This document shows, piece after piece, positions 1 to 64,000 of a DNA stretch of 64,000 nt; within the stretch, counting starts at the first letter, position 1, and each line of letters begins with the position of its first letter. The DNA comes from a virus, in IMG/VR virus record IMGVR_UViG_3300009788_000006, positions 1 to 64,000 of that record. One strand, written 5' to 3'. The position numbers and the translations under genes are program-made. The notes beneath the pieces are model-generated. The model ran no database searches, was not told the DNA's origin, and saw only the letters and a program-made list of their open reading frames with translations.

Positions 1-2
1 AG

Positions 3-305
3 ATGGCCATCTACACAGTGCCCCGGGGATTCACCTGCTATCTGACCGGCGCCCGTGTTGACAACGATGCCAACAAGTCCGCGAACTTCACCTGGTGGCG
101 TCGGCAGGCGGCTGACGATACTGCCGCACCTGTTGCCTCTTTCCGACACGTAGGGGAGCAGCGCGGCGTGGCCGGACCGGCCACCTGGCCGATCACGGCG
201 CCGATCGCATTCCCTGAGAAAACGGATATCTGGGTAGAGGCGGCCGGTAACGGTGGCGTAGCGGATGTTGCGGCCCGGTTCGAGTTGGCCTGCTTTCGGG
301 ATTAG
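3..305 (+). CDS. phage virion-associated protein, probably C-terminal part (runs off window edge)
   Basis: ORF at window start; YTVP...FPEKTDIWVEA pattern recalled from phage virion proteins; stop followed by AGGAG RBS of next gene. Confidence 0.55.
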   Translation: MAIYTVPRGFTCYLTGARVDNDANKSANFTWWRRQAADDTAAPVASFRHVGEQRGVAGPATWPITAPIAFPEKTDIWVEAAGNGGVADVAARFELACFRD

Positions 306-316
306 GAGTAAAACCT

Positions 317-1711
317 ATGAGCAAGACGCGAAAACTAGTCAACCGGTCGGCGGCGATCACTACCGCAGTGGTCATCCTTCTGGGTCTCGGCTTCCGATCA
401 TCTGGCCAGACCCGCCCGCCGTCGTCTTACGTAGTAGAGACTAGGGGGCCGTACAACTACCAGAAGGTGCTGGTCAACGCCTTCGACGGCCCGTCCTTGG
501 ACGCCTTCGGTCGCTGGCGGGTTTCGGAGCCGCAGACCCTATTCGATTCGAAGCTGATTGGCGTCGATGACGCGCCGCTGTTCTGGGACGAGCAACTCGA
601 AAGCGGTGGCGGGATCACCGCCTCGACACCGACGGCGGCAAAGCCGTATATTGATTTCACGTCCACGGATGTGACGGCTGGAGTCTTCACCCGGCAGACC
701 CGGATACGGCCGCACTACCAACCAGGGAAGTCGCAGAAGTTTCTGGCCACGGCTGTCCTCGAGCTCGCGTCCGGCACGCTCACAGGTGTCGAGCGCCGCG
801 TCGGGATGTTCGACGACAACAACGGATTCTTTTTCGAGTCTGACGCGGGCGTCATGGGGGTGACTCTCCGCTCGAATGATACCGGTACGCCGGCCGATAC
901 GACGTTTGTTCAGACCGCTTGGAACCTGGATAATATGGACGGCGACGGGGACAAACTCAACCCGTCCGGCATCACCTTGGACGAGACAAAAGCGCAAATC
1001 TACGTTGTCGATTATCAGTGGCTCGCCATCGGCCGGGTCCGATTTGGGATAGAGATTGGCGGTATCTTGACCTACGTCCACCAGTTCAGCCAGGGGAACG
1101 CATCAACAATCCCGTGGACATCGACCCCTAACCTGCCAGTTCGGTATCAGATGGTCACTACGGGCTCGTCGGGCGTTGCCTCGATGCGGGTGATTTGCTC
1201 TGCGGTCATCAGCGAGGGCGGGCAAGATCCGCTAGGGGTGACGACTCAGGTCTCTACCGCCGGCGCGTCAGTGACGACAGCGGTGGAGGATACCCTGTAT
1301 GCGGTCGTCGGTATCCGCCTCAAGTCGACCCATCTTGGCACCGCAGTCAGGGTCATCGACGTAGGGGTACAGATCCACACAGCCGCAGAATTCATCGAGT
1401 GGTGTTTGATGTGGAACCCGACCGTAGCGGACACCTTCGCGTATTCTGGCGTCACGAATTCGTCTCTTGAGAGAGCTCTGGGAGCAACTGCTAATACGAT
1501 CACCGGGGGCTATGTGATGGCCGGGGGCTACGCCGAAACCGGCGGCGGCAACGCCGGCGGCGGGACATCAACTAAGACTCTGGAGACCTCTCTGATGCTC
1601 GGGTCGCTCATCGACGGCACCCAGGACGAGATCGTGCTAGCGGTCCGTGCTATCGGCGGCGTGTCCGCGGTCACCCTCGAAGGGGCGATCAGCGTCAGGG
1701 AGAGCCTCTAG
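317..1711 (+). CDS. putative virion structural protein (beta-rich) with hydrophobic N-terminus
   Basis: 464 aa, AGGAG RBS; DAFGRWRVSEPQTLFDSK, YQPGKSQ and DYQWLAIGRVRFG motifs recalled from a widespread phage structural family. Confidence 0.65.
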   Translation: MSKTRKLVNRSAAITTAVVILLGLGFRSSGQTRPPSSYVVETRGPYNYQKVLVNAFDGPSLDAFGRWRVSEPQTLFDSKLIGVDDAPLFWDEQLESGGGITASTPTAAKPYIDFTSTDVTAGVFTRQTRIRPHYQPGKSQKFLATAVLELASGTLTGVERRVGMFDDNNGFFFESDAGVMGVTLRSNDTGTPADTTFVQTAWNLDNMDGDGDKLNPSGITLDETKAQIYVVDYQWLAIGRVRFGIEIGGILTYVHQFSQGNASTIPWTSTPNLPVRYQMVTTGSSGVASMRVICSAVISEGGQDPLGVTTQVSTAGASVTTAVEDTLYAVVGIRLKSTHLGTAVRVIDVGVQIHTAAEFIEWCLMWNPTVADTFAYSGVTNSSLERALGATANTITGGYVMAGGYAETGGGNAGGGTSTKTLETSLMLGSLIDGTQDEIVLAVRAIGGVSAVTLEGAISVRESL

Positions 1712-1756
1712 CCGACGGGACGGCGCGAAAGCGATTGTCGTCCAGTCCATCAGTGT

Positions 1757-2055
1757 TTACCTCACAGTGTCGACGCGCCTCGGGGCCGTCAGAGTCAAAG
1801 GATCGCCGACCATCCGACCCACTCGGCCGCTGTCAATTCGAGGAAGGTCTGCTGGGAGCTCATGTTCTGGCTGAGCTTTTCTCGGATTTCGTGGAGGTCC
1901 TCGGACTCTGTGGCGACGAGCACCCGGGATTTTTCTTCCGGGATGCCTTTCCCGGTTCCAGGGTCTGTCGAAAAGCGGTAAGTGATTCTCCAAATGTTCA
2001 TAGCGTCCCCTTCTCGAAGGTGCTCCCCGGTACTCTCCGGGGCCGGGTCGGGCAT
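1757..2055 (-). CDS. small hypothetical protein (ORF 1795-2055; real start probably downstream at MNIWRI)
   Basis: protein-like ORF coupled to upstream minus-strand gene, GGGAC/GAAGG RBS-like sequence. Confidence 0.4.
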
Positions 2056-2333
2056 CTATGCAGAAGCCCGTCAACGCAGATTCTGTCGTTGGTTTCACGG
2101 CATCCAACCTGCGACCCGCCTGCTCGCATCCGAGGCGTGAGCGTCTTGGAAAATAAGGAAGAGCGGAATAGATATTGGCAGCCAGTGCCAGGGTCAATCC
2201 AAATTCCTTGAGGCGGTGATATCTGGCGAGCCGAAAACAGCGGGTGGCCAGTTTCGTAGCTAACCCATATTGCTGGCGCGAAGAAGGCCCCTAAGAGTAG
2301 TAGAGTGCCGAGAATCACTTTCAGCTCTCTCAT
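1998..2333 (-). CDS. membrane-anchored small protein (DUF6440-like DPxTGCQYL motif)
   Basis: N-terminal TM segment; WIDPGTGCQYL...LTPR motif; ATGA overlap with upstream gene. Confidence 0.6.
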   Translation of the reverse strand: MRELKVILGTLLLLGAFFAPAIWVSYETGHPLFSARQISPPQGIWIDPGTGCQYLFRSSLFSKTLTPRMRAGGSQVGCRETNDRICVDGLLHRCPTRPRRVPGSTFEKGTL

Positions 2334-2710
2334 CGTCCCGGCACCCGCAAGAACAGCCGCTCCCCCTCGTGGCGCAGGACCTCGGCGCCGACGCTATGCG
2401 CCACAGAGAGCAGAGTGTCCGCTGGCTTGCCGAGCGGTGGCCACAGCCGCAGGGCCTGAAGGCACGACACGAGATCAACCCCGGCAGCTGCGGCCAGGTA
2501 CCTGATCGCCGTGCCGGTGGATCTTGACCCCTGCTCGATTTGCCGGAGGTGGTACTCGTCGAGCCAGTCCGGGCAGCTGTCCAGAGCAGCGGCCCGGTCG
2601 ATCACTTCGCGGCGCTTGATGATGGCGGCCCTTCCTTCGGCAACGCCGCGAGCCGCGAGGAAGAGTTGGGCCATGGACCGCCGATCCGCTACGTCGTGAG
2701 ATTGTGACAT
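2330..2710 (-). CDS. putative HTH DNA-binding protein, leaderless
   Basis: real start MSQSHD at 2710, 6 nt after TACAAT; YHLRQIEQG...YLAAAAGV resembles an XRE-type HTH. Confidence 0.5.
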   Translation of the reverse strand: MSQSHDVADRRSMAQLFLAARGVAEGRAAIIKRREVIDRAAALDSCPDWLDEYHLRQIEQGSRSTGTAIRYLAAAAGVDLVSCLQALRLWPPLGKPADTLLSVAHSVGAEVLRHEGERLFLRVPGR

Positions 2711-2716
2711 AGCGCT

Positions 2717-2761
2717 ATTGTATCTGGCGCGCTTGGCGCCCGTCAAGTGCGGGTCTATAAC
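2717..2761. promoter_or_regulatory. overlapping divergent sigma70-type promoters
   Basis: minus: TTGACG-18-TACAAT (2746-2717); plus: TTGGCG-17-TATAAC (2733-2761); each followed 6 nt later by ATG. Confidence 0.65.
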
Positions 2762-2767
2762 GGAGAT

Positions 2768-3610
2768 ATGGAAACGCACGCGCCTGTGCAGATTGATCTC
2801 CCGTATCTGAAAGCCGACCCGAGCGGCGCCCTGTTCAAGTCGGCCGTCAGCGCAGAGTTCAAGGTTACCGCCGCCGAGGGCATCGTCGAGGGCTACGCCG
2901 CCACCTGGGACCGCGACCTCGGCGGTGACCGATTCGAGAAGGGCGCCTTCCGCGACATCATCAAAGCGGACTTCCCGCAGAACCGGATCAAGATCTACCG
3001 CGAGCATCGTCAGGCGATCGGCCTGCCCGTTGAGCTCAAGGAAGACGGCGAAGGGCTGTTCGTCCGCGCCGAGATCGTCCCGGGGGACACCGTTGACGGC
3101 GATGAGACTCTCAATCTTGCCGACCGCAAGGTCTACGACGCTTTCTCGGTTTGCTGGGTGCCGGATCGCAAGACGCTTCGGATTGAGAACAACGGCGGCG
3201 AGCGAACCCGGGTGATCCCGAAAGTCGCTGCCCTGCCGCACATCGGCATTCTTGCCGATCCAATGAACCCGCAAGCAGTGGTGACCGCGGTCAAGTCCGT
3301 CGAGCCGATCGAAATCCTTGAGCGCCTGGACAAGATCGAGGCGCTGATCAAGCCCGCAGATCCGGTCCAGCTCAAAACCCTGTGGGACCTCGTCGCCGGG
3401 GTCGACGCCCTGGCAGTGCTCGAAGGGATTCGCCAGTGGGGCGAGCTGACGGAAGACGAAGCCGCAATGGCCCGCGAGCTCATCGACCACCTGGTCTCGA
3501 TCACCGAAGAGGCAGAGAAGCGCTTGCCGAGCTGCCGCCAAGAGATCCCCCCGGGTCTTACCGGTCTCTTGGCAAAAATGTCCGATTACGCAAACGACTT
3601 GAGGAACTGA
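2768..3610 (+). CDS. HK97-family prohead maturation protease
   Basis: VEGYAATW, DLGGDRFEKGAF, EH...IG, EDGEGLFV, PMNPQA motifs; directly upstream of capsid gene. Confidence 0.9.
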   Translation: METHAPVQIDLPYLKADPSGALFKSAVSAEFKVTAAEGIVEGYAATWDRDLGGDRFEKGAFRDIIKADFPQNRIKIYREHRQAIGLPVELKEDGEGLFVRAEIVPGDTVDGDETLNLADRKVYDAFSVCWVPDRKTLRIENNGGERTRVIPKVAALPHIGILADPMNPQAVVTAVKSVEPIEILERLDKIEALIKPADPVQLKTLWDLVAGVDALAVLEGIRQWGELTEDEAAMARELIDHLVSITEEAEKRLPSCRQEIPPGLTGLLAKMSDYANDLRN

Positions 3611-3613
3611 CCA

Positions 3614-4888
3614 ATGGCAGAACCGAAAACTTTGGAAGAGGCGGTCGAGCTTCAGAACAAGGCGTTCGACGAGTTCAAGCTCGCCGACAAGAAACGAGAC
3701 GACGAGATCAAGGCGCTCGGCAAAGCCAACGGCGAGACGCTTGAGCGCCTTGCGAAGACCGAAGCGGATCTCGAAAAGTCCGACGACGCGCTGAACAAGA
3801 TTCAGGCCGAGCTCGGCGCTTTTGCCGCGATGAAGGAAGAGCTCGAAACCAAGCTCCAGAAGTTCGAGCGCTCAGGGTCGCCGAAGGACGAACCCGTCAC
3901 CTTCGAGGATCAGTACGCCGACGCGTACCAGAAGTGGATGCGTGGCGGCGGTGAGAAGATGCGCGGTCGCTGGAAGATGACGGCCGAGGATCTCGAGATT
4001 CTTGAGCGCGGCGCGGAAGAGAAGTCCCTTTCGACCGACAGCGGTGAAGATGGCGGGTATGCAATGCCGGCCCCGCAGCGAATGGCGATGATCGAGAAGC
4101 TGATTGAGTTCAGCCCAATCGAGGAGCTGGCCAACATCGAAGTGATCTCAATCGGGGATTCCGCCGAGGTTTTGGCAGACGGAGTGCAGGATTTCGCCTG
4201 CGAGTGGGTCTCTGAGAGAGAGAGTCGGGGCGAAACCGCGGCGGCTCAGCTGCGCAGAGTACTCATCACGGCGCACGAGATTTACGCGAACCCGTTCATC
4301 ACCCGCAAGGCGCTGGACGACCCTGCAACGGATTTGGCAGCGTGGATCAATCGCCGCCTCTCGAAGAGGTTTGCCGTCAAAACCGGGACCGCCTATGCAA
4401 TTGGCAGTGGTGACGGGCAGCCCGGCGGCATCGCCACCAACACGGCCGCACAGACAGACTCGGTGGTCTCAGGCCACGCCTCGCAACTCACCGGCGATGG
4501 TCTTATCGACCTCTACTACGACCTCCCTGAGATCTATGCGCGGGCCGCTACTTGGGTCCTTCGCCGAGCCACCCTGCGAGATATCCGCAAGCTGAAGGCG
4601 TCTGGCACCGGCGAGTATCTCTTCACGCCAGCCACTACCGCCACCCCGCCGGCCATCCTGGAGCGTCCGTATCGCGAAGCGCTCGACATGCCCGCGGTCA
4701 GCGCTGGCACCTACCCGATCGCCTTTGGCGACATTGAGGCCGCGTACACCGTGGCACGGCGGCAGGATGTATTCCAGATCCGCGACGCGCTGACCAATAA
4801 GCCGTTTGTCGGGTTCTACACCACGCTGCGCCGCGGCGGCGAGGTTGTGTTGGTCGAAGCGTACCGGCTTCAGAAGATCTCGACGTAA
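3614..4888 (+). CDS. HK97-fold major capsid protein
   Basis: coiled-coil delta domain, EDGGYAMP, WVSE, GSGDGQPGGI, IAFGD, KPFVGFYTTLRRGG motifs. Confidence 0.95.
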   Translation: MAEPKTLEEAVELQNKAFDEFKLADKKRDDEIKALGKANGETLERLAKTEADLEKSDDALNKIQAELGAFAAMKEELETKLQKFERSGSPKDEPVTFEDQYADAYQKWMRGGGEKMRGRWKMTAEDLEILERGAEEKSLSTDSGEDGGYAMPAPQRMAMIEKLIEFSPIEELANIEVISIGDSAEVLADGVQDFACEWVSERESRGETAAAQLRRVLITAHEIYANPFITRKALDDPATDLAAWINRRLSKRFAVKTGTAYAIGSGDGQPGGIATNTAAQTDSVVSGHASQLTGDGLIDLYYDLPEIYARAATWVLRRATLRDIRKLKASGTGEYLFTPATTATPPAILERPYREALDMPAVSAGTYPIAFGDIEAAYTVARRQDVFQIRDALTNKPFVGFYTTLRRGGEVVLVEAYRLQKIST

Positions 4889-4900
4889 GGAGTCTGGATC

Positions 4901-5809
4901 ATGACAGCAGCAAACACCGAAGGCTTTCAGTACAGCGGCAGTGGGGCCGCGCCGTTCACCCCGTACACCACCGATACCGGGGTGACCGTCTTCCCTGCTG
5001 GTGGGACGGCCCAGATTGACGGAGACCTGGTTCTGAGTGTGGGCGCAACGCTCAAGCCCGAGGGCTCGACCAACGGCATTGATTTCTCGAGCCTTGTGCC
5101 GGGCACCAACACCGACGGCAGCCTGATCAAAGCGGCGACCAACGGCAGCCGCATCCCGTTCTCGACGGCGGGCCAGCGCGGGATGGCCATCTTCATGGAC
5201 AACACCGCGACGTCGGGCACATTCACGGGGATAAGGCTCCGGAGCGGAGTGAATCCCTCCAGCGGCGCCAACTCGGTTGACAACTTGCTCTCGCAGGTCT
5301 CGGTCGAAAGCGGCAAGAATGCGACCACGGTCAACGTGTGTTTCTTTGAGCTGATCCCGAAGGGGACGAACACGATCACCACCGGCCGGGTCCTGCTGCT
5401 GAATGCCGACAGCGCCGCATCACAGACGATGACCACGCAGATCATCGCTCATCTTCGGGTGCATACCCGCGGCGATGAGACCATCACGAACGACGAGATG
5501 CTGCGCATCGAAAACGAGGCCGTCGGCGGCAACGGGCGGAAGCTGGATTCCTACATCCGCGTCATGGAAACCAACCTCAGCGGCGGAATCACCGGCGCGG
5601 ACTACCTCATCGACGGCGGGACTGGAACGTCGCTCCTTGGTACTGCGGTGCTGCGCCTCCCCGATGACGGGACTGTTGCCAACGACACCGACACCGGCAG
5701 CGCTACGGATCTTCAGTTCTCCGACTTCACCGGGTTTCTCACGGTCGTCGTGGGATCGGCAACTCGGTATATCCCATTGCTTACCAACAAGCCGAGCGAC
5801 CTAACCTAA
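4901..5809 (+). CDS. putative head fibre/decoration protein
   Basis: AGGAG RBS; immediately after MCP; Gly/Thr/Ser-rich beta-type sequence. Confidence 0.55.
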   Translation: MTAANTEGFQYSGSGAAPFTPYTTDTGVTVFPAGGTAQIDGDLVLSVGATLKPEGSTNGIDFSSLVPGTNTDGSLIKAATNGSRIPFSTAGQRGMAIFMDNTATSGTFTGIRLRSGVNPSSGANSVDNLLSQVSVESGKNATTVNVCFFELIPKGTNTITTGRVLLLNADSAASQTMTTQIIAHLRVHTRGDETITNDEMLRIENEAVGGNGRKLDSYIRVMETNLSGGITGADYLIDGGTGTSLLGTAVLRLPDDGTVANDTDTGSATDLQFSDFTGFLTVVVGSATRYIPLLTNKPSDLT

Positions 5810-5823
5810 GCGCAGAGAAATCT

Positions 5824-6018
5824 ATGGACCTCGTCACAACTATCCGGCCCTCCAGTACAAAGCTAACGGGCGAAGAAGGCGGAATCGTGGCCGCCGCTGG
5901 GCAAGTGCTGACGATCGAGACATCGCCCGGAGGTGCCGAAATCTTGCAACAGACCGTCCCGGTCGGGAAACAATGGACGGCACATATCGCGGTGTCGATT
6001 GATGAGGTGGACGCATGA
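5824..6018 (+). CDS. hypothetical virion-module protein
   Basis: short protein-like ORF coupled (ATGA) to next gene. Confidence 0.6.
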   Translation: MDLVTTIRPSSTKLTGEEGGIVAAAGQVLTIETSPGGAEILQQTVPVGKQWTAHIAVSIDEVDA

Positions 6019-6239
6019 CTGCTCTGACGGCGACGCTTGAGGATTTGCAAGCTCGTCTCTTGAAAGTCAAGGAAAGTCACGGGAACGTGCTGGCAAACCT
6101 CCACGCGCATAACGGCAGCATCGAAGAGCTAGAGAGACTGATCACCGCCGAGGCCGAACGGGAACAGGGCGAGGAAGAGACGCCAACCCCCAAGCTCGTG
6201 GCCGCGGCAGCCCCCAAGAGGAAAGCCGCGACCTCGTAA
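6015..6239 (+). CDS. small coiled-coil protein (possible fibre chaperone)
   Basis: GAGG RBS; heptad pattern LEDLQARL...IEELERL. Confidence 0.6.
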   Translation: MTALTATLEDLQARLLKVKESHGNVLANLHAHNGSIEELERLITAEAEREQGEEETPTPKLVAAAAPKRKAATS

Positions 6240-6274
6240 GGACATCCGACAACCCTTTAGACAGGAGCCTACTG

Positions 6275-6700
6275 ATGGCGATGACAGCTCAAGACCTCGA
6301 ATCAAAGATCAAGGAAGTCCACGCGCTCGCGCCTGTGGCGATTACCACCGACACCACCACCAACGGGGAGATCATCGACACCGCGGGCTGGCGGTCGCTG
6401 ACGTTCATTCCCTACGCCGGCGTCGTGACCGACGGCACCTACACTCCGGCACTCAAACACTCGGACAGCGCGACCATGGTGGGCGAGGTGGTGGTGCCTG
6501 ACGCTGACTTGCTCCCGTCCGGCACTGGCCAGGAAGCCACGGCGGTGGTTTCGGCCACTAACGGGACTTCGAAGATCGGCTACCGGGGCGACAAGCGCTA
6601 TGTCACCTGTGACATCGTCTCGGCGTCAACCAGCTCGGGCGTTGCTGGCTTTGCCGTCCTTGCGATCCAGAGCGGCGCGGTGGATGAGCCGATTGCCTGA
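6275..6700 (+). CDS. putative capsid accessory/decoration protein
   Basis: AGGAG RBS; NGEIIDTAGW, HSD, KIGYRGDKRYV motifs typical of the small gene following HK97 MCPs. Confidence 0.75.
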   Translation: MAMTAQDLESKIKEVHALAPVAITTDTTTNGEIIDTAGWRSLTFIPYAGVVTDGTYTPALKHSDSATMVGEVVVPDADLLPSGTGQEATAVVSATNGTSKIGYRGDKRYVTCDIVSASTSSGVAGFAVLAIQSGAVDEPIA

Positions 6701-6810
6701 TGCTGAGTGACGGGAAGGAGAGGCCAGGATTCGCGCTTTCGGCATCCGAGGGCGCAATCACTTCCGACCCGCAACTGATGGAGCTCCAACCAGGAGCAAA
6801 AGGAGACGCG

Positions 6811-7125
6811 ATGGAGACCAAGATTCGAATTCTGAAGCCCTGCGAGGGCTCTTTGGACGGCATCAACGTAACGGCTTTTGCTCCTGGCGAGGAGGTCACC
6901 TGCGCGACCGCCAACGCTCGATGGCTGGCCGGCTATTTCATCAGCGCGGAGTTTGCCGAGATCGCGGCGGAAGCTCCTCAGCCGCAAGAGACTCCGGCGG
7001 CAGAACCCGACCCGGACCCAGAACCGGCGCCGGCGCCGGCTGATGCAACCCCCGAGCCTGTCGCGATTGACCCGCCTCTCGACAAACAACGGCCACCGCC
7101 GAAACGCTGGAAGCGAAAGAAGTAA
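6811..7125 (+). CDS. hypothetical head-associated protein, Pro-rich linker and basic tail
   Basis: AAGGAG RBS before ATG 6811; typical small gene before the connector. Confidence 0.65.
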   Translation: METKIRILKPCEGSLDGINVTAFAPGEEVTCATANARWLAGYFISAEFAEIAAEAPQPQETPAAEPDPDPEPAPAPADATPEPVAIDPPLDKQRPPPKRWKRKK

Positions 7126-7130
7126 TCAGG

Positions 7131-7769
7131 ATGGCGCTTGTAGCTGCGGCAACACTGGCGACCTATACCGGGTCCTCGGATACGGTGACCATCGCCCAGA
7201 TCAGCAGCGCCGTCGAGCTGTGGTTGCAGGGCTGGATTCCTCGCTATCTCGGCACGTCGACCACACTGACCGAGGTCCATGATGGTCCGCAGCGAGACCA
7301 TGCCCGGATCACTCCGCGCGCGAGCAGTGAGCGCCTACGCTCACTCTGGCTACAAGAGGAGATCGCCATCGGCTCTTTGGTGAGCGTCAAGCACCGGACG
7401 ACTCCAGACGCATCCTTTCTGGATCTGTCAGTCGACAGTGCCGGCGATGCCGACTTGACGGATTTCGAGATCCGTGGACCGTTCGCTCACTCCACGAGTG
7501 GCCGGCAGTTGGTCAGGCTCGGCCAGACGTTTCCCAACGGCCGGGGCAACCTGCAAATCAAGTACACGCACGGATACGTGGAAGATGCCGGCCCGGCAGA
7601 TGTCACCTACGCAGTGCTGGCCTTGACCAAGGCGCTGTTGGAGGCGAAGACGGCTGGCAACCTGAAATCTGAGCGAGTCGAGGGCGTGGCCTGGACCTAC
7701 TCGGAGTTAGCGTCCATGCCGGGCGTCAGCGTCACGATGCTGACCGATCTTCGCCGGAGGTCTTTCTAA
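7131..7769 (+). CDS. head-tail connector (adaptor) protein
   Basis: TEVHDG, FPNGRGNLQIKYTHGY...PADV...LKSERVEGVAWTY motifs; position. Confidence 0.8.
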   Translation: MALVAAATLATYTGSSDTVTIAQISSAVELWLQGWIPRYLGTSTTLTEVHDGPQRDHARITPRASSERLRSLWLQEEIAIGSLVSVKHRTTPDASFLDLSVDSAGDADLTDFEIRGPFAHSTSGRQLVRLGQTFPNGRGNLQIKYTHGYVEDAGPADVTYAVLALTKALLEAKTAGNLKSERVEGVAWTYSELASMPGVSVTMLTDLRRRSF

Positions 7770-8356
7770 TGGACAGCGCCGCGGCCATGGCTTCTGTAAG
7801 CCGGTCGATCACTCGCGGCGGCAAGCTTGCCCTCTCGCTCTCTCGTGAGATCGATAAGCTGCACGATCCCGTCAAAGGGGAGCCGGTGCCGCTGGAGGCG
7901 TCTGGCGCTCACCTGATCAGCGCGACCACGCTGACGATCGCCCCACAGGCTACGTGGGCCTTCCGCGGTGCGGTTGAGAGCGGCGCTGCGGTTGCCGTCG
8001 CGGGCCATGCTACGGCCTACGCTACGACTGTCAGAGCGGCTGTGGACGATACGTCGCCCGCCACCCTGGCGCTCACGATCACGCCGGGGCTCGAGGCCGC
8101 GCTTGTGGGCGCTGAGGTCGTCACCATCACCGAGGCTGCGGTGGTCGCTTACGACGCCCGCAAGGTCAGCGATGCCAAGGCCGTGCAGCGCGGCTGGCCG
8201 GTGAAAGCCGGATCGGGCGTCTACCTGATCGACCATGAGGACAAGCGAGTTCCAGACGGTGGGGACATCGCTTCCGGCGCCCATGTCGGCTCCGTGGCCA
8301 ATGTCGACACCGCTCCGTTTCCCTATTCAATTACGCAGATCGGAGGCGCCGCGTGA
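7769..8356 (+). CDS. putative head-closure protein
   Basis: TAATG coupling to connector; synteny. Confidence 0.55.
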   Translation: MDSAAAMASVSRSITRGGKLALSLSREIDKLHDPVKGEPVPLEASGAHLISATTLTIAPQATWAFRGAVESGAAVAVAGHATAYATTVRAAVDDTSPATLALTITPGLEAALVGAEVVTITEAAVVAYDARKVSDAKAVQRGWPVKAGSGVYLIDHEDKRVPDGGDIASGAHVGSVANVDTAPFPYSITQIGGAA

Positions 8357-8796
8357 ACCGTCGTGAAGCACTGACCACTATTCCGGTGGCAGCTACCGCG
8401 GTTGCGTGGGGCATGAGCACGACCGCCGAGCCCTATCCCGGCAGGATTGAGGCTGGAGACCAAGAGCTCGCCGCCGCCGGCCTATTGCCATGCCGGGTCT
8501 ATATCGATGGCGAATACATCAGAAACGTCACGTGGGTTGAGCCCGCTACCGGCCGGGTCTGCATCATTGGCAAGACTGTCGAGGTGAGAACCGCCACCAA
8601 CCCGAGATGGCACGATCTTTCCGAGGATCAACTGGCTCCTGGATGGCGCGACAAGATCCTCGAAGACCGCCTGCCGACCAAAGAGATCCGAGTCAGCCCG
8701 GCAAGCATTCGCATGGAGCCTCTCCCCTTGTCAAGGACCGATGAGCGTGTCCTTGGGGGCATCATGAACGAGAAGATCGGAGGCGCAGCGTGAACC
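8337..8796 (+). repeat. 23-bp direct repeat (22/23 identical) flanking one gene
   Basis: AGATCGGAGGCGC(C/A)GCGTGAACC at 8337-8359 and 8774-8796. Confidence 0.9.
8353..8793 (+). CDS. hypothetical protein (inserted cassette)
   Basis: GGAGG RBS plus GTG; N-terminus MNRREAL resembles a twin-arginine leader. Confidence 0.65.
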   Translation: MNRREALTTIPVAATAVAWGMSTTAEPYPGRIEAGDQELAAAGLLPCRVYIDGEYIRNVTWVEPATGRVCIIGKTVEVRTATNPRWHDLSEDQLAPGWRDKILEDRLPTKEIRVSPASIRMEPLPLSRTDERVLGGIMNEKIGGAA

Positions 8797-8819
8797 CACT
8801 AACCTCGAAGGAGACCCAG

Positions 8820-9281
8820 ATGACAGACCCAAAGCCCCAGCCCCAACAGAGCAAGGTAAAGCTGCCGGTCCCGGCCGCAGCGTCAGACAATGGGCTGTCC
8901 CTTGAGCTGACTGACACCGCCTGGCAAGGCCGCCACTTGGCGCTTTCTGGGACGGTTGCAGGGTTGAAGGCTAAGACGGCGGCGCTCTCTCTTGAATCGC
9001 TGTTCTTCAAGACGGCGGCAGGCTGGGTTGAGATGGCTGGCGGCGAGGTGCTCTTCAAAACCTTCACTGCCGTCCCGAAGGGTGTCAACGCCGATGAGTC
9101 AGTGATCCTGACCCTCGCCGAGGACGGAACCTTTTTCGTCCGCAACGATTCCGGGCGTTCCGGGGCCGGCGGCTCTGAGGTCGGGACATGGCTCATGAAA
9201 GTGAAGCACGGGAACAGCACCGCCGAGGTCCAGTTCGAACATGACCCTGACGCCGTCTGCCCGTTGAAACCAACCAGCTGA
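8820..9281 (+). CDS. hypothetical protein
   Basis: AAGGAG RBS before ATG 8820 (alternative GTG 8790). Confidence 0.65.
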   Translation: MTDPKPQPQQSKVKLPVPAAASDNGLSLELTDTAWQGRHLALSGTVAGLKAKTAALSLESLFFKTAAGWVEMAGGEVLFKTFTAVPKGVNADESVILTLAEDGTFFVRNDSGRSGAGGSEVGTWLMKVKHGNSTAEVQFEHDPDAVCPLKPTS

Positions 9282-9288
9282 GAGCTAG

Positions 9289-9687
9289 ATGACCACCTTC
9301 GCCACGCTCCCGGCTGAGATTGACCGCTACATCCGAAAAGCGGTTCCCGCGGCTATTGCCGAGGGCGTTGGCACGTCCGTAGGTGTCGAGGTCGCCGACC
9401 GTGTCCGGGTTTTGAGTGGTCAGAATAGGCGCTCGACGCATGGCAACCGCGGCGAGCCCAAGGCTCAAGACCCCGGTCTCGGCGTCTTCCCACCACCGAC
9501 CCGTACCGAGTTTCGGGCAGAGTTCAAGGGGCTGAAATTCGACGAGCCATCGGCCATCACGCAGGGCGCCCCGCATTCGGCAGCCCGCGAGGCGAAGGAC
9601 GGTGCGGTCCAATCTGGAATCGCGGCAGCCCGTACAGAGTGGAAGCGCCGCGGCGAAGCGGCCGGCAAGGCGGCGACCCGTGGCTAG
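9289..9687 (+). CDS. neck/tail-completion protein (HK97 gp10-like position)
   Basis: VRVLSGQNRRS resembles the PVDTGxLRxS motif; synteny. Confidence 0.6.
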   Translation: MTTFATLPAEIDRYIRKAVPAAIAEGVGTSVGVEVADRVRVLSGQNRRSTHGNRGEPKAQDPGLGVFPPPTRTEFRAEFKGLKFDEPSAITQGAPHSAAREAKDGAVQSGIAAARTEWKRRGEAAGKAATRG

Positions 9688-10129
9688 CTCACTCATTGGC
9701 ATCGTCCACGACGACTACGCGTCGCGGCTGCTCGCCAACTACAACTCGAGTTTCGTTGCCTGGGACGGCGCCCCGTTCACGGAGCCAACCCCGACCGCTT
9801 CGGGCTCTGCGCCGACGGACTGGATCGTGCCGCGGGTGCTGCGCTCTGAGTCGACACCGTTCAACACCGAGAACGATCAACAGCAAGACGCGCGGATCGC
9901 TGTCTGGATCGCTTTCCAGCCGGAGCGCGGCGGCAAACTCGGCCGGCGTGACGTGATCGCTACCGATCTGGCTGACGCCTTCAGCCTGGCGCGCTCTAGT
10001 GGGGTCAACGCCATGGATGAGCGCTTCGACTTCGTACCGGCCACCGCACCGACGGGATTCGACAAACTGGTCAATCCGTGGGAGTGGGAAGCCATGTTCT
10101 TCAACGCGATGTATACGGAGCAGCCCTAA
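9680..10129 (+). CDS. putative tail terminator
   Basis: GTG overlapping previous stop; VAWDGAPF..P, WI.PRV pattern; precedes tail tube genes. Confidence 0.6.
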   Translation: MASSLIGIVHDDYASRLLANYNSSFVAWDGAPFTEPTPTASGSAPTDWIVPRVLRSESTPFNTENDQQQDARIAVWIAFQPERGGKLGRRDVIATDLADAFSLARSSGVNAMDERFDFVPATAPTGFDKLVNPWEWEAMFFNAMYTEQP

Positions 10130-10875
10130 TGCCAGTGCCGCAAACCAAGCAGATTTGTTTCCTCGGCGACGTGCGGATTTCAGAGCACGCGCAAGCGATT
10201 GATGATCGTGCTGGCACCCGAGGGCGGTTGCCGGGTCAGGTCGTTGAAGACATTCGCGCCTATGACGTCCCAGGGCTCTACGAAGACACCGGGAACATCT
10301 CCGGGTTCGTGGCGCAGAGCACGAAGGCGGCTCGTCTCCAAACGTTCGTCGCGAACGCCGACCAGGTAGTTTTTTCGCATGGTGACGGCATCACGCTGGG
10401 TGATATCTACCGGGTCTCAAAGGTCCACCCAATGGGGCACGGACGGAGCTTCCCGGTGCAGCAGATGTTCGATCTGCCGTTCAGCGTTGTCAGCCCGCGC
10501 CACCACGTCCTCGGCTTTCTGAGGTTCTATGACGTGGCCGTAACCGGCGCAGTCAACGGAACAGCGTTTCAGATAGTTGGCGGAATCGCCGCCGGCACCA
10601 AGCTCGTTGTGAACGTTCACCCGTGGTTCCAATCCGGCGGAGCATCGACGGTGGTCCACAAGATCGAAGCCGATTCCGCCAACACTTTCGCGGTGACGCC
10701 GCAAGACTTCGCGCTGACAAACATGACGGATGTTCTCGGAGGCGGCACCGGCGGCGACGCCCAACAGTTGGAGATCGCCGCAACCGAGACCGACGATTGG
10801 TACCGCTACGTCGTGACCAGCGTTACGGCCGGCACGTGGAAGATTGCAGTAACGGTCGCTCTGGTGACCACTTAA
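10129..10875 (+). CDS. tail-tube-like protein with C-terminal beta domain
   Basis: TAATG coupling; VPGLYEDTGNISGF and C-terminal GTAFQ...DDWYRY pattern. Confidence 0.55.
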   Translation: MPVPQTKQICFLGDVRISEHAQAIDDRAGTRGRLPGQVVEDIRAYDVPGLYEDTGNISGFVAQSTKAARLQTFVANADQVVFSHGDGITLGDIYRVSKVHPMGHGRSFPVQQMFDLPFSVVSPRHHVLGFLRFYDVAVTGAVNGTAFQIVGGIAAGTKLVVNVHPWFQSGGASTVVHKIEADSANTFAVTPQDFALTNMTDVLGGGTGGDAQQLEIAATETDDWYRYVVTSVTAGTWKIAVTVALVTT

Positions 10876-10884
10876 GGAGAGCTT

Positions 10885-11316
10885 ATGGCCCAAGGAACAC
10901 ACACTTACACCGTCACGTTGACCTCGACGACGCTGGTCGCGACCACGTTCAAACTGGACGGGCTGGCGGACAGCGATGCTCGCGCCCAAGTTCGCTACGG
11001 GGACACTACGATCGACCGGGAATACAACGTACCGGGTCTGTTTTCTGGAGATGTGACTTTCACGTTCATCCCGGATACCGCTGGCGCAACGTCTGTCACG
11101 CAGATGAACACCGCGCTCGAAGCCGCTGAGCTGTTCACTCTGACGGTCAAGCAGGATGCCGTCGGCTCTGAGTCGGCCAACCCATCGACCGACAACCCGA
11201 CGGTGACCTACACCGGCCACATCTTCGAGCATCCCGGCGGCCCGGTGAACGTTGGCGAGATCCGCCAGTATCCGCTGACGATGTCGATCAAAACCCGCGT
11301 CGTGGCAGTAGCCTAA
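10885..11316 (+). CDS. major tail (tube) protein
   Basis: AAGGAG RBS; VPGLFSGDVTFTF, NPTVTYTG, VGEI motifs; precedes chaperone and tape measure. Confidence 0.7.
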   Translation: MAQGTHTYTVTLTSTTLVATTFKLDGLADSDARAQVRYGDTTIDREYNVPGLFSGDVTFTFIPDTAGATSVTQMNTALEAAELFTLTVKQDAVGSESANPSTDNPTVTYTGHIFEHPGGPVNVGEIRQYPLTMSIKTRVVAVA

Positions 11317-12245
11317 TGCTGAAGGCATTCAAAGCACTCAAGGTTCGCGGTGTCGAGAAAGTCATCGGTGGTACGCCGAGAGACTGGAAGCTCGAAGGCG
11401 GTGTCTATCTGGAGATCCACGTCCGACCACGGTCCCATCCCAAGGCCAAGGCGTGGCGTGATTATGAGGAGGAGGCGTCTTCTCGGCTGGTCGGCGCCTT
11501 CCGAGAGGGCGCCGCGCGGTCTGCGGCGGCATCGGCTGCCGGCGGATTTCGACGCGGGAAGAATCCGCGATCCGAGGCCGCATTCGCCAAGGGCTTCAAG
11601 GCCGAGCTCGAAGAGGTGAAGATCTCCCGCGAAGACCAGCTTGATGAGCTGCAAAGCGCGCTGGATTGCCAGCGAGAGCATTTGCTCCTCGGAGTCTACG
11701 AGTGCAGCAGTTCTGCCGCCGTGCTCGATCTTTCCCCGCAGATGGACGCGGTAACAGACGCCGACGACGGGGCCGACCTTGAAAGGGCTGAGCGCGCTCT
11801 CGAAGACGCTCTTTCTCCAGAGAAGCTTCTTATGCGCGCTGACGAACCGGAAAAGCGGCGTCAGCTTGCTGATGAAGAGATCAAGGCTCTGTTCACCGCC
11901 CAGCTGCCGGAGGTGCTACCTGGCGAAGAGGCTGCGGTGATCTCCTCTGATTGGTCGCCGCTTTTCGGCCGGGCGACTGTAGCTCAGGCGTTACTCAGGA
12001 TCGTTGCAGATCTCGCGAGACATGGCGCCGAGGGTGAGAAAACCTGCCGTGACAAAGAGGCCGAAGAGGCAAAAAAAGCGCATACTTCTGGGCGCACCGC
12101 AACGCCAAGGCAGGAGACCACCACCGGCAAGCAGCAGCAGCCGACCGAATCAGCCTCTCCGCGTGGAAATGCGGGCAATGCGGTGTCGAGTACCAGCCCG
12201 CCGCCTGCCGCCAGTGTGAAGGATACGACTACAAGTCCCAATTGA
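11316..12245 (+). CDS. tail assembly chaperone (G-like)
   Basis: between tube and tape measure; contains A AAA AAA slippery site at 12071-12077. Confidence 0.7.
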   Translation: MLKAFKALKVRGVEKVIGGTPRDWKLEGGVYLEIHVRPRSHPKAKAWRDYEEEASSRLVGAFREGAARSAAASAAGGFRRGKNPRSEAAFAKGFKAELEEVKISREDQLDELQSALDCQREHLLLGVYECSSSAAVLDLSPQMDAVTDADDGADLERAERALEDALSPEKLLMRADEPEKRRQLADEEIKALFTAQLPEVLPGEEAAVISSDWSPLFGRATVAQALLRIVADLARHGAEGEKTCRDKEAEEAKKAHTSGRTATPRQETTTGKQQQPTESASPRGNAGNAVSSTSPPPAASVKDTTTSPN

Positions 12246-12613
12246 CCGCCGCTCCTCTGGGCGCCGGCTGGAGGTGCGAGAAATGCCACAGCTACCAGCC
12301 TCCAGCGTGGTGCGAAGGATGCGACCGGAACACCGGAGAGCCGCAGGAAACGCACGACATCCTGCTGCCGAACGATCAGGATCGGGAGCGTGCCCGGTCG
12401 CTGGTCCCAGATCCGGACGAGCGTACCGCAGCCATCTTGCAGGTCTATTACTCGGCCCCGTCACTTGCTATGGGAGGCCGGGATCTGGGCTATGCCGAGA
12501 GAGAAGCCCGGCGCTATCTCGACGAGGACGAGGTGGAGCACCTGTCCTCGTGTCTCTACGCCATCGCATCGGCTAGCGCCGAGGGCGAAGATGACGGACG
12601 ACCGAAAAAGTGA
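12071..12613 (+). CDS. -1 frameshift extension of tail chaperone (GT-like; fusion 11316-12613, ~432 aa) with four CxxC pairs
   Basis: -1 frame open from 12053 to 12613 with no ATG/GTG before 12242; WKCGQC..CRQC..WRCEKC..CEGC. Confidence 0.75.
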   Translation, partial: KKSAYFWAHRNAKAGDHHRQAAAADRISLSAWKCGQCGVEYQPAACRQCEGYDYKSQLTAAPLGAGWRCEKCHSYQPPAWCEGCDRNTGEPQETHDILLPNDQDRERARSLVPDPDERTAAILQVYYSAPSLAMGGRDLGYAEREARRYLDEDEVEHLSSCLYAIASASAEGEDDGRPKK

Positions 12614-12620
12614 GTAACCC

Positions 12621-15600
12621 GTGGCTGTCGTAGAGTTCCCTATCCACGTCCCGATCATCCCCAAGACCGGGAAGTACGATGCGGCGATGGCTCGCGTCAG
12701 GGGGCAGTCCAAGAAGACAGAGTCGTCTCTCCGTTCCCTCAAGGGTGTAGCTGGCACCTTATTCGCTGGGTTTACGGTTGCTGCTGTAATTAGCCAGCTG
12801 GGCTTGGCTTCTGCCGCATTTGCGGACTTTGAATTCCGCATGGCCGGGGTCCGAGCTGTTACAAGAGCTCTGCCGGAAGATATGCAGAAGCTCGAGCAGC
12901 AATCGCGAGAGCTCGGACGATCAACGATTTTCACTGCCACGCAGGTTGCGGAAGCCCAGGAGAATCTTGCTAGAGCGGGGTTCGACGTTGCGGAGAATCT
13001 TGCGTCTCTGCCCGCGGTTCTCGATCTTGCGACCTCGAGCGAATTAGGCATGGCGCGGGCAGCTGATATCTCAGCTGGCGCTCTGCGGGGGTTCCAGCTT
13101 GAGGCGTCGCAGATGGGAGACGTCATCGATGTCATGGCGGTCGCTGCCGCCGACAGCAATCAGCGAATCGAAGATATGGGCGAAGCTCTGAAGTTTGCGG
13201 CGCCTGCTGCTCAAGGGCTTGGTATTTCTTTTCGAGACACCACGGCCGCTCTTGAAGTGCTCGCCGACAACATGCTTCGCGGAACGCTCGGTGGAACCGG
13301 TCTGCGGATGTCTTTGCTTTCATTGATTGATCCTACAGGTAAGGCCGCGGGGGTTCTTGACGAGCTTGGTGTATCCGCTGAAGAATTCACAGACACGTTA
13401 AAAGAGGACGGACTGATCGAGGCTCTGAGCCTGTTGAGCAGCGAGACAACAGGGGTCAAGGAGGCTATCCAGATCGCTGGAGCTCGTGGCGGTACTGCGC
13501 TGCAAATCCTGCTGACCAATCTCGATCGCCTTGCCGAGAAGCGCGCTGGCCTCGAAGGTATTACCGGCGCCTCTCGCGAGATGGCCGAGATCAAGATGGA
13601 CACTGCGACGGGCAGTTTCAAAGAGCTTGAGTCGGCGATTGAATCAGCTCGAATTGAGCTTGGCGCCACTATGGCGCCAGCGCTTCGAGAAACTTCTGTT
13701 GAGCTCAAAGCAATAGCGAGAGTCACGGAAGAATGGATCGTTGCCAATCGCGACATCCTCAGAGACCTGATCCAGGTCACTGGATGGACGGTAAAGCTTG
13801 CGGCAGCGTTGGTGTCGGTGCCGATCAAGATCTTTGCTGATGTTCTTGAGCTTGCCGGAGCGATCGGCGAAAGAATTTCCAACCTCGGCGCGGCCGGCGC
13901 TGACATCAGTGGATTGACACAAGGCGCTGAAGAGTTGGCGGCCGCTTATCGCGAGACGGTAAAGGCGATCAAAAGTCAGGACGAGGCGATCATTCAGTCG
14001 AGGGCGGGGGAGCTCTCGGCACAGATTCGCGCGCTGGCGGAGGAATGGGAGACCATTTCGCAAAACATTAGGATCTATGAAGATGACCTCGACGATCTGC
14101 GTAGCACTGAAGGTGCTACGGCCGAGCAGATCGAAGAAAGCGTTACTGCTTTGCGCGCCCAGGCTGTCGCCCTGCGGTTGAATGAACGGGAGTCCGCGGA
14201 GCTCGACAAAATGCTAGCGCTGCTGTTCGAGAGCCTGAACGATCTTGGGGCGGCCGGTAAAGAGATGGGCAAGGGTATTGAAGATGGGGCCGATGCTCCA
14301 GCTATGAGCATCGACGCCTTGCGGAGCCGCATTATTGCACTGCGTCAAGCGATCATCGATTTCGGCTCCACTGAAGTTCAGACCGAGCTGATTGGAGATG
14401 CCGCGCTGCCGTTCGACCCGCGCAAGATGGTCTTCGCTATGAATGCCGCGTTCGATGATCTTGAAATCGATCAAGATGTCTTTTTGCCAACACAGGCGAC
14501 GATGGATCAGCTCGGGGCGCAACTTGAGCAGATGTACCGGAAATCGGGCGAGGAATTGGCGCCAATTTTCCAGCGAGCGGTGGCTGGGCTGGCGCCGATC
14601 CTTGGCGATCTTTTCGGCGGAGACACCGGCGGGCTGGTTGCTGGCATCGAATCGATATTTGGAACCGGTGGCGCTCTTGATGAGCTTCGCATTGCTCGCC
14701 AAGCATTGACCGACATTGAGGCGGCAGGCGTGCCGACTCAAGAGGAATTGGCCCAAGCGCTCGACCGTGTGGATGTTGCTAGCAAGCGTACCGCGGCTGC
14801 CTTTGCTTCCTTGGTCAGTTCATTGGCCAGTTCGTTGCAAGGCTCCACTGGCCAGCAAACCACCGGGGTTCTCGGAGGTCAAAGCGAGGGCACCTTCTCG
14901 GCAGAGGGCGCCGACATCGGCCAAGCGATCGGCGGACTTTTCGGTCCGTGGTGGGGAGTTTTCGGGCAGGTGGTCGGGGGCATCATCGGCGATTTTATCA
15001 AGAAAGGTGCCGACGACGCGGCTGCCGAGCTGCGGTTGATTGACGGCGAGCTCGACGCCAACGTGTTGAATGTTGAAGGCGGGCTCATCGATAGCTTCGG
15101 GCCTTTCGTCGATGCCTTTGCCGACGCGATCAACCAAACCTTGGACATGATCGGAGCGACGCTGGAAACCCTGCCAGCCAATTTTAACATCGAGATTCGA
15201 AGTGGGCAGTGGATCGCGGTGTGGGGTCGAATGTTCGACGCTACGGAAGAAGGCATCCAGGACGCGCTGTCCTTCGCGGTGATTCAACTTTTGACGCAAG
15301 GCGATGTCACCGGTATCGAGCCAGAGGTGAGGCAGGCGTTGACCAGCTTTGTCGGCAACACGCTCGAAGGATTTCAGGAGACGCTTGCTCTTGCCTTGCG
15401 CCTAGTCGACGATCGGCTCGGCCCGGAGGCGGTCCAGATCCGCGACTCTCTCATAGGGATTTTCGCCGACATTCAGGCCGGGTTGAGCGCCGGGATTAGC
15501 GTCGCGGGCGTCACCGAAGGCATCGACGTTTCCGGCGCCTTCGCCGCTTTAGGCCGAACCCGAGACGAGCTCCTCGGCATTGTGCAATCAGAGGAAGAGA

Positions 15601-17600
15601 TCGCCGGTATCAGAATCGACGCGTTCAACGCTCAAATCAGGGTCCAGATGGCACAGCTCGAGGTGATGCTGGCCGAGACTCTTGTTCGCGAGGCTAGCGC
15701 TCAGCAGGTGACAGTCTTTTCGCGCACACAGCTCGATGCGGTAGAGACAGGGGTCCTCCTGATCGACACCCTGTCCGGAGTCACGACGGAAATGGGCACT
15801 ATGGCGGGCGTTGCTCAGACCACACTTGAAGTGATGGAGGCGGCGACCTCTGGGGCAGTCGAGGCGATCCAGGCGGCCCTAGCAGACCTCGAAGGGCTCT
15901 TGATTTCTGACGCCGAGCGGGCGCAGGGTGTCAGGCGCGCCGGGCGCGGGCCGTCCGGGCCATCACCGGACGCTATCCGTGCGGCTCAAAGAGAGCTGGA
16001 GCTGCTTGCGGCGCGAGCAGCGGGGAATGACCAACTGCTAGAGGATCTCCGGGAGCAGTTCGCGATCCAGGATCAGATTCGGAATATTACTGAAGTGCTC
16101 GGCGCCGAGGCTGGCGAATTGGCCCGCGCGCTCATTGAGACCGCGGCGGCCATGGCCGAGGTCCGCGCCGAAACTGAATTGAGGGAGGAGCGTCAGCGGA
16201 CACTCGCCGAGACTACTGCCGAGCTCGCGGAAAGGATGTCCGATCTTGCGGGGTCATTCGACCAGCAGTTCTCGGCTCTTGGCCCATTCGAACAGGCCAC
16301 TGACATTCTGGGCCAGGCCCAGCAGAACATCATTGATTTGGGGCTGAACGTCGGCCAGCTCCAGCTTGAGGCCGCGCTTTTTGGCGGCAGCACTGACGAT
16401 TTGACAGCGGGCCTGGCTGCTCTTGCGCAAGCCCAGGATCAATACAACGACCTGCTTGAGGAGGCTGATGTCTTCCTGCGCAGAGCTGCGACCACGAGCC
16501 TTCTAGATCTCGGCATCTTTCTCGCCGAGGGCATCGGCGACGCCGAGAGGCTTGCCGAGCTTCAGGCCCAGCAGAGCCGGATGGAGCTCCAACTCAAGCG
16601 GCTCGAATTCGAGCTGCTGGTGGAGCAGCTCCGGATCTTCGGTCTGCTCGACGACGAGCTCCAGGGCCTTGTGGATGACATCAATTCGATGTTCGATACC
16701 GCCTTCGAGCTCGGTGACGAGTTCGGCAACCTTGGCAATGAAATCAACAACGCGGCCGGGGCCTTTTCATCCGCCGCGTCGATCATCCTCACCGGCGCCG
16801 ATCTCTGGGCGCAGCAGCTCGCGCAAGGCCAGGCGCTTCTTGATCGTATCCAGCAGGGTCTGTTAGCGCAGCAATCGCCGTTCGCGCGCATCGTGGCCGA
16901 GATGCAAGCGCTCCGCGACGAGGCGATGGAGATCACGGCCGCGGTCTTCATGACCTTGGGGACCAATCTCGCGGACGTGCTCGCGGATATCGATCTGCTC
17001 GAGCAAATGGAGCTCGACGCCGAATTCCAGCGTTTGACGGGTTCGTTGCAGGACTTCTTCCGATCCTTGACTGAGGGGCCGCTCTCTGGTCTCTCACAGC
17101 GTGACCAGGCTGCGGCGGCACAAGCCAGGGTCGAAGAGCTGCTAAGGCTGGCCGCGGGCGGCGAGGGCATCACCCAGCTCCAGCAAGAGGAGGCCATCGC
17201 CGTGCTTGCGGCTGAAGGGCAGAACCTGCTGGCGCTGGCCGGCGGGGTGCTCGGCGCCGGCGGCATCGGCGCGCTAACTCAGCAACTCATCGAGGCCATC
17301 AGCGGCATCCTCGGCGACGGCTTCCCGTTCGGTGGTGGCGGTGGCCCTCTTGGTCCCGGACCCCCGGGAATCCCAGGGCTTCCGGGGGGACCGCTCGGCG
17401 GCGGTGCTCCAGGGGGCGGGCCGCGTGGTGGTGGTGGGCCACTTAGCCCTGGTTCCCCGTTCAGCAGTGACGTGGCGCTCAATATCGCGTCAGCGGCCGG
17501 CGCCCAGAGATCTACGACGAATAGCCTGCTGAGGTCGATCGAGACTGAGCTGATCGAGCTCAACGGCGGGGTGGTCCAGCCGCCGCAGATTGCCCCTTGA
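12621..17600 (+). CDS. tail tape measure protein (TP901-type core)
   Basis: 1659 aa helical; TIFTATQVAEAQENLARAGF, LPAVLDLA, MGEALKFAAP, GTLGGTGLR motifs. Confidence 0.95.
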   Translation: MAVVEFPIHVPIIPKTGKYDAAMARVRGQSKKTESSLRSLKGVAGTLFAGFTVAAVISQLGLASAAFADFEFRMAGVRAVTRALPEDMQKLEQQSRELGRSTIFTATQVAEAQENLARAGFDVAENLASLPAVLDLATSSELGMARAADISAGALRGFQLEASQMGDVIDVMAVAAADSNQRIEDMGEALKFAAPAAQGLGISFRDTTAALEVLADNMLRGTLGGTGLRMSLLSLIDPTGKAAGVLDELGVSAEEFTDTLKEDGLIEALSLLSSETTGVKEAIQIAGARGGTALQILLTNLDRLAEKRAGLEGITGASREMAEIKMDTATGSFKELESAIESARIELGATMAPALRETSVELKAIARVTEEWIVANRDILRDLIQVTGWTVKLAAALVSVPIKIFADVLELAGAIGERISNLGAAGADISGLTQGAEELAAAYRETVKAIKSQDEAIIQSRAGELSAQIRALAEEWETISQNIRIYEDDLDDLRSTEGATAEQIEESVTALRAQAVALRLNERESAELDKMLALLFESLNDLGAAGKEMGKGIEDGADAPAMSIDALRSRIIALRQAIIDFGSTEVQTELIGDAALPFDPRKMVFAMNAAFDDLEIDQDVFLPTQATMDQLGAQLEQMYRKSGEELAPIFQRAVAGLAPILGDLFGGDTGGLVAGIESIFGTGGALDELRIARQALTDIEAAGVPTQEELAQALDRVDVASKRTAAAFASLVSSLASSLQGSTGQQTTGVLGGQSEGTFSAEGADIGQAIGGLFGPWWGVFGQVVGGIIGDFIKKGADDAAAELRLIDGELDANVLNVEGGLIDSFGPFVDAFADAINQTLDMIGATLETLPANFNIEIRSGQWIAVWGRMFDATEEGIQDALSFAVIQLLTQGDVTGIEPEVRQALTSFVGNTLEGFQETLALALRLVDDRLGPEAVQIRDSLIGIFADIQAGLSAGISVAGVTEGIDVSGAFAALGRTRDELLGIVQSEEEIAGIRIDAFNAQIRVQMAQLEVMLAETLVREASAQQVTVFSRTQLDAVETGVLLIDTLSGVTTEMGTMAGVAQTTLEVMEAATSGAVEAIQAALADLEGLLISDAERAQGVRRAGRGPSGPSPDAIRAAQRELELLAARAAGNDQLLEDLREQFAIQDQIRNITEVLGAEAGELARALIETAAAMAEVRAETELREERQRTLAETTAELAERMSDLAGSFDQQFSALGPFEQATDILGQAQQNIIDLGLNVGQLQLEAALFGGSTDDLTAGLAALAQAQDQYNDLLEEADVFLRRAATTSLLDLGIFLAEGIGDAERLAELQAQQSRMELQLKRLEFELLVEQLRIFGLLDDELQGLVDDINSMFDTAFELGDEFGNLGNEINNAAGAFSSAASIILTGADLWAQQLAQGQALLDRIQQGLLAQQSPFARIVAEMQALRDEAMEITAAVFMTLGTNLADVLADIDLLEQMELDAEFQRLTGSLQDFFRSLTEGPLSGLSQRDQAAAAQARVEELLRLAAGGEGITQLQQEEAIAVLAAEGQNLLALAGGVLGAGGIGALTQQLIEAISGILGDGFPFGGGGGPLGPGPPGIPGLPGGPLGGGAPGGGPRGGGGPLSPGSPFSSDVALNIASAAGAQRSTTNSLLRSIETELIELNGGVVQPPQIAP

Positions 17601-17604
17601 AGGG

Positions 17605-17856
17605 CTACGGCCCCGACAGATTAGACAATGCCGTAGCCAGCGCCTGCGCCTTGGCCTTGAGCTGCTGGCCTGGTACGCCGCGGAGCTTCGTCACTAGCGT
17701 GTCGATCAGCGTCAAGTTGATCTCGAAGCCAGCAGCCAACCCGCCAGGCGGCAGAGTTGTGTCGGACAGGAATTCCAGATCCGCGACGGTAGCCGTGACC
17801 GCGATTTCGGCGAGCTGTTCGGCGCCAGCGGGGATGCCCTGGGTGATCTTGATCAT
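17605..17856 (-). CDS. hypothetical protein
   Basis: GGAG RBS, ATG 17856; convergent with tape measure. Confidence 0.55.
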   Translation of the reverse strand: MIKITQGIPAGAEQLAEIAVTATVADLEFLSDTTLPPGGLAAGFEINLTLIDTLVTKLRGVPGQQLKAKAQALATALSNLSGP

Positions 17857-18059
17857 GATTCGCTCTCCGTTTCTTCCCGTCGCCGGACTCTTGGCGGGTG
17901 GCCTTGTTGATATTCGATGTAGAGGGAGGCTTCGGCGGGGTCTTCTCCTGGAAGCAGCTTGGCTTCGACCTCCGCGCCGAGCCGCTCTATTTCTGTAGCG
18001 CACCATTCATGAAAAAGGTCCATGATGTACGCGCCGGCGGTTGCTTCAGGGGTTTGCAT
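17853..18059 (-). CDS. hypothetical protein
   Basis: TGATG coupling to upstream gene, ATGA coupling to downstream gene. Confidence 0.5.
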   Translation of the reverse strand: MQTPEATAGAYIMDLFHEWCATEIERLGAEVEAKLLPGEDPAEASLYIEYQQGHPPRVRRREETESES

Positions 18060-20209
18060 CAGGATTCTTCGTCGATTGCGATCCGGTAGGCCACGCGATA
18101 CTCATCGCCCGCCACCTTGGCGAACATATCGCGGCCAGTCTCAGACGGGCTCAACCGGCCGTGGATGACCGCCAGCTTCTGTCCAACGATATCGTTCGTT
18201 TTCGAGCCGACCACCACCACTTCAGCGCGACGGGCAGCAAGAGCAAGGACGCGGGCGGCCTCTTGCAACGTCAGCCAGACCGTGAAGCTCAGCTGGCGCC
18301 GCGGGTTCCGCCCCGTTCCTGGCTGGACATCTACGTGGCCCATATCTCGCCCCATCGGGCCGCGGGATCCAGAGACACCCTCGAAGAGGCGCGCCGAGCG
18401 CACGGCGATGAAGCCGTCGGCGGTGGCCGGGTCCCATACCCGGATCTTGAGCTCGTTGACATCGGCGGCGGTGTCATAAGGCACCACCACCTTCTGCCCG
18501 TAGAGCTCCGGCAGAGCCTCGAGCCGGGTCTGGCTGTTGGGGACTTCCTGGTCTGTCAAAAACGTCGAGTCCGTGACTGTGAGGTTGAGCGCCTCGGCGC
18601 CGTGGTCAAGGACTCCGTCTGTGGCATCGGATAGGGTATAAGCGAGACGGATACGTGGGTCGAACTCGTTGGACAGCGGCGCGCCGCTGCATAGCGTTTG
18701 CGCCTCGGCCGTGGTGAGGATGCCGCCGACTACGACGACAGGCCCCATGATGTCTACCCGCGCCTCGTTGAAGTTCGGGCTCTGCGCTCCTAGTAGCAGC
18801 TTGGCGACGGCACTTGCGGCAAATGCCGACAACCCTGTTGCTGTAGCCTCCAGGGTGGTACCGGAGTAGAGTTTTAGCTCGCTATTGCGCTCGTCGATTG
18901 TGATCAGGATCGGGCCGTGCCAGGACCCATCAGCGAAAGTAGAGGTCGAGTTCGCTGTTTTTTGCGTAGATCCGCGTGTTGTGGAGATCTGAAGCTTCCC
19001 TGTTGAGAGTATGGTCAGTGCTATGTCGCGAGTGGCGAACACCGGACCCCAAAGCGCCAACATAGCGCTCTGGGGTGTGGGCGGGAATCGGACGCCACCA
19101 AAGACCATCGAGCAATTTTCCAGGATGTCGGCGGTAGCCGCGGTTACGGCATCTGCGTTTGACCCCTCACCGCCGAAGCTGAGCGCCGTTCGGCGTGCCA
19201 TCGGCCCGAAGACGGGCTCTTCCCACCTTAGCGGGGCGAACGGGTTTCTCCGCTCTACCCAGGCGTTCGGTGCCGTACCGGCGTGATTCCCCGCTGCGTC
19301 AGTCAACGTGGTGGTGCCGGAATCGGCAGCCAGCATTTGCCAGCTCATTTGCAGCCCGTCGAACGGGTGGGCGTCGTGCATATCGTCGATGATGGCGTCG
19401 AGCTCGGCCGCCGTCAACTCGGCGGTCACGAAGAATTGCGGGCCGACTTCCAACGCGGTGTAGGTCGGCGACGTTGCGTTATCGTTTCCGATAGTGATCG
19501 TCTCGGTCGATGTCGAGACGTGCGCCGGGATCGTAGCCGAACCCTCGGACGCGAAGTTGCCGCCAGCGACCCGCACGTACAGATTGCCCGTCGTCGAGCC
19601 GTCACAGGTGATGGCCACAGCGAAGATTTGGCCATGGTCGACGCGGGTGGTGCCGGTAATCGTGGTTGCGGCCGCTCCGTTGTAGCGGTGAAAATTCCCC
19701 GTAACCAAGCCGGTGGCGGTGGCGATGCCGATGTACCAGTCCACCGTCGTATTCGCGAATCCGTCGGTGGCGCCAGAGCCGAACCAGGCCAGGAGTGGAA
19801 TCGCCGAGAGCTTAATCTGGGGACGATAGCGGAAGATGCCGAGGTAGGAAAATGCTGCCGAGGTCGTCAAGTCCGCTGAGCTGACGATATCCGTCGACGA
19901 GCCGTCGAGAAAAACCACATTAAGTTCGGCCGGCGCCCCCGCGTCGCAAGTCAGGACCGTCTCACGGGCAGCATTGGCGAAGTCAACCACCGCGCCCCGG
20001 GCGTTGCGGGCGGCTGAGCTCGTGTTCTTTCTCAGGGCTTGGGTGTTCGCCGCGGCCGCGTCGTTTGTCCGCCAGCCGGCGCCGACTAGGTTGTCAAGCT
20101 CAGTGGCCTCGAAGGTTGCGAGCTCGTCCACCGCTTCCTCGGCGGAGTTCTTATGCCAGGTGCCGCCGGTGTCGTCGGGGTGGGGGCGGTAGAGGAGCTG
20201 CCAGGTCAT
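18059..20209 (-). CDS. tail protein with two LamG/ConA-like domains, Dit-like termini
   Basis: GGAGG RBS at ATG 20209; AVAITCDGSTTGNLYV, ITIGND, DGSWH...LKLY, LLLGA, LTTAEAQTL LamG-type motifs. Confidence 0.7.
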   Translation of the reverse strand: MTWQLLYRPHPDDTGGTWHKNSAEEAVDELATFEATELDNLVGAGWRTNDAAAANTQALRKNTSSAARNARGAVVDFANAARETVLTCDAGAPAELNVVFLDGSSTDIVSSADLTTSAAFSYLGIFRYRPQIKLSAIPLLAWFGSGATDGFANTTVDWYIGIATATGLVTGNFHRYNGAAATTITGTTRVDHGQIFAVAITCDGSTTGNLYVRVAGGNFASEGSATIPAHVSTSTETITIGNDNATSPTYTALEVGPQFFVTAELTAAELDAIIDDMHDAHPFDGLQMSWQMLAADSGTTTLTDAAGNHAGTAPNAWVERRNPFAPLRWEEPVFGPMARRTALSFGGEGSNADAVTAATADILENCSMVFGGVRFPPTPQSAMLALWGPVFATRDIALTILSTGKLQISTTRGSTQKTANSTSTFADGSWHGPILITIDERNSELKLYSGTTLEATATGLSAFAASAVAKLLLGAQSPNFNEARVDIMGPVVVVGGILTTAEAQTLCSGAPLSNEFDPRIRLAYTLSDATDGVLDHGAEALNLTVTDSTFLTDQEVPNSQTRLEALPELYGQKVVVPYDTAADVNELKIRVWDPATADGFIAVRSARLFEGVSGSRGPMGRDMGHVDVQPGTGRNPRRQLSFTVWLTLQEAARVLALAARRAEVVVVGSKTNDIVGQKLAVIHGRLSPSETGRDMFAKVAGDEYRVAYRIAIDEES

Positions 20210-20334
20210 GAGCTCGCCTCCGACTGCACCAACTGAAGTGCGACTATGTGCGCCGCAACAAGCCAGAGCGAGGGCGCTATACACGCCATGATCACGATGC
20301 CGAGCAGTCGGTCGTCGAGGTCGTCATCTCTCAT
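20206..20334 (-). CDS. small membrane peptide (42 aa)
   Basis: MRDDDLDDRLLGIVIMACIAPSLWLVAAHIVAL; ATGA overlaps on both sides; absent from ORF track. Confidence 0.5.
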   Translation of the reverse strand: MRDDDLDDRLLGIVIMACIAPSLWLVAAHIVALQLVQSEASS

Positions 20335-20546
20335 GGCTCAACCCTGTCTGCCGGGACACCGTCGATTGTCAAGACACCGCTTTGCGAGTCAAAGGCCAGG
20401 TGATGAGATGCGCCGTCGTCGGCGCGCATGAAGAACGCAACGCCGTTGCAGACAATCTCAAGGCCGCGGTCCGTCCACTTAGCATCCATGCTGTAATCGT
20501 CTCCGGAGATTGTGACATCGACGATGTTGGGATTGAGGTGGGCCAC
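20331..20546 (-). CDS. hypothetical protein
   Basis: GGGGA RBS plus GTG; protein-like. Confidence 0.5.
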   Translation of the reverse strand: MAHLNPNIVDVTISGDDYSMDAKWTDRGLEIVCNGVAFFMRADDGASHHLAFDSQSGVLTIDGVPADRVEP

Positions 20547-20559
20547 TGGAGTTCCCCCG

Positions 20560-20841
20560 TCAGGCTCCGACTTTCTCAAGGCGCCGAGCTGCTGCCCCCA
20601 GCTCAAGGACGTCTGCCTCAGACGGCTCTTGACTCGGCGCGGCGTCATAGATCTCGCGCGCTCGCGCAAGGATCTCCGGAAGCTCATCGCAGACCTTGGG
20701 CATGTCTATTTCGAGCGTCCGGCCGCGCTGATCCGCCTTCGCGGACCCACCCATCACCATGCTCCTGGCCTCTTTTATGCAGTCAATCCACAGGTCATTG
20801 CTGACTTGTTCTATCTTCGACACTAGTCCCACTTCGTCCAT
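20560..20841 (-). CDS. hypothetical protein
   Basis: AAGGAGG RBS. Confidence 0.65.
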   Translation of the reverse strand: MDEVGLVSKIEQVSNDLWIDCIKEARSMVMGGSAKADQRGRTLEIDMPKVCDELPEILARAREIYDAAPSQEPSEADVLELGAAARRLEKVGA

Positions 20842-21055
20842 CTGACTTCCTCCTTATCTCTGACAACGGCGGGCCGGCGGCACGACGCTTATTTTGAGAG
20901 CAGATCCAGCACGAACACCAGCGACGGACCCCGGCCATAATTCCGACCGTTCTGGGGTTCGCCTCGATCTCCCAGAGCTGACACAGTCTCCGGGCTCGTT
21001 GCTTCGCCCTGTGCCCCTGTTGCCTCTTGTAGGCTAAGCCTCTGCTGGAACTCAC
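20795..21055 (-). CDS. basic phage protein with CSCWIC motif
   Basis: GTGA coupling; CSCxxC motif common in small phage proteins. Confidence 0.6.
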   Translation of the reverse strand: MSSSRGLAYKRQQGHRAKQRARRLCQLWEIEANPRTVGIMAGVRRWCSCWICSQNKRRAAGPPLSEIRRKSDGRSGTSVEDRTSQQ

Positions 21056-21276
21056 GGCGCCACCGCCTCTCCCATCATCCGGCGAGCGGCACGCTCTGCG
21101 GTCGACTTCCGTCGGTACGCGCCAAGCCACCAGCCAGGGGAGCCAGGATCGAAGACCGGGTAAAGATCGTCCCCCGACTCGTCGGACTGGTCTCCGGCTA
21201 CGATGACCGGGGCAGCAAGGACGCGGCGGCGCCATTCAGCATAGCCGGGGCTGCTGAGTTCAGTCCTCGCGCTCAT
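21052..21276 (-). CDS. hypothetical protein
   Basis: GGAG RBS, coupled ORF. Confidence 0.55.
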   Translation of the reverse strand: MSARTELSSPGYAEWRRRVLAAPVIVAGDQSDESGDDLYPVFDPGSPGWWLGAYRRKSTAERAARRMMGEAVAP

Positions 21277-21520
21277 TGGACTCTCCGGCCTCGGACTCGG
21301 GGCAGCGGGTGGTGATCGATGATTTTTGCTCAGTCGTCTCTGACCCCGTTAGGGTCGCTGGCCACCCCAGTTCAGTGCCGCCGATGCTAAGCATTTTCTC
21401 GGGCCAGCCGGGAACTCCGGGAGTACGCGGCGACGTGTTCATTAGCGGCTCTAGTGAGCTGTCGGGCGCTTTGATGCCATCCTTGCGGAGCCTCTCTATG
21501 AGGCGCGGTTTACCATTCAT
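21260..21520 (-). CDS. hypothetical protein
   Basis: GAGG RBS before MNGKPR. Confidence 0.45.
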   Translation of the reverse strand: MNGKPRLIERLRKDGIKAPDSSLEPLMNTSPRTPGVPGWPEKMLSIGGTELGWPATLTGSETTEQKSSITTRCPESEAGESNERED

Positions 21521-21915
21521 AGAGCGGCCTCGCATTTCGCCGAGAAGACATGAATGCGTCGTATTCAAGAATCGCCGGCTCGCGGTTACTGGGCCGTTTC
21601 GCCCACTTCTTGCGGATTCTTCGTCGCTTGGACCGCGGGAAGCGGTTCTGGATCGTGACGGCATGGCTGACGTAGACTTTAGCGCCTAGAAATCCAGCAA
21701 GCTCTAAGCGGTGCGCAACGGCCGGGTGAGCGAAGTAGGTTCTCGGCGGGTCTGGGATCAATCGAAAGCGGACGGTACCGGAGGCCAGCCCGGCGAGATA
21801 GTCAACAGACTCGGCTGGCGAAGGCGTTGCGCACGACGCACTTTGCATCCATGGGCTGACATCTTTGCCGTCGATAGTGAGGCCAGTGATGGGGGCGATG
21901 ATGCTCACGGCAACA
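21510..21915 (-). CDS. hypothetical protein (start uncertain)
   Basis: C-terminal IQNRFPRSKRRRIRKKWAKRP basic motif typical of phage small proteins. Confidence 0.5.
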
Positions 21916-22020
21916 TCTCCCAGAGGAATACGGCGAGTATAGCCAAGGCTAACAGGTCGTGCGGCTCCCAGATAAGGTCGCTCCACCGCTTGCCGATCTC
22001 GGGGGCTCCAGGGCGAACTC

Positions 22021-22461
22021 TCATGGCGCCTCCGATCGTTCGACAAGCACCCGTAGGCCGTCCTCACTACCGTCCTCAAGCTTCCAGGACTCGAAGTCGG
22101 CGAAGATCTCAGGGTCACTGAGGTCGACGCGATGCGTAAGCTTGAGCACCCACCCTGGCAGAGAAGGAAGGTGATGGGCTGTCAGCCCGGGGGTGGAGAT
22201 GCTGACAGCGCCGGCGGCCGCCGCCCTAGCCATCAACTCCGCCGGCCCCCATCCGAACCCCGCCGCGATCGCCATCCCTTGCGCGTGGCTCCATTGCCGG
22301 GCCTTGCCGGGGTCGAGAAGCCGCGGCAGGACCCGCTTGTCGAGCCGGGTGCGGCGCTGGAACTCGTCAATCCCGTGCTCAGCCACCAGCTCGGCGGCTA
22401 GGGCCGAGAGCAGCCGGTGGAGCTCCAGGCGGTACGCGCTGACTTTCTCTCCGTGGCTCAT
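22021..22461 (-). CDS. putative HTH protein, leaderless
   Basis: TGG-TATCAT extended -10 6 nt before ATG; GIDEFQRRTRLDKRVL...IAAGFG HTH-like. Confidence 0.55.
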   Translation of the reverse strand: MSHGEKVSAYRLELHRLLSALAAELVAEHGIDEFQRRTRLDKRVLPRLLDPGKARQWSHAQGMAIAAGFGWGPAELMARAAAAGAVSISTPGLTAHHLPSLPGWVLKLTHRVDLSDPEIFADFESWKLEDGSEDGLRVLVERSEAP

Positions 22462-22476
22462 GTGGGGATGATACCA

Positions 22477-23115
22477 TTATCGGCCGCGTCCTGTCTTGAG
22501 ACTTTGCTCCACAGAGTCCAAGGACCGCTCAAGATCTTCAATCTTGTCGGCGAACGTCCCCCGCTGACGACGCTCCTCGCAGAGCATCAACACTGCCGCG
22601 GCCAAGCTGCGCTCACGAGCTGTGGCGGTCGGGTCAAACTGCGCTTCCCGGCCGAAGGTTTCCGCTAGCTCGGCAGTCTGGTCGAAGTCGAGCGCCCCGC
22701 AGTCACCACCGTCGATCACGTGAGTATGGTGTGTCCGGATCGGGGATCGGTCCATCGGAGCGCCCGAAGTCTCAACATCTGGAGGCGGCGCATCTTTGGT
22801 TTTCAAGCTCCTGCCAATAGGACTCGTAAGCCTCTCGATGATCGCCAGCAGTTCGCTGGTCTCGGCTGATGCACCAACGAAGGCGGTTTTACAGGCGAGA
22901 TTTTCCTCTTCGGTCAGCTGAGCTCGATCATCGTCGTCGCACGGATCTACAGACCACAGCCTTGGGTAGCCGTCGCTTTTGAATCTCCCCATCGGCTCAC
23001 CGGCTTGGAAAGCAGCGTCTCGGGCATCGTAGGCCGCAACGATCACAGAACAAGGCTTTGCATCTACGCTGCGCTTGACGTGCCACTCGACGAGGTATCT
23101 CCTAGCAGCATTCAT
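22477..23115 (-). CDS. hypothetical protein
   Basis: 212-aa ORF coupled by ATGA. Confidence 0.55.
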   Translation of the reverse strand: MNAARRYLVEWHVKRSVDAKPCSVIVAAYDARDAAFQAGEPMGRFKSDGYPRLWSVDPCDDDDRAQLTEEENLACKTAFVGASAETSELLAIIERLTSPIGRSLKTKDAPPPDVETSGAPMDRSPIRTHHTHVIDGGDCGALDFDQTAELAETFGREAQFDPTATARERSLAAAVLMLCEERRQRGTFADKIEDLERSLDSVEQSLKTGRGR

Positions 23116-23345
23116 TCCAGCGTCTCCGCAATCGCCGCCGCCGTCTCGTCGTCGATCACTCCATCATCGCGCAACCGCACCAACTCGCGGAGCATGTCGG
23201 CCTTCGCAAGCAATAGGCCCAGGTCCGGTCCTTCGTCGTGCGTCGGGAAGATCCTGACTAGAAGCCACGCCACAGCGAAGGCGCCAACGATCAGAACGAC
23301 TATCGCCACCTCGCTGACGGCAACCACTTTCCACAGGTCAGCCAT
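23112..23345 (-). CDS. TM protein with SHOCT-like C-terminus
   Basis: N-terminal TM; LRELVRLRDDGVIDDE. Confidence 0.65.
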   Translation of the reverse strand: MADLWKVVAVSEVAIVVLIVGAFAVAWLLVRIFPTHDEGPDLGLLLAKADMLRELVRLRDDGVIDDETAAAIAETLE

Positions 23346-23363
23346 CCCGCCTCTCTCTATCCT

Positions 23364-23684
23364 TCATTTCCCCCTCCTTCGCATCGCCAGCCTTCGCTCT
23401 CGTCCGAAGCTCCGCAGCCTCATGTGCTCCAGATAGGCGTCATCCACCGCCCCTATCGGCCACGTCAGGGCAGCCCAGAATAGCAGAGCGCGAAGCTTGA
23501 TTTGGAGCTTGGCCCGCTGCCACCATGACAGCTTCGGGACGTAGAGCTCTAGGGAGAAGGTTGCGGGCGACGTGACCCCGGCAGAATCTACAACCAGGCG
23601 AACCCACTGCGGCGGAGGAGCGTTGGTTGGTGAACCCGGCGCGGCCGGCGTAACTATCGTTCGGGTCACGGTTCGGGAGGTCAC
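23364..23684 (-). CDS. hypothetical membrane-associated protein
   Basis: GTGA coupling; hydrophobic segment. Confidence 0.5.
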   Translation of the reverse strand: MTSRTVTRTIVTPAAPGSPTNAPPPQWVRLVVDSAGVTSPATFSLELYVPKLSWWQRAKLQIKLRALLFWAALTWPIGAVDDAYLEHMRLRSFGRERRLAMRRRGK

Positions 23685-23881
23685 TGCCGCGCCCCCTTGC
23701 GGATCTTAGCGGGTTGCCAGAATACGCAATCGCGGACACCTGGGATCGAGGTCCCTCTCGCCTCTACAGCCTCATCGCTGACACACCACCAGCTCACCGC
23801 CGCCTGTAGATGGCAACAGTCCGCGCAACAGCGGCGACCAGCGTCGGGGTTCTCTCCGCAAGAGAGTACGTTCTCAATCAT
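23681..23881 (-). CDS. Cys-rich small protein
   Basis: CCADCCH...WWC...CVFW. Confidence 0.6.
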   Translation of the reverse strand: MIENVLSCGENPDAGRRCCADCCHLQAAVSWWCVSDEAVEARGTSIPGVRDCVFWQPAKIRKGARQ

Positions 23882-23955
23882 GGCGGCGCGTCCGTCAGGG
23901 GCTGCATTATGTCTCGAAGGTCGGTCACTGCCACTCCCCCGTGTCACCGTTCGCC

Positions 23956-24183
23956 TCATCTGCACCAAGGCCGTTCGCGGCAGCCGCCTTCATCATTTCC
24001 ATGATGTCTCCAGAGGCAATCGCTCTCTCGGTTTGCCTGATCAACCCCTTGGTGATCGCCTTTGTCTACGTCTAGGCCAGCACCAGACCCCGGCAAAATC
24101 TTTGCCGTCTCTTCTATCTCGCGGATGAACTGACGCGATTCCTCGTTGGCTTTCAGAAGCCCTTCGACAAGATTCATTCCCAT
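23956..24183 (-). CDS. hypothetical protein
   Basis: AGGAG RBS; overlaps stop of upstream gene. Confidence 0.5.
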   Translation of the reverse strand: MGMNLVEGLLKANEESRQFIREIEETAKILPGSGAGLDVDKGDHQGVDQANRESDCLWRHHGNDEGGCRERPWCR

Positions 24184-26015
24184 TCTCCTGTGTCGCCAGT
24201 CTCAAACCCGCTTTCGAATATCAAGCCCTCATCCGGCGGCGCCACATGCTCCGGCATCCGGTGCCCGTCGAGCACCCCGAACGCCGCGCGGTAGAAGATA
24301 TCCCCGACGAAGCTCCCGCGGTGAGGGAGGACGTTGCGTGTGCCGAGATCGTTTGCCGGGTACATGTAGCCCCAGTAGTCGACCTGCTGGCCGCTGCACG
24401 GGTCCGTGAACGTTTCGCCCCTCGGTAGCATGGTGATCGTCGGGGCTTGCGAGACGTCGAAGAAGCGCTCGCGGTAACCTCCTGCCAGCCGGCCGGCGCC
24501 GGCGAAGGTGGTGGCGGGCGCGTAGTACACCCATCCCTCACCGTAGGACAGATAGTCTTTGGTCGCGAACGGGGTTCCGGAAACGTCGAAGCTGCCGATC
24601 TGCAATCCTCCGGCGCTGAAGTCGTAGACTTTGACGGTCCGCGTCGGACCCTGGGCGATCACCATCGCGCCCCACAGGCTGACGCCGTCCGACCACAGCG
24701 TGACCCCGCGGGCGGGCTCGGTGGTGCTCCAGATCAGCTCACTGCTGGTCGGGTCTTCGAGGTTGACGCGCCAGAGCTCGGCGGAAAAGCTGGTGCCGGC
24801 GAGCAAGTAGATGGCGCCACCGTGGACCGCGGCGCGGCTGTAGATAGTCGCCTCCAGCGAAGCGAGCTCCCAAAGGACCGCGGCGATGCGGTGACGGGTT
24901 CCGGCCGCCTCGGCGACCTTCCCCTGAGCTTCCTGCGTGGCAACGAGCCATCTCAATATCTCGACGGGTTCCTCAAGTTCTGCGGCTCGGAAAACAGCGA
25001 ACGGGTCGGACGTTCCGCCATCTTCCGAGTCTACATCCGGCGACCCACTTCTGCGTCCGTCGTCTCGAACTCGTAGGGGCTCACTGCGCATCACCTCCTG
25101 TTGTGCGGTCAACGAACTCACTACTGCGAAGGATTCCCCGTCCCCGATCTCGCCCAGCCGCACCCCGCAAGAGCCTGTATAACTTCCGGGGTGTCGCTCC
25201 GGAAGCAGCTGGGCATTTTCAGCTAATTCTGTCAAGTTATCGTCCAGGCACGGCGCCGGCAGCGCCAATGCTGCGTCCGCGTCGTAGACGTGGCAGCCCA
25301 GCACGCCACAGGCGACGGCGTACCGGCCGCCGAGCTCGACCAGGTCCACGGCTGTCGACCGGCTGGCGACGTCCTGGTAGAGGATGCGCAGCCGCTCATC
25401 GGCCGCTGGTGCTTCGAGGCGCCAGAGGGACGCGCCGACGGTGGAACGGCCGGAGGCGGCGATCACGGCTTCGCCAGAGGGCAGATACACGGCTTCGGCT
25501 TCGTCTAGGTAGAATGCGTTTTCGCCATACTCGGGAAAAGCAAGCCAGCATCCGTCTTGCCCCGACTCCTGGCAGATGTTATCCCACCCGGTGGCGTTCC
25601 GAAGTGGCACCGGCCGCCCCTCGATTAGATCGGTTCGCCACACCCCGATCGTGGCGTTTCTCGTGACGATGCATCTCGCGGACGACGGACAAGTAACAGC
25701 CTCGAATAGATCTTCGCGAGTCGTCGAGACCCACTGCGAACGATCTCTCGCCGCCGGCAAAGGCGGGCACTGCGCCCCGGAGCAAAAATCCATAGGTTGA
25801 AACTGAGTCCACAAATCCGCCCCGAGGTGGTGATTCGGCGCCGGCCGCGCCGGGCTGTTGTCGCCACACACTACGCTACTGCTCAGCGGTGCAGTCGCCG
25901 CAGCCCTTCGCAAGTCGCAGGGGCCTTCGTCGAATCCGAGACAGCACCCGGTCAGCACGAGCGCGGTGGCAATGGTCGCTATTCGTCCGACACCTTGCGC
26001 TCCGGCATGCGTCAC
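24174..26015 (-). CDS. large lipoprotein, beta-propeller-like, with C-terminal IFESGFETGD motif
   Basis: GTG 26015 (GTGA overlap, GGAGG RBS); lipobox ALVLTG-C; ends GLIFESGFETGDTGEWE. Confidence 0.7.
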   Translation of the reverse strand: MTHAGAQGVGRIATIATALVLTGCCLGFDEGPCDLRRAAATAPLSSSVVCGDNSPARPAPNHHLGADLWTQFQPMDFCSGAQCPPLPAARDRSQWVSTTREDLFEAVTCPSSARCIVTRNATIGVWRTDLIEGRPVPLRNATGWDNICQESGQDGCWLAFPEYGENAFYLDEAEAVYLPSGEAVIAASGRSTVGASLWRLEAPAADERLRILYQDVASRSTAVDLVELGGRYAVACGVLGCHVYDADAALALPAPCLDDNLTELAENAQLLPERHPGSYTGSCGVRLGEIGDGESFAVVSSLTAQQEVMRSEPLRVRDDGRRSGSPDVDSEDGGTSDPFAVFRAAELEEPVEILRWLVATQEAQGKVAEAAGTRHRIAAVLWELASLEATIYSRAAVHGGAIYLLAGTSFSAELWRVNLEDPTSSELIWSTTEPARGVTLWSDGVSLWGAMVIAQGPTRTVKVYDFSAGGLQIGSFDVSGTPFATKDYLSYGEGWVYYAPATTFAGAGRLAGGYRERFFDVSQAPTITMLPRGETFTDPCSGQQVDYWGYMYPANDLGTRNVLPHRGSFVGDIFYRAAFGVLDGHRMPEHVAPPDEGLIFESGFETGDTGEWE

Positions 26016-26212
26016 GTGTTGGCCTCCGATCTGCGCAACCCCTGCGCCTTCCGCCGAAGATTCTGAATCGGCATCCATATGCGGGTCCGCCCGTTGGTCA
26101 GGCAGCCAGGCTCAAGCTGAGGGAATTCCTTGAAAATCCCCGCGCGCTCCTGGCGCTCTTTTTTACCCCTTGCGGTCGCCTCTTCTCTAAGTTGGCACAG
26201 TTTCTTTTTCAC
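26012..26212 (-). CDS. small basic protein
   Basis: GAGG RBS plus GTG; coupled to lipoprotein gene. Confidence 0.5.
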   Translation of the reverse strand: MKKKLCQLREEATARGKKERQERAGIFKEFPQLEPGCLTNGRTRIWMPIQNLRRKAQGLRRSEANT

Positions 26213-26225
26213 GTGTTGGCCTCAT

Positions 26226-26436
26226 TTAGTCAGGCACCTTGCTGCCGTGCTCTCGCTGCCACTGTTCCATTGTGACCGCAAGCCCAGAAGCCTCGCTGAG
26301 CTTGCCCATCTTGACCCCGTGGGTCCTCGCAAAAGCTACCCACGTCTTGACCAGCGCCGGCGCGAGAATGTCTCGGGCGCGGAGTATGAAGACCGGCTCT
26401 GAATCCTGTGTTTTGTTCCAGGTCGATCTTCTTCAT
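26226..26436 (-). pseudogene. frameshifted phage gene (EPVFILRARD family)
   Basis: MKKID in one frame; STWNKTQDSEPVFILRARDILAP...KVPD* in the +1 frame with no start codon of its own. Confidence 0.55.
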
Positions 26437-26483
26437 CGCCGTAGACACTTCGAACACGTAACCGCCGCCGGGTCTGTAGTCGT

Positions 26484-26945
26484 TCATTCTCCAGCCCCTT
26501 CGGCCCGCGCTTCTTTTGGCCCTTTTTCGTCGACGGGCTCGATCCTGTTGGGCGAGTTGTCGATACAGATGGCGCGGGAAGTCTCGATGCATCGATCGCA
26601 GATGCAAACAGGGTCAGCCATGACAAGAAAAGTAGCCTGGCTCCGTTGGCGGTGACAGAATGAGCAATTATAGAGAGGCTTCTTGATCATCTGGTTATGG
26701 GCGTACGCTGCCCGGCGTAGCACGGCCTCGGCCTTGTAGTTCGGCAACCCGTCGTCGTCGAGTTCCTCGCGAGGATAGACGGCACAGAAGCAACTCCCGT
26801 CCCTGCTCCTTATCGCAGTGCGCCACCACTTGCCGTCCCAAAGCTCCCGCTCGACTCTCCACGGGCCGAGGCCGATGCCCGGGTATTTATCCGGGGCAGC
26901 CTGCGGCGGCAGGTCTTCTTTCGTAATCTCAGGCGGCTTGCTCAT
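26484..26945 (-). CDS. protein with ClpX C4-type zinc finger
   Basis: CSFCHRQRSQ...LV...VCICDRCI. Confidence 0.75.
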   Translation of the reverse strand: MSKPPEITKEDLPPQAAPDKYPGIGLGPWRVERELWDGKWWRTAIRSRDGSCFCAVYPREELDDDGLPNYKAEAVLRRAAYAHNQMIKKPLYNCSFCHRQRSQATFLVMADPVCICDRCIETSRAICIDNSPNRIEPVDEKGPKEARAEGAGE

Positions 26946-27130
26946 GCGCTCATTCTCCTATAGTTGGCCTGCCGTGTTGCCGGGGCGACCGTTGCCCTTT
27001 TGACTTCGTCGAGCACAGAAACCACCATCAGATGGGCATCCGCTCCCTGCTGCGTTGGCGCCACAGCCGCCGAGAGCACGTGATCATCTCGGATCTTGGC
27101 CAGACGTAGCCGCAGGCTTTCGACGGTCAT
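26942..27130 (-). CDS. hypothetical protein
   Basis: MTVESLRLRL ORF with ATGA coupling on both sides. Confidence 0.5.
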   Translation of the reverse strand: MTVESLRLRLAKIRDDHVLSAAVAPTQQGADAHLMVVSVLDEVKRATVAPATRQANYRRMSA

Positions 27131-27450
27131 GGTACCTTGCTTTCGTGCTCTCGCCGCTCGAAGCACCTCCACCCGCCGCACCACCACGGCTCATCCCGCG
27201 GCGTCCGCATACAGGCCAGCTGGCCGCGCTCCCAGCGGTGAGCCACGCAGGTGATGAGGCGCCCGTCGATTTCAGCAGACATCTCCGTGCCTGCTGCGCC
27301 CCGAGCCCATCCGCCGATTTCCTGGATGCCGATTGTCGGCTCCATGTCGCTGTCGAGGACGGCGAGCCGCAGCACCTGACTGGAGCAGCTAGCGAACAAA
27401 AGGCCGAGGAGGCCAAAAACAACGATACTCCTCCGGGCCTCGTCCATCAC
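27127..27450 (-). CDS. putative lipoprotein
   Basis: hydrophobic leader ending LLFAS-C. Confidence 0.55.
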   Translation of the reverse strand: MMDEARRSIVVFGLLGLLFASCSSQVLRLAVLDSDMEPTIGIQEIGGWARGAAGTEMSAEIDGRLITCVAHRWERGQLACMRTPRDEPWWCGGWRCFERREHESKVP

Positions 27451-28016
27451 TTCCCCATAAGGGACTCGTCAATCCCGGGGTCTGTTACGTCGATCCCGGC
27501 GAGGCTCGCGTCTTGCGCAATGCATGGCGGCGTCTTGAGCTCTTCGAGAAGACTGGGACCCTGCGGGATGCCGGGCGCCATTCCAGGATGATCCAGCCAG
27601 CGCAGCAACGTCGCACCGGGATTCGTCCCGACGATGATTTTACAGCCGAACTTGCCGCCTCCGATGCCGATCTTGGTGATCAGCGGACGAAGAGTCAGGC
27701 GGGAGACGAAATACTCCCGAAGCGCTATCCTCGCCGCCGCCCAAATCGAAACGCCGGAAGCGGCAGCATATCGGGGGTCAGACAGAAACCCATGAAGAAT
27801 TGGCCCCATGTAGGTCCAATTGGTCACTACAGCCTTTTCAAATCCGACTCCGGTCTCGTAGTTATCGCGCCAGATCTTGGCTAGAGCACTTCCAAGTTCG
27901 GTATCGGGTTCGTGGTTTGGGGGCGGCTCCACTTCGGTTGTACTGAGGGAACCTAGGTCCACGAACTCGAACGCATCCGCCAATCGATCGAAGCGGATTC
28001 CAATTGTGTCGCTCAT
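27447..28016 (-). CDS. hypothetical protein
   Basis: AAGGAG RBS; 189 aa. Confidence 0.7.
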   Translation of the reverse strand: MSDTIGIRFDRLADAFEFVDLGSLSTTEVEPPPNHEPDTELGSALAKIWRDNYETGVGFEKAVVTNWTYMGPILHGFLSDPRYAAASGVSIWAAARIALREYFVSRLTLRPLITKIGIGGGKFGCKIIVGTNPGATLLRWLDHPGMAPGIPQGPSLLEELKTPPCIAQDASLAGIDVTDPGIDESLMGK

Positions 28017-28039
28017 CGAATATCTCCTTCTAGTCTTGG

Positions 28040-28087
28040 AAAAAAGACGGCCGCCGGAACCCAGGGAGGACCAGTCCGGCGACCGGT
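28040..28087 (-). terminator. hairpin followed by U-run
   Basis: CGCCGGA...TCCGGCG stem then TCTTTTT on minus strand, after the membrane-protein gene. Confidence 0.45.
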
Positions 28088-28096
28088 TTGAGAAGC

Positions 28097-28414
28097 TTAC
28101 TTGTGGCGCGCCGCGGTGGTCATCGGCAACCGGAGCCCGACTCCCTTGCGCTTGTTCCAGATGGCTTTGGCCGCTCCACCGAGGTGCTCAATCGCCTTGT
28201 GTAGCGCGGCAGCGAACGCGCCAAGGAAAAGCGCCAGAGCCGGCGTCACGTTGTCGGCGCCGACCTGGACAAGCATCCAGTTCGCGACCAGCCCGAGCAA
28301 CGGGAGCACGACGGGAACCATCAGCGCTTTTGGGACTTTGCCGACGGCCCAGATCATGATCCAGGCGAGCACGGTGGTCAGACCGGGGATCAGTAACAGA
28401 TTGACCTGTTCCAT
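28097..28414 (-). CDS. three-TM membrane protein (holin-like)
   Basis: GAGG RBS; three hydrophobic segments, basic C-terminus. Confidence 0.7.
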   Translation of the reverse strand: MEQVNLLLIPGLTTVLAWIMIWAVGKVPKALMVPVVLPLLGLVANWMLVQVGADNVTPALALFLGAFAAALHKAIEHLGGAAKAIWNKRKGVGLRLPMTTAARHK

Positions 28415-28429
28415 TTTTTCACCTCAGAA

Positions 28430-29000
28430 GGTTAAAGCGGCTCCGGTCCACCAGCACGCCCCCGACACAACGCCGAGAGCTTCGCGGTCCATCTGAATCC
28501 AGAGCCGTCAACCAGGAGCCGGAGGAGGAACCCGCTACGACCAAGCGAGACACAACCGATGCGGATACTCCGGCCCCTGGTTCAGGGCTCGGCAATTGCA
28601 GGGAGTAGAGCCGCCAGCTGCAAGCCGGGGCGACAGGCGCCAGCCGTCGCACCATCCGACTGAGCCGGGAAGGTCTCCGGCTTGCAGCTCATGGCTCTGG
28701 TCTCGAATCTCTCGCAGCCCCCGAGGGACTTATGCACGGAATCGCCAGCTAACCTTAGACCAGCCGTTACCGATCTACTCTTCGCTGAACACGCCCCTCG
28801 ATTCCCCACCATGCTAACCGGGGCGGCCGGCTTCTCAACCGTGCCGGGGCCTGCCAAAGATTCGAGAATCCGGCTTCTCGAGGACTTCATGACAGCGACC
28901 CCTGGCTCAGCCAGGATTATGCGATCGGCCACGCCGACGTTACTCGCCATTCGTCCGGTCAAGATTGAGCTTTTGCTCCGGGGCCGGTCTCCGGAATTCC
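28430..29000 (-). ncRNA. candidate large structured ncRNA B (~570 nt)
   Basis: no credible ORF; stems 28616-28628/28677-28689 (13 bp perfect), 28510-28524/28568-28582, hairpins 28862-28881, 28901-28915, 28967-28978. Confidence 0.6.
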
Positions 29001-29003
29001 AGA

Positions 29004-29180
29004 CTATCGAAACGCCCCGAGAGGCGTGAAATCCTCCCACCGGTTCCGGTACGGGCTGTTCGGCGGATAGTCGCCGCTGATCTTTCGCGCATAGGCCGAT
29101 CTGCGACCAGGGGCGCTCATCGCGCGCTCCTTGGCGGCCTTCCGTTTTGCTCTTTCCTTCAAACGTTTCTCGCTCTTCAT
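29004..29180 (-). CDS. 58-aa Lys/Arg-rich peptide
   Basis: AAGGGAG RBS; MKSEKRLKERAKRKAAKERAMSAPGRRSAYARK...; absent from ORF track. Confidence 0.65.
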   Translation of the reverse strand: MKSEKRLKERAKRKAAKERAMSAPGRRSAYARKISGDYPPNSPYRNRWEDFTPLGAFR

Positions 29181-29189
29181 GCTGTCTCC

Positions 29190-29940
29190 CTTGGGGATTG
29201 CCGGCCCGTGCTACCGTAGCGGGCCAGCGGTGGGTCGGTTGGGAAGGAGTCACGCCCCTGGTAGCTCGGAGCGGTGAGAAGGCGAGGCCAGGCCCTTGGG
29301 GTCGCGCCTGGAAAACTACCAGGTCTCGGCGGGTCAACGAAACCGCGTGCAAGCCGCAGCAGCGAGGCACCGGATCGATCACTATGGGTAGCTCGCCGAG
29401 GTTGGGCTCGCACACTATCGCCGATGCTTGCGTCGACGATATGCCGGTCGCCCTTTCGCTTGGCGTTGCCGCCAGGCGCGCGCCCAAAGGCCCGCTATTT
29501 AGCTGGCGCTCCAGGAGGCCGCCGCCAACCCTCTCGACCGGAACGGCTGAGAGAGCACATTGCCGACGGCGGTCTGCTGCAACGTCAGAATAGTGACGGG
29601 ATTGCACCGCCCCGCGGTCTCTCACCGCTTGGCCTGGGTTACGACCAGTCCCACGGACACCTCCATCTACGTGCCGCGCGGATAAGGCGCCGTCAGCCCC
29701 GCGCGTACGCCGACCATTGCTCCACCAGGGCGATTTGCCGCTGTCGGTCCTGGTTTCATCGCCTTCACAACGGGCCGCCAGCCTACCGGAGCTTACGCTT
29801 GATCGGTGGTCTCCTCCGGCTCTACCACTCAGCAATGCCAGGCTGTACGGCGACCCTTTCACGCAATGACGCTCCACGCGACCGCCGCTGGCAGGGAGGC
29901 TTTTCCCATGCAATCCGCGGCGGTCGCGTGCAACGTCAGT
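29190..29940 (-). ncRNA. candidate large structured ncRNA A (~750 nt)
   Basis: near-continuous stems; several closed by GNRA loops on the minus strand (GUAA, GAGA, GCAA); 22-bp stem 29867-29888/29917-29938. Confidence 0.7.
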
Positions 29941-30150
29941 CATGCCGCCGCCCAATCGATTGGATTCGTGCGGGCTGGTGTGTAGGCTCCAGTCTAGCGA
30001 CCCCTCGCTCCCACAGGGAACGTCGCAAGCCTCCCAGTCAGCCTCGGGGCTTTCGAAGGTACAAGTCTTGCCGAGGTCCGGCGGTGACCCATCAAGTGCC
30101 GCTATTCCGTCGACGCGAATCACGGCCGCTACGTGTGTCCAGATACTCAC
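29940..30150 (-). pseudogene. N-terminal part of a phage protein (WTHV...PCGSEGSL) running into the structured region
   Basis: first ~65 aa protein-like and coupled by GTGA; the rest of the 522-aa ORF is low-quality R/G/S/P sequence. Confidence 0.45.
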
Positions 30151-30488
30151 GGGTCAACTTCTTCATCTGGTTCTGGGGCAGGCCCGAGAACACTGACTCG
30201 GTCGCCGGGCTTCAGCACGCACTCAGGGCATGGAATCAACGTATCGAATTGGCGATCCGGATCCCGGACGATGAATAAGAAACCGCACTGAGGACACTTC
30301 TTCTTTCTTGTGGGCCGCTGCGGGAATTCGGCGCGCGTCTCCCACCCCAGATCCGCAATCACGAGCCCCCGGACGTAGGCCGAGAACGTCATCTCTCTGA
30401 CCCGGGCCTCTCTCTGTGCATTGCGCAGAATACCGCTCGGCATACTGACGCTGGTCTTGACCGCGGGTCCGTTGGGGTTCGTCGCCAT
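30147..30488 (-). CDS. ribbon-helix-helix regulator with C-terminal zinc ribbon, leaderless
   Basis: KTSVSMP...MTFSAYVRGLV; CPQC...CPEC; TTGACA at 30520-30525. Confidence 0.75.
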   Translation of the reverse strand: MATNPNGPAVKTSVSMPSGILRNAQREARVREMTFSAYVRGLVIADLGWETRAEFPQRPTRKKKCPQCGFLFIVRDPDRQFDTLIPCPECVLKPGDRVSVLGPAPEPDEEVDP

Positions 30489-30577
30489 GCCCTGTATCTT
30501 TTCACACCGCGGGCCGGGGTGTCAAGAACTATTTTCACACCTTCGCCCGTTCTGCCCGTGTGCTACCATCGCCACCC

Positions 30578-31018
30578 ATGGCGGACGATCCCATCCAGAT
30601 AGCACTCCTCGAAGAAGTCAGGAAGCTCATCGAAGCAAAGTTCGCGGCGTCCCAGGCCGCCTCGGAAGCGGCAGTGGAAGCTTCCGAGAACGCTACGACC
30701 GCCGTGGCCGTGATGGGCAAGCAAATCCAAGGCGAGCTCCACGAGCTATCAGACCGGCTTCTGGAGCTTCTCGCGATGATCCGGGAAGACAGGGCACGGG
30801 AGGGAGCGTCAGCTTCGGGTATCGAGGCCATCGCGACTGCCTTCAAAGCCGCCGGCGCCGACCGCGAGAGAATCGGCAAGATCGAAGGCCGCCTCGACGG
30901 CGAGACGCTCCGCTTAGACGGACGCATCGGCAAGCAAGCGATACAGTTGGTAATCATCTGGGGCTTTATCGTCATCTTGGGGCTCAGGGTAGCTGCCGAA
31001 ATCCTGGGAATTCCCTAA
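30578..31018 (+). CDS. coiled-coil protein with C-terminal TM
   Basis: TGC-TACCAT 8 nt before ATG; C-terminal LVIIWGFIVILG. Confidence 0.65.
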   Translation: MADDPIQIALLEEVRKLIEAKFAASQAASEAAVEASENATTAVAVMGKQIQGELHELSDRLLELLAMIREDRAREGASASGIEAIATAFKAAGADRERIGKIEGRLDGETLRLDGRIGKQAIQLVIIWGFIVILGLRVAAEILGIP

Positions 31019-31072
31019 CCTTAGTCCTTTTCGCTTGCGGCCCGGGCAAGCATTCTGCTAAGATTCCCGCCC

Positions 31073-31288
31073 ATGAAAAGGGACAGGGCGGCCGAGTACT
31101 TCAGCGGGCTTCGAGCTCACCTAGAAGAGTACCGAAGTCGCTACTCCGAGCAGAATGGAGAGATAGCTGCCGCGCTTGACCGGCTCCAAGAGATCCAGAG
31201 CCAGCACGGTACGGCCTCCACACCTGAGGACCGCCACCAGGTCCACGAGAGTCTGCGCTGTTTCATCGCGTGGCTTGAAGGGCTATAG
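31073..31288 (+). CDS. hypothetical protein
   Basis: TGC-TAAGAT 8 nt before ATG. Confidence 0.6.
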   Translation: MKRDRAAEYFSGLRAHLEEYRSRYSEQNGEIAAALDRLQEIQSQHGTASTPEDRHQVHESLRCFIAWLEGL

Positions 31289-31308
31289 CGCGGACTCCCA
31301 GCACCAGG

Positions 31309-31797
31309 ATGGACGCCGAGGGCTTCAGGGTTGCGCGCCAGCACCGGCGCGGTCAGAATCGTCAGGTGCCTATTGAGTTCAAAATCATCACCGCCGTTCT
31401 CGCACTTGGCGCCGGCCTCAGTCTCACCTCCTGGCCGTGGTCCTGGACTCGCTGGCTGTGGTCGGCCACCTGTATCTGTGCGGCGCTGACCTTCGCTCGG
31501 CCGGTGATCGAGGCGCTTGGCGGTGTCGACCCGGTCATCCCGCGCTGGGCTCTGCTGGTGCTCGGCCCCGCGTCTATCGCGACACTGCTCGACATCTGGC
31601 GCCGGACATCTCGACGGCTGCCGCGCCGCCTGACACTTGCTGCCGCTGCGGCGCTCAGCTGCGCCCTTGTGGCCTGGCCGTTGTACGCCGTGGCGCCGAA
31701 GACGGCGGCCGTGCTGTGCTATCTGCCGCTCTGGGTTCTCTTCGGGTCCGTGATACGGTGGAGGCTCATCCCACCAAAGGAGAAAGTCCATGCCTGA
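31309..31797 (+). CDS. multi-pass membrane protein
   Basis: about five hydrophobic segments. Confidence 0.6.
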   Translation: MDAEGFRVARQHRRGQNRQVPIEFKIITAVLALGAGLSLTSWPWSWTRWLWSATCICAALTFARPVIEALGGVDPVIPRWALLVLGPASIATLLDIWRRTSRRLPRRLTLAAAAALSCALVAWPLYAVAPKTAAVLCYLPLWVLFGSVIRWRLIPPKEKVHA

Positions 31798-32200
31798 CCC
31801 CGCCTTTTACGCCGCCGCCCTTATCGATCGCATCGAGGCCCGCGGAGTCAACGTCGACGTCCCCGCCCAGGACCTTATCTTCGGCTACGCCACCACGCTC
31901 CACGCCGAGCTCGAGGAGCACTGGGACGGCGCGTCCGGCAAGGCGGTCCGTGCCGGGATCGACGACTACGCCTGGCTCCCCGCTGTCACCGCCCGGCAGG
32001 TCTTCGAGTTCTTTTTGATGATGGGCGCCAAGTCGGAGCGGCTGCGCCAAGCCGAGCTCGCGTCGGCCCTCTCTCAGCACCGAGACGAGGTGGCGAGACT
32101 CGAGGAAGGCGGGAATGATCTCGGGGTGCTCGAGCAGCTAGCCGCGACTATCACCGCAGTGGGTCCGACGGGGCTCTGCTTTTCCGACCCCGGTCCCTGA
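31790..32200 (+). CDS. hypothetical protein
   Basis: AAGGAG RBS. Confidence 0.7.
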   Translation: MPDPAFYAAALIDRIEARGVNVDVPAQDLIFGYATTLHAELEEHWDGASGKAVRAGIDDYAWLPAVTARQVFEFFLMMGAKSERLRQAELASALSQHRDEVARLEEGGNDLGVLEQLAATITAVGPTGLCFSDPGP

Positions 32201-32208
32201 CCACTTCA

Positions 32209-32284
32209 GCTCCGATAGCTCAGCCGGAAGAGCGGCTGCCTCGTAAGCAGCGGGTCGGCGGTTCGAATCCGTCTCGGAGCTCCA
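32209..32284 (+). tRNA. trnT: tRNA-Thr(CGT)
   Basis: full cloverleaf GCTCCGA/TCGGAGC, anticodon arm GCTGC-CTCGTAA-GCAGC, TTCGAAT loop, encoded CCA. Confidence 0.95.
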
Positions 32285-32293
32285 GGATTATAG

Positions 32294-32524
32294 TCAAGGG
32301 CGGGCCGTCCTTGGCCTGCGGATCGAAACAACCCGGCCGGTACGGTACGCCTCGAACGTGTCGCGGGCGATTCTCATCGCTTCGTCGAGCATGTCCATCT
32401 CTTCGTGGCTGGCACTCGGGGCGACTTGAGCTACCGACCGGCCTACTGCTGAGCACTCTCCAGGGGTCTTCGCTCGCTTCGCTTGGGCGAGAACTAATTC
32501 GGCCTTGCTGCTAGGCGTAGACAT
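32294..32524 (-). CDS. hypothetical protein
   Basis: coupled minus-strand ORF. Confidence 0.5.
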   Translation of the reverse strand: MSTPSSKAELVLAQAKRAKTPGECSAVGRSVAQVAPSASHEEMDMLDEAMRIARDTFEAYRTGRVVSIRRPRTARP

Positions 32525-32798
32525 CTTCGTCCATGACCCCGGCGAGCGTCGAGCTCATCCCTGACCCCGGCGGTGGAACTGGCGCGGCGCGCATCCGCAA
32601 CAGATCGCCCATCAGGTTGGCCGGCAGACCCTCCGACGCGCGGACCTGGTTGCCGTCCTGGTCGACGGCCGGCTTCTCGGTGCGGTAGCAGTCGAGGGCG
32701 CCGCAGAAGAGCCCGGTCCCCGTCCAGAGCCGCGACTGCCGGGAGTGGCAGAATGGGCAGAACGGGTGCATCAGGGCGAAGATCTCGAAGTGGCTCAC
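32511..32798 (-). CDS. small zinc-binding protein
   Basis: GTGA coupling; CPFC...CGALDC. Confidence 0.55.
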   Translation of the reverse strand: MSHFEIFALMHPFCPFCHSRQSRLWTGTGLFCGALDCYRTEKPAVDQDGNQVRASEGLPANLMGDLLRMRAAPVPPPGSGMSSTLAGVMDEDVYA

Positions 32799-33340
32799 GG
32801 CGTCACCTTCGCTGTTCTCTTTTCGTAATCGGCAACACAGCACCAGCCGCCCACCGGCTGACCGAAGCCTCTCCCGCAGACTCCGAGCCGCAAACCCGGC
32901 TGTAGTGACGGATCATCTTCCGCGTTCGTCACCCGCGTCTCGGCCCACCAGCGGCAGCTTTCGCAGTTCTCGATCGCCTTCGCGGAACCACCATGCGCTC
33001 GCCCCGCCTGTCGCTCGATCCATCCAAGGAAGTCTCGGACGCCCTTCCGCCATTGCGGCCCGTGGGCTATATCTCTCTGGTTCACAAGGCTCCAGCCTTC
33101 TTCGAGGACCCGTTCAACGGTTAGGCCCGGACTCGCGCCCCGGCCCTGCTGGATCTGATCGAGAGCTTGCTCCGCCTTTCTCCCAATTTCGTGGGCGACT
33201 GGCGCCAGCACGGAGCTCCTCAAGATGCTGAGCGCTGACCGAACGATCTCGAACGACACGGCGACCTCGGTAGCATCTTCAGCGGCGGCGGTCCGCCGCG
33301 CGATCGCGTCGAGCTCCTGCCGGGACATCTTGGTCTTCAC
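32795..33340 (-). CDS. hypothetical protein, Cys-rich C-terminus
   Basis: GGAGG RBS; CESCRWW...C...WCC. Confidence 0.6.
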   Translation of the reverse strand: MKTKMSRQELDAIARRTAAAEDATEVAVSFEIVRSALSILRSSVLAPVAHEIGRKAEQALDQIQQGRGASPGLTVERVLEEGWSLVNQRDIAHGPQWRKGVRDFLGWIERQAGRAHGGSAKAIENCESCRWWAETRVTNAEDDPSLQPGLRLGVCGRGFGQPVGGWCCVADYEKRTAKVTP

Positions 33341-33702
33341 TCCGCTACCTCCGTTTCGGTTTCAAGCTCGAGCTCCACAAGACGGCCTCCGCAGAACGGG
33401 CAGAACTTCATCCCGTTCTCGGTCGGCGTCTTTCCGTCGATGATGCTATAGGCATCGCCGCAGCCGGTGTCCCAGCCTAAGTCGTCATCGTCGCCCATGC
33501 GGTTCCACTTGCAGACGGGCCGGCTGCCCTTGTCGAGCAGACGCCGCAAAGCTACGCCCTGGGTCTTTAGCCGTTCCGAGCGGGGCTCGGTGATCTCCTC
33601 GGGGTCGAGCCAAGCTTCGCGGATCAGGGTCGCTGCCGCCCCCATCACAGCGCGGTACATGGCGGCGGACCCCCCGAGCTCTGGTACTGGAATCGTGTTC
33701 AT
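33337..33702 (-). CDS. phage protein with FCPFCG motif
   Basis: CKW...WDTGCG...MKFCPFCGG. Confidence 0.7.
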   Translation of the reverse strand: MNTIPVPELGGSAAMYRAVMGAAATLIREAWLDPEEITEPRSERLKTQGVALRRLLDKGSRPVCKWNRMGDDDDLGWDTGCGDAYSIIDGKTPTENGMKFCPFCGGRLVELELETETEVAE

Positions 33703-33902
33703 GGCATGGTCCCCTTCGAGGACGGGGCGGGGTCGCCGAGTCCTTTGAGAAGCTGGTTGAATTCCTCCACCTCTGCGGCTCGTTTCTCGCGCATCTCGTA
33801 GCTTTCCAAGATGTCCACAACCACCGGAGTTTCACAAACCGCGCAGAGCGTTCCGAGCTTCTTGGCGTTGTACAGAAGCCGCAGCCAGGGCAAGCCGTAC
33901 AT
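33699..33902 (-). CDS. hypothetical protein
   Basis: ATGA coupling; CAVC. Confidence 0.5.
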   Translation of the reverse strand: MYGLPWLRLLYNAKKLGTLCAVCETPVVVDILESYEMREKRAAEVEEFNQLLKGLGDPAPSSKGTMP

Positions 33903-34020
33903 AATTTCATTACGGCGCCACCTCCGCCTCTTTGTCCCGGATCTTGATCGTAGTGGTTTCACCGACCAGAATGGTAATCCGTGCATCGATCTTCATCTAA
34001 TGGCATGAGCAAGAGGGGAC

Positions 34021-35034
34021 CTATCCGGCTGCCGTTTCCCAGATGTCACACTGTCGGTTCTCATCATCGACGAACTTGTTCTCAGCAGCAGCCTGGACGT
34101 AGATTTCCGACTGGTCGTAATAGCCCGGCTTGAGCTCCCAACCCATCCCGATGCGACCGAGAGATACCGCAGAATATGGCACGGAGCCAACACCGTGAAA
34201 CGGGTCAACCACGATCTCCCCAGGGTTGGTTTTCAACTGGATGGCGCGCTCGCACACGTCGAGCGGAAGCGGGTGCGGGTGAGCCGGGCTGGCGCCGCTG
34301 AAGGTCTCATCGTCCGGATCGGTGTATTTCGGCAGGCAGCGATCATAGCGGATATCTCTCCAGTCTCCGGCCGCGTACCTCTGCCAGATCCATTGTGAGT
34401 AATCATTGTAGATCTGGTTGCCTTCCATGCCCTGGCGAGCCAGAAGCTCGGCGGGAATCTTCTCTGACCCTGAATAGTTGAGCAACCCGGTAGGATGTTC
34501 GACTGGCACCGGATTCTCTCCGGGTTTCCGGAATACTAGCACCTGGTCGCACACAGCGACGCCAGCCGCTGCGCTGTCCTCGCAAAGGTTCTTGTGGAAT
34601 AGAGCCTTGACCATCGTGGCGTTACGGACGACAAGGGCGTTGCGCCAGATGACATGTCGGCCGCCGTAGATCCATCCGACCCGTTGATATAAGCGGATGA
34701 TGTCGCCGGGAAAGTCAGTGTACGTGTCGGCTCCGCTATTATCGTTGACGATGTCGCAGCAGTGTGGCATAGACACGCGGCCCGGCATAGTGATCCGGAA
34801 CATCTCCTGAACAAAATACTCGAAGTGCTCAAAGAACTCCTTGTAGTTGGCTGAGTTAGAGAGGTCCCGCGGATCACTGCCGTAGTGATACAGTGCGCCC
34901 CGCCCCTCGCTGGCGAACGGTGAAGAGTAATGAGTGAAATGGACGGACTTGTCTGGAAGGTCTTTCATGCCCTCAACAGCGTCGCCGCAGTAAAGGGCGA
35001 ACTTGTCAGTGACGAGCTGCTTTGCTACAGCCAT
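34021..35034 (-). CDS. amino-DNA methyltransferase (N4-C/N6-A, beta class)
   Basis: motif IV-like YSSPF, HPHPLP, motif I VVDPFHGVGS, GWELK. Confidence 0.9.
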   Translation of the reverse strand: MAVAKQLVTDKFALYCGDAVEGMKDLPDKSVHFTHYSSPFASEGRGALYHYGSDPRDLSNSANYKEFFEHFEYFVQEMFRITMPGRVSMPHCCDIVNDNSGADTYTDFPGDIIRLYQRVGWIYGGRHVIWRNALVVRNATMVKALFHKNLCEDSAAAGVAVCDQVLVFRKPGENPVPVEHPTGLLNYSGSEKIPAELLARQGMEGNQIYNDYSQWIWQRYAAGDWRDIRYDRCLPKYTDPDDETFSGASPAHPHPLPLDVCERAIQLKTNPGEIVVDPFHGVGSVPYSAVSLGRIGMGWELKPGYYDQSEIYVQAAAENKFVDDENRQCDIWETAAG

Positions 35035-36488
35035 GCCGGAACCTCCATTCCCTGGGTGTAAATGTCTGGTTGACTGACGCCCTCGGCGTCGTTCATATAA
35101 CCGACCAGCTTTCCGAACATGTAATCGGCGCGCTTCTGCTTTGCGAGAAGATTGGACAGAACTCGCGACTCCCCGGAGGTGGTGATCAGGTCCACGATGA
35201 CCTCATGCGCCTGACCGAAGCGCCAACATCTGCGGATCGCCTGGTACCACGCCTCGAAGGAATTCATGGCGCCGAGGAAAACCATCCGGTGACAGTTCTG
35301 AAGATTGAGCCCCCACGCGCAGATTTTCGGCTTGGTGATCAGGACGCGGATCTCTCCGTGCTCAAATGCCAGGATCGCCGCTTCCTTCTGGATGTGGATG
35401 TCACCCTTTGGAGCTCGCCATGCAACCGTGCTTCCATACCGAACCGCCTGGCCGGCTACTTCGACAGCGCCAGGAATTACCTGGACAAGGTGTTCTCCTT
35501 CGGGGTTCAGCTCGCACCAGATGATCGCCTGCTCTTTGTGGTCGGTGAGCTCGGCCGCCTTATCGCACCGTGCCACCATTGTTGTGCGGCGCTCCGCCCG
35601 TTGCTCACTCACCCCGCGGGCTTGGGGTGGAATAAGCAAACGCTGGCCGTCCCCATCGATCAAGGGCTTTTCACACTTGACGCCGTGCTCTCGCTGTATC
35701 AGTCCTGGCAGCTCATAGAGGTGGTCTTCATGCGGAAATCCGAGTTCGCCAGGCTTGCGGGCGCTCCGCGACCAGCTCGAAACGAATTTCCAGAACGGCT
35801 CTTCGGCGTGACCGCGAAAGCGCCACCCTTGAGCGTGCATGTCGGCTCTGCCGCTGTGCCGTTGTCCCTTTGACCATCGCGCGATTGTCGGCCCGTCGAC
35901 TTGTCGGAAGAAGCGTTCCTTGACCTGATCTTCGCGCAGTCGCCCCAGCGCCTCAGAGAAAGTGCCGAGCTCGATAAACGCGTTTGGCGCCGGCGTCCCG
36001 CTGTAGAGCGATCGATACCGGACCCGGTTCATCATTCTTTGGATTAGGCGGCGTGTCTTACCGATCACGTTCTTGAGGACGGATCCTTCATCGATCAGAA
36101 TGCCGACGAATGCGCTGGCGTCGAAGTGCTGGAGACGCTGGAAGTTCGTGACCACCACGCGGGGGCCTGGCGGGTACTTGCCGTCGATAGAGCGGACCGC
36201 GTCAATGCCGAACTTCTCGGCCTCAAGAATCGTTTGGTGCGAAACGGCGAAAGGCGTTGCCAACAAAACAGGTTTGTTCGTGTGTCTTACGACATTATCC
36301 CCGACTGTGAGTTGTATTGCGCTCTTGCCCAAACCACATTCTATCAGGTTCGCCGCGCACCCCTCGGCGAGTGTCCACTCGACTAGATGATTCTGGAAGT
36401 CATAGAGGCAGTCCGGCATCCAGTAAGGGGCGAACCCGTCACCGGCCGGCAGTTGCAACTTGCGGGCTACGAAGTCCCGATAGCTCAT
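35025..36488 (-). CDS. SNF2-like SF2 helicase
   Basis: CGLGKS, LIDEGS, SGTPAPN, GLNLQ, QAIRRCWRFGQ. Confidence 0.9.
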   Translation of the reverse strand: MSYRDFVARKLQLPAGDGFAPYWMPDCLYDFQNHLVEWTLAEGCAANLIECGLGKSAIQLTVGDNVVRHTNKPVLLATPFAVSHQTILEAEKFGIDAVRSIDGKYPPGPRVVVTNFQRLQHFDASAFVGILIDEGSVLKNVIGKTRRLIQRMMNRVRYRSLYSGTPAPNAFIELGTFSEALGRLREDQVKERFFRQVDGPTIARWSKGQRHSGRADMHAQGWRFRGHAEEPFWKFVSSWSRSARKPGELGFPHEDHLYELPGLIQREHGVKCEKPLIDGDGQRLLIPPQARGVSEQRAERRTTMVARCDKAAELTDHKEQAIIWCELNPEGEHLVQVIPGAVEVAGQAVRYGSTVAWRAPKGDIHIQKEAAILAFEHGEIRVLITKPKICAWGLNLQNCHRMVFLGAMNSFEAWYQAIRRCWRFGQAHEVIVDLITTSGESRVLSNLLAKQKRADYMFGKLVGYMNDAEGVSQPDIYTQGMEVPAWL

Positions 36489-36997
36489 TGCCCGTCCGCT
36501 GAGGGCCGAGCCACCCGCTCATCGGGCCGCGACTTGATCACCGACCAGCGCCGAGCAACTACCGCTTGCCAGTCGAAACCAAGTCCGTCAATATCAGCGG
36601 CCAGCCCTTCGAAAACGTGAGTGGCAGCCCGCTCGAGCCCGTCGAGCACTTGCCGCAACGGCACTGCTCCAGCACCATCCTGCCCTGACTCGTGGATTAG
36701 CTGGCGGTCAAGATCTAGCGAAACCAGGCGGCAGAGAGCTACAGTAGTGACCAAAAAGCCATCCGCTTCGCACCTAACCGCTCTCCCGAGTCGACCGCAA
36801 TAAGCCGCCAACGCTATGAAAACGTCGGCCGCTTCCTCGGCCTTGAGAGGCGGAAGAGCAGCTGACAACATCTCGCCGAGCTCGCCGACCGCTTTCATTA
36901 GGGCGTGCTCCGGGAAGCACTCGAAGTGCTCCAGGTGCCAGGCGAGGACCTCGGCCTGAAACTCTGCAAGATCGACTGTGGTAGGCTTGGATTCCAT
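36485..36997 (-). CDS. MazG-like NTP pyrophosphohydrolase
   Basis: KAVGELGEM...EEAADVFIAL. Confidence 0.65.
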   Translation of the reverse strand: MESKPTTVDLAEFQAEVLAWHLEHFECFPEHALMKAVGELGEMLSAALPPLKAEEAADVFIALAAYCGRLGRAVRCEADGFLVTTVALCRLVSLDLDRQLIHESGQDGAGAVPLRQVLDGLERAATHVFEGLAADIDGLGFDWQAVVARRWSVIKSRPDERVARPSADGQ

Positions 36998-37086
36998 TTG
37001 GCAGCTCCTTTGCCGGTGGGTGGCGCCGTGGCGGTGACTCGTCTCGGCGCTCTTGTATTCTACCCGCTAGCGCAGTCGGTTGCAAG

Positions 37087-37479
37087 TCACCCCGACGGAC
37101 AAGCCAGGTCCCTGAGATCGCCCAGCAGCACTTCGCCGAAGCCGACCAGATCCTCGTCCTCCGGGGTCGTCCCCCAATACCAGAACACCTGATCCGGATC
37201 ACACTCGGCGGTCCCGTCCATGACCTGGAGCGCGAAGCCTAGGAGCTCGACCTCTCGCCGGGTCTTCATGCGGTCGTCATCGCGGCGGATGGCGATGAGC
37301 TGCTCCAGCCTATTCCGGTCCGGGACTTCGCCGCTATCGGCACCGCGGGCGCCGGCCAGGTCGAAGGGCTCCGTGTTGGCCGTCCAGGCGAAGCCCAGCA
37401 TTTCACCGACGGCGTCCGTCCAGCGGCGGAGTAGGACGATGCGGCGCTGGCCGCATCCGGGGGTAAGCGAGGTGGTCAT
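37087..37479 (-). CDS. hypothetical protein
   Basis: GGAG RBS; protein-like. Confidence 0.6.
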   Translation of the reverse strand: MTTSLTPGCGQRRIVLLRRWTDAVGEMLGFAWTANTEPFDLAGARGADSGEVPDRNRLEQLIAIRRDDDRMKTRREVELLGFALQVMDGTAECDPDQVFWYWGTTPEDEDLVGFGEVLLGDLRDLACPSG

Positions 37480-37683
37480 TCAGTAATTCTCCGATGAGGT
37501 AACGATCACCCGCAGCACCTCGGTAGCAGCGCTTACAAGGGCCGACGGGTGAGCCTTCGCCTGTCCGTAGAGATAGGCGCCAAGCTCGTCGAGCTCATCG
37601 TCAGATAGCTTCGGCAGCCAGGCAAGCGCAGAGGCGAGCTCTGAGGCGATAGCGGCGGGGAGGTTGTTGGGGTCGGGCATCAT
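37480..37683 (-). CDS. hypothetical protein
   Basis: GAGGAG RBS before MMPDP. Confidence 0.6.
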   Translation of the reverse strand: MMPDPNNLPAAIASELASALAWLPKLSDDELDELGAYLYGQAKAHPSALVSAATEVLRVIVTSSENY

Positions 37684-37694
37684 CTCAAATCTCC

Positions 37695-38279
37695 TCAGAT
37701 TCCGAACGCTGGATTGTTGTCGTCCTCGGCCCGGACGAAAGCGCCGTCGGCACGGTCGCGGGCGACCGAGGCGGCGAGGTTGCGGAATGCCTGGCTGGTA
37801 GGCTGGCCACAGTCCGCGCAGAAGCCGTTGACCGGTAGGTGGTTCCCTTGCTCGCACCCGGCGATCCGGCGGGCCAGCAGGACGCCTACTTTGCCGGCCG
37901 TTGGAGACTCGCGCCAACCCGCGAAGACGTCCACGTCCTCGAGCTGGTTCGTCGGATCGTTGATGAGCTCGGCCAGCGCCAGCAGGCCGTGATAGCAGAT
38001 TCCGTACCTACCGCTCTCGCACGGGCAGCTCAGGCGGTTCGCCCGGTTGCGGGTCGCGACCGTGACCGGGTAGGTCTTGGCGCTCCCCTTGACGGCGACT
38101 GTCCGGCAGCGGACCCCGAGTTTGAGAAGCAGATCCAACGTGGTGTTGGCGATCGAGTCCAGCGTGGCCGTCTCGGGCGTGCCGAGTGCGCCAACGAGTT
38201 CCGGGTGGTCTTCGGTTCGATCGCAGAGCGTCTTCAGAAGTTGCTCGAGGGCGCTGGCCTGGTTGGCGCTGATCTTCAT
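37695..38279 (-). CDS. SWIM zinc-finger protein
   Basis: GAGGAG RBS; VKGS..Y.V, SCPC...CYH. Confidence 0.75.
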   Translation of the reverse strand: MKISANQASALEQLLKTLCDRTEDHPELVGALGTPETATLDSIANTTLDLLLKLGVRCRTVAVKGSAKTYPVTVATRNRANRLSCPCESGRYGICYHGLLALAELINDPTNQLEDVDVFAGWRESPTAGKVGVLLARRIAGCEQGNHLPVNGFCADCGQPTSQAFRNLAASVARDRADGAFVRAEDDNNPAFGI

Positions 38280-38340
38280 GGTCGTCTCCTCGGTTGGTCG
38301 GTCTCCGTCAGCCCTCCGTGAGGACTCGCGGGGGCCGGTC

Positions 38341-38817
38341 AAGCGGATCGAGGTCGGGTAGCAGGGGCGGCCTTTCGGCCGGCCGTCTGCTAACTGAATT
38401 GAGCATCAAGAAGGTCGCGCCGTTCTAAGTACGGGCGGCCATTGTCGCGACAGAAGTCGCCGATCATCGACGGGAGTTTCGAGAATTCCCGCCAGTCTGC
38501 CGGTCTGTTGCCAGGGCGTCGCATCTTCAGTGCGTCCAGCGCACGATAGACTAGGGAATAATCGACCCGGTTGGCCTTGCGCCAAGCCTTGGTGACCATG
38601 TCAGCCCAGTAACTTGGCGCCTTCGTCCGTTTGATGATGGCGGCGAGCGCGTTCCCGGGCATGCCTTTCAGGGCTTGCTCGTCGACCGTGCCGTCCTCGC
38701 CAAGCAGAAGCGCGATACCCTCGGGAGTCATGTTCGTGATGTCGAAAGTCTGCATTGTGCTCTCCAGATTCGCAGGAGCGGTTGATCCCGCCCCTCCTAT
38801 CCGACCTCGATTCGTTC
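38341..38817. repeat. ~30-bp imperfect inverted repeat enclosing one gene
   Basis: 38341-38370 versus reverse complement of 38788-38817; core ATCGAGGTCGG(G/A)TAG(C/G)AGGGGCGG. Confidence 0.85.
38390..38755 (-). CDS. hypothetical protein
   Basis: GGAG RBS; 121 aa. Confidence 0.7.
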   Translation of the reverse strand: MQTFDITNMTPEGIALLLGEDGTVDEQALKGMPGNALAAIIKRTKAPSYWADMVTKAWRKANRVDYSLVYRALDALKMRRPGNRPADWREFSKLPSMIGDFCRDNGRPYLERRDLLDAQFS

Positions 38818-38923
38818 GTGGCCCTTATTCTCGCCTACCAAGACTCGAAGCATGGCTGCCGGCGGTTTCGGGTGAGTTGTCAAAGGGTTCTTTCTCGGTC
38901 GCCTATTAGAACTTGCAAACCCT

Positions 38924-39137
38924 ATGCCAGAATTATGAACACAGCCCCATGAAAGGTTGGTGGGCCTTAAACGTAAGCATGTCACCACTTACGCCGAATG
39001 CCGCCGGGCCAGAGGCCCGGGCCGCTGACCCGGAATGTCCAGAATTCCGTACATTGTATCCACAATTCTGGACACGGGCCGATAAGCGCTTACGGGTCAA
39101 CACTTACGAGCCCTTGATTTGTTCAGAATTCTGGATC
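38924..39137. promoter_or_regulatory. array of four operator-like 18-bp palindromes
   Basis: consensus TGTCCAGAATTCTGGACA; copies at 38924 (13/18), 39036 (16/18), 39057 (16/18), 39120 (15/18). Confidence 0.75.
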
Positions 39138-39337
39138 AGAGGTGAGTCGAGCGCGCGGAGTAGGTTGAGCACGGCCACGGCCGATCCGAGGTTGTCGCCC
39201 TGCTCCCAGGCCCACAGCCTGGTGCGGACGATGTCCAGGTCAACGGCAGCGGCCTTAGAGCTGCGCCCCGTCGCTTGTCGTAGGCTGCGGATGTGGGCGC
39301 CGAGGTCCTTGGGAGTGATGTCGTGGTGTGTTTTCAT
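39104..39337 (-). CDS. XRE/Cro-like HTH regulator
   Basis: LGAHIRSLRQATGRS...AAVDLDI.RT.LWAWEQG. Confidence 0.8.
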   Translation of the reverse strand: MKTHHDITPKDLGAHIRSLRQATGRSSKAAAVDLDIVRTRLWAWEQGDNLGSAVAVLNLLRALDSPLIQNSEQIKGS

Positions 39338-39380
39338 GGTCTCAGGTGATTGCAAACCGCGTGCCGCGGACGAAAGTCCA

Positions 39381-39659
39381 TCATTCATCGCGACCACGGA
39401 AACCGAACACCGAATCGGCGCCGACCAGCTCCTGCGGCGAGCCCAGCCTCGCCTCCAGATATTCGTGAGCACGGCAGAATGTTGCACCCCTCATTGGGCG
39501 GCAGCGACACTGCCTCAGAGTCCAACTCATTTCAAAGCCGCTCGGCGTCCTACCGGTCCTACGCAAGCAATCACGCTCCGCGACCTCGGCCGGACAGAAT
39601 CCCTCTTTCGGGTTATCTACACTGCTACAGGCGGACTCATATGGACCATAGATGCCCAT
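39381..39659 (-). CDS. small Cys-containing protein
   Basis: TGATG coupling; QCRCRP...FCRAH. Confidence 0.5.
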   Translation of the reverse strand: MGIYGPYESACSSVDNPKEGFCPAEVAERDCLRRTGRTPSGFEMSWTLRQCRCRPMRGATFCRAHEYLEARLGSPQELVGADSVFGFRGRDE

Positions 39660-39973
39660 CAGAGCTCCCTCGGCGGCTCTGGCCGCCGCGCCTCGGCCAG
39701 CGTCAGTGGCACGGAGAGCACGGAAGCTTTCCGCCGACACATCTCGGTGAACATCGCGTCGAAGAGACCGCCGGGAAGATGGGTAGCAAGGGCGTCAACA
39801 ACCTCGGCCGCTTTGCCATGATAGGCACCGCGAGCGAAATCCCCCGGGCGGTCCCCCTGCCACAGATCCGGATCGGGGACTTCTTCGTCGAAGCGCAAGA
39901 TCAGGTTCGCGGGCTCAGGGTCGCCGGGGAGCTGCTGGGCTTTCCAGCTATGTAGCTCGTGAGTCTCGGTCAT
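39659..39973 (-). CDS. hypothetical protein
   Basis: AAGGAG RBS. Confidence 0.65.
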   Translation of the reverse strand: MTETHELHSWKAQQLPGDPEPANLILRFDEEVPDPDLWQGDRPGDFARGAYHGKAAEVVDALATHLPGGLFDAMFTEMCRRKASVLSVPLTLAEARRPEPPREL

Positions 39974-40451
39974 TTGCTTCTCCTTTTGCTGCGCGGTCGG
40001 CTGCTTTCCACCACGCTCTGAATTCAGGGTCGGGGTCCGGGATCTGCCACTCCAACCGCTCGCGAGCTATCAGCCGGACACTTTCGACGTACTCGTAGAA
40101 GGCGGTCGAGTTGAGCTGGGCCGTGGACGGGTCGTCGATCACGGTTACCTTCCGGTCCATCACCACCTCTTGCCGGGCCGTAGTCGGCAGTAGCGTATCC
40201 CGGAAGTGCGCGTGGATCGCATCACAGGACGCGGCCGGCATGCCAGCGGCATCAAGCCCGCGCTGGAATTCTGGATAGACCAGGCCCCACAGGTAGGCAT
40301 TAGCTTGCAGGCTCCGGACCGGCGGGCTGATCGTGATCGCCACCGGGCGGCCGGCGTAGAGCTGGAGCTCGTCGTTGATCTGATCGACTGTCGACTGCGG
40401 AAGCTCGCCCTGGCCGCTGACGAGGCAGATCTTGGTGACCCGCTGGGGCAT
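39948..40451 (-). CDS. NinB/YbcN-like recombination protein
   Basis: RSLQANAYLWG, IHAHFR, STAQLNSTAFYEYVE, IPDPD. Confidence 0.7.
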   Translation of the reverse strand: MPQRVTKICLVSGQGELPQSTVDQINDELQLYAGRPVAITISPPVRSLQANAYLWGLVYPEFQRGLDAAGMPAASCDAIHAHFRDTLLPTTARQEVVMDRKVTVIDDPSTAQLNSTAFYEYVESVRLIARERLEWQIPDPDPEFRAWWKAADRAAKGEANDRDSRAT

Positions 40452-40813
40452 CAGACTACCGCCTCCGCTGCAACTTTCCCGCACTCTTCCTGGAGTGCAG
40501 AGATCCTGCCGAGCAGCTCGCGAACGTCTGTAACGGCCACCCCGAGGCGGCGCTCGATGTCCTCTCGCCACTCCCTGACGGCCTCGGGGTCTAATGGTCT
40601 CGGTGCGTGTCCGCGGCCGTGGCAGTCCTCACAGAGAGTCTCGAGCAGTCGCGGCGGCGTATCCCATGGATCTGAGCCGACGTAGCTTCGGTGGTGGACA
40701 TGCAGCGTCTTGTCCTCAGCCCCACACTGCCGGCATTTCCACTCGTCCCGGCTCATGACTTCGAGGCGGACCCGTTGCCACCTGGGATCGAGAAGCTTGT
40801 CGGCGTAGGTCAC
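40451..40813 (-). CDS. HNH endonuclease-like protein
   Basis: LLDPRWQRVR...RDEWKCRQC...LHVHH...LETLCEDCH. Confidence 0.85.
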   Translation of the reverse strand: MTYADKLLDPRWQRVRLEVMSRDEWKCRQCGAEDKTLHVHHRSYVGSDPWDTPPRLLETLCEDCHGRGHAPRPLDPEAVREWREDIERRLGVAVTDVRELLGRISALQEECGKVAAEAVV

Positions 40814-42129
40814 TGTCTCGGCTCCGGCTGCCGGGCGACATCTGCGAACCTCATCAGCTCTCCGATCCATCCTACGTGGCACGTTCCGGCCGGCACGCCG
40901 TCTCGATTCTTCCGGATGATAATTTCGGCAACTCCGGGATCTTCAGACTCGTCGACCACTGAGGTGATGAACGTCATCAGAACGACATCTGCATCCTGGC
41001 CAACCGCGCCGCTGTATTTGAGATGGACCAGTAGCGGCCGATCCGCCTTCTGCCCTTCGTTGGCCAGCTGGTGGAGAAGGACCACGGCCACGTCGAGCTC
41101 TTTGGCGGCCAGCTTGCAACGGCGGGCAATCCGGGAGATTCGAATCTCTTGATTTTCCTTCGGGTCGCTGGTCTCGATCAGGCTCAGATAGTCGATCGCC
41201 AGCACCTGTATCTCTCGCTCAGCCTTGAGCCGGCGAGCCCTGGCGATGATAGCGTCGATCGTCTGAATCGGAGTGTAATCGACCCAGAGCGGCATATTCA
41301 TCAGCGTATTCCGAGCCGCGTCGATCCGCTGGCGCTGATCGGCCGACAGCTGCGCTGTCTGGATCGACCGGTGAGGGATTCCGGTGACCTGAGACAATAG
41401 GCGTCCGGTGATCTGAGCTCTAGACATCTCGAGCGACACCATCGCGCACGGGTGGCCGGCGAGCGCCGCGGCGCGGAGCATTCCGAGCGCCAGCGATGTC
41501 TTGCCGTGACCGGTGATGCCGCCGATGACGTAGAGATGGCCGGGCAGTAGGCCGATGATCTCTTCGTCGAGGGCGTGGATGCCGGTAGAGATCCCGACCC
41601 TCTCTTCGGGTCCGCGGTCCAGCCTCAAGTCCTCGAAGCCGTCGGCCGCGTGGACATACTCGAAGCTTCGCGCGTCGGTCTCCAGATCGAGGAGCTCGGC
41701 GCCAGCCCTTCCGATCGTCTCCGATACGTCCGTACCGTTCTGGGCCGCGGCCGCAAGCCGGGAGCCCATTTCGATCAACTGCCGGCGGCGCCATCGGTCG
41801 AGGATGATCGTAGCGTAGCGCTCGAGCCCGCCGAGGTCGGGGAGGTCGAGATCAAGCCCGGCGAGGTAGGCCAAGCCGCCCACCTCTTCGAATTTCCCCG
41901 CGCGCTCGATCTCGGCTTGCAGTGTCCGGAGGTCGATGCCGCGGGCGCCCTCGGCATGCTCGACCCAGATATCCCACATTGCTCGCCAGATGATCTTGTG
42001 GCGGTTGGTGTAGAAGTGGCGCTCATCGAGATGGCCGGCGGCGATCGAGATATCTTCTGGGCGCAGAAGACAGCAGGCGAGCACGGCGCGCTCCGCCTCT
42101 TCGGCGTGGGGTAAGGATTCGGGATTCAT
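40810..42129 (-). CDS. dnaB: DnaB-like replicative helicase
   Basis: PHAEEAERAVL, GITGHGKT, SLEM, IDYL, SGAVGQDAD, IIRKNRDG. Confidence 0.95.
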   Translation of the reverse strand: MNPESLPHAEEAERAVLACCLLRPEDISIAAGHLDERHFYTNRHKIIWRAMWDIWVEHAEGARGIDLRTLQAEIERAGKFEEVGGLAYLAGLDLDLPDLGGLERYATIILDRWRRRQLIEMGSRLAAAAQNGTDVSETIGRAGAELLDLETDARSFEYVHAADGFEDLRLDRGPEERVGISTGIHALDEEIIGLLPGHLYVIGGITGHGKTSLALGMLRAAALAGHPCAMVSLEMSRAQITGRLLSQVTGIPHRSIQTAQLSADQRQRIDAARNTLMNMPLWVDYTPIQTIDAIIARARRLKAEREIQVLAIDYLSLIETSDPKENQEIRISRIARRCKLAAKELDVAVVLLHQLANEGQKADRPLLVHLKYSGAVGQDADVVLMTFITSVVDESEDPGVAEIIIRKNRDGVPAGTCHVGWIGELMRFADVARQPEPRQ

Positions 42130-43118
42130 ACCAGCGGCTCTGCCGCGAACTCCGGCGGCGGTTTACGGTCGGCAGTCGATGGTGGGCGGGCCTTTCGTCT
42201 CTCCGCGGCGCTCGGCGGTCGTTGCCGCGCGCCGAGAGAGGACTCGGCCATCCGGCCGGCCGTGCCGTCGGTGATCGCCCTATTCAGGATCTTGTTGACG
42301 TAGGCGGTTGATTTGGCGTCGCCGTTCTCGCAGATATACCGGAGGTCGGCCAGTAGCTTCTCGTGTGGAATCTTGGCGCGGCGGTACTTCGCCACCCACC
42401 CGCGGGCGCGGTCGGCGTCGGCCCGGTTCGGCATCCCGCTACCGCCGAGGAAAGACCCGGTCATCGGATCGCCACCCCCGGAGAGGACGGACAGGCACTC
42501 GGCGCCGCGTTCCATGTCCGTGAGCTTGGCGGAAAGATCGCGCGCGGGAGGCGCCGCTCCGGCTCCCTCTTCCTGCTCTTGTTCCTGATCCTGATCCTGC
42601 TCCTGAGTGCAGGCCCCGTCTAACGGGGCGTCTAACGGGGCGTCTAACGGGGCGTCTAACGCTCCCAGCAGGTAAGGGTAGGACGGTCCGTGGCGATCGA
42701 TAAAAGCGCGATAAAGGCCGCTTCCGTGCGCTTCCGCGAGCAACTGGCGCACGAGAGGCAGCCGCGAATCTTCCTTCTTGCCGTCATCGTGCCGCCGGGC
42801 TGGGTCTGCTCCGAACTCATGCCGGAATAAGTCCAGAACCCACACCCACTCCGTCTTCCGGTCGTACCGTATGAGGCCCCGTTCCCCCAGTAGAGACAGG
42901 GCGTCATACGCCCCGTCTAACGCCCAGTCTCGGTCCGCCATCACGTAGCCGACGGGAAGGAAGAACAACCCGATAGCGTTGCCGTGCGGGCAGCTCACCA
43001 GATAGCCGGCGAGGCTCTGGGCTCGAAGGTTCTGGATGTCTTCGCCGCGGATCGACCGGCCGAAAGAGCCGGTGTGGAGACGTGGACCGACCTTGCAGTA
43101 GGGTCTACCTCTCGCCAT
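42126..43118 (-). CDS. replication initiator (lambda O-like position)
   Basis: YLVSCPHGNAIGLF winged-helix-type N-terminus, QEQDQDQEQEQE linker, internal tandem repeats, upstream of dnaB. Confidence 0.75.
   Translation of the reverse strand: MARGRPYCKVGPRLHTGSFGRSIRGEDIQNLRAQSLAGYLVSCPHGNAIGLFFLPVGYVMADRDWALDGAYDALSLLGERGLIRYDRKTEWVWVLDLFRHEFGADPARRHDDGKKEDSRLPLVRQLLAEAHGSGLYRAFIDRHGPSYPYLLGALDAPLDAPLDAPLDGACTQEQDQDQEQEQEEGAGAAPPARDLSAKLTDMERGAECLSVLSGGGDPMTGSFLGGSGMPNRADADRARGWVAKYRRAKIPHEKLLADLRYICENGDAKSTAYVNKILNRAITDGTAGRMAESSLGARQRPPSAAERRKARPPSTADRKPPPEFAAEPLV
42617..42661. repeat. 12-bp tandem repeat x4, candidate origin iterons
   Basis: CGTCTAACG(GGG) at 42617, 42629, 42641, 42653; extra core at 42914-42922. 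Confidence 0.85.
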
Positions 43119-43122
43119 TGGT

Positions 43123-43416
43123 TCAACTCGCGGACGGAATGCTGTACAGCATCGGTTTCCTGCCGGGCTGGTCCTCCCGGTCGAGAAGCCCTATTTCCCA
43201 CAATCTGCCGAGTCGCATAGCCGCTGCGGTCCTACTGAGACCGAGTCGCTGGGCAAGATCCCCCGTTGTCCTCGCACCCGTCTTGACCGCGTCGAGGGTT
43301 TCTTGGGTCGTCGCGCGCTCCTCGACTGACCGAAAACCCATCTTGCGCGAGCAGACTTCAAACGCTCTTTGAGTATCCATAACGCCGAGAATATCCCGTC
43401 TTGTAACGTCTGTCAA
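43123..43416 (-). CDS. winged-HTH protein
   Basis: TTGDLAQRLGLSRTAAAMRLGRLWEIGLL. Confidence 0.75.
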   Translation of the reverse strand: MTDVTRRDILGVMDTQRAFEVCSRKMGFRSVEERATTQETLDAVKTGARTTGDLAQRLGLSRTAAAMRLGRLWEIGLLDREDQPGRKPMLYSIPSAS

Positions 43417-43432
43417 GAGGCTAAGTGACCCA

Positions 43433-43618
43433 TTACCCTCCAGTGATCACCGCCGACTTGAAAGGCCGGTAGCTCCTCGCCGCCGTCAGCGCTTTCGCCG
43501 CCGCCTTCATGCTTGAGAACCTCTTCGCGTCCGCTTCGGTCAGCGTCTGGCCAGGGACCCGTCTTCCGTGCAGCGGCGCCAGCCAGACACCGGGCTCGAG
43601 CTCGACGATGTAGCTCAC
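43433..43618 (-). CDS. hypothetical protein
   Basis: GAGG RBS plus GTG; YIVELEPGVWLA motif. Confidence 0.65.
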   Translation of the reverse strand: MSYIVELEPGVWLAPLHGRRVPGQTLTEADAKRFSSMKAAAKALTAARSYRPFKSAVITGG

Positions 43619-43839
43619 GGCGCCACCTCGGCCGTTGCCGCCGGCGTCGCTGGGCGGTCCAGTCGGGCGAGCCGACGAATCTCCTGGTTGCATCGCCAGG
43701 CTTCCCACTCTTTGCAGTGGGCCTCGTAGACGGCGAGCGCTCGCTCGATAACGGCGCCGTGGCTGCGCCCTTGGTCGGCGGCGATCCTGGATAGGACACC
43801 GTGCGCCGACTCGGGGATTCTGACTTGCTTGGTGCTCAT
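43615..43839 (-). CDS. ribbon-helix-helix protein, leaderless
   Basis: KQVRIPE..H..L..IA...GRS...VIERAL. Confidence 0.7.
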   Translation of the reverse strand: MSTKQVRIPESAHGVLSRIAADQGRSHGAVIERALAVYEAHCKEWEAWRCNQEIRRLARLDRPATPAATAEVAP

Positions 43840-43845
43840 CCTCAT

Positions 43846-43874
43846 AGCGTATTCCTATGTCGGCCAGTTGTCAA
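43846..43874 (-). promoter_or_regulatory. sigma70-type promoter
   Basis: TTGACA-17-TACGCT, ATG 6 nt downstream. Confidence 0.75.
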
Positions 43875-44158
43875 CCGTTTCGGATTCCGGCAGCGGTTTT
43901 TTTACCGGTCCCGAACTTGATCTCGGCCATCGGCTCGCCGAGGTAGTTCAGCGTGTCGGCGTAGGGCACGAGATATCTCAGGCGCTCGGTCCGGTAGACC
44001 CAGCCGTACCCCCGGCCTCGGTACCACCGCATGACCAGCACGTCCCCGTCGATGATCGCCCGGACTTCGTAGGGTAGCCGGGGCACCCCGAAGCGCAGCC
44101 GGTCGCCCGGCCGGATCTTGTCGACGTCGGAGGCGGTGAGCTGGCGATAGGTGGCCAT
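43871..44158 (-). CDS. hypothetical protein
   Basis: TGATG coupling. Confidence 0.55.
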   Translation of the reverse strand: MATYRQLTASDVDKIRPGDRLRFGVPRLPYEVRAIIDGDVLVMRWYRGRGYGWVYRTERLRYLVPYADTLNYLGEPMAEIKFGTGKKTAAGIRNG

Positions 44159-44373
44159 CAGGCCAAGGGGTAGACATAATCAGGACCCTCGGCTCCGCAT
44201 GCTGGGCAGACTACCCGGGCGGAGCAAGGCACGCCGACAGCGAAATGCGTCACCGGATCTTCGACAAGCCGCGGCTCATAGCCGCAAAACGGGCAACGCC
44301 GAAGAGCGGTCAGATCGCGAAGACGGTCGGCCTCTGCTTTCTTTGCCGCCAAGAGCTGGGCGATGCCGATCAT
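44158..44373 (-). CDS. Lar-like zinc-ribbon protein
   Basis: LRRCPFCG...VVCPACGAEGP. Confidence 0.65.
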   Translation of the reverse strand: MIGIAQLLAAKKAEADRLRDLTALRRCPFCGYEPRLVEDPVTHFAVGVPCSARVVCPACGAEGPDYVYPLA

Positions 44374-44576
44374 GTTCCGTCACTCCTGCCGGTCCAGTTC
44401 GCGCACGGCTCTAGGCGATCTTCACGGATGCGGACCCAACCCTCGGAGCAGGTGTCCGGGTAGCTGAACAGCCGGCGCTCGCAGTCCTCACAGGTGCCGC
44501 CGACCCCGGGCTCGAAACGGGCAAACGCCTTGCCCTTGGCGATGAAGTATGCAGCGAGGTCACCCGTTGGCATCTT
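44370..44576 (-). CDS. small Cys-containing protein
   Basis: AAGGAG RBS; CEDC...C...CANW. Confidence 0.55.
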   Translation of the reverse strand, partial: KMPTGDLAAYFIAKGKAFARFEPGVGGTCEDCERRLFSYPDTCSEGWVRIREDRLEPCANWTGRSDGT

Positions 44577-44808
44577 CACTCCTTCGCTCAAGCAAATTCT
44601 CATCGGTCAGGCGGCCGGTCTTGGCATAGTGTCTTTGTGCCTCACTGACATCGCCGTGACGGGGACACACTCCCTTTTCGAGACGGAACCAGCAGCGTCC
44701 GACCGAAACGCCGTCGGCAGTTCTCAAAAGAATAGCGCAGTTTCCTGGAGCTATCGCGGAATCTTTTCCAACGCCGCGGCCGCCAGCAAGCTTTTTGCTC
44801 ATGATCAC
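44560..44808 (-). CDS. hypothetical protein
   Basis: C...TADG..VGRCWF...CPRHG. Confidence 0.6.
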   Translation of the reverse strand: MIMSKKLAGGRGVGKDSAIAPGNCAILLRTADGVSVGRCWFRLEKGVCPRHGDVSEAQRHYAKTGRLTDENLLERRSEDANG

Positions 44809-45020
44809 AGCCCCCGCTCTCGCCGAAGATCAGCAATCCGCTTCTCGGCCCGCTCGCGGAGTTCTAGGACAAGCACGGTCTGTCGCAGGTCGCTAAGGTC
44901 CCTCAGGATTGTCGAGGCGACCTCAAGGCCGATCTCGACGCCTTCGTCCACGTAGGGCCGCATCGCGTCCCGGATTGCGGTGTCGATCTTGTCGTCCGCT
45001 GGGGTGGTCATGGACATATG
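44805..45020 (-). CDS. hypothetical protein
   Basis: GGAG RBS; helical. Confidence 0.5.
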   Translation of the reverse strand, partial: HMSMTTPADDKIDTAIRDAMRPYVDEGVEIGLEVASTILRDLSDLRQTVLVLELRERAEKRIADLRRERGL

Positions 45021-45147
45021 CACTCCACCAGGACGGTACGATGGCACGCGGGGCACCGGCGCTCACGAGCCCAGTCGGGCGAGGGTAGGCCGGCGGCCCG
45101 GTAGCGAGCCACTGCGGCCTTCAGGTGCTCGAGCAGCTCAGCCGGGG

Positions 45148-46173
45148 TCATCGCTTTCCGGCTTTCATCTTGCCAACCTCAGCCAACAGCTTGCCGCGGG
45201 TCATGCTGTGTGCCTCCCAGGTGTCCGGCGGACCCATGCGCTCGACGAACGCTGGCCAGTCGACGCCGGCGCCAGTGCAAGCGGCGCGGATCTCCTTCTC
45301 TAGATCAACCTCTGTCGCGGCTGCTGGCTCAACTTCCGCCGGGGGCTCGGCGGCCTTCGCCAGAATCTTGATAGCTGCGTCAAACTTCGCGGGGTCCAAG
45401 TCGCCGAGCCCCTTGCCGCTCTTCAGCAGATCCTCAGCCACAAGAATCTCGACGGCGTCAGAAGCAGCCAGCTTCGGCGCGTTCTGCGCCAGCCACGCGG
45501 CGATGGACGGAGCACCATTCACCGCGACCACCTCCACGTCGATGACGGTATCCACCTCCCCTTCGGGCAGTGATGACCCGGTTAGGTGCGTCATGATCGC
45601 GTGATACATCTTCCGCTCGGCCTTCCCGAGAATCGCATCGGAGCCCTGGTATTTATTCACCTTAACGGCAAACGTCCTCTTGATGTGGTCAGCGCGGCCG
45701 CTGATCTGCCATTCTGCCTGGTAGTCCACCAGCGCCCCGCCGTCCTTCATTCGGGGCACCGACGGCTGCATGCGCAGGCCGGACAGACCGGGATGCTCGG
45801 CAACCTTGCGGCGCAGGCCATTCTTGGCGCCGTAAAAGTTCCCGGCGATAATGTTGAACTCGTTGTTCGTGACGCGAAAACCGTTCAAGGCGGCGGTGAT
45901 CACCACTCGGCGGACCGCGGTGAGCGGATAGCCACCGTCCTTGTCCTTGTCAGTCCGAAAGCCGAGAATCGACCCCTGGAGCGGCATCACCAGCTCTTTC
46001 ATCGTCTCGTCGTCCAGGGCCTCTTCAAGGGCCTTGATCCCGCGAGCACACCGGAGCATACCGGAAAACGGTCCGCCATCCTCCACCGTCGCTAGCTGGT
46101 TGTCCGTGGCGATCTGGTCCAGCTGTGCCGCCCGGTCATCGAGTTTCGCAAGAGCCGTGGTCGTCATATCCAT
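45148..46173 (-). CDS. putative single-strand annealing/recombination protein
   Basis: directly downstream of RecE-like exonuclease; conserved-looking LGFRTDKD..GY, NNEFNIIAG, DAILGKAERK; family not identified. Confidence 0.55.
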   Translation of the reverse strand: MDMTTTALAKLDDRAAQLDQIATDNQLATVEDGGPFSGMLRCARGIKALEEALDDETMKELVMPLQGSILGFRTDKDKDGGYPLTAVRRVVITAALNGFRVTNNEFNIIAGNFYGAKNGLRRKVAEHPGLSGLRMQPSVPRMKDGGALVDYQAEWQISGRADHIKRTFAVKVNKYQGSDAILGKAERKMYHAIMTHLTGSSLPEGEVDTVIDVEVVAVNGAPSIAAWLAQNAPKLAASDAVEILVAEDLLKSGKGLGDLDPAKFDAAIKILAKAAEPPAEVEPAAATEVDLEKEIRAACTGAGVDWPAFVERMGPPDTWEAHSMTRGKLLAEVGKMKAGKR

Positions 46174-47045
46174 ATCCTTTCTTCATGTTTCCGCCGCCAC
46201 CACGCCGGGAGGCTAGCGGACTGTGATTCATCAGCAGCGCGGCGCCACCATTTATCGTTCTCATAGCACCAAGACAGCTCGGCCAAATCCCTGCCAACTT
46301 GTCGCCGGGCGATGGCGATATCCTCGGCGTCGATCTCGAAGCATCCCCACTCGTAGGGCGGCTCCTTCGACGCAACGAGGTGGAAGATCTTCTCGGCTGG
46401 CAACCCGGTAGCGGACTCGAAGCCGAGATCATAGAGGCCAAGCTGATAGATGCCGCCGAAGCGTGCCAGCCCGTCGCCGTAGCGTTCGGCTGGCGGAATC
46501 GGCCGACCGTAGCTCTTGATGTCGGCGAACCAGGCATCGCCGCGAAGGTCATGCTTCGACCGGCATTCTAGCCCGCTCTCGTGCCGCCAGAACACCTCGG
46601 CCTCTCGTGCCGTAGCGGTCCGGATGAGGTCGGCGGCTTGTTCCTCCATCGGCGTTCGAGGTGTGAGGAGGGACAGGTACAGATTCAGGGCCAGGGCGCG
46701 CTCATGGGCAAGGATCACCCCGCCGGGTCCGTGCTCTGCTACAGCGGCGTCCCAGGTGGCGCCTTGTCGGCGGCCGAGCGGCTTGCCGCGGTATTCTACC
46801 GTGGTCAGCCGGGACCGGCCGATAGGACTCTCGCCGGGTTGGCCATCGAGCCCCCACCCTTCGACCATTTCATGCAGCGCGATCCCGATGGCCAGATTCG
46901 CGTCCGCTTCTCGTGGCGGCAGATCGCGGGTCACGTACCGGCCGCGGTAGATCAAAGGTCCATCATCACGGAAGCACGCGAGCGCTGTTGACCCGATCGC
47001 GGCCGATGAATAGTAGCCGCCTTGGCTGCTCCCGGTGGTCGCCAT
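46164..47045 (-). CDS. PD-(D/E)XK exonuclease (RecE/DUF3799-like)
   Basis: AIGSTAL, IGIALH, EAEVFW...CRSKHD...ADIKS, YQLGLY, SKEPPYE. Confidence 0.85.
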   Translation of the reverse strand: MATTGSSQGGYYSSAAIGSTALACFRDDGPLIYRGRYVTRDLPPREADANLAIGIALHEMVEGWGLDGQPGESPIGRSRLTTVEYRGKPLGRRQGATWDAAVAEHGPGGVILAHERALALNLYLSLLTPRTPMEEQAADLIRTATAREAEVFWRHESGLECRSKHDLRGDAWFADIKSYGRPIPPAERYGDGLARFGGIYQLGLYDLGFESATGLPAEKIFHLVASKEPPYEWGCFEIDAEDIAIARRQVGRDLAELSWCYENDKWWRRAADESQSASLPAWWRRKHEERIWI

Positions 47046-47410
47046 CAGGCGGCATCCTTCGCGCACGGCGGGCAGATCAGCACGCCGTCCACGTCGACGC
47101 GTTCCTCGGCATGGCGGCCGCACGCCGGGCACAGTAGCTCCAGCGCTCGCGCAGCCTCGGCCTGGTGGAAGAAGACCGCAACGTGTTCGCCACGTGATAT
47201 GGCCAGGGCTTGCATGTCCGCCATCTGCCAGCGGAACGGGAAGCAATCGGCAGCCCCTACAAGCCAAGCCCTGGCGAGATTCGAGAATCTGGCCGCCGAC
47301 ATTCCGATCTTGGCGGCGTATGCCACGTCGGTGACGCACCCGCTACGCTCTCGACTCGCACGGAGCAGGGCCGACAGCTCGGCGCTGGTCTTGTCTGCCC
47401 ATGTCATCAT
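47045..47410 (-). CDS. HTH plus zinc-ribbon protein
   Basis: YAAKIGMSAARFSNL; CPAC...CPPC. Confidence 0.6.
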   Translation of the reverse strand: MMTWADKTSAELSALLRASRERSGCVTDVAYAAKIGMSAARFSNLARAWLVGAADCFPFRWQMADMQALAISRGEHVAVFFHQAEAARALELLCPACGRHAEERVDVDGVLICPPCAKDAA

Positions 47411-47754
47411 CAGTAGTCTCCAAACATGGCTTTGAATACCTTATGGCGCCCATAACTCTCTTTGAGAGAATCCGCCATCTGGGTGACCATAGCCTCCGAA
47501 AGCATCTCGGAAATCGTGCCCGCGCACTTGACCGCCGACGACACTAGGGAATCCTTGTTGGAACTCAGGGCCTCCTCGATCTCTGGGACCAGGTTTTCCG
47601 CGCACCACTCGGTAACAGTAGTTCGCACCTGGTCTGCAACGTCGCTTCTGAGCCCTTCAAGCATCGACTGCCGTAGCTCCGCTTTGAGGCTTTCCACGAT
47701 TGACGGAGTGGCCTCGGCCAGCATTGTCGTGACTTGATCTTCGGTTAGTTTCAT
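47410..47754 (-). CDS. hypothetical helical protein
   Basis: coupled ORF. Confidence 0.65.
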   Translation of the reverse strand: MKLTEDQVTTMLAEATPSIVESLKAELRQSMLEGLRSDVADQVRTTVTEWCAENLVPEIEEALSSNKDSLVSSAVKCAGTISEMLSEAMVTQMADSLKESYGRHKVFKAMFGDY

Positions 47755-48119
47755 GAGCCCGTCTCGAGAATCTCGTCGGTTTCGTCCTCGATAAAACCGA
47801 ACGGGTTATGTCCTGAGATCGTGAAGGAATCGAATGGTGTCCATTTGTCTCTGATGTTGCGACCAGCGCTTTCGATGGCCACAACGACGACCGGGTCAGC
47901 CGAGACCTCCTTGCAGTTCTCAGCGGAAAGCTCAAGGGAGATATCGGAGTGCTTCCCGGAGATCTCACCGAACCAGATGGTCCACCCATAGAGTCTTTCA
48001 ATGTCTTCGACATGGGCCGTGAACAGAGCTTCGACGCCGAAACCCCTCCCGGAGTCTTCGTCGATGCGGTACAGACGCCGCGGGGTGTCGTGCTGGTTCT
48101 CAGCTTCCTTGCTGCTCAT
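47751..48119 (-). CDS. hypothetical phage protein
   Basis: AAGGA RBS; GR...EALF.A, FGEISGKHSDI, SGHNPF motifs. Confidence 0.7.
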   Translation of the reverse strand: MSSKEAENQHDTPRRLYRIDEDSGRGFGVEALFTAHVEDIERLYGWTIWFGEISGKHSDISLELSAENCKEVSADPVVVVAIESAGRNIRDKWTPFDSFTISGHNPFGFIEDETDEILETGS

Positions 48120-48161
48120 CTGTGCTATCCTTTCCCCGGCAAGTTTAGCGCCGGAAGTTGA

Positions 48162-48190
48162 ATCTTACACGACCCGCTTGCCTTTGTCAA
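48162..48190 (-). promoter_or_regulatory. sigma70-type promoter for recombination operon
   Basis: TTGACA-17-TAAGAT. Confidence 0.8.
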
Positions 48191-48198
48191 ATGCTATC

Positions 48199-48630
48199 AT
48201 GAAACCCTCGTCGCTCATCCGCAAAACCGGCCTCAAAGCCCGCAAGCCGTGGCGCCCCAAGCGCAAGCCGGTCCGGCGCCGCAACCCCGAGCGCGCGGCA
48301 GCTGCCCTACTGAGTGACTACGGCCCGCCAGAGCGTCGCGAGTGGTTCACCTCGCAACCGTGCGCGTTCTGTCAACGTGAGGACGACACCATCGTCCAGG
48401 CCCACGTCCGCGGCAAAGGACGGCCGGGCTGTGAGCGGGAAATCGTACCGGCGTGCTTCCGGTGTCACCTGCTGATGCATGAGGGGATCGAGAGCTTCGC
48501 CGCGGGGCAGGAGGTGACGGTGGAGGGGTTGCTGGAGCTCTCCGAGCGCTATGCGCGGGACTGGGGCGTCAACCCAGAAGGCGAGAACGTCCACCGCAAC
48601 CCACCCCAAGCGTCATCGACACGAAGATGA
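48199..48630 (+). CDS. HNH-like/DUF968-type protein
   Basis: PCAFC...AHV...VPACFRCH..MH. Confidence 0.65.
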   Translation: MKPSSLIRKTGLKARKPWRPKRKPVRRRNPERAAAALLSDYGPPERREWFTSQPCAFCQREDDTIVQAHVRGKGRPGCEREIVPACFRCHLLMHEGIESFAAGQEVTVEGLLELSERYARDWGVNPEGENVHRNPPQASSTRR

Positions 48631-48755
48631 AGACCACGACCAGCCAGGCTACTATTTCTATACAGCTCATCCGGTATCTCCTTTTCCTTCTTTCTCGCAA
48701 GCGTCCAGAAACTCGCCGAGGGCTATGCGGTGGGGTGGGACGTCTTAGCTGTCGA

Positions 48756-49466
48756 TCAGTAGGCTATGCCTTCGTTCTGTGTTTCGTTGACCTGCTCCCA
48801 GAATACCTTCTTCTCCTCTTTGTAGCTCCATGAGGGATGTACCGTCATGGCCCAGGCGCCCTTGGACCCTGGGTGGATATCAGAAGGAACGTCCTCGATC
48901 TTACTCTGCCGGATCGCCGCCAACATGCAAGCAGGGCAGCCTTCGCAAAAGTTCCGCAGCTGATCGAGCTCTGCCTGGGTTCCCTTGCTAAGCACCTTGA
49001 CCGCGTCGACCACTGGACCGCCGTGACCAGTGCCGGATACTCCGCACATCCCGCACTTGCGGTTCGGGTTGGCGGTGCAATGCTCCTGGTGGCGGGACAT
49101 CGAAGCGGCCGAGCAATTCGACTTTCGGCAGAATCCGCAATGGTAGCGCCAAACACGCTCGCGGCGCACGGGCACGGCCGCCACCTTCCCGTCAGAGGGT
49201 AGTACTTTCAGTTCGCGATCGAGCGCTGCACGAAGCCGGCGCCGAGCGAGGTAGAGCAGAGGGCGGACTGTCTGCCGCTCCGCGAGCGGTAGCCGGCACA
49301 GATCGCACGGGCCATCATCGTACTGATCTATCTCGAGGCGCGCCGCCTCGCGGCATGGCATATCGTCCTCGGACTCGTTGCGGCAGCCCGCCGGTCGCAT
49401 CGCGTAGCGGACGCGCTCCAGCGTCCGCACGGTCAGCGCTAGAGAAAGAATTGATTCGGCGTTCAT
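48756..49466 (-). CDS. Cys-rich phage protein
   Basis: YHCGFCRK...HQEHCTANPNRKCGMC...CPACMLAAIRQ. Confidence 0.7.
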   Translation of the reverse strand: MNAESILSLALTVRTLERVRYAMRPAGCRNESEDDMPCREAARLEIDQYDDGPCDLCRLPLAERQTVRPLLYLARRRLRAALDRELKVLPSDGKVAAVPVRRERVWRYHCGFCRKSNCSAASMSRHQEHCTANPNRKCGMCGVSGTGHGGPVVDAVKVLSKGTQAELDQLRNFCEGCPACMLAAIRQSKIEDVPSDIHPGSKGAWAMTVHPSWSYKEEKKVFWEQVNETQNEGIAY

Positions 49467-49726
49467 GGCCCGACGCTTCCTTGATCTCGCGCTCGGGCGT
49501 CGGCCGCCAGCTGCAAAGCGATCTGGGCGTACCCGTTAATTTTGACCAGGTCGACCAAGCCGCCGACACCGTCGAGATTCTCAGGCCACTGGTCGGCATA
49601 GAACGCGGCAACGATGTGTAGCAGGTCGGCGATCGTGACAGGTCGCTCCGCCTGGATATCGAGTTCTCCCGACCAGTCGGAATTGTGGTGAACTCGCAAG
49701 TCGTCATCGATAGTCAGCGTATGCAT
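49463..49726 (-). CDS. hypothetical protein
   Basis: AAGGA RBS; HHNSDWSG motif. Confidence 0.6.
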   Translation of the reverse strand: MHTLTIDDDLRVHHNSDWSGELDIQAERPVTIADLLHIVAAFYADQWPENLDGVGGLVDLVKINGYAQIALQLAADARARDQGSVGP

Positions 49727-50008
49727 TATTTTCTATCCTTGTCTGGATCGTAGGGGAATCGGTCATCTGGAATAAGATGCGCCCACGCTCCGCCGCTGTT
49801 GCCAGCGGTCCAGGTGCAACCGTGCGTAGAACAGCGAAAAGTGGGTCGCGGCGGGGTCTTTGATATAGTCGTCCCCGACGTACTCTGCTCCCGAGCTCTG
49901 ATGTCGGCTACAAGTGTTCAGCTTCATTGGAACCCACTCCTGGGAGCAAGATCGAGATGCCAAGGCAAAGGATGATGAATCCTGCGAATTGAGACCTGTA
50001 GCGCTTCG

Positions 50009-50428
50009 TCATGGCCGCGCCCCTGCCTCGTAGAGAAACGCCGCCGTCTCAGCATAGGCAGCGTCGAAGTGATGGAGCGCCCACAGCTCGAAGCAGCGCG
50101 GGAGCGCCTTCCCGTCTTCCGGGTCGCGGCCGTTGCTGGCGACCCACTCGGCCTTGATTGCAGAGATCCAGGCGAGCCATTCTTCGGTTCCCATCTCGCT
50201 ACACATGCCGAGAAACTCATCAGGGACGCCGTCTAGCGGTGGGCCGGCGTTGCCCATCTGCCCGGCCGCCATGTCCCGGAGCCGATCGGCCAGCCGCAGT
50301 CCGGCGCCAATGGCCGCGAGCTCGGCGGTCGAGCCGTGCAGGCGATCGACCTCGATGCTGAGCTTCTGGTTTGTTTCCTCGGCCGCGGCGATGCGGTCGG
50401 CGAGTGATGCTTTGCTGGTGTTGCTCAT
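50009..50428 (-). CDS. hypothetical protein
   Basis: AGGAG RBS. Confidence 0.6.
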   Translation of the reverse strand: MSNTSKASLADRIAAAEETNQKLSIEVDRLHGSTAELAAIGAGLRLADRLRDMAAGQMGNAGPPLDGVPDEFLGMCSEMGTEEWLAWISAIKAEWVASNGRDPEDGKALPRCFELWALHHFDAAYAETAAFLYEAGARP

Positions 50429-50631
50429 GATTCCTCTCCTGTGTCGTTGAACTTGACGCGCACTTCGATAGCTGTCGACGAGGTGTCGGTGTATTCTCCG
50501 CGCAGAGCAACCAGCAGCGGCAAAGCCCGATTGACGACCGTTGCCGGGGATTCATCCTCGCCGTGGCACCTGACGACAATCCGCGCGGTACCGTTGCGAA
50601 ACAGGTCTACGGACAGACGCGGGTGCTTCAC
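50425..50631 (-). CDS. hypothetical protein
   Basis: GTGA coupling. Confidence 0.45.
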   Translation of the reverse strand: MKHPRLSVDLFRNGTARIVVRCHGEDESPATVVNRALPLLVALRGEYTDTSSTAIEVRVKFNDTGEES

Positions 50632-50786
50632 GTCACCCCGCCCCAAATCTTGTAGACAACGAACAGGGCGGCGAAAACCATCACGACCACGGTCGGACAG
50701 CCGATCTTGACGAATGCCCACATCATGCGCTGCTGATCGCGCACAATCTTCTGAGTTTCCTCGAACTGTCTATCGAAGCCGTCCAT
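50628..50786 (-). CDS. small TM protein
   Basis: AAGGAGG RBS before MDGFDRQF; C-terminal TM. Confidence 0.6.
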   Translation of the reverse strand: MDGFDRQFEETQKIVRDQQRMMWAFVKIGCPTVVVMVFAALFVVYKIWGGVT

Positions 50787-50815
50787 CGGCTGGCCTCCTT
50801 CTTTGGGATTCGGCG

Positions 50816-51403
50816 TTACTCGGCAGGAGAGATTCCGTAGTGCTCCGGCGTACGTTTTTCGGCTATGTCTTCTTGTGTGGCTTTGCTCAGTGCGGCCCGC
50901 ACGTCGCGCACTAGATAGCACTTTCCTGCTATCTGGAGCTGTCGCGCGCCATGCTCCACGTTGAGATGTGAACTCTCGTAGCCTTTGAAGACACCGCGCA
51001 ACGGGACGGCGTCTTTCCAGCCATCGCCGATGTAGACCAGCTCGAATTCCTCTTCCATGACGGCGGCGAGCCCTAGCGTGATGTCGACGTAGTCGCTGCC
51101 AGCCTCTCCGAGCTGTCTATAGATGCCAGGAGCGTCCTCGCCTGGGACATCTTCCGTCTCGGCATAGTCGCCGATGATGGCGATCCTGTCGCCACTCCAC
51201 CGCCCGACGAACCGCGCGGGATTGCCGCGTCCTTCCATATAGTCACCGCCCCCTCGGCCCGAAGATGCCGAGAGCAACAGATGGAGCGCGCTCGCGACGC
51301 TCCCTTCGCCGTGTTGTTCGAGCAGCTTCGCGCCACATCCGAGGAGGTAGTTGTCGAGGTACTCTTTCTTGTCCAGGTTGACTGCTTTGTGGTACTGGCC
51401 CAT
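50816..51403 (-). CDS. conserved phage protein (MGQY...GxKLLE...GRWxGD family)
   Basis: MGQYHKAVNLDKKEYL, GAKLLE, GRWSGDRIAIIGDY. Confidence 0.75.
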   Translation of the reverse strand: MGQYHKAVNLDKKEYLDNYLLGCGAKLLEQHGEGSVASALHLLLSASSGRGGGDYMEGRGNPARFVGRWSGDRIAIIGDYAETEDVPGEDAPGIYRQLGEAGSDYVDITLGLAAVMEEEFELVYIGDGWKDAVPLRGVFKGYESSHLNVEHGARQLQIAGKCYLVRDVRAALSKATQEDIAEKRTPEHYGISPAE

Positions 51404-51458
51404 GATCCTCTTCCTTTCACGGTGTTCCGGCCGGCGCCCATCGCCAGCCGATGGGAAA

Positions 51459-51527
51459 AGCATAAACCAAATCGGGGGCGAAGTCAAGAAGAAAGTTGTT
51501 GACAATTTCTTCGCTACACGGTACAGT
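51459..51527. promoter_or_regulatory. back-to-back divergent sigma70-type promoters
   Basis: minus TTGACT-17-TATGCT (51487-51459); plus TTGACA-17-TACAGT (51499-51527). Confidence 0.8.
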
Positions 51528-51534
51528 CTTACCC

Positions 51535-51825
51535 ATGAACGGGAAAACAATCACCTTACAAGAGCTCCGCGCTCTGGCATTGGAGCGGGATTACGTCCTC
51601 AAGTCGCTGCCGCCGACGGTGCTCGCGACACGCGACGCGGTCCTCGCCGGAGCATGCACAGCCTCAAAGCTGGCGGCGAGCGCCGGCATCCTTCGCAGTA
51701 CCGCGTCGGAGCGGCTGCGGGCGGCAAAGCGCCTCGGAGTGCTCGACGCCGTCAAGCCACCGGGGCACGAAGAGATGATCTACATGGAGCCGCGGCAGAC
51801 ACCAGAAAGGGACGAAAAATGCTAA
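51535..51825 (+). CDS. winged-HTH protein, leaderless
   Basis: TASKLAASAGILRSTASERLRAAKRLGVL; ATG 7 nt after -10. Confidence 0.7.
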   Translation: MNGKTITLQELRALALERDYVLKSLPPTVLATRDAVLAGACTASKLAASAGILRSTASERLRAAKRLGVLDAVKPPGHEEMIYMEPRQTPERDEKC

Positions 51826-52088
51826 GGCCGAGACCATGGAAGCACAGAATCGACGTCGCTGACGCCTGGAAGACGCAAAAATTCAAGGCTGTGGCGACGT
51901 CCGCTAAGCAGCAACTGGGGCGACTTCAGAGCCAACACTTCAACGACGATTCGACGCTCGCCGAGCTCATCGACGAGCTCGAAGCCATCGCCCACTGCTG
52001 GGACTCCACCGTCGACGATTTCGACGACGTCTGGGGTCAGCTCTACGACTGGGCTGACCGCGAGCGGGTATGGCTGGGGACGGTATGA
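51819..52088 (+). CDS. hypothetical phage protein
   Basis: FDDVWGQLYDWADRERVW motif. Confidence 0.7.
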   Translation: MLRPRPWKHRIDVADAWKTQKFKAVATSAKQQLGRLQSQHFNDDSTLAELIDELEAIAHCWDSTVDDFDDVWGQLYDWADRERVWLGTV

Positions 52089-52540
52089 TGGACACCCCCT
52101 ACGCCGAGGATCTCAACTACTGGAAGACCAGCCGTTCCGACGCGGACACCTGGCTCGAGAAAGCCGAGCGCGTCGTGGAAGGCTACGGCGCTACGGTCAC
52201 CCACCGCGCCATGTTCCGCGAACACGGCCGGGAGGCCATGTTGCTCCAGTTCGAGATTGACGGCGAAGCGTTCCGTTTGGCTTGGCCGGTGCTCGAATCG
52301 AAGACCGGCGACGAACGATCAGCACGTCGGCAAGCGGCCACGATGCTCTATCACGATGCGAAGGCGCGCGGGTTGCTCTTGGCCGTCTTCGGGGCGCGTT
52401 TTGCGTTCCTGGCTGAGAAGATGCTCGCCGATGGTCGGACCGTGGCGCAGTTGGCGGACGTCGAGCTGGACGATCAACTACCAGCGCTGATGACGACGGG
52501 CGATGGTCCGCGGCTTTTGGCGACGATCGGAGGGGAGTGA
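52085..52540 (+). CDS. conserved phage protein
   Basis: YAEDLNYWKTS, QAATMLYHDAKA, DGRTV motifs. Confidence 0.7.
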   Translation: MMDTPYAEDLNYWKTSRSDADTWLEKAERVVEGYGATVTHRAMFREHGREAMLLQFEIDGEAFRLAWPVLESKTGDERSARRQAATMLYHDAKARGLLLAVFGARFAFLAEKMLADGRTVAQLADVELDDQLPALMTTGDGPRLLATIGGE

Positions 52541-52541
52541 A

Positions 52542-52970
52542 ATGGCGGGACCGCTCAACTCATTGCCGGATCTGTCGTCGGGCTGCTGGTATGACGACGA
52601 CAACGAACAGGACGGCGACCTTGCCGGCGGCGCTCAGGTAGCCGACGTTCGCGGACCTCTGCCGCGAGACCTCGACACCGGCTGGCAGACCTGCCTGGCG
52701 GCCCTCGGTGAGCGGGCGGCATTGGCCGAGCCCTTCACCGGGCTGCCGGCGCCGACGGACTCCGGACTCACAGAATCCGGGATCATCCTCGTGTGGGACG
52801 ACGGCGTCCGGTATTGCGAAGTCGAGTGCGTTGGTGGCGACGTCTACGAGTGGTTCTACCTGGATCGACCTACGGACGCCTACCATGGCTCTGAGGGCGC
52901 CGCTGATGAAGCTGTGCAAGGCGTCACCGAAATGCTGACCGCGGCCGGATTCATCGCGGAGAAACCATGA
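52542..52970 (+). CDS. hypothetical acidic protein
   Basis: GGAG RBS. Confidence 0.55.
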   Translation: MAGPLNSLPDLSSGCWYDDDNEQDGDLAGGAQVADVRGPLPRDLDTGWQTCLAALGERAALAEPFTGLPAPTDSGLTESGIILVWDDGVRYCEVECVGGDVYEWFYLDRPTDAYHGSEGAADEAVQGVTEMLTAAGFIAEKP

Positions 52971-53641
52971 ACGATCAGAACTGGCTGGCGTCCCACAGCC
53001 TCACCGCCCGCCTAATGAGCTTCGCCAAAACCGTGCGGCAATATGAGGACGGGTCGAAGACCGTCACCCGGCGCGGTGGCCCGGAACCGACGTGGCAAAT
53101 CCTGCGACCTGGCGATCTCGTCCGGGGTGTGGAGTGGTCGCCGCGAGTTGGGCGACGCTACGTGTGCGAAAAGTGCGGATCTTTGGGCGGAGCCAAGTTT
53201 CACCCGGGCTCAGTGGCGCTATGCGGAGGAGAGTGTCCAGATTCCGGCCAGGTTAGGTATCGCTTGCCTCGCCGGCTCGGTCTTGCGGTCATCCTCGACG
53301 TCCGTGAAGAGAGCCTAGGCGACATCACCGCCGAGGAGGTGGCGCGGGAGGGGTTCCCAGATCTGAGCCCATCCGGATTCATCCTTCTCTATACTGGTTT
53401 CAAGGTGACCTGCGCTTACTCATCAAAGCCGGGGCCGATTCAGCGAGCCCTCAACTGGCGCGTCAACCGGATCGAATTCGCGCGGATCATCGACCAGGAC
53501 GGCGAGCGAGTCGTCAGGATGCCGCGCTCTGACGGTCCCCTGCGGGTTACGTGGTCTTTCCGCGGCATGGTTGGAAGAATCGGCGCTCTCGACGCGGTCA
53601 GCATGGCGCGGCGGGGTGTATGGACAACGGAGGCAACATGA
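52967..53641 (+). CDS. ASCH/PUA-like domain protein with zinc-ribbon insertion
   Basis: MSF.KT..Q..DGSKTVTRR, LRPGD, VREESLGDITAEEVAREGFP; CEKC...C...C insert. Confidence 0.7.
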   Translation: MNDQNWLASHSLTARLMSFAKTVRQYEDGSKTVTRRGGPEPTWQILRPGDLVRGVEWSPRVGRRYVCEKCGSLGGAKFHPGSVALCGGECPDSGQVRYRLPRRLGLAVILDVREESLGDITAEEVAREGFPDLSPSGFILLYTGFKVTCAYSSKPGPIQRALNWRVNRIEFARIIDQDGERVVRMPRSDGPLRVTWSFRGMVGRIGALDAVSMARRGVWTTEAT

Positions 53642-54657
53642 GCGACACGAGTATCCAGTGGGTTCACCTTCCTGGCCACGTCCCCGTCAGCTGGAATCCA
53701 ATCCGCGGATGCTCTCGCGTCAGCCCCGGGTGCGGCGGTGGCACCCCCGGAGGCGGGGGCGGCTGCTACGCCGAGTCCATCGCCGGCCGGTTCTGTGGAC
53801 CTGGCCAGCCCTTCGAGGGGTTCGCCACGCGGACCAAGGCTGGCGCTCGCTGGACGGGCAAGGTCGAGCTCTTGCCAGCCAAACTGGCCGAGCCGCTGTC
53901 CTGGCGCAAGCCCCGCTGCTGTTTCGTCAACTCGATGTCGGACCTGTTCCACGAGTCGCTGAGCTTCGAGGAAATCGCAGCCGTTATCGGGGTGATCGCC
54001 GCTTGCCCAGAGTCGAAGTTCCTTACGCTGACGAAACGCTCGGCGCGGATGCTGGAGTGGTTCGAGTGGATCGGGGAATCGGCATGGCCAGCAGGGCATC
54101 TTGCTGAGCGAGCCAGGTCGCTATCTCAAGAAGTTCGAAACAGGGTTCGCTTCATTGACGAAAGGGTGCCGGGATGCAGAGCTGGTGAAGTTGGATGGCC
54201 GCTCCCGAATCTCTGGCTCGGAGTCTCCACCGAGGATCAGCAGCGGTGGGACGAGCGCGTTCCAGACCTGCTGAGGTGCCCGGCGGCAGTGCGGTTCGTA
54301 AGTGCCGAGCCCCTGATTTCCAGTATCCGGCTATGGGGTTGGTGTGAAGGGTGCGGCGCGGCGGTCGATCCCGGTGATTTCGTTTCCGGGGGTCATGCCA
54401 TCGCCGTTCCGCCAGATGGCGACGCAGAACTATGCGGTCCGGTGAAGTTTCCGGATCAGGTTATTGTCGGCTCTGAATCTGGCCCCGGAGCCCGGCCGAT
54501 GGACATCGAGTGGGTGCGCTCGATCCGCGACCAGTGCAAAGCGGCTGGCGTCGCTTTTTTCATGAAGCAGCTCAGCACGTCCAGCGGGAAGAAGATCACC
54601 GACCCGGAGAAGTGGCCGGAGGATCTGCGGATCAGGGAGTGGCCCGATGGGCATTGA
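53638..54657 (+). CDS. DUF5131 (phage Gp37/Gp68) radical-SAM-like protein
   Basis: WNPIRGCSRVSPGC...CYAE, FVNSMSDLFHE, LTKR, NLWLGVSTEDQ, RFVSAEPL, VGSESGPGARPM, FFMKQ. Confidence 0.9.
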   Translation: MSDTSIQWVHLPGHVPVSWNPIRGCSRVSPGCGGGTPGGGGGCYAESIAGRFCGPGQPFEGFATRTKAGARWTGKVELLPAKLAEPLSWRKPRCCFVNSMSDLFHESLSFEEIAAVIGVIAACPESKFLTLTKRSARMLEWFEWIGESAWPAGHLAERARSLSQEVRNRVRFIDERVPGCRAGEVGWPLPNLWLGVSTEDQQRWDERVPDLLRCPAAVRFVSAEPLISSIRLWGWCEGCGAAVDPGDFVSGGHAIAVPPDGDAELCGPVKFPDQVIVGSESGPGARPMDIEWVRSIRDQCKAAGVAFFMKQLSTSSGKKITDPEKWPEDLRIREWPDGH

Positions 54658-55120
54658 CCCTGCCAGCCTCGGCCCGGCCTACAAAAAGGCTCTGGCGGCA
54701 AAGCGAGATTCTCAGCACCCGAAGCGCGGCAATAGCGGCCTGGAGTGGGAGTTCCTGTGCCACCTTCGCCAGCTCGGGGTGCCGGAAGCGTTGCGGGATC
54801 AGCGACTGCCGGAGCTCGGTAAGCACGAAGCTGACTTTCTGTGGACGGATACCCACTTCTACCCGACCGCGGATTACAAGGGTCCGGACATCCGTTCACT
54901 GGCGGTCTTCATCGACGGCGGAGCGCACGGGATCAAGGGCCGATACGACGCCACCCTGCGCTGTGTCAACCTCTGTCACCTGCTGTTGCCGCCCACCTAT
55001 ACCGTCCTGCGCTTTGGCCACGGGCAGATCGAGATGGGCGCTCGGGTGGTCAAAGCGTGGTGGGACGGCGATGTCGACAAAATGGTCCATCTGATCAGAC
55101 AGCGAAAGGCTAAGCCATGA
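54647..55120 (+). CDS. Vsr/DUF559-like PD-(D/E)XK endonuclease
   Basis: SGLEWEF, HEADF, LAVFIDGGAH, YTVLRF. Confidence 0.6.
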   Translation: MGIDPASLGPAYKKALAAKRDSQHPKRGNSGLEWEFLCHLRQLGVPEALRDQRLPELGKHEADFLWTDTHFYPTADYKGPDIRSLAVFIDGGAHGIKGRYDATLRCVNLCHLLLPPTYTVLRFGHGQIEMGARVVKAWWDGDVDKMVHLIRQRKAKP

Positions 55121-55283
55121 AACGGGGCCGGGCCGCAGCAAGCCACCAGGGACCGCTGTACGCCCTCAGAGGGGCGACCTACCCTACCGACTGGACTGGG
55201 AAGAAAGATCACCACAAGGCTGCCCTGGCGGCCGTCTGCTATGCGGCGGCGGTTTGGCGCGGCGAAACCGGCGGAGGTACGCC

Positions 55284-55610
55284 ATGATCAAGCTCAACCT
55301 GAATTCGGAATACGCTTCGGCCCGTCTTGCCCTGATGGCCTTGCGCGTCGAACTCGAACGCGTTGCCCTGCTGGAGTTCGACCCCGGCGCCGTTCCCGGG
55401 TCAGTGCTGGTCGACTTCAACCGCCACTGGCCGGATGGTTGGTATTGGGACACAGAGGGGCTCTGGGATGAAGATGACAAGGGGAACACCAGCCTTGAGC
55501 GCGGCCGTCTCTACGACACCCAGGATTGGTTTCTCGTGGACGATGACGGGGCCGAGGAGGAGCTAAGCAGTTTTATTCAGCGGTTCATTGAAGGGCAGGG
55601 GACCGACTGA
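55284..55610 (+). CDS. hypothetical protein
   Basis: GGAGG RBS. Confidence 0.6.
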   Translation: MIKLNLNSEYASARLALMALRVELERVALLEFDPGAVPGSVLVDFNRHWPDGWYWDTEGLWDEDDKGNTSLERGRLYDTQDWFLVDDDGAEEELSSFIQRFIEGQGTD

Positions 55611-55621
55611 TCGATAGGTGC

Positions 55622-55849
55622 TCACAACCCGATGCCGAGGGGCGCGTCCTCGTCGCAGTCCTCGCAGACCTCTTCCAAGGTGACGAGGCCGCGGAACAGG
55701 CCGCCGCGGTCGGTCGTCTTGTAGCACTGCGGGCACCATCGGGCGGGGCGCCGCATCGACTGGGACAGCGGCACGAGGGCTGCGCGGTACAGCCAGATGA
55801 AGCCGAGTGCCATCATCAGGGTGCCGATCCAGATTCCGGCGGTGGTCAT
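55622..55849 (-). CDS. TM protein with zinc ribbon
   Basis: N-terminal TM; CPQC...CEDC. Confidence 0.6.
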   Translation of the reverse strand: MTTAGIWIGTLMMALGFIWLYRAALVPLSQSMRRPARWCPQCYKTTDRGGLFRGLVTLEEVCEDCDEDAPLGIGL

Positions 55850-56529
55850 GATTCACCGCCGCGCAGAACCTTAGCGGCGCCAGGCCCGCCAGCGGCCAGC
55901 GTGCGAAGCTTGCCGCGCGCGGGCACGGAGTACACCCGCCAGCCATCAGGCCAGCGGTGCTTGCGCGCCTCGCCCCATTCCCTGGCCTCGTCTTGAGACA
56001 GAAAGACGCGGTGCGTGTCCCACCATTCGACGATGCTCTCGGAATCGGTCTCGACGAGCTCGTGGTATCCCAGTGGGGTAGGATCGTCATTGGGCTCGTC
56101 CTCCCACACGTAATACTCTCCGTCGTAAACAACGCCAGGGGGGATGTATGCCAGAAACCACCGCCGGGTCTGCAACAACGCCAGCGGCTCATCGGTGGCG
56201 GTCCTTGCTCGCTCGTGATCGCGCTGGGATTCGTAGATCGCCGGGTGGTATTCGATCATCTTTTCCGGTCCGCAGTGGCTGGTGCGGCTCCAGGCGTCCT
56301 TGAGCGTGTAGATGCCGGCCGTGTCGAATCCAACATAGCCGCCACCGTTTGGGCCCCAGTACCATCCGTGTTCACTGCTCCAGATCCGCACCAGCTTCTC
56401 GCCGTGCTCGGCGAGGATCGACGGGCGGGCTCTTCCCTCGTCGTCCTGGCAGGTGTCGCCCTTGATCGTCTGATGAAGGATTCTGGTGTCGTCAGGCCAG
56501 GCGAGAGAGGTGGCGGGGTCGGCGCTCAT
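55846..56529 (-). CDS. hypothetical two-domain phage protein
   Basis: VRIWSSEHGWYW..NGGGY...AGIYTL; VFLSQDEA...WRVYSVPA.GKL. Confidence 0.7.
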   Translation of the reverse strand: MSADPATSLAWPDDTRILHQTIKGDTCQDDEGRARPSILAEHGEKLVRIWSSEHGWYWGPNGGGYVGFDTAGIYTLKDAWSRTSHCGPEKMIEYHPAIYESQRDHERARTATDEPLALLQTRRWFLAYIPPGVVYDGEYYVWEDEPNDDPTPLGYHELVETDSESIVEWWDTHRVFLSQDEAREWGEARKHRWPDGWRVYSVPARGKLRTLAAGGPGAAKVLRGGES

Positions 56530-57008
56530 GGCTTGGCCCCCGGCAGGTCGTCAACCGACAGCACCAACGCGCGACAGAATACCTGGACGCCCGCCATCAA
56601 ATCGAAGTGGTGGCCGATGTCTCCGGGCGCGGTGATGAGCCAGGATTCCCGGGTCGGCTTCGCCCACCACCGGGCGGTGATCTTGACCGACCCGCCGAAG
56701 CGCGTTCGGACCCAATCTCTCACAGCGAGCTTGGTCGTTTCATCGTTCTCACCCGCGAGGCGGCCGGCCAATTCGGAGATCTCCGGGACCACACCGCCTC
56801 TGCCGATCATGAATACGGGGCGGGCGCCGCTACCGATGTCGTGACTGTCGACTCCGTAGACTCTGACGCTGTCATCCGAGACGATGACGAACAAGCCGGC
56901 ATCTTTCCACCTCTGCTGTTCTTCGGCCGATGGGCGGAGCGGGTACTGACGGCCGTCGAGCTCGGCGGCGGTGATGGCTGCGGTGTCGAGGGGTTCGGTG
57001 TCGCTCAT
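56526..57008 (-). CDS. phage protein, paralog of 62219-62695
   Basis: AAELDGRQYP...GLFVI.SDD...ESWLITA...FDLM..FCRALVL. Confidence 0.75.
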   Translation of the reverse strand: MSDTEPLDTAAITAAELDGRQYPLRPSAEEQQRWKDAGLFVIVSDDSVRVYGVDSHDIGSGARPVFMIGRGGVVPEISELAGRLAGENDETTKLAVRDWVRTRFGGSVKITARWWAKPTRESWLITAPGDIGHHFDLMAGVQVFCRALVLSVDDLPGAKP

Positions 57009-57316
57009 GACGCCACCATAAACTGCTGGACGCACCACCCCATGGCGAGGATAAGAAGCGGATACCATATCGAGTGTAGCGTCGCCTTGATGATTGATTC
57101 CCACAGGTCGCTGCCCTCCGGCGTGTCGATGTATTGGTGAGTGAGATACGCGATCACGATGGCCACGCCGATAGCTGCTGGCAGAGCGAGCGCGGGCAGA
57201 CCAAAGGTCGGGACCATGAACCAGCCCCACAGCTTCGACAGAACCCAACCGTTGAAGATGGCCTGAAACGGCGTGATCAGGATAGCAAAAAGGCACCCGG
57301 ATGCCGTCTTATTCAT
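57005..57316 (-). CDS. membrane protein
   Basis: GWVLSKLWGWFMVPTFGLP motif; three TM. Confidence 0.75.
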   Translation of the reverse strand: MNKTASGCLFAILITPFQAIFNGWVLSKLWGWFMVPTFGLPALALPAAIGVAIVIAYLTHQYIDTPEGSDLWESIIKATLHSIWYPLLILAMGWCVQQFMVAS

Positions 57317-57612
57317 GTCGCCCTCCGGAGTATCTCTTCGAGAGTCGCAATCAGCTCCGCGCTGTCGTCCGCGCGCATATTGCCGGCGGTCTCAGGGTCA
57401 ACGAGCGCGGCCAGCCACAAAGGGCTGTCGCCGAGGTTGATTGCGGCCACCAAGGAAATGCCGAGTGCCTGAAGCTCTCCCTCTTCGTAGTTGTCAAAGC
57501 GGTTTTGGCGGAACCCTCGCCGCCCTTGGAGCTCTTCAGCCACCGCAACCGCTGCGCGCTCCGAGGCAGACTTGGCCCCGGCCGGGAACATCTCGTCGTG
57601 AATCCAACTCAT
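57313..57612 (-). CDS. hypothetical protein
   Basis: GGAGG RBS. Confidence 0.6.
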   Translation of the reverse strand: MSWIHDEMFPAGAKSASERAAVAVAEELQGRRGFRQNRFDNYEEGELQALGISLVAAINLGDSPLWLAALVDPETAGNMRADDSAELIATLEEILRRAT

Positions 57613-57643
57613 GTCGTCCTCCGTTTTTGTCGTTCCGTTCTGT

Positions 57644-57752
57644 CGCTCACCACTACCAGAGGCCCCGGCTCGGTGACTCGGCGTGGGTCCTGGCGGGATT
57701 CTGGGGTCTGCGGGGGTCTTGGCAAGGCCGAGGCCCCTGATGGTGGTGAGCG
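57644..57752 (-). repeat. intergenic 26-bp inverted repeat / long RNA stem
   Basis: 57644-57669 vs 57727-57752, 22/26; three of the four differences are G-U pairs on the minus strand. Confidence 0.8.
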
Positions 57753-57762
57753 GGTTGGTGAT

Positions 57763-58047
57763 TTACGCGCCGGCGAAGAATTCCTCGCGGGCCTTCTCCG
57801 TCATGAACTCTGGCCGAGCGAAGTGCTTTGGCTCGTTCTCATCAAGCCACGCCAGCGTCTCCGCTTTGGCGGTGAGCATCGCGCCCACCTTGAACTTTTC
57901 GTCATAGTCGCCGATGTCTTTGCCGAAGATCGCGACGAGCTCGGGGCAATTGCCGCCATTGATCATCGTTTCAATTACCTTCTCGGCCTCTTTGGGCCAG
58001 AGCCCCTTACTGGCCAGTTGCTCGGCAATCCAATCCCTGGTCTTCAT
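57763..58047 (-). CDS. hypothetical protein
   Basis: AAGGA RBS; L...GLW..EA, WLDENEPKHFARPEF motif. Confidence 0.7.
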   Translation of the reverse strand: MKTRDWIAEQLASKGLWPKEAEKVIETMINGGNCPELVAIFGKDIGDYDEKFKVGAMLTAKAETLAWLDENEPKHFARPEFMTEKAREEFFAGA

Positions 58048-58253
58048 TTTGAATTTCCTTTCCCGGTTGAATTGTCGACCACCACCGCCCTCAGCCCTTC
58101 GAGACGCTGGCGGATGTCTATGATCAGCCCCGTGTCGCCGGCCTCGATCGCGGCATCCAACACCGCGAATATCGGGGCGGCGGTTCTTCGGGCGGCGGCT
58201 TGGGCCTGGAGCAGCAGCCACGCAGCGTCGGATTCGGTCTGTCGGTCTTTCAT
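58044..58253 (-). CDS. hypothetical protein
   Basis: GAGG RBS, ATGA coupling. Confidence 0.55.
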   Translation of the reverse strand: MKDRQTESDAAWLLLQAQAAARRTAAPIFAVLDAAIEAGDTGLIIDIRQRLEGLRAVVVDNSTGKGNSK

Positions 58254-58405
58254 AACTGCGCCTCGTCTTCGTCGTCGAGATCGGTCAGGAGGTCCCACGG
58301 CTCTAAATGGTACCCGCACTCTGGCGGGGGATCGGTGTCGAGGATTTTGTCCGCGAGCATCGCGGCGTAGTCGAGGGCGTCTTGTTCTGTGGCGGTGAGG
58401 ATCAT
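58250..58405 (-). CDS. small acidic protein
   Basis: AAGGGAG RBS; first gene after TTGACA/TATACT promoter. Confidence 0.6.
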   Translation of the reverse strand: MILTATEQDALDYAAMLADKILDTDPPPECGYHLEPWDLLTDLDDEDEAQL

Positions 58406-58442
58406 GGCTTGTCTCCCTTGGTCGTTCACTTGATCTGAAGAC

Positions 58443-58543
58443 AGTATAGGCAACGGCTTGCCGCATGTCAAGGCAATTCCTTGCCCTATGTCGTTGGTCT
58501 TTTCGGGCAACGGGTTGCCTTATGGGGCGAGGTGCGGTATTGT
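58443..58543. promoter_or_regulatory. divergent sigma70-type promoters
   Basis: minus TTGACA-17-TATACT (58471-58443); plus TTGCCT-17-TATTGT (58515-58543). Confidence 0.8.
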
Positions 58544-58549
58544 CGACGG

Positions 58550-58882
58550 ATGAAGAACGCACGCAGCACGCTTACCGCCCCGATCTCCTTTCGAGCTCTC
58601 CCGGTAGAGGATCGCGATTACGATTACGCCCGTCGAGCGCTTGACGCAGCTCTCCCGGTTCGGCAGTGGGTCGTATCCTTGGCCTGGTGGCCCATCGGCA
58701 AAGTCCTGTCGTTCACAGATCCCTGGGTCGGCAGGATCTACAGGGTCAAGCGGGTCAACTCAGCGCGGTACGAGATAGTGCCGTGGTCTGAGCGCCTTGG
58801 CCGCCAACGCAAGAACGAAAACCCGCGCGCGGTGAACTCCATCCCGGGTTACTGGGAAACCGAATCCGGATACGACGGATGA
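58550..58882 (+). CDS. hypothetical protein, leaderless
   Basis: ATG 6 nt after -10. Confidence 0.55.
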   Translation: MKNARSTLTAPISFRALPVEDRDYDYARRALDAALPVRQWVVSLAWWPIGKVLSFTDPWVGRIYRVKRVNSARYEIVPWSERLGRQRKNENPRAVNSIPGYWETESGYDG

Positions 58883-59151
58883 AGAGCATCCGAGACATCC
58901 TCCGGCCGGCCGCCTTGGCCGAACTCAACCGCGACGGTCGCCGGCATCGTCTCGCCCGCATCTGGCGCGAGTACCACGGCCTCACCAACGAGGAGGCCGC
59001 AGCGATCTGCGGCGTGGAGCCCTACAGCTTCAGCCGCTTTGGGACCCACCGACAGCGACCGGAAGCGGGGCGGCTGGTGGCCAAGGGGATCGGGCTCGAC
59101 AGCAGCACCCGGCCGTGGAAGGCGGCGGTCGCTGGCACCATCCTAGCGTAG
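58879..59151 (+). CDS. XRE-like HTH protein
   Basis: WREYHGLTNEEAAAICGVEPYSFSRF...RP. Confidence 0.7.
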   Translation: MKSIRDILRPAALAELNRDGRRHRLARIWREYHGLTNEEAAAICGVEPYSFSRFGTHRQRPEAGRLVAKGIGLDSSTRPWKAAVAGTILA

Positions 59152-59207
59152 CTCAGACGGCAGAGCGCTCGGAGAGGTCGCGGGTTCGAGCCCCGCCGGA
59201 CCTACCA
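59142..59207 (+). other. tRNA-like element lacking anticodon loop and 5' acceptor strand
   Basis: TAGCTCAGACGGCAGAGC D-arm, GCGGG-TTCGAGC-CCCGC T-arm, ACCA end. Confidence 0.65.
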
Positions 59208-59634
59208 GCAAGCGGGAGGGGCGCACCTCGGGCTCTTCCCCCGGTTAGGGGTTGCCTGAGACCACGCAGAGGGTGAGAGCCTTCGACTATTCCCGTTGAC
59301 CAGGGTGCGGGCCGTGTCGCTCGCTAACTGAGCACAGAGCCTGGATTTCCGCCGAACCTCTCGGCCGGTCAGGTGAAACCGGCATCCCCGCGACGCAAGA
59401 CGCAAGCGCGTCCCCGTCTCCTCTGCGTGACTTTGTCCGGCCACCGCGCGCCGACATCTTTGGGAGTATCTTTTCCCCGCCTGCCCAGTTGGTGACCCGG
59501 TGGGCTGGTTTCGCGTAACCCGGGATACCGGCTGTCCGGTGCGGCTGCACCCCTGCTCGGCCACCGAAGAGGCGGAGCGCTTGTGAGAAGCTCGAGGGGT
59601 GGGCGGCTGGATCTTCGCCGCCTGCTGTAATCAT
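59208..59634. ncRNA. candidate structured ncRNA C (~430 nt), strand uncertain
   Basis: no convincing ORF; 10-bp long-range pair 59263-59272/59420-59429 and many local hairpins; minus-strand promoter just upstream. Confidence 0.5.
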
Positions 59635-59640
59635 GGGATC

Positions 59641-59670
59641 AGTCTATACGACTCCGCCCCGGCTTTGCAA
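59641..59670 (-). promoter_or_regulatory. promoter TTGCAA-18-TAGACT (sister copy at 60470-60499)
   Basis: shared CCGGTTGCAA..CCGG.....AGTCGTATAGA context in both copies. Confidence 0.6.
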
Positions 59671-59751
59671 CCGGAGCGGCGACGATGATTACAGAGGCAG
59701 CCCGGAATCCAAGCGGGCGGATTTCATCCTACCGCGCCGAGGTAGTGCGGG

Positions 59752-60417
59752 TCAAGCGTGACCGGCGAAGCTAAGAATCTTCCGCATCTCCGCCGCCGAT
59801 TCCGGCCGGTTGCCCTGCTGACAGGAGACAGAATAAGCGTCGAGAACCCGCTTCTTCCCGTAGTCTATGTAGAGCGTTTCTGGATCGAACGCCATCGGCT
59901 GACTTTCTGGGGTCGCATCGCGGAATCCCAGGACGCGGCGCTCCTCTCTCTGGGCCGTGAGTTGAATCTCGTCGAAAGTCTCACGCGGCAACATTTCCCG
60001 AGCCTTCTCACAAAAACACCGAAAATACAAAGACCTCCGCTCACTTCGCTTCTTTTGGATCGCCTCATTCACCAGGGCGATAGAGGCTCCGATCTCTAAG
60101 GCTTTCTCGGGGTAGTCGACTTGCAGGCCGATCAACTTCCGGCGGATTGTCGTCAGCTTTCCAAGGTCGGCGCCGGTCATTTCTTCCTTGACGGACGGAA
60201 GCCACGTCGGGGCCTTTTTCGCCGCCATGAGCCGCCGGAGCTCCTTAGTTTGGTGGGCAGTCACCATCGCGGCGTGCTTCACTCTCGACCAGTGCGGGAA
60301 ATCAGCCGTGCCCTCGCCGTCATTCCCGGCACACCGCTCCTTCTTTCTAGCCTTGCAGGATGGACACTCGAAGCCAAGAGTTTGAATCTTGACGGCATAA
60401 CGACTATGTTCGGCCAC
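59752..60417 (-). CDS. hypothetical protein with N-terminal zinc finger
   Basis: AAGGAG RBS plus GTG; CPSC.A...RC...PHWSR. Confidence 0.7.
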   Translation of the reverse strand: MAEHSRYAVKIQTLGFECPSCKARKKERCAGNDGEGTADFPHWSRVKHAAMVTAHQTKELRRLMAAKKAPTWLPSVKEEMTGADLGKLTTIRRKLIGLQVDYPEKALEIGASIALVNEAIQKKRSERRSLYFRCFCEKAREMLPRETFDEIQLTAQREERRVLGFRDATPESQPMAFDPETLYIDYGKKRVLDAYSVSCQQGNRPESAAEMRKILSFAGHA

Positions 60418-60515
60418 GTTTTCTCCTTACGGGCGCCGGCGAAGTTCTTTCCTCGACGGCGTCAGCGTAATTCTATACGACTTGCGGCCGGTCTTGCAAC
60501 CGGCCGCGAGTCAAG

Positions 60516-60592
60516 TGGTGGCCCCGGCGGGATTCGAACCCGCAATAACCGGATTTTGAGGCCGGCGCCTTTTCCGTTTAGACCACGGAGCC
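60516..60592 (-). tRNA. trnL: tRNA-Leu(CAA), short variable arm
   Basis: GGCTCCG/CGGGGCC acceptor, loop CTCAAAA (31-39 C/T mismatch), TTCGAAT, ACCA. Confidence 0.85.
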
Positions 60593-60594
60593 AT

Positions 60595-60682
60595 TGGTGC
60601 CAGGGGTAGGATTCGAACCTACGATGGGATCTTTCGAGACCGGATTTACAGTCCGGCGCTTTCACCGCTCGGCCACCCTGGC
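60595..60682 (-). tRNA. trnY: tRNA-Tyr(GTA)
   Basis: GCCAGGG/CCCTGGC, CCGGA-CTGTAAA-TCCGG, long variable arm, ACCA. Confidence 0.9.
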
Positions 60683-60688
60683 TGAAGT

Positions 60689-60763
60689 TGGTAGACCCCT
60701 TCGGATTCGAACCGAAAATCTTCAGATCCTAAATCTGACCGTTGCCATTTAGCCTAGAGGTCC
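60689..60763 (-). tRNA. trnL: tRNA-Leu(TAG), short variable arm
   Basis: GGACCTC/GGGGTCT, TCAGA-TTTAGGA-TCTGA, TTCGAAT, ACCA. Confidence 0.85.
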
Positions 60764-60900
60764 TGAAACGCGAAACGGCCCCCGGAGTCATCCAGGGGCC
60801 GCAAGCTCTCTCGCTGATCTGCCGCGCTTACACGGCGACGCCCCTGGCGAATGCCAGCGGATACAAGCCGGTGAGGAGTAAGCGTTGCATGCCCGAGACC

Positions 60901-61353
60901 CTATCTGAGGTTGCTGGCGGTGTCAAACACGGCCCCGCCGGTGTCACCCTTGTCTTCCCAGGTGGTAGGCTGATCTGGCGCGGTTGCGCCGGCTCTCTCC
61001 TTGCGCGCCTTCTCGGCCCGGTAGAGGAAGATCCCGGCGTCCACCCGCTTCTCGAGGGAACGGGGAAGGTCCTCGCCTGTCTCAGAGTCCCTGTAGAGCA
61101 TCGGGGTTGTAAAGCCGGGGTCGTTGCCAATTTCTTTGCTTCTGCTGTACAGGTAGATCCTGCCGTCGATGTTCGCCCGAGGGAACCCGGTCTGGGAATC
61201 GATAGAGATGGTAGCGGGGTCCGCGGTCTTGGCCAGCTTTTCGTCGAGGCGGTTGCCTAGCCATCGGTTCACAAGCTCGGTTACGCTGCAATCCTCGGCA
61301 GCAGCCTCCGTCTTCAGCCGGGCGTGTAGGTCGTCGTCAATCCGTGGCCGCAT
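60901..61353 (-). CDS. ribbon-helix-helix domain protein
   Basis: AAGGAG RBS; RIDDDLHARLKTEAAAEDCSVTELVNRWL. Confidence 0.75.
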   Translation of the reverse strand: MRPRIDDDLHARLKTEAAAEDCSVTELVNRWLGNRLDEKLAKTADPATISIDSQTGFPRANIDGRIYLYSRSKEIGNDPGFTTPMLYRDSETGEDLPRSLEKRVDAGIFLYRAEKARKERAGATAPDQPTTWEDKGDTGGAVFDTASNLR

Positions 61354-61379
61354 GGTGTCTCCTTGGTTATTATGGACCA

Positions 61380-61408
61380 ATGGTACACCGGAACCACGGC
61401 AATGTCAA
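61380..61408 (-). promoter_or_regulatory. sigma70-type promoter
   Basis: TTGACA-17-TACCAT. Confidence 0.75.
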
Positions 61409-61746
61409 GCCCTCGCCGCGACCTCTCCCGCCGCCGGCAGCCACACGGACAGCGACCGGCCGCAAAAGCACCGCGCGCTGTAGACCCGGCGTCCGTCATC
61501 GACCCGGAACATGGGGACCCCGTTCAGGCACTCGACCTCGATTGCGGCGCCGCAGCACTCCGACTTGCCGAAAAGATCCGTCTCGAGATAGGCCACGGGA
61601 GCGTGACGCGCGATGGCAGCCCATGTCGTCTCCCTGTCCGGGATCGGTATCCGCGCGGGTGCTCCCCGTCGCTTGCGGCTGGCCTTCTTCATTTTGGAGC
61701 TGCTCCCCTCTATCGCCGCTGCTTCACTGTTCGATCCTATAGCCAT
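61405..61746 (-). CDS. zinc-ribbon protein (start uncertain)
   Basis: SECCG...RCFCG. Confidence 0.5.
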   Translation of the reverse strand: MAIGSNSEAAAIEGSSSKMKKASRKRRGAPARIPIPDRETTWAAIARHAPVAYLETDLFGKSECCGAAIEVECLNGVPMFRVDDGRRVYSARCFCGRSLSVWLPAAGEVAARA

Positions 61747-62137
61747 CCCGCCCCAGGGCTTCTTGCAGAAAGCAGAAGCCGACATTGCTGCCTAGCCACT
61801 GAATCATCGTGGCGACTAACCGGCGTTCTCGTCGAGTCAGCGGCAATTCGAATCCCGGCATGTTCTTCATCAGCATGTCGGGTAAAGACCGCGGGCGATG
61901 TTCGTGATAGCCCTGGTCGTTCTCTGCCCGCCACTGTTCGGCGAAGGCGCGCTCGAGAAGCGCGTGCTCGCTCCAGGTTCGACGTTCGAAGTATCCAACG
62001 TGTTCATCTGACGCCTGACAGTCGTGCGCCCAGGGCATTCCGTCAACGCGCTTGGCAACATCTTTGCCGCACCGAGGGCAGCTAATGCGCTTTAGTGGGC
62101 CGCCTTGGCGGGCGGTTGCTGTAGAATCTGTGCTCAT
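61724..62137 (-). CDS. conserved phage protein
   Basis: AAGGAGG RBS; ERAFAEQW..EN, ATMIQWLGSNVGFCFL motifs. Confidence 0.75.
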   Translation of the reverse strand: MSTDSTATARQGGPLKRISCPRCGKDVAKRVDGMPWAHDCQASDEHVGYFERRTWSEHALLERAFAEQWRAENDQGYHEHRPRSLPDMLMKNMPGFELPLTRRERRLVATMIQWLGSNVGFCFLQEALGRDGYRIEQ

Positions 62138-62218
62138 CGTTCGATCCTCCTTGATCGTTCGGTGGTGGGTCGCTGGCTCTTCACCGGCCAGCGGCCCGAT
62201 TATAGCACGCGGTAGTAG

Positions 62219-62695
62219 CTAGGTGCCGGCCGGAAAGTTAGCGACGGTGAGCACCAGCCCGCGGCAGAAGATCTCACCGTCCTCCATGATGTTGAACGCT
62301 GCCCCGCCGACGCCTTCTGCCGTGATCAGCCAGGACTCGCCGGACGGTGGGCACCACGTCGACTCGATCTTGACGGCGTTGCGTCGAGCAGCAAGCCAAG
62401 GTTCTACCGCCGCCACCACCTGGTCGTCGCTTGCCCAGTCGTCGAGCTCGCCGCTTACCTCGCTCCAAGGCCGACAAGGTCCGGCACGTCCCAGCAAGAA
62501 AGATCCCGGGCCGCCCACCTCTTCGCGGTCGACTCCATAGATCTCGACGAGATCATCGGAGGCTCCGCAGATCACGAAGAGGTCGGCGCCTTTCCACGCC
62601 TCCTGGTCTTGTCGGGACGGATTGAAAGGGTACGCCGCTCCGTCGAGGGCGGCGGCCACGGTTGCGGCAGTGATAAGATTCTCAGTGTCGGGCAT
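62219..62695 (-). CDS. phage protein, paralog of 56526-57008
   Basis: GAGGAG RBS; LFVICGASDDLVEIYG, FNIMEDGEIFCRGLV. Confidence 0.8.
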   Translation of the reverse strand: MPDTENLITAATVAAALDGAAYPFNPSRQDQEAWKGADLFVICGASDDLVEIYGVDREEVGGPGSFLLGRAGPCRPWSEVSGELDDWASDDQVVAAVEPWLAARRNAVKIESTWCPPSGESWLITAEGVGGAAFNIMEDGEIFCRGLVLTVANFPAGT

Positions 62696-62757
62696 CGGTG
62701 TCTCCTCGTAGACGTTGATGTGGCGGGTTGCGGTCTCAGCCGCTGCCCGTCTTCCGA

Positions 62758-63243
62758 CTATAGCACATTCTGCCCGGACAGAACGGCATCCCTGTTCGAA
62801 GCCTCTGCTATCTCTTGAGCTCTTTCTTCATTTCGCCGCCTAGTGCCGAGATCAGCCGTTGCTGGCACTTTCGCCCCGTGGACTAGAGCGTCAACGGCCG
62901 CCAGGTTCCATCGCGGAGTCCAGCGGATTACGATCGCCACCGCCCGGCCATGGACCAAGGCGCGGACACGGTTCTCTACCGAACCCGAAGGACCGCCGGT
63001 CGCCACTCTTTCGGCTGAACCCTGGCAGTCGGTCCACGCGGTCACAGAATCCGGACCGAGCTGGAGAGCTGCCAGGATGCCTCTCTCCAGCGCCCCGAGC
63101 TCGGCAACGTCGCTGGAAGCTCGCGGGGCAAGGCGCAGGCCGTGAGAAATCACCGCCCCGTCTGAGTCGCGGACGATGAACGCGGTATAGGCATTGCGCC
63201 CAACGGTGCCCGCATCCACGTCCACATGTAAGTCAGCAGTCAT
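62758..63243 (-). CDS. RNase H-like protein
   Basis: VDVDAG, SDVAELGAL, WTDCQ, RWTPR..LAAVDAL (D-E-D-D). Confidence 0.75.
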   Translation of the reverse strand: MTADLHVDVDAGTVGRNAYTAFIVRDSDGAVISHGLRLAPRASSDVAELGALERGILAALQLGPDSVTAWTDCQGSAERVATGGPSGSVENRVRALVHGRAVAIVIRWTPRWNLAAVDALVHGAKVPATADLGTRRRNEERAQEIAEASNRDAVLSGQNVL

Positions 63244-63463
63244 GATGTACTGCCGGTAGCTCCTCCAGCCGCTTGCAGTGGTCCCAAATCAGCTCGCCCA
63301 GAGTAGGGAGACTGACTCCCCACTTGCGAGCCAGGCCACCGAAGGTCAGGCCGCGCGTGTGGATCTCGTGGCAGAGGATCTCGCCGAAGCTTGCGCCGCA
63401 ATCGGTTGGGTGGTCAGCGTACTGCCGCTCGATCTCGTCGCGGAATATCTCCAGAAATGCCAT
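63233..63463 (-). CDS. small HTH-like protein
   Basis: LTFGGLARKWGVSLPTLGELI. Confidence 0.6.
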   Translation of the reverse strand: MAFLEIFRDEIERQYADHPTDCGASFGEILCHEIHTRGLTFGGLARKWGVSLPTLGELIWDHCKRLEELPAVHHDC

Positions 63464-63511
63464 TGCTTCACAGGTCTTCGCGGTGCTGAAGCTGATGGGG
63501 CGAGATGGCCA

Positions 63512-63799
63512 TCACAGCTTGCCGTACTGAGCATCCAGCGGATTATCCCAGCCGGCCGCTAGAGAGTCGGCCGAGGACAGCGCCGCTTGCTCGACAATCC
63601 GTTCGTGCTCTTGCTCGATGAGCTCTTGCTCTGAAAGGTCGCGTGGCGCTTCTCTTTCCGGGTGACCTTCGCGAAAGAAGTTGGCGATCATTTCCGGCGT
63701 CTGAGGCCAGCGGTTGGCTTCGCCGAACCACTCGCCGCCGTCTGCGTCCTTGAACCCGTGCCAGATGAGGTCCGGCCAGTCGCTATGTCTGGGGTTCAT
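63512..63799 (-). CDS. hypothetical protein
   Basis: follows duplicated leader module. Confidence 0.55.
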   Translation of the reverse strand: MNPRHSDWPDLIWHGFKDADGGEWFGEANRWPQTPEMIANFFREGHPEREAPRDLSEQELIEQEHERIVEQAALSSADSLAAGWDNPLDAQYGKL

Positions 63800-63865
63800 A
63801 AGGCTTCTCGATCGGTGGTGAAGGGCTGCTGGCTAATTCACTGGCCAGCGGCCCGATTATGCTAA

Positions 63866-63939
63866 GAGGGCGGGGTCGGACTCGAACCGACATTTCCCCG
63901 TTAGAGGCACATGCCCATTACCATGTTGCTCTCGCCCTC
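63866..63939 (-). other. aberrant tRNA-like RNA
   Basis: 9-bp acceptor-like stem (one mismatch), ACATG/CATGT arm, GTCGG-TTCGAGT-CCGAC T-arm; TGA-TATAGT extended -10 just upstream. Confidence 0.55.
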
Positions 63940-64000
63940 GACTCCGACTATATCACACCGCCACCCCCAACAGAATCAGGCTCTTCTCAAATCCCCGGCG

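Follow-up and report, generated by a model that had tools for sequence, protein, structure and literature searches.

A broken phage gene, an improbably long open frame and a possible mosaic of structured RNA elements in one phage locus

In a phage genome, the ~1.7 kb (28415-30146, minus strand) separating a regulator-like gene from the gene of a small membrane protein form a stretch that starts within the remnant of a widespread phage gene, runs on in a stop-free frame longer than chance allows and contains several strongly folded segments, some of them conserved in a relative. Our preferred reading, to which we give a probability of about 40%, is that this stretch is a mosaic, cis-acting structured RNA spacer or leader carried in a translated frame within one leftward operon, and not the ribonucleoprotein locus with two RNAs that a first-pass annotation had proposed. 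The observation behind that annotation was partly confirmed; its interpretation is mostly unsupported.

Results

The locus and its flanking genes

The window (the whole 64-kb stretch of DNA analysed) comes from an 82,021-bp record whose terminal repeats and capsid, tape-measure and DnaB matches bear out its supposed phage origin. All parts of the locus lie on the minus strand, and the three named open reading frames (ORFs), of 113, 58 and 105 amino acids, are present as the first-pass annotation had stated (Table 1).

Table 1 Features of the locus, in the order of the putative leftward transcript.
Feature	Coordinates	Strand	Basis or measurement
TTGACA, candidate promoter-like -35, upstream of 113-aa gene	30522..30527	-	read from sequence
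113-aa regulator-like gene, CxxC...CxxC zinc-ribbon-like part	30147..30488	-	ORF; weak HMM matches
N-terminal half of broken phage family gene (gene head), ~63-65 codons	29956..30150	-	tblastn and family HMM
522-codon open frame: gene head and 457 further stop-free codons	28582..30150	-	ORF listing, shuffles
H1, 22-bp stem with one G.G mismatch, small apical stem	29867..29939	-	-53.5 kcal/mol, z -8.3, 0/200 shuffles; inverted repeat I4
B1, between H1 and H2	29589..29866	-	z -0.55 minus, -1.0 plus; no similarity to B2
H2, H1 paralogue, first 22 nt 19/22 matching	29500..29588	-	-46.8 kcal/mol, z -3.4
B2, moderately folded	29293..29499	-	z -2.5 minus (0/60), -1.0 plus
C element, C-rich (45% C, 25% G), mostly unpaired, one conserved terminal hairpin	29194..29292	-	z -0.7
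58-aa Lys/Arg-rich ORF	29004..29180	-	AAGGGAGA ribosome-binding motif, 6 nt upstream of ATG
Bb5, 304-nt module; fold stronger and more strand-specific than elsewhere in the locus	28700..29003	-	-145 kcal/mol, z -5.2 (0/60)
H3, 22-bp basal stem, both arms conserved, top diverged	28607..28699	-	-59.4 kcal/mol, z -5.1
Leader of membrane gene; partial H3 3' arm copy and ribosome-binding site	28415..28606	-	z -2.8 minus, -1.5 plus
105-aa protein, three hydrophobic stretches, basic tail	28097..28414	-	hydropathy; holin-like architecture only
Intrinsic-terminator-like hairpin and U-run	28040..28085	-	-24.1 kcal/mol, z -3.2; conserved in L083

The 113-aa protein had been described as an RHH/zinc-ribbon regulator. 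The zinc-ribbon half of this description is weakly backed (PHROG Lar-like model, E 0.006; zinc-ribbon models, E 0.008-0.07), whereas the RHH half had been read by eye and drew no HMM support, with no RHH family matching in Pfam (E up to 0.1) or NCBIfam (E up to 0.05); an RHH (CopG/Arc/MetJ-type) identity is not supported. The protein had no relatives in viral contigs. Upstream of its gene, the reported TTGACA hexamer is in place, though our promoter scan did not list it because the -10 hexamer is poor. At the far end of the locus, a three-hydrophobic-stretch protein followed by a hairpin and U-run was found as described. This 105-aa protein has a 72% identical homologue (P0002) and no match in Pfam, PHROG, NCBIfam or PADLOC, holin families included; the endolysin families searched (Amidase_2, Phage_lysozyme and SLT) gave 0 matches each in the genome. 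From the promoter-like hexamer to the membrane gene, terminator-like sites were absent except for one weak site inside that gene. A toxin-antitoxin or defence system with an RNA component found no backing among the neighbouring proteins, none of the 8 tested matching any family of the PADLOC defence-system models.

The 58-aa ORF is as basic as had been claimed (17 Lys and Arg versus 6 Asp and Glu) and is preceded by a good ribosome-binding site; another gene start, at 58421, has a close copy of the AAGGGAGA motif with one base more before its ATG. The ORF has no coding signature (chi2 8.0, p 0.24) and no family match (Pfam, PHROG, NCBIfam, PADLOC), and it overlaps the open 522-codon frame.

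A truncated gene and its stop-free continuation

The GTG start of the gene head overlaps the stop of the upstream 113-aa gene. The head belongs to an unnamed family of widespread phage proteins of ~120-140 aa (profile of 135 positions), with an MSIWTH start and PCGSEGS and GDLR motifs as hallmarks. All 13 family proteins used in tblastn matched 30150-~29960 only (E 1e-11 to 1e-20), and the family HMM matched the head at positions 2-67 of 135 (E 1.4e-23), with every family-invariant N-terminal residue kept. Homology ends abruptly at codon 63-64, 22 nt before H1. The C-terminal half (HMM positions 68-135) was absent from all six frames of the 82-kb genome (hmmsearch --max, E up to 100), where no other segment scored better than E 6, and tblastn with the 13 proteins gave no C-terminal match below E 0.02. 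The family gene is present in 62 of 62 viral loci, reaching HMM position 113 or beyond in 61 of them. Judged by this homology, the window copy is a truncated family member, no match over the full 135 positions having been found.

Beyond the head, the same frame remains open for 457 codons. No run of this length arose in that frame in 20,000 dinucleotide shuffles, and 0.05% of 20,000 shuffles reached it in any frame; the open run is longer than chance allows. Over 28415-30146, the frame has 2 stops, both near the 3' end, versus 27 and 23 in the other minus-strand frames. In the one usable relative, L083, the whole 136 codons upstream of the membrane gene are open: positions 1-421 contain 0 stops in this frame versus 5 and 2 in the other plus frames, and over the C element the frame is homologous to that of the window.

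The first-pass annotation had seen no credible coding here. This holds insofar as no frame of 30146-28415 shows the GC3/GC2 periodicity of the genome, but both the gene fragment and the 522-codon frame had been missed, and because of these two features a free, ornately folded ribonucleoprotein RNA becomes less likely. The position-specific composition of the tail (chi2 15.7 over 1371 nt) compares with values of 27.6-140 in four real genes (189-aa gene, 27.6; membrane gene, 57.8; lipoprotein, 109; capsid, 140), and five real genes span 0.42-0.54 for GC2 (tail, 0.61) and 0.65-0.81 for GC3 (tail, 0.65). At codon position 1 of the tail, G reaches 0.40, the level of real genes. The tail's codon-usage score (-0.089 per codon) makes this frame the best of the six, an advantage that the lack of stops alone would give it. 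Residues 66-522 had no homologue among 8000 candidates scored and no Atlas or Pfam hit. By periodicity, codon usage and homologues alike, the 457-codon tail does not qualify as protein-coding. Its C element differs from that of L083 at 12 positions, which split 7:2:3 over codon positions 1:2:3 (counted from the alignment), and the reading frame across H3 differs between the two phages. Because 168 nt separate the end of the open frame from the membrane gene, the two could be coupled only indirectly.

Local folding

Dense pairing had been reported in two blocks, and both fold better than dinucleotide-shuffled controls, a test that the first-pass annotation had itself proposed. On the minus strand, 29190-29940 reaches -375 kcal/mol (z -6.2, 0/20 shuffles as good) and 28430-29000 reaches -286 kcal/mol (z -4.6, 0/100); their plus strands are weaker (z -3.4 and -2.5, respectively). 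Background windows of 571 nt from the genome (n = 23) ranged from z +1.5 to -3.6 (MFE -197 to -253), and 254 minus-strand windows of 300 nt had a mean z of -0.24 (sd 1.24). The most extreme of the latter was 39001-39300 (z -6.3), followed by 28501-28800 (z -4.1); since the former, a shorter regulatory region, folds as strongly, strong folding is not unique to the locus. The signal is also local and not spread over the blocks, being confined to H1, H2, H3, Bb5, B2 and the leader, while folding is unremarkable in B1, in the gene head (z +0.7) and in the peptide ORF (z +0.35). Bb5 shows the clearest strand difference, its plus strand reaching -105 kcal/mol (z -0.9).

These results do not bear out two large RNAs of ~750 and ~570 nt: the larger block comprises two paralogous hairpins, an unremarkable 278-nt segment, a moderately folded 207-nt segment and a C-rich element that is mostly unpaired. 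The failure of the first-pass annotation to match the blocks to a named RNA family was borne out. In an Rfam 15 covariance-model search of the 64 kb, with membership taken as a score at or above the family gathering score (GOLLD, ROOL, OLE, group I/II introns, ribozymes and tmRNA included), the 5 matches were all tRNA, with 0 within 28000-30600 and thus none in Bb5. At E up to 10, 3 matches appeared, all with E >2 and at most 19 bits versus cut-offs of 48-90; none was OLE, GOLLD or ROOL, which leaves the suggestion of an OLE-like membrane-protein partner unsupported.

A single palindrome is present in two copies of the same orientation, H1 and H2. Of their 21 predicted pairs, 4 (2 of these in the main stem) carry changes on both sides yet stay paired, and another 2 (1 of these in the main stem) carry a one-sided change; the H2 3' arm recurs at L083 29-51. 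The L083 counterpart of H3 folds comparably (-54.7 kcal/mol, z -5.5), with 18 of 20 basal-stem pairs identical and 2 differing on one side only (U-G/C-G and G-C/G-U). Covariation here can draw on only two sequences for each element, and within the H3 top, which aligns poorly, 'compensatory' pairs are unreliable. Spaced inverted repeats with arms of at least 22 nt occur only 4 times in the 64 kb, twice at this locus. Viral contigs gave 0 hits to patterns derived from H1, H3 and the C element, and 185,579 species genomes gave 0 to that of H3, so these are not common repeats. An AATCC motif, only 2.3-fold enriched, precedes the gene break and two module junctions.

Conservation and exchange of modules

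The comparison draws on L083 (1415 bp) and on a 284-nt, low-depth contig from X1, the source run. L083 keeps the 100-nt C element (88% identity, L083 131-231), H3 (74%), the membrane gene (71%) and the terminator; its positions 307-421 align to 28534-28418 of the window, inside the 71% match. The C element is thus the best-conserved piece of the locus, sharing 66 of 71 letters with the X1 contig as well, and neither it nor H3 is less conserved than the neighbouring gene, though such patchy identity (88% beside 71%) could stem from phage mosaic recombination instead of selection. It is also the only stretch of the transcript where C clearly exceeds G; the C/G ratio of 1.75 is modest genome-wide, where the top windows reach 2.2-3. 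Its distance to the membrane gene is ~780 nt in the window and ~190 nt in L083.

Some elements are conserved at the nucleotide level with pairing kept, in a single relative that lacks the peptide. The 58-aa ORF and Bb5 are present or absent jointly, as one 494-nt indel missing from both L083 and the X1 contig, which have exactly the same junction and the same 15-nt filler. This joint behaviour is the sole hint that peptide and RNA are linked. A role of the peptide as conserved partner is not supported, since the same two contigs lack it and yet have conserved RNA pieces and the membrane gene. By reading, the two edges of the indel carry similar short sequences.

In place of B2, L083 has ~80 nt with a tRNA-like element, positions 63-121, scoring 33.1 bits against the Rfam tRNA model (cut-off 29) over model positions 5-66 only; this model was the sole Rfam match of L083 at E up to 10. 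The element has 6 nt instead of 11 in the anticodon loop region and, by reading, an acceptor stem of 3 paired positions and one wobble, and ARAGORN found no tRNA gene in L083. Lacking the full cloverleaf with a 7-bp acceptor stem and anticodon arm, it was rejected as a full tRNA.

Discussion

If the preferred reading is correct, translation would begin at the 5' half of the broken gene, whose start is still coupled to the upstream regulator-like gene, and ribosomes starting there would read a further 457 stop-free codons free of protein-level constraint. The resulting carrier frame would hold RNA modules that are gained, lost and swapped among relatives: the H1/H2 pair, the C-rich 100-nt element, the 494-nt cassette, H3 and the leader of the three-TM gene. 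Since stems of ~22 bp are of the size cut by RNase III, the long hairpins may act as elements of RNA processing or stability. Translation of the frame, together with tight folding, could shield the long non-protein RNA, and chiefly its C-rich, rut-like element, from Rho-dependent termination, so that transcription of a single unit might reach the membrane-protein gene. The fold z-scores, the minus-strand advantage, the G-U pairs in conserved stems and the compensatory changes between H1 and H2 support a signal at the RNA level. Counting against this mechanism, stems of -47 to -59 kcal/mol within a translated frame would hinder ribosomes.

The whole stretch might instead be evolutionary debris: illegitimate recombination, or the insertion of mobile DNA with hairpin ends or of palindromic DNA, would have disrupted the gene and left non-functional filler (relics of small mobile elements and tRNA genes) that folds incidentally and whose conserved patches reflect recent recombination. 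We consider this unlikely, though deserving of serious attention: the 3' half of the gene is nowhere in the genome, the relatives differ by whole-segment replacements and by an indel with similar short sequences at its edges, the tRNA-like piece of L083 is degenerate, H1 and H2 are arranged like the copies at hairpin-ended transposon ends, and B1, the gene head and the peptide ORF fold no better than shuffles. Filler should, however, accumulate stops, whereas no shuffle matched the open frame and L083 is open in the homologous one. The intact invariant residues of the head and the conservation of the C element and H3 stem relative to the adjacent gene also speak against debris, while selection on the gene-strand RNA is suggested by the G-U pairs and by the 40 kcal/mol that separate the two strands of Bb5. 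Mobile-element relics fit poorly with modules that are not common repeats and with a phage in which Y1 transposase, TnpB, integrase and reverse transcriptase are all missing. It is improbable, in turn, that the 522-codon frame encodes a real protein, the family's N-terminal domain followed by a basic, probably disordered 457-residue tail rich in Gly, Arg, Ala and Ser, with the RNA folding a by-product. The improbable openness of the frame, its coupled start, the intact N-terminal domain, gene-like G at codon position 1 and the best codon score of the six frames are what such a protein would predict, and a gene caller listed it, as its presence in the Atlas shows. Yet the tail lacks genome-typical periodicity and any detected homologue, its codon score is explained by missing stops, substitutions in L083 fall mostly at codon position 1, H3 sits in another frame there and tRNA-like sequence lies inside the L083 frame; perfect 22-bp hairpins are also unusual inside genes.

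The model of the first-pass annotation, or a reduced form in which the 58-aa peptide binds a co-encoded RNA (Bb5, perhaps with the larger block) as a ribonucleoprotein, perhaps with the membrane protein, strikes us as quite improbable. A strong ribosome-binding motif with a near-copy elsewhere, a very basic composition and a position directly upstream of the best-folded, most strand-specific module, with which the ORF is gained and lost, are in its favour. The only relatives, however, retain the C element, H3 and the membrane gene in the absence of peptide and Bb5, which are therefore not a conserved core; the ORF has neither homologues nor a coding signature and overlaps the open frame, the larger block is not one large RNA, and OLE, GOLLD and ROOL models did not match. 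There is hardly any chance that the family gene is merely interrupted by a self-splicing intron or similar insert, with splicing restoring the protein. Group I introns are often carried by phage genes, the insert is structured RNA and the homology stops abruptly just before H1, but the 3' exon is in no frame of the genome and no group I or II model matched at E up to 10; within the reach of sequence evidence, this candidate was rejected for want of a downstream exon.

Two bolder readings appear improbable as well: Bb5, perhaps with H3 and the leader, may belong to an undescribed class of phage structured RNA, a mobile cassette with the 58-aa Lys/Arg-rich partner, or the carrier frame, seeded by a broken gene, may be an undescribed route past Rho, in which ribosomes kept on a long non-protein RNA let the phage carry it through an operon. 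With one relative only, a new RNA class cannot be demonstrated. Either possibility, the RNA class or the ribosome-held frame, would be new biology if true, and should Bb5 and the small basic ORF prove to be one unit, they would form a new peptide-RNA cassette. Compact phage genomes seldom retain 1.5 kb that yields no protein. Should the proposed working hold, exchangeable modules would make up a long regulatory or processing RNA whose transcription the phage sustains via a meaningless open frame, a combination that would mislead gene callers, as the listed 522-aa 'protein' illustrates. Our analysis also brings an unnamed, widespread phage protein family to light, corrects the annotation from two giant RNAs to a broken gene, and offers a clear case of fold statistics alone overstating a finding.

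Comparison with known systems

In GOLLD, the 3' region is conserved and the 5' region variable, the linker sometimes contains tRNAs, and both GOLLD and ROOL are often near tRNA islands (bioRxiv 10.1101/2024.12.08.627333). Like these RNAs, the present locus is phage-borne, hundreds of nt long and strongly folded, and it resembles GOLLD in placing a conserved 3' element after a variable part, which in L083 includes a tRNA-like piece. It differs in that neither the window nor L083 matches an Rfam model of these families (E up to 10), that it lies away from the phage's tRNA cluster (60.5 kb) and inside an open frame seeded by a gene fragment, and that its conserved element is mostly unpaired; a covariation-supported ornate fold is not derivable from two sequences.

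RNase III processing hairpins sit between the genes of phage early transcripts, for example in T7. The predicted hairpins here share with them stems of ~22 bp with single mismatches and a place between functional units of one putative transcript, and differ in lying within an open frame, where they separate non-protein segments instead of genes. Translation- or structure-controlled Rho termination operates in the leaders of the tna operon, mgtA and ribB; as in these, a conserved C-rich, G-poor, weakly paired element lies upstream and would be covered by an upstream frame, although that frame has 522 codons in place of a short leader peptide and Rho dependence here is putative. Arginine-rich peptides of the lambda N/boxB type compare with the 58-aa product in composition alone, and the latter is absent in relatives.

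Rickettsia palindromic elements are translated within genes, and IS200/IS605 derivatives are hairpin-ended. As with these elements, palindromic inserts here keep the frame open, H1 and H2 are same-orientation copies and AATCC stands at junctions; unlike such elements, they have no further copies in the genome or in viral contigs, nor H3 any in species genomes, and since the C-terminal half of the gene is gone, they are not a tolerated in-frame insert of that kind. An IS200/IS605-type element was rejected, Y1_Tnp and TnpB zinc-ribbon models having 0 matches in the phage and no further genome copy being found. Finally, the 494-nt unit has no promoter or terminator of its own that we found and is mostly non-coding folded RNA, unlike phage morons, the extra gene cassettes that one phage carries and its relatives lack; it resembles them in that a ribosome-binding site, a 58-aa ORF and a 304-nt RNA are present here as one unit and lacking at the same junction in two related contigs.

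Phage and genome setting

The IMG/VR virus record is 82,021 bp long with direct terminal repeats, and the window (G+C ~62%) forms its first 64 kb. Genes for an HK97-type capsid, a tape-measure protein and a DnaB helicase are present, but the capsid is only ~32% identical to its nearest IMG/VR relatives, so the phage has no close sequenced kin. The locus, a minus-strand stretch from a 113-aa gene to the terminator of a membrane-protein gene, lies at the upstream end of a minus-strand gene block (~18 kb to 30.5 kb). A retroelement or transposon was rejected, as the whole 82-kb genome gave zero matches to integrase, reverse transcriptase (RVT_1), Y1 transposase (Y1_Tnp) and TnpB. Three common endolysin families, Amidase_2, Phage_lysozyme and SLT, gave no match in the whole phage genome, and PADLOC defence-system models gave no match. 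Four genes downstream of the locus, a 153-aa protein (26484-26945, minus strand) carries a ClpX-type C4 zinc-finger domain (Pfam E 2.6e-8) and is possibly a phage adaptor or inhibitor of host ClpX.

The first-pass annotation had proposed a phage ribonucleoprotein here, with a regulator, two large RNAs, a Lys/Arg-rich peptide and a membrane protein in one transcription unit. All the ORFs that it named are present, as is the hairpin with U-run (see table). The RHH part of its RHH/zinc-ribbon regulator finds no profile support and the zinc ribbon is weakly supported; the TTGACA hexamer assigned to the promoter exists, but a consensus scan lists no promoter there because the -10 hexamer is poor. 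From its architecture alone, the 105-aa membrane protein could be a holin.

Features of the locus in transcript order, with matching segments of the related contig L083
Feature	Window position	Strand	Content or folding	L083 match
TTGACA hexamer	30522-30527	-	read in sequence	
113-aa gene	30147-30488	-	ORF	
Gene head, 195 nt	29956-30150	-	5' (N-terminal) half of ~135-aa family gene	
Hairpin H1	29867-29939	-	-53.5 kcal/mol, z -8.3	
Hairpin H2	29500-29588	-	z -3.4	
Hairpin arm	3' arm of H1 and H2	-		29-51, 19-20/23 for the arm itself
B2, body following H2	29293-29499	-	weaker signal, z -2.5	
C element	29292-29194	-	C-rich, just upstream of peptide ORF	131-231, 88% identity
58-aa Lys/Arg-rich ORF	29004-29180	-	ORF; AAGGGAGA 6 nt before ATG	
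Bb5, 304-nt module	28700-29003	-	-145 kcal/mol, z -5.2 (plus strand -105 kcal/mol, z -0.9)	
Hairpin H3	28607-28699	-	-59.4 kcal/mol, z -5.1	247-340, 74% identity
Leader of membrane gene	28415-28606	-	weaker signal, z -2.8	
105-aa membrane protein	28097-28414	-	three hydrophobic stretches, basic tail	
Hairpin + U-run	28040-28085	-	terminator position after 105-aa gene	
Leader, membrane gene, terminator	28534-28041	-		307-793, 71% identity

A broken gene and a long open frame

Of the stretch between the 113-aa gene and the membrane-protein gene (30146-28415), ~1.3 kb had been described as without credible coding. The genome's coding periodicity is indeed absent from every frame of the stretch, but the first 195 nt are a gene fragment and a 522-aa frame stands open. 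The translation of that frame (28582-30150, minus strand), searched against shorter proteins, matched 13 proteins of 119-169 aa at 39-60% identity, each covering just 11-20% of the query. These belong to a family of ~135 aa (range ~120-140) that starts MSIWTH and carries the motifs PCGSEGS and GDLR, and all 13 align to 30150-~29960 only. A profile made from them matches the window over positions 2-67 of 135 (E 1.4e-23) and, with all filters off, finds nothing further in any frame of the 82-kb genome. The supposedly non-coding stretch therefore opens with a broken gene, of which the 5' half is left. The GTG start of this half overlaps the upstream gene's stop codon, and it retains all invariant N-terminal residues of the family.

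The family is widespread and unnamed, with 62 IMG/VR loci and 13 database clusters. Pfam, PHROG, NCBIfam, PADLOC and PDB supplied no name (best E against PDB sequences 0.15). All 62 IMG/VR loci retrieved with the family alignment (L084-L145) encode the gene, which extends to profile position 113 or beyond in 61 of them; none of the 62 has neighbours or DNA in common with this locus.

Homology ends at codon 63-64, 22 nt before H1, and the frame then runs stop-free for 457 more codons. In dinucleotide shuffles of 29955-28415 (n=20,000), the mean distance to the first stop was 31 codons and the longest no more than 352, and so long an ORF arose in any of the six frames in only 0.05% of the 20,000. 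Over 28415-30146, the ORF frame contains 2 stops, both near the 3' end, against 27 and 23 in the other two minus frames. GC at codon positions 1/2/3 of the tail is 0.67/0.61/0.65 (chi2 15.7), compared with chi2 of 58-140 and GC2 of 0.42-0.54 in four real genes, and the codon-usage score of the tail (-0.089 per codon) is no better than the absence of stops alone predicts. Residues 66-522 found no homologue among the 8000 candidates sharing most words; the tail has no Atlas look-alike and no Pfam family, and neither it nor the N-terminal fragment matched the ESM Atlas at >=0.9. Stop-codon reassignment was rejected because TAA, TAG and TGA all occur among the stops of the closed frames, and the shadow of an opposite-strand gene because the codon-aligned plus frame has 16 stops. 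Pseudogene relics in other frames were likewise discounted, with no Pfam family for any of nine further stop-to-stop ORFs. The open frame is the least explained fact of the locus.

Folding is local

Folding stronger than in dinucleotide shuffles is confirmed for both blocks previously singled out as densely base-paired. On the minus strand, 29190-29940 has z -6.2 (matched by none of 20 shuffles; plus strand z -3.4) and 28430-29000 has z -4.6 (by none of 100; plus strand z -2.5). An Rfam search of 30146-28415, which the earlier proposal had called for, matched no named family even at E up to 10. Among controls from the same genome, 571-nt windows (n=23) ranged from z +1.5 to -3.6 and 300-nt minus-strand windows (n=254) averaged z -0.24 (sd 1.24), with 39001-39300 the most extreme (z -6.3, probably a regulatory region) and 28501-28800 second (z -4.1). 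By these controls the locus is unusual in length and summed structure, not unique in fold strength.

Other parts of the window also hold structure. The minus-strand region 38756-39350 includes that most extreme window and has z -4.0 over 401 nt. In it lie the 3' end of a Cro/XRE-like 127-aa ORF (39104-39487) and intergenic palindromes around TCCAGAATT...GGAATTCTGGA; it probably serves as an operator or terminator. Some tape-measure segments (13500-16800) also fold well below their shuffles, with z -2.1 to -3.8 on both strands; internal repeats are the probable cause, so values near -3.5 occur in this genome's coding DNA. A spaced inverted repeat at 57644-57752 (26-nt arms, 85% complementary, 57 nt apart), one of only four in the window with arms of at least 22 nt, lies inside or beside a 365-aa ORF (57301-58398). 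The first 11 nt of the H1/H2 5' arm recur exactly at 18274 (minus strand), within a 741-aa gene (18059-20284), and a partly similar GC-rich stretch comes after them; this is probably due to chance.

When the stretch was cut into its natural pieces and each was scored separately, the signal fell on H1, H2, H3 and Bb5. No difference from shuffles is seen in the 278-nt body that separates H1 from H2 (z -0.55), in the stretch's first 207 nt (z +0.7) or in the peptide ORF (z +0.35). H1 and H2 are paralogues whose first 22 nt agree at 19 positions; 4 of 21 predicted pairs change on both sides yet stay paired, two of these in the main stem. A tandem pair of homologous ~350-nt RNAs was considered and rejected, since the two have in common only these hairpins and a short GCAATCCC motif, and the body following H1 (B1, 29589-29866) resembles B2 no better than shuffled controls do. 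With the signal confined to pieces, and with dissimilar bodies behind paralogous hairpins, two large RNAs (~750 and ~570 nt) are the wrong description.

A single relative and a variable cassette

Among 50,697 phage records, blastn matched none to the locus. No related locus was found in viral contigs with the 113-aa protein, the membrane protein or the 189-aa family alignment, or in genome contigs with the last of these; the contigs that carry two homologues of the 189-aa protein (P0004, P0005) measure only 1311 and 1276 bp and end before the locus. Exact-pattern scans returned zero matches for the H1/H2 arm and a C-element motif in viral contigs and for the H3 arms in both genome and viral contigs; on these scans, a widespread repeat element was rejected. 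AATCC was dismissed as a junction signal, its four copies in the locus being only 2.3x the genome rate.

The membrane protein has a single homologue, 72% identical, on the 1415-bp JGI contig L083 (metagenome Ga0114923), which we compared with the window by blastn (see table). L083 has 15 nt in place of a 494-nt cassette and so, at this site at least, lacks both the peptide ORF and Bb5, which leaves the peptide unsupported as a conserved partner. A search for sequencing runs listed a single one, the probable source DNA (X1), and none of RNA. In that run, one contig of depth 13.9 spans all of the locus, and a 284-nt contig of depth 3.1 joins 28699 to 29194 via the same 15-nt filler as L083, from which it differs elsewhere. 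At least two contigs thus carry the form without the cassette. Low-depth X1 contigs (3.1-4.4 versus 13.9) on 28076-28138, 28676-28699 and 29194-29264 represent a related phage, one of them without the cassette, which indicates presence/absence variation within one habitat.

In place of B2, L083 has ~80 nt that include a tRNA-like element (63-121). The Rfam tRNA model gives it 33.1 bits, but its anticodon arm is shortened, its acceptor stem is incomplete and ARAGORN does not call it. A similar 60-nt element at 59145-59204 (plus strand) has a D arm, a T arm and an anticodon arm cut to a 3-bp stem (30.4 bits, cut-off 29; not called by ARAGORN), and starts a gene-poor ~550 nt (59205-59750). We rejected 59140-59750 as a second stretch of this kind; it is not notably folded (z -1.6) and has only the tRNA-like part in common with L083.

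In the basal stem of H3, 18 of 20 pairs are identical in the two phages and two differ on one side only (U-G/C-G, G-C/G-U), while the top has diverged. The C element is mostly unpaired (z -0.7) apart from one conserved terminal hairpin, and is the only stretch of the transcript with C clearly above G (35 C versus 20 G in 78 nt). By manual count on the alignment, the C element differs from L083 at 12 sites, distributed 7:2:3 over codon positions 1:2:3 of the open frame, and the reading frame across H3 is not the same in the two phages. What is conserved is therefore the nucleotide sequence or the RNA rather than a protein. Even so, none of the 136 codons that precede the membrane gene of L083 is a stop, in the frame homologous to the window's over the C element, for which we estimate a chance of ~0.03 from stop frequency.

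Interpretation

Taking the observed anatomy and statistics together, we tentatively favour, with a probability of about 0.4 for the whole reading including its mechanism, a spacer or leader RNA, mosaic and acting in cis within a single operon, built on a wrecked gene. In the mechanism that we infer, the long hairpins are the size of RNase III substrates and the conserved C-rich element looks like a Rho loading site; ribosomes reading the open frame would cover the RNA and allow transcription to proceed as far as the membrane-protein gene.

That the stretch is non-functional debris is unlikely, a view weakened by the stop-free frame, by the head of the gene being intact and by the patches of conservation. 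We consider it distinctly unlikely that the frame encodes a 522-aa fusion protein ending in a disordered basic tail, since composition, substitution pattern and frame differences tell against this. A reduced form of the peptide-RNA idea, which would draw on the peptide ORF and Bb5 being present or absent jointly, its one point of support, is highly doubtful. An intron in the family gene is scarcely credible and, as far as can be read from the DNA, excluded, since neither a 3' exon nor a match to an intron model was found.

The ribonucleoprotein interpretation is largely unsupported, although the observation behind it is partly confirmed: the ORFs, the low coding signal and the better-than-shuffle folding stand, and the two-RNA description does not. 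With one short relative, a new RNA class cannot be claimed. The locus is odd otherwise than first thought, in its broken gene, its stop-free frame without protein signature and its swappable folded modules.

Comparison with known systems

As generally understood, RNase III sites of phage early transcripts, Rho-controlled leaders, in-frame palindromic elements and morons each have one feature in common with the locus and do not fit the whole. The same is true of IS200/IS605 ends, whose transposase and TnpB genes are absent from the phage. The nearest named systems are GOLLD and ROOL, described in one preprint as phage-borne and often near tRNA islands, GOLLD having a conserved 3' part and a variable 5' part, sometimes with tRNAs in the linker (bioRxiv 10.1101/2024.12.08.627333). 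Membership of the locus in either fails because no model matches. The likeness to GOLLD, so described, is nevertheless real: a variable part with a tRNA-like piece is followed by a conserved element.

Follow-up and report, generated by a model that had tools for sequence, protein, structure and literature searches.

What is a 589-nt segment, dense in predicted RNA structure, doing between a mini-ORF and the gene for a small membrane (TM) protein in a phage genome? The DNA analysed here (the window) is the first 64 kb of the 82,021-bp IMG/VR record IMGVR_UViG_3300009788_000006, which comes from an uncultivated phage in a subsurface sample. The phage resembles siphoviruses, its genome encoding a major head protein, a tape measure protein, a DnaB-type helicase and an exonuclease, and direct terminal repeats form the ends of the 82,021-bp genome, located away from the segment in question, which we refer to as block B. 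All credible genes around block B are carried by the minus strand, and the argument below draws on the following features:

27447-28016, minus strand: gene for a 189-aa protein, taken from the list of open reading frames
28097-28414, minus strand: gene for the TM protein, 105 aa with three hydrophobic segments and a charged tail, taken from the same list
29004-29180, minus strand: Lys/Arg-rich mini-ORF of 58 aa with the Shine-Dalgarno (SD) sequence AAGGGAGA at 29185-29192, lying out of frame within the long open frame
28582-30150, minus strand: stop-free frame of 522 codons (ORF522) with a GTG start, overlapping the TGA stop of the upstream 113-aa gene
29959-30150, minus strand: N-terminal 64 codons of that frame, the first half of a conserved phage family of ~135 aa (family HMM, E 1e-25)
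30147-30488, minus strand: 113-aa gene upstream of the long frame

Among ten neighbouring proteins a Pfam or PHROG match was obtained for one, a ClpX-type zinc finger. As the nine proteins without a match include the TM protein, the term holin-like, which the preliminary description had used for its gene, refers to the shape of the protein only. The TM gene has the highest codon score in the neighbourhood (0.375), and its product has one relative, P0087, which shares 72% identity and is encoded on a 1415-nt JGI contig; an identical TM protein, P0086, is encoded by two other contigs. For the 189-aa protein no family was found, and neither tblastn against phages nor a search against PDB sequences gave a relative. 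Two genes downstream of the TM gene, with the 189-aa gene between them, lies a 107-aa ORF (27127-27450, minus strand), whose hydrophobic, signal-like N-terminus ending in FASC we take to be lipoprotein-like. This ORF and the TM protein with its three segments hint at a lysis cassette, the intervening 189-aa protein having no identifiable family. At 30535-31018 the plus-strand ORF 30560-31018 has a codon score of 0.25-0.34 versus about 0 for the minus-strand ORF 30535-30975, and the gene in this region may lie on the strand opposite to its neighbours.

Folding of block B

Block B (28415-29003) extends from the mini-ORF, which marks its 5' boundary, to the ribosome-binding site of the TM gene (SD GAGGTG at 28420-28425, ATG at 28412-28414), in agreement with the preliminary description, which had placed its end there. 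Folded as minus-strand RNA it has a minimum free energy (MFE) of -291.8 kcal/mol (z -4.48) as compared to -236.1 kcal/mol (z -2.60) for the plus strand, and 0 of 100 shuffles fold as well on either strand. The minus-strand fold contains 32 G-U pairs, the plus-strand fold 11. In a GC-corrected scan of the genome with 819 windows of 200 nt, minus-strand structure is strongest in the one at 28501 (z -4.13), and each of the four consecutive windows in 28401-28701 has a z of -2.2 or lower. The predicted fold is made up of the following parts:

28415-28498, minus strand: 3' linker without significant structure when folded alone (z -0.46 on the minus and -1.21 on the plus strand)
28499-28593, minus strand: dom3, a long irregular hairpin of 5+15+6 bp (MFE -51.7, z -4.61 on the minus and -4.82 on the plus strand)
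28604-28700, minus strand: dom2, a 13-bp stem with a 6-bp extension and a small branched tip (MFE -59.9, z -5.35)
28701-28867, minus strand: dom1, a 167-nt multibranched domain with a closing stem of ~23 bp (12+4+3 or more bp; MFE -89.0, z -6.23)
28868-29003, minus strand: 5' hairpin cluster directly after the mini-ORF stop (z -2.25 on the minus and -0.73 on the plus strand)

The minus-strand z-scores of dom1, dom2 and dom3 range from -4.6 to -6.2, with 0 of 300 shuffles being as good, and each of these domains is predicted to contain a near-continuous helix of 21-26 bp; many helices of the block have a probability (P) of at least 0.95. The block had been proposed to fold independently of its surroundings, and in the model it does, as 180 of the 214 pairs formed by block B alone are kept in a 1.8-kb context, among them all pairs of dom1 (62/62), of dom2 (37/37) and of the 5' hairpin cluster (42/42). 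These predictions describe block B as an RNA-level unit of the gene strand that folds strongly and on its own. Thermodynamic z-scores by themselves are no proof of function.

The stems and hairpins named in the preliminary description can be located in this fold. The perfect 13-bp stem (28616-28628/28677-28689, P 1.00) and its AGAGCC/GGCTCT extension (28607-28612/28693-28698, a 6-bp helix, P 0.93) are both present in dom2, and the interrupted stem over 28502-28590 is the 5+15+6-bp hairpin of dom3, whose helices have probabilities of 0.74, 0.99 and 0.85 and whose 15-bp helix abuts the TGA stop (28582-28584) of the 522-codon frame. In the 5' hairpin cluster, the hairpin noted at 28901-28915 appears in the MFE structure as 28900-28916 (7 bp, P 0.73), and so does the one at 28967-28978 (4 bp, P 1.00), which has an AAAA loop and which we take not to be boxB-shaped in the sense of lambda nut. 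Only in part did this hold for the hairpin at 28862-28881: the local sequence is there, but the hairpin is missing from the MFE structure, in which its bases go into the 12-bp closing stem of dom1 and into the helix 28959-28964/28876-28881. The motif GGGGCGT recurs on the minus strand as had been reported, with copies at 28456, 28791, 29012 and 29252. It is not enriched in the window as a whole (10 observed versus 15.7 expected); four of its five minus-strand copies lie within the 800-nt span of the locus, all of them in helix arms with P of at least 0.96. In the 3' linker a 9-bp hairpin is predicted at 28458-28480 (helix 28472-28480/28458-28466, P 1.00).

On the plus strand dom1 reaches an MFE of -57.7 (z -2.80). 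The resulting strand gap of 31 kcal/mol is exceeded in just 1 of 2047 genome windows and leaves a residual z of -3.53 after G+T correction. With a z of -6.2 on the minus strand versus -2.8 on the plus strand, the predicted folding of dom1 is thus RNA-strand specific. In contrast, dom2 (plus-strand z -4.98) and dom3 fold equally well on both strands, so that at the DNA level they are plain inverted repeats. This symmetry would suit an element acting as DNA, with single-strand hairpins for replication priming, packaging or recombination. However, dom1 relies on the G-U pairs of one strand, the block contains neither iterons nor an AT-rich stretch, the GC skew tracks gene orientation with no switch at the block, and the genome ends, being direct terminal repeats, lie elsewhere; we regard a DNA-level role as extremely improbable.

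A stop-free frame in a truncated gene

The 522-codon frame spans block A, the mini-ORF and most of block B (28582-29000). All 84 non-self protein matches of ORF522 are confined to residues 1-88 of the query and are proteins of about 100-324 aa, and, when aligned, these relatives form one family of ~135 aa, in whose second half the motif GDLR is nearly invariant. This family (P0002-P0085) is uncharacterised and widespread in phages, the motifs P-x-G-S-E-G-S and GDLR being invariant or nearly so, and it is absent from Pfam and PHROGs. An assignment to DUF6205, which is found in 26% of the members of one neighbouring Atlas cluster, was discarded as Pfam did not confirm it.

In this phage the family HMM matches at its positions 2-64 only, and it detects no C-terminal half in the six frames of the 82-kb genome, whereas this half is kept by all 8 relatives inspected, 6 of which are longer (180-324 aa). 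Thus, the gene is truncated and not split by an intron. A self-splicing intron or an intein was rejected, as the host gene does not resume (the family HMM finds neither a 3' exon nor a C-extein), no intron RNA model matches and no Pfam domain of the Hint or endonuclease type is present in ORF522 or the other frames. An orphan sequence of ~1.54 kb (28415-29958), of which block B makes up the 3' third, now stands in place of the 3' half of a small, conserved phage gene, with the frame being stop-free for 458 codons. A 22-bp hairpin with 91% complementarity (29867-29938, minus strand) starts ~20 nt from the end of the family similarity (codon 64, ~29958).

ORF522 has 0 stops, as compared to 28 and 23 in the other two minus-strand frames over the same stretch, and when 28415-29958 was dinucleotide-shuffled 5000 times, only 2 of the shuffled sequences reached a run of 458 open codons on the strand in question. 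The start with which the frame is in phase is a real one and is coupled translationally (GTGA overlap), and after codon 64 the first codon position has G and T frequencies (.40 and.138) that equal the gene averages, so that a weak coding-like trace remains. These properties favour a reading in which block B is coding down to 28582, ORF522 consisting of an N-terminal half-domain and an Arg/Gly/Ser-rich, probably disordered tail, and the RNA folding being incidental or tuning translation. Yet the sense-codon score after codon 64 is -0.107 versus 0.249 ± 0.14 for genes and lies within the range of antisense frames, the chi-square for 3-periodicity is 15.3, as compared to 63 for the lowest of 15 gene pieces and 123 for their median, and GC3 shows no elevation. 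Residues 89-522 have no relative among 1.84 billion representative proteins, an Atlas search with residues 65-522 gave no usable match, and the well-initiated mini-ORF overlaps out of frame. Moreover, the N-terminal piece is half of a single fold of ~130 aa, which the eight inspected relatives possess as a whole. We consider translation into such a tail distinctly unlikely.

Searches with 13 ORFs across the frames gave no Pfam or PHROG match at E ≤1 save chance-level rows outside the block. Block B is not an eroded protein gene, an origin that the preliminary description had raised, for none of its frames has a Pfam or PHROG match or a protein relative.

Copies, relatives and the mini-ORF

The orphan sequence is present as a single copy: self-BLAST of 28415-29958 against the genome returned only its own inverted repeats, and a covariance model of dom1, applied to the window and to 56 loci, detected no second copy with E below 1. 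A MITE or palindromic repeat was rejected on account of this copy number, and also because there is no repeat pair that joins 28415-28500 with 29940-29960 and no terminal inverted repeat or target duplication. The translation of 28585-29958 matched nothing in metagenome_contigs, genome_contigs and viral_contigs, and blastn of 28000-30600 against 50,697 phage records gave no relative. Neither DNA nor flanking proteins were shared by 15 loci of the small gene family and 80 loci of helicase relatives (at most 49% identity). No relatives of the TM protein, the 113-aa protein and a 634-aa protein were detected in viral_contigs, and alignment of the TM protein pair against genome_contigs found nothing. 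When two 18-nt pieces of the window were searched in viral_contigs, one was without match and the other matched L098, which was dismissed as a chance match with only 22 nt in common. A literature search returned no description of such a locus.

A search for sequencing runs that contain this stretch returned the source DNA sample as the only one, and no RNA run. The main contig of this source run shows no difference from the window. An MDA chimera or misassembly was rejected, as the stems are not perfect and as an independent assembly of that run, though made from the same reads, is identical over 27400-30500. Another contig of this run, 284 nt long and of depth 3, aligns to 28676-28699 and to 29194-29264, the two matches being separated by 15 other letters, and differs from the window by a net length of 479 nt, which is not a multiple of three. 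It suggests that a co-occurring relative lacks 28700-29193 (494 nt comprising dom1, the hairpin cluster and the mini-ORF), the shorter side of the joint being 24 nt long and sides below 30 nt being flagged as unreliable. That a relative seems to do without these parts speaks for their being dispensable. One break point falls on the boundary between dom1 and dom2, the other just upstream of the mini-ORF SD. Judged by eye, neither of them appears to have an attC core, and an integron cassette was set aside on this visual comparison. A 573-nt contig of the source run matches 28076-28138 only.

These observations bear on the possibility that the orphan sequence is a selfish or neutral hairpin-rich insert in a small gene, moron-like or MITE-like, whose hairpins belong to the element instead of serving the phage, and whose open frame only reflects the survival of insertions that are stop-free and non-polar. 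An insert would fit a host gene that is cut at codon 64 with its second half gone, a low-depth relative that appears without 28700-29193 and breaks at the positions given above, and an orphan sequence without relatives anywhere searched; it would also fit the family-gene loci, in 12 of 15 of which the next ORF follows within 250 nt and no long spacer is present. The single copy and the ends without terminal inverted repeats or target duplications are at odds with it, however, and the strand-specific, G-U-rich fold of dom1 points to selection on RNA. We regard such an insert as a real but doubtful possibility.

The mini-ORF has GC contents of.53/.56/.73 at codon positions 1/2/3. It has a strong SD amid dense structure, and among 39 starts its initiation region ranks first in predicted openness (mean unpaired probability 0.65); a 10-bp helix (29250-29259/29020-29029, P 0.97) brackets almost the whole mini-ORF. 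The N-terminus of the peptide contains a Lys/Arg run in a helical pattern, which we take to resemble arginine-rich RNA-binding motifs, presumably in a manner reminiscent of lambda N and nut. Combined with a fold that is well defined, strand-specific and independent of context, these features speak for a free large non-coding RNA, or an RNP with the 58-aa peptide, that acts in trans or on RNA polymerase, for instance by antitermination ahead of the TM gene and the genes downstream. But no promoter or terminator delimits such an RNA, the promoter (sigma-70, sigma-54), terminator and SD patterns in block B being nothing beyond chance. Furthermore, the mini-ORF has no Pfam or PHROG match and no homologue of 31-102 aa, the apparent relative is without peptide gene and dom1, and no Rfam family was matched. 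We consider a free RNA or RNP unlikely. A more far-reaching proposal, which we judge quite improbable, is that the 1.5-kb locus represents a phage RNA cassette of a new kind, in which the 58-aa peptide is flanked by strand-specific structured RNAs with block B as the 3' partner, forming an RNA-protein device that would control the adjacent membrane-protein (possibly lysis) genes, the frame being kept stop-free so that ribosomes escort the transcript.

At the gathering threshold Rfam 15 gave 5 matches in the window, all of which are tRNAs and none of which lies in block B. With E ≤10, two sub-threshold matches were obtained in 27900-30600 (19.1 bits versus a threshold of 47.9, and 10.1 bits versus 90), only the weaker one being inside block B, and no Rfam model, those of riboswitches, group I/II introns, ribozymes, GOLLD, ROOL and HEARO included, reached E 1 in the block. 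This result also concerns the idea that block B is a giant cis-regulatory leader, riboswitch- or thermosensor-like, which switches translation or transcription of the TM gene. A distance of 5 nt separates the end of the block from the SD of the TM gene, and part of this SD pairs weakly with 28433-28439 (7 bp, 3 G-U, P 0.43), as would suit a leader. However, the predicted fold leaves the initiation region of the TM gene open (mean unpaired probability 0.54, 7th of 39 starts in openness) and the 84 nt at the 3' end are not significantly structured (z -0.46), so that a switch sequestering the SD is unsupported. In addition, the minus strand of the block has no site resembling a terminator and no riboswitch family matches, the best match, that of 19.1 bits, lying outside the block; a leader of this type appears very improbable to us.

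A transcribed spacer and its counterparts in known systems

Our preferred reading, to which we assign a probability of roughly one in three, is that block B may be a cis-acting transcribed spacer of the RNase III processing or stability type ahead of the TM gene. Block B would be transcribed within a minus-strand polycistronic mRNA, between mini-ORF and TM gene, and its two-turn helices would be cut by RNase III or would block exonucleases, whereby an mRNA end would be set or stabilised ahead of the TM gene. Near-continuous helices of ~20 bp or more, the criterion applied for RNase III, are predicted in dom1, dom2 and dom3, and it is from helix length only that we predict cleavage. The dense, G-rich structure may at the same time shield the long non-coding stretch from Rho-dependent termination. 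Protection from Rho by translating ribosomes is textbook polarity, and read-through translation from the coupled GTG might likewise protect the transcript, the stop-free frame possibly being kept for that purpose. We infer transcription and processing of the block as well as the reason for the open frame.

Several observations stand against a spacer: the folding of dom2 and dom3 is as good on the plus as on the minus strand, no homologue was found, promoters or intrinsic terminators beyond chance are absent from the block, the relative appears to be without dom1, the hairpin cluster and the mini-ORF (as judged from a joint with a 24-nt side), and ribosomes that read the open frame down to 28582 would melt dom1 and dom2 in the translated copies.

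Rickettsia palindromic elements and other in-frame intragenic MITEs resemble block B in being hairpin sequences that lie in a reading frame without introducing stops. These elements are about 100-150 nt long and multi-copy, and the host gene continues beyond them, whereas the orphan sequence has 1.54 kb and a single copy, and the 3' half of its host gene is gone. The ShiLan insertion element in methylase genes of actinophages is reported to match neither intron nor intein and to hide an out-of-frame ORF, which encodes an HNH endonuclease, the methylase resuming after the element (PMC11855218). The two cases are alike in that the sequence is stop-free within the host frame, matches no intron or intein and has an out-of-frame ORF inside, and they differ in that the only out-of-frame candidate here is a 58-aa basic peptide without a family and the host gene does not resume (PMC11855218). 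GOLLD and ROOL RNAs share with block B a length of several hundred nt, a location in phages and a multitude of helices. Unlike these, block B has no Rfam model at E 1 and no relatives, and without a family of relatives nothing defines an RNA class.

Block B is real, unusual and so far solitary, being a single sequence from one subsurface sample. If functional, it would be among the largest structured RNA segments in a tailed phage without a described family and an unusual case of a long frame that is kept open without coding-type sequence, and it would be informative on the means by which phages shield long non-coding transcripts from being terminated or degraded. Should it be a selfish or neutral insert, it would still exemplify how a module rich in hairpins can take the place of half a conserved gene without any stop arising.

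Judged by analogy, block B would work most like the intercistronic RNase III hairpins of phages. Such processing hairpins occur in intergenic regions of phage T7 as well as in the N leader and the sib region of lambda. Unlike them, block B has three tandem helices in 589 nt, one being the closing stem of a branched domain of 167 nt; the sequences show no similarity, and cleavage is a prediction. What block B has in common with the T7 and lambda hairpins are irregular helices of about two turns, which lie between the cistrons of a phage mRNA directly 5' of a ribosome-binding site and which would act in cis on mRNA ends and stability.

Follow-up and report, generated by a model that had tools for sequence, protein, structure and literature searches.

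Block A, positions 29190-29940 on the minus strand of the 64-kb stretch of phage DNA analysed here (the window), is read as a cis-acting, hairpin-rich segment of an early polycistronic transcript, possibly translated through and carrying stems of the RNase III type, and not as a free-standing ornate RNA. We put the probability of this reading at about 40%. The locus carries long, partly repeated hairpins with an excess of folding stability; it lies in a long open frame that has no coding bias, and relatives are absent from the collections searched.

The window covers the first 64 kb of the complete 82-kb genome of a tailed phage from a subsurface metagenome. Block A lies inside a 1.73-kb stretch (28415-30146) in which normal coding signal is absent, and from 18 to 47 kb the neighbouring genes are all on the minus strand. 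By eye, the 113-aa product of the upstream gene appears to have a ribbon-helix-helix-like N-terminus and two CxxC pairs; among 1.84e9 representative proteins it matched only itself, together with one weak zinc-ribbon match. GC by codon position in the downstream 105-aa gene is 0.66/0.42/0.81. Replication genes are located 5-13 kb from the locus, and no iterons, AT-rich stretch or recombinase were found near it. A scan of the 64 kb at Rfam gathering thresholds returned five tRNAs and nothing else, the nearest tRNA gene being about 2.3 kb away. The features of the locus are collected in Table 1.

Table 1. Features of the locus and its flanking genes (positions are those of the window)
Feature	Position	Strand	Remarks
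Upstream gene, 113 aa	30147..30488	-	Faces plus-strand gene at 30560
Stop-free frame, 523 codons	28582..30153	-	First start GTG at 30150
P1a, long hairpin	29867..29938	-	7 bp + G.G mismatch + 14 bp, small apical stem-loop
Segment between hairpins	29589..29866	-	Contains small stems 29772-29856, 29724-29754, 29610-29650
P1b, related second copy	29504..29588	-	-43.9 kcal/mol, z -2.66, 1/200 shuffles as good
Segment after P1b	29190..29503	-	Predicted long-range closing helix; CCUGGUAGU/GCUACCAGG complementarity
GGGGCGUG motif	29251..29258, 28790-28797, 28455-28462	-	Three different reading frames
Putative Lys/Arg-rich ORF, 58 aa	29004..29180	-	AAGGGAGA 5 nt before ATG; out of frame with the long frame
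B1, long stem with branched tip	28607..28698	-	6+1+13 bp; inverted repeat I7
B2, long stem	28502..28590	-	5+1+15+6 bp
Downstream gene, 105 aa	28097..28414	-	Clear coding signal; positive codon-usage score

Long hairpins and the folding of the locus

The coordinates and letters that the first-pass annotation gave for block A were correct, and its minus strand folds better than shuffles, as had been claimed: the minimum is -375 kcal/mol (z -6.23, 20 shuffles) on the minus strand and -355.5 kcal/mol (z -3.39, 20 shuffles) on the plus strand. When four 300-nt windows of the minus strand were folded separately, z was -1.94 (29191-29490), -2.92, -1.61 and -2.37, compared with a baseline for the sense strand of confident genes (105 windows) of mean -0.69, sd 1.19 and minimum -4.03. 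The folding excess of block A is real but modest, and its source is mostly the two long hairpins P1a and P1b. With P1 set aside, the advantage of the block over ordinary genes of this phage is only about 1 sd, which counts against our reading. As to the strand signal that had been noticed, blocks A and B both fold better on the minus strand than on the plus strand; at 29401-29601 the difference amounts to -19 to -23 kcal/mol, less than 2 sd of the window-wide spread (sd 12.8).

What had been described as a 22-bp stem is P1a, which has 21 pairs and one G.G mismatch. It folds at -53.4 kcal/mol (z -7.87, with none of 200 shuffles as good) and is the fifth-longest inverted repeat (I5) of the window. 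P1b, which the first-pass annotation had not noticed, lies downstream of it at a spacing of 351 nt, the arm gaps being 52 and 64 nt. The two copies have the G.G mismatch in common, as well as the base CUGACGUUGCA / UGGAGCG(U/C)CA and, further in, GACCGCCG/CGGCGG; the apical part of P1b differs and is 12 nt longer. A model built on P1a alone picked out P1b as the sole other site in 64 kb (25.6 bits, E 1.2e-4), and a model built from both copies found these two sites only in the 82-kb genome. Of the three longest inverted repeats with separated arms in the 64 kb, two fall in the locus. Over the 21 aligned pairs, counted by eye, there are two double compensatory changes and one compatible change, with the G.G shared; against the two compensatory changes stand three stem changes that break pairs (two A.C and one C.C), and these count against our reading. 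Similarity does not extend beyond P1: a global alignment of the segment between the hairpins with the segment after P1b gave z 0.95, a score as high being reached by 105 of 500 shuffles. The flanking segments are thus not significantly similar, and a pair of tandem homologous RNAs was ruled out beyond P1.

The nested and small stems of block A were located where the first-pass annotation had put them, but most are individually no better than shuffles: 14 of 200 shuffles were as good for 29772-29856 (z -1.52), 18 of 200 for 29724-29754 (z -1.37) and 15 of 200 for the region 29610-29650 (z -1.46). The segment after P1b also contains a GCAA hairpin (29461-29474) and a hairpin with an 8-nt loop (29412-29444), and reaches as far as the ribosome-binding site that precedes the 58-aa ORF. 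A switch or pseudoknot had been suggested within this segment. CCUGGUAGU (29315-29323) and GCUACCAGG (29257-29265) can indeed form nine pairs, but complementarity of this extent is at chance level and lends a switch no support; 48 of 200 shuffles do as well as the local fold around the two (z -0.58).

Further long stems are found in block B, whose minus strand has z -4.5 as a whole. None of 200 shuffles folded as well as B1 (-59.1 kcal/mol, z -4.80) or B2 (-49.6 kcal/mol, z -5.36), and the windows at 28401-28701 are the most structured among 638 windows of the 64 kb. The 8-mer GGGGCGUG occurs in three copies only in the 82-kb genome, both strands considered, and all three are on the minus strand of the locus (Poisson 2.6e-8 for the clustering, over 1671 8-mers tested). 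The putative 58-aa peptide has no homologue and no match to a family of the Pfam or PHROG type. Its ORF is small but well formed, has a ribosome-binding site to itself and overlaps the long one in another frame, which counts against our reading.

The claim that a high density of GNRA loops points to tertiary packing did not survive. Only two of the five listed loops are tetraloops closed directly by a stem, namely UGGCG-GCAA-CGCCA (29461-29474) and AGC-GUAA-GCU (around 29796); in the remaining three, the GNRA letters lie within loops of 7 nt (UCGUAAC), 5 nt (GAGAG) and 8 nt. On the minus strand of block A the strict GNRA hairpins number two, compared with a mean of 1.42 in dinucleotide shuffles, 413 of 1000 of which reach two, and with a window-wide mean of 1.54 per 751 nt. 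Because strict GNRA hairpins are at chance level, tertiary packing inferred from their density is unsupported. The likeness to ribozymes or to GOLLD/ROOL-type RNAs fared no better, since even at E up to 10 the locus matched no Rfam family, the ribozymes, group I and II introns, GOLLD and ROOL included; the best matches of this permissive scan of 28400-30600 scored 10-19 bits, against gathering scores of 48-90. Nothing seen here marks the locus as a large ornate RNA like the ribozymes or GOLLD and ROOL. Neither GNRA letters in loops nor a favourable minimum free energy in GC-rich DNA is more than weak evidence, and open frames deserve checking before a stretch is called RNA.

A rival reading, which takes up the first-pass comparison with GOLLD/ROOL, makes the locus a large structured non-coding RNA that stands by itself, or two such RNAs in tandem, acting in trans, perhaps together with the 58-aa basic peptide; it would be a new class of ornate RNA or RNP. 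Consistent with this are the lack of a normal gene over 1.7 kb of a compact phage genome, the folding of the minus strand in block A (z -6.2) and block B with its most structured windows, the restriction of GGGGCGUG to the locus, and the position of the basic-peptide gene between the two blocks. The GOLLD and ROOL families, which are associated with phages and tRNAs, offer a precedent. Several results speak against it. The two units are dissimilar outside P1, the small stems are individually not significant, and Rfam matches and an excess of GNRA hairpins are lacking as described above. No minus-strand terminator-like site (GC-rich stem plus U tract) was found in 28415-30146, the single such site found being inside the 105-aa gene, and no promoter and terminator pair bounds an RNA. 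Finally, the viral, metagenome and genome collections and 401 genomes of one candidate host class yielded no relative, and so there is no covariation; the stop-free frame is left unexplained as well. We regard a free-standing RNA as quite improbable. The same search, which found no convincing promoter or U-tract terminator bounding a discrete RNA at the locus, also counts against our own reading.

The 523-codon stop-free frame

Block A lies wholly within the 523-codon stop-free frame, which the first-pass annotation had also passed over. The GTG start of this frame overlaps the TGA of the upstream gene (GTGA), and the frame opens two codons before the GTG. The minus-strand frames contain 27, 23 and 2 stop codons, and among 2000 dinucleotide shuffles of the locus none reached 523 codons (maximum 501). 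A possible explanation is that the frame is a true protein gene, namely a fast-evolving ORFan encoding a disordered Gly/Ala/Arg/Ser-rich product, with the hairpins as features of its mRNA. The length of the frame and its tie to the upstream gene through the GTGA overlap would fit this, as would the enrichment of G at codon position 1 (0.40) and a triplet periodicity that is weak and in phase with the frame (chi2 20.9; 5 of 2000 shuffles reach it, p about 0.0025). In addition, the spacing of the P1 copies and their difference in length are both multiples of 3, and the gene callers of three sources annotate the frame as a gene.

The content of the frame argues otherwise. Its codon usage is random-like (chi2 68 on 60 df, compared with 148-260 in real genes) and equals the dinucleotide expectation, with an in-frame excess chi2 of 0.016 per codon, where genes that match a family or have clear coding signal reach 0.17-0.51. 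GC by codon position is 0.66/0.60/0.65, the value of 0.60 at position 2 speaking against a gene, and Cys, His and Trp in the product are at the levels of random translation. From 28440 to 30120 no frame has a positive codon-usage score. Searches of Pfam, PHROG and the ESM Atlas gave no match to the product, which among 5.8e9 protein clusters retrieved only itself, the three cluster members being identical. The motif GGGGCGUG recurs in three different frames, and the one listed variant (29226) is non-synonymous (W to R in our own reading) yet turns a U.G pair into C-G. The frame thus starts in a gene-like context and has neither codon or amino-acid bias nor homologues. A protein gene is unlikely on this evidence.

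Random-like codon content in all frames and the lack of relatives would also be expected of non-functional or decaying DNA, that is, a dead gene or recent filler in which the hairpins are roleless small palindromic insertions or duplications. One DNA run, which may come from the source sample, yielded two short low-depth contigs of a variant beside the source contig. One low-depth contig from the same sample appears to lack 28700-29193 (494 nt) and to have 15 other letters instead, a hint at most, since the joint has 24 letters on one side, placed at 85% likeness, and may be spurious. The genome also has four other random-like open frames of 251-337 codons, one of which (29265-30278, plus strand) overlaps the locus; these make the 523-codon frame less singular than the local shuffle test suggests. 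On the other hand, phage genomes rarely retain 1.7 kb of filler, and a stop-free frame that starts exactly at the upstream stop argues for constraint. P1a and P1b have moreover retained a stem of 22 positions with the same mismatch. The GC content of 0.65 at all codon positions is below the value of about 0.75 at third positions of real genes, which suggests that the locus is not at neutral equilibrium. Decay seems improbable to us.

Relatives and comparison with known elements

Searches of viral, metagenome and genome collections found no relatives of the locus, blastn against phages and plasmids gave no match, and within its own 82-kb genome the locus matched only itself. The pattern CTGACGTTGCANNNNGACCGCCG had no loci in viral contigs and 13 in genome contigs, none of them P1-like by fold. 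One of these 13 (L126) carries its own unrelated 360-nt duplication. When the gap between the two P1 bases was allowed to vary, the loci numbered 31 in the metagenome, 1 in the viral and 16 in the genome collection, none with a long hairpin or similarity to the phage. Among the neighbour proteins, those of 113, 105 and 634 aa had no viral relative; a helicase query returned 80 loci at up to 49% identity, in which the helicase and a methylase were the only genes in common and P1 was not found. Compared with 401 genomes of one candidate host class, the locus DNA gave matches of 21-50 nt only. The best of them (29 nt, 97%) falls within an ordinary gene; the similarity extends no further, and a CRISPR array is absent. 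The P1 model had no match in 151 genomes of that class. Other candidates were rejected on sequence or on general criteria: a CRISPR spacer, an integron attC site, a telomere site, a replication origin and a TIGR array. A riboswitch was likewise rejected, the c-di-GMP-II match scoring 19 bits against a gathering score of 47.9.

The arms of P1 might instead act at the DNA level, as half-sites for protein binding or as single-strand hairpins in replication or recombination. Of the four occurrences of the consensus TGACG(T/C)T(G/C)CA in the genome, three are in P1 arms. The P1a model also hits P1a on the plus strand (46.3 bits), and a gene for what we read as a ribbon-helix-helix-like regulator adjoins. 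However, the half-sites are 52-64 nt apart and the intervening letters are also complementary, with two compensatory changes, and the minus strand outscores the plus strand for both copies of P1. The lack of iterons, AT-rich stretch and recombinase nearby and the distance of the replication genes speak against it too, and we consider such a role very improbable.

Small palindromic repeats inside reading frames or transcripts are known from the palindromic elements of Rickettsia and the Correia elements of Neisseria. P1 resembles them as an imperfect palindrome of 70-90 nt with conserved ends, present in more than one copy and in frame with the ORF (spacing and length difference as above). It differs in having two copies only, both in the phage, with none in the 151 host-class genomes or in the pattern scans of the three collections.

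The antitermination RNAs of phages, lambda N/boxB and HK022 put, may also offer likenesses; the loops of boxB end in A, and a lambda-type nut site combines boxB, with its GNRA-like pentaloop, with a boxA and an upstream N gene. As in those systems, the repeated RNA hairpins would follow directly on the first gene of an early operon, and a putative small arginine/lysine-rich peptide gene is nearby. The hairpin GCGGU-GAGAG-ACCGC (29614-29628) has a 5-bp stem and a pentaloop as in boxB, but the pentaloop ends in G; the peptide gene is downstream of the hairpins, not upstream, and the P1 stems are far longer.

GOLLD and ROOL are described as large RNAs in excerpts of 10.1101/2024.12.08.627333. The locus shares with them its large size, the phage setting and a tRNA gene at the distance given above, and differs in having no Rfam match at E up to 10, no GNRA enrichment and no relatives in which a conserved architecture could be seen.

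A close parallel is with RNase III signals. In lambda, the sib and N-leader sites are RNase III processing signals. Excerpts of PMC3867540 give an idealised E. coli RNase III substrate as 22 bp, or two helical turns, and state that mismatches or internal loops confine cleavage to a single strand and leave 3' ends that are stabilising. The same excerpts place five RNase III signals in the T7 early precursor of roughly 7000 nt. In the predicted folds, P1a (21 pairs plus the G.G), B1 (20 pairs) and B2 (at least 21 pairs) come to about the 22 bp of that description. Like the T7 early and lambda signals, the stems would have about two helical turns of dsRNA broken by a mismatch or internal loop, and related sequences would be repeated along one early transcript, between cistrons. 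Unlike them, the stems here, as known from predicted folds, are longer and more GC-rich, with large or branched tips, two of the four share sequence, and they lie inside an open frame and not between clear genes.

Proposed role in an early transcript

On our preferred reading, the 1.73-kb segment would be part of a leftward (minus-strand) early polycistronic transcript, lying after a small regulator-like gene and before the next gene with a clear coding signal, and would be transcribed from the divergent promoter region. P1a, P1b, B1 and B2 would each provide about two turns of dsRNA with a mismatch or small internal loop. These stems may act in cis, either as elements for processing or stability that resemble RNase III substrates or as pause sites for ribosomes or polymerase. 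Cleavage or pausing there would govern when, and how strongly, the downstream genes are expressed in comparison with the regulator gene. Ribosomes probably read the segment too, at about even odds. In favour of this are the stop-free length that no shuffle attained, the opening of the frame at the upstream stop and the weak periodicity in phase with it. Nothing selects the amino acids of the 523-codon frame, though the frame is stop-free nearly to the next gene. Hairpins of -44 to -59 kcal/mol would be unusual obstacles in a translated frame, and this counts against the reading.

A bolder variant is that the frame has been kept stop-free without selection on its product. Ribosomes would be carried from the regulator gene over 1.6 kb of hairpin-rich spacer, and translation itself would be the function, shielding the transcript from polarity or decay while the stems serve as timers. 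Alternatively, the stretch and the 58-aa basic peptide could form a new phage RNA-protein module. We hold these to be quite improbable.

If the stems of the cis-acting segment are processing or pause signals, early-operon control of the T7/lambda type would be found in an uncultured, high-GC subsurface lineage that lacks sequence relatives. Should the stop-free, random-like frame prove to be truly maintained, nature would offer a clean example of selection that acts on translation and not on the protein.

Setting of the locus

The full record (82,021 bp, with terminal repeats and rated complete in IMG/VR), of which bases 1-64000 are considered here, is that of a tailed phage whose genes between about 18 and 47 kb lie on the minus strand. 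Within this leftward segment, a gap of 1.73 kb separates a 113-aa gene from a 105-aa gene, and block A, the region of the proposed RNA, lies inside it (see table). The 113-aa gene (30147-30488, minus) faces a plus-strand gene (30560-31018) across about 70 bp, an arrangement resembling that of a divergent early control region.

In no frame of the gap was a positive codon-usage score obtained, the score being trained on 13 confident genes of the phage, and its ORFs were without a Pfam or PHROG family match. When 28400-30600 was compared with Rfam at E up to 10, the best match scored 19 bits, where the gathering score is 48. Across the whole window Rfam gave five tRNA genes only (at 32209-32281, 59145-59204 and 60519-60763), the nearest about 2.3 kb from the locus. 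Between block A and block B, its neighbour at 28415-29003, there is a Lys/Arg-rich ORF of 58 aa with a good ribosome-binding site, for which a search found no relatives. Genome-wide, the 8-mer GGGGCGUG has three copies; all are on the minus strand of the locus, each in a different frame (Poisson 2.6e-8, with 1671 8-mers tested).

Table. Features of the locus and of the phage genome (window positions unless marked)
Feature	Position	Strand	Remarks
Capsid gene	3614-4888	+	
Tape-measure gene	12621-17600	+	
105-aa gene downstream of gap	28414 down to 28097	-	clearly coding
B2 stem, block B	28502-28590	-	-49.6 kcal/mol, z -5.36
B1 stem, block B	28607-28698	-	-59.1 kcal/mol, z -4.80
Block A	29190-29940	-	inside gap 28415-30146
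P1b	29504-29588	-	related copy of P1a hairpin
P1a	29867-29938	-	21 pairs + G.G mismatch, -53.4 kcal/mol, z -7.87
113-aa gene upstream of gap	30488 down to 30147	-	ribbon-helix-helix-like N-terminus, two CxxC pairs (by eye)
DNA methylase	34021-35034	-	
Second helicase	35025-36488	-	
Random-like frame	38910-39821	+	codon content as random-like as the long frame
DnaB helicase	40810-42129	-	
Random-like frame	61330-62085	+	as above
Random-like frame	71459-72376 (genome)	-	as above

Long hairpins and folding strength

The 22-bp stem reported by the first-pass annotation (P1a) is real and outstanding, as none of 200 shuffles folded as well. Self-comparison gave two direct matches, which are both arms of this stem found again 351-363 nt downstream, where they form P1b. 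The two hairpins have in common the base CUGACGUUGCA / UGGAGCG(U/C)CA, the G.G mismatch and an inner GACCGCCG/CGGCGG; their tips differ, that of P1b being 12 nt longer. With P1a as its only input, a covariance model recovered P1b at 25.6 bits (E ~1e-4) as the sole other site in 64 kb, reverse-strand echoes aside, and a model from both copies gave no further site in the 82-kb genome. Among the 21 aligned pairs, counted by eye, two changes are double compensatory, one is compatible and three are disruptive (two A.C and one C.C), besides the shared G.G. These changes suggest a hairpin, short of proof. With P1 excluded, the two units are dissimilar (z 0.95 in global alignment, a score that 105 of 500 shuffles equal or exceed, and z -0.7 in local alignment). 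Therefore, a tandem pair of homologous RNAs is ruled out beyond P1 and reduces to a repeated hairpin.

On the minus strand, no part of the 64 kb is more over-structured than block B, which has two stems of at least 20 bp and folds at -291.8 kcal/mol (z -4.5) on the minus and -236.1 kcal/mol (z -2.6) on the plus strand. Two of the three longest separated-arm inverted repeats of the window fall in the locus; the longest, at 57644-57752 (26-nt arms, 85% complementary, 57 nt apart), lies outside it.

Block A as a whole gave -375 kcal/mol (z -6.23) on the minus strand and -355.5 kcal/mol (z -3.39) on the plus strand, with 20 shuffles each. As controls, 105 random 300-nt windows from the sense strand of confident genes of the same genome were folded (mean z -0.69, sd 1.19, minimum -4.03). 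Four windows of block A scored -1.94, -2.92, -1.61 and -2.37, and three of block B -3.84, -4.16 and -4.21; after GC regression over 638 minus-strand windows, those of block B were the most structured and those of block A ranked 9th to 25th. The minus-plus energy difference of block A is below 2 sd of the window-wide spread and is matched by ordinary genes. From these controls and this spread it follows that block A is only modestly over-structured, mostly owing to its long hairpins.

The letters, coordinates and stems first described in block A are correct, but the GNRA richness is not borne out. Of the five listed loops, only two are stem-closed tetraloops; in the remaining three the GNRA letters merely sit within loops of 7, 5 and 8 nt. 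Two strict GNRA hairpins are a chance number: the shuffle mean is 1.42, at least two occur in 413 of 1000 shuffles, and the window as a whole averages 1.54 per 751 nt. Thus a GNRA-packed ornate RNA is unsupported, though the stems exist. The other named stems are present, each with z of only -1.4 to -1.5, and the two best small hairpins are at 29412-29444 (z -2.6) and 29455-29480 (z -2.2). The nine pairs of the proposed alternative pairing exist, but the local fold has z -0.58.

A stop-free frame across the locus

One minus frame runs without stops from 30153 to 28585 (523 codons, the long frame), while the other two contain 27 and 23 stops. It begins two codons ahead of a GTG overlapping the TGA of the upstream gene. 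In dinucleotide shuffles of the locus, scored in six frames, 0 of 2000 reached 523 codons (maximum 501; 99.9th percentile 414). A weak triplet periodicity is correctly phased, with G at 0.40 in codon position 1; its chi2 of 20.9 was equalled or exceeded in 5 of 2000 shuffles, and its strength is at most about a quarter of that in real genes. The in-frame sense codons fit the dinucleotide model (chi2 68 on 60 df), whereas four comparison genes of 439-741 codons gave 148-260. GC by codon position is 0.66/0.60/0.65, and the amino acids occur as in a random translation of GC-rich sequence. The genome has four more random-like open frames (251-337 codons), one lying on the plus strand and overlapping the locus; such frames thus have a fatter tail than a simple model would suggest. 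The three elsewhere (251-305 codons) could be small-gene shadows or additional atypical regions. Translation of the long frame is given near even odds.

Relatives of the stretch and overall reading

No relative of the stretch was found by blastn in phage and plasmid records, in 80 phage loci with a shared helicase, or in the genomes of one candidate host class (sets of 401 and 151). Pattern scans of IMG/VR, JGI metagenomes and species genomes gave matches none of which formed the hairpin. Among 5.8e9 protein clusters the long-frame translation had three identical members only, and the 113-aa protein had no relative among 1.84e9 representative proteins. A 29-nt match (29714-29742, 97% identical) lies within an ordinary protein gene of a candidate-host-class genome (G079, L147, 1501-1529); with neither wider similarity nor a CRISPR array around it, it was taken as chance. 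Another chance match, an Acetobacteraceae MAG contig, carries its own 360-nt duplication (1-360 and 740-1096, 89% identity), in which a hairpin of ~90 nt follows a small ORF on the minus strand; it is unrelated to the phage.

A single public run, a subsurface metagenome that may be the source sample, contains the stretch. Its contigs include a 284-nt variant at 3x depth with five differences from 29194-29264; the one listed, at 29226, turns a U.G pair into C-G and would change W to R in the long frame. After 29194 come 15 other letters and then 28699-28676, which hints weakly, the flank being only 24 letters, at a variant phage without 494 nt (28700-29193) and so without the 58-aa ORF and the beginning of block B. 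This apparent loss is not a multiple of 3.

In their predicted folds, the long hairpins have a size similar to that of RNase III signals and likewise contain a mismatch, judged by the criteria in PMC3867540. Taken together, the firm findings are several long hairpins, of which two are related copies, and an unexplained stop-free frame, all within a part of a leftward operon that is atypical and orphan. Most economically, the hairpins would act in cis as dsRNA elements of a polycistronic early transcript, with ribosomes possibly reading through the hairpin segment.
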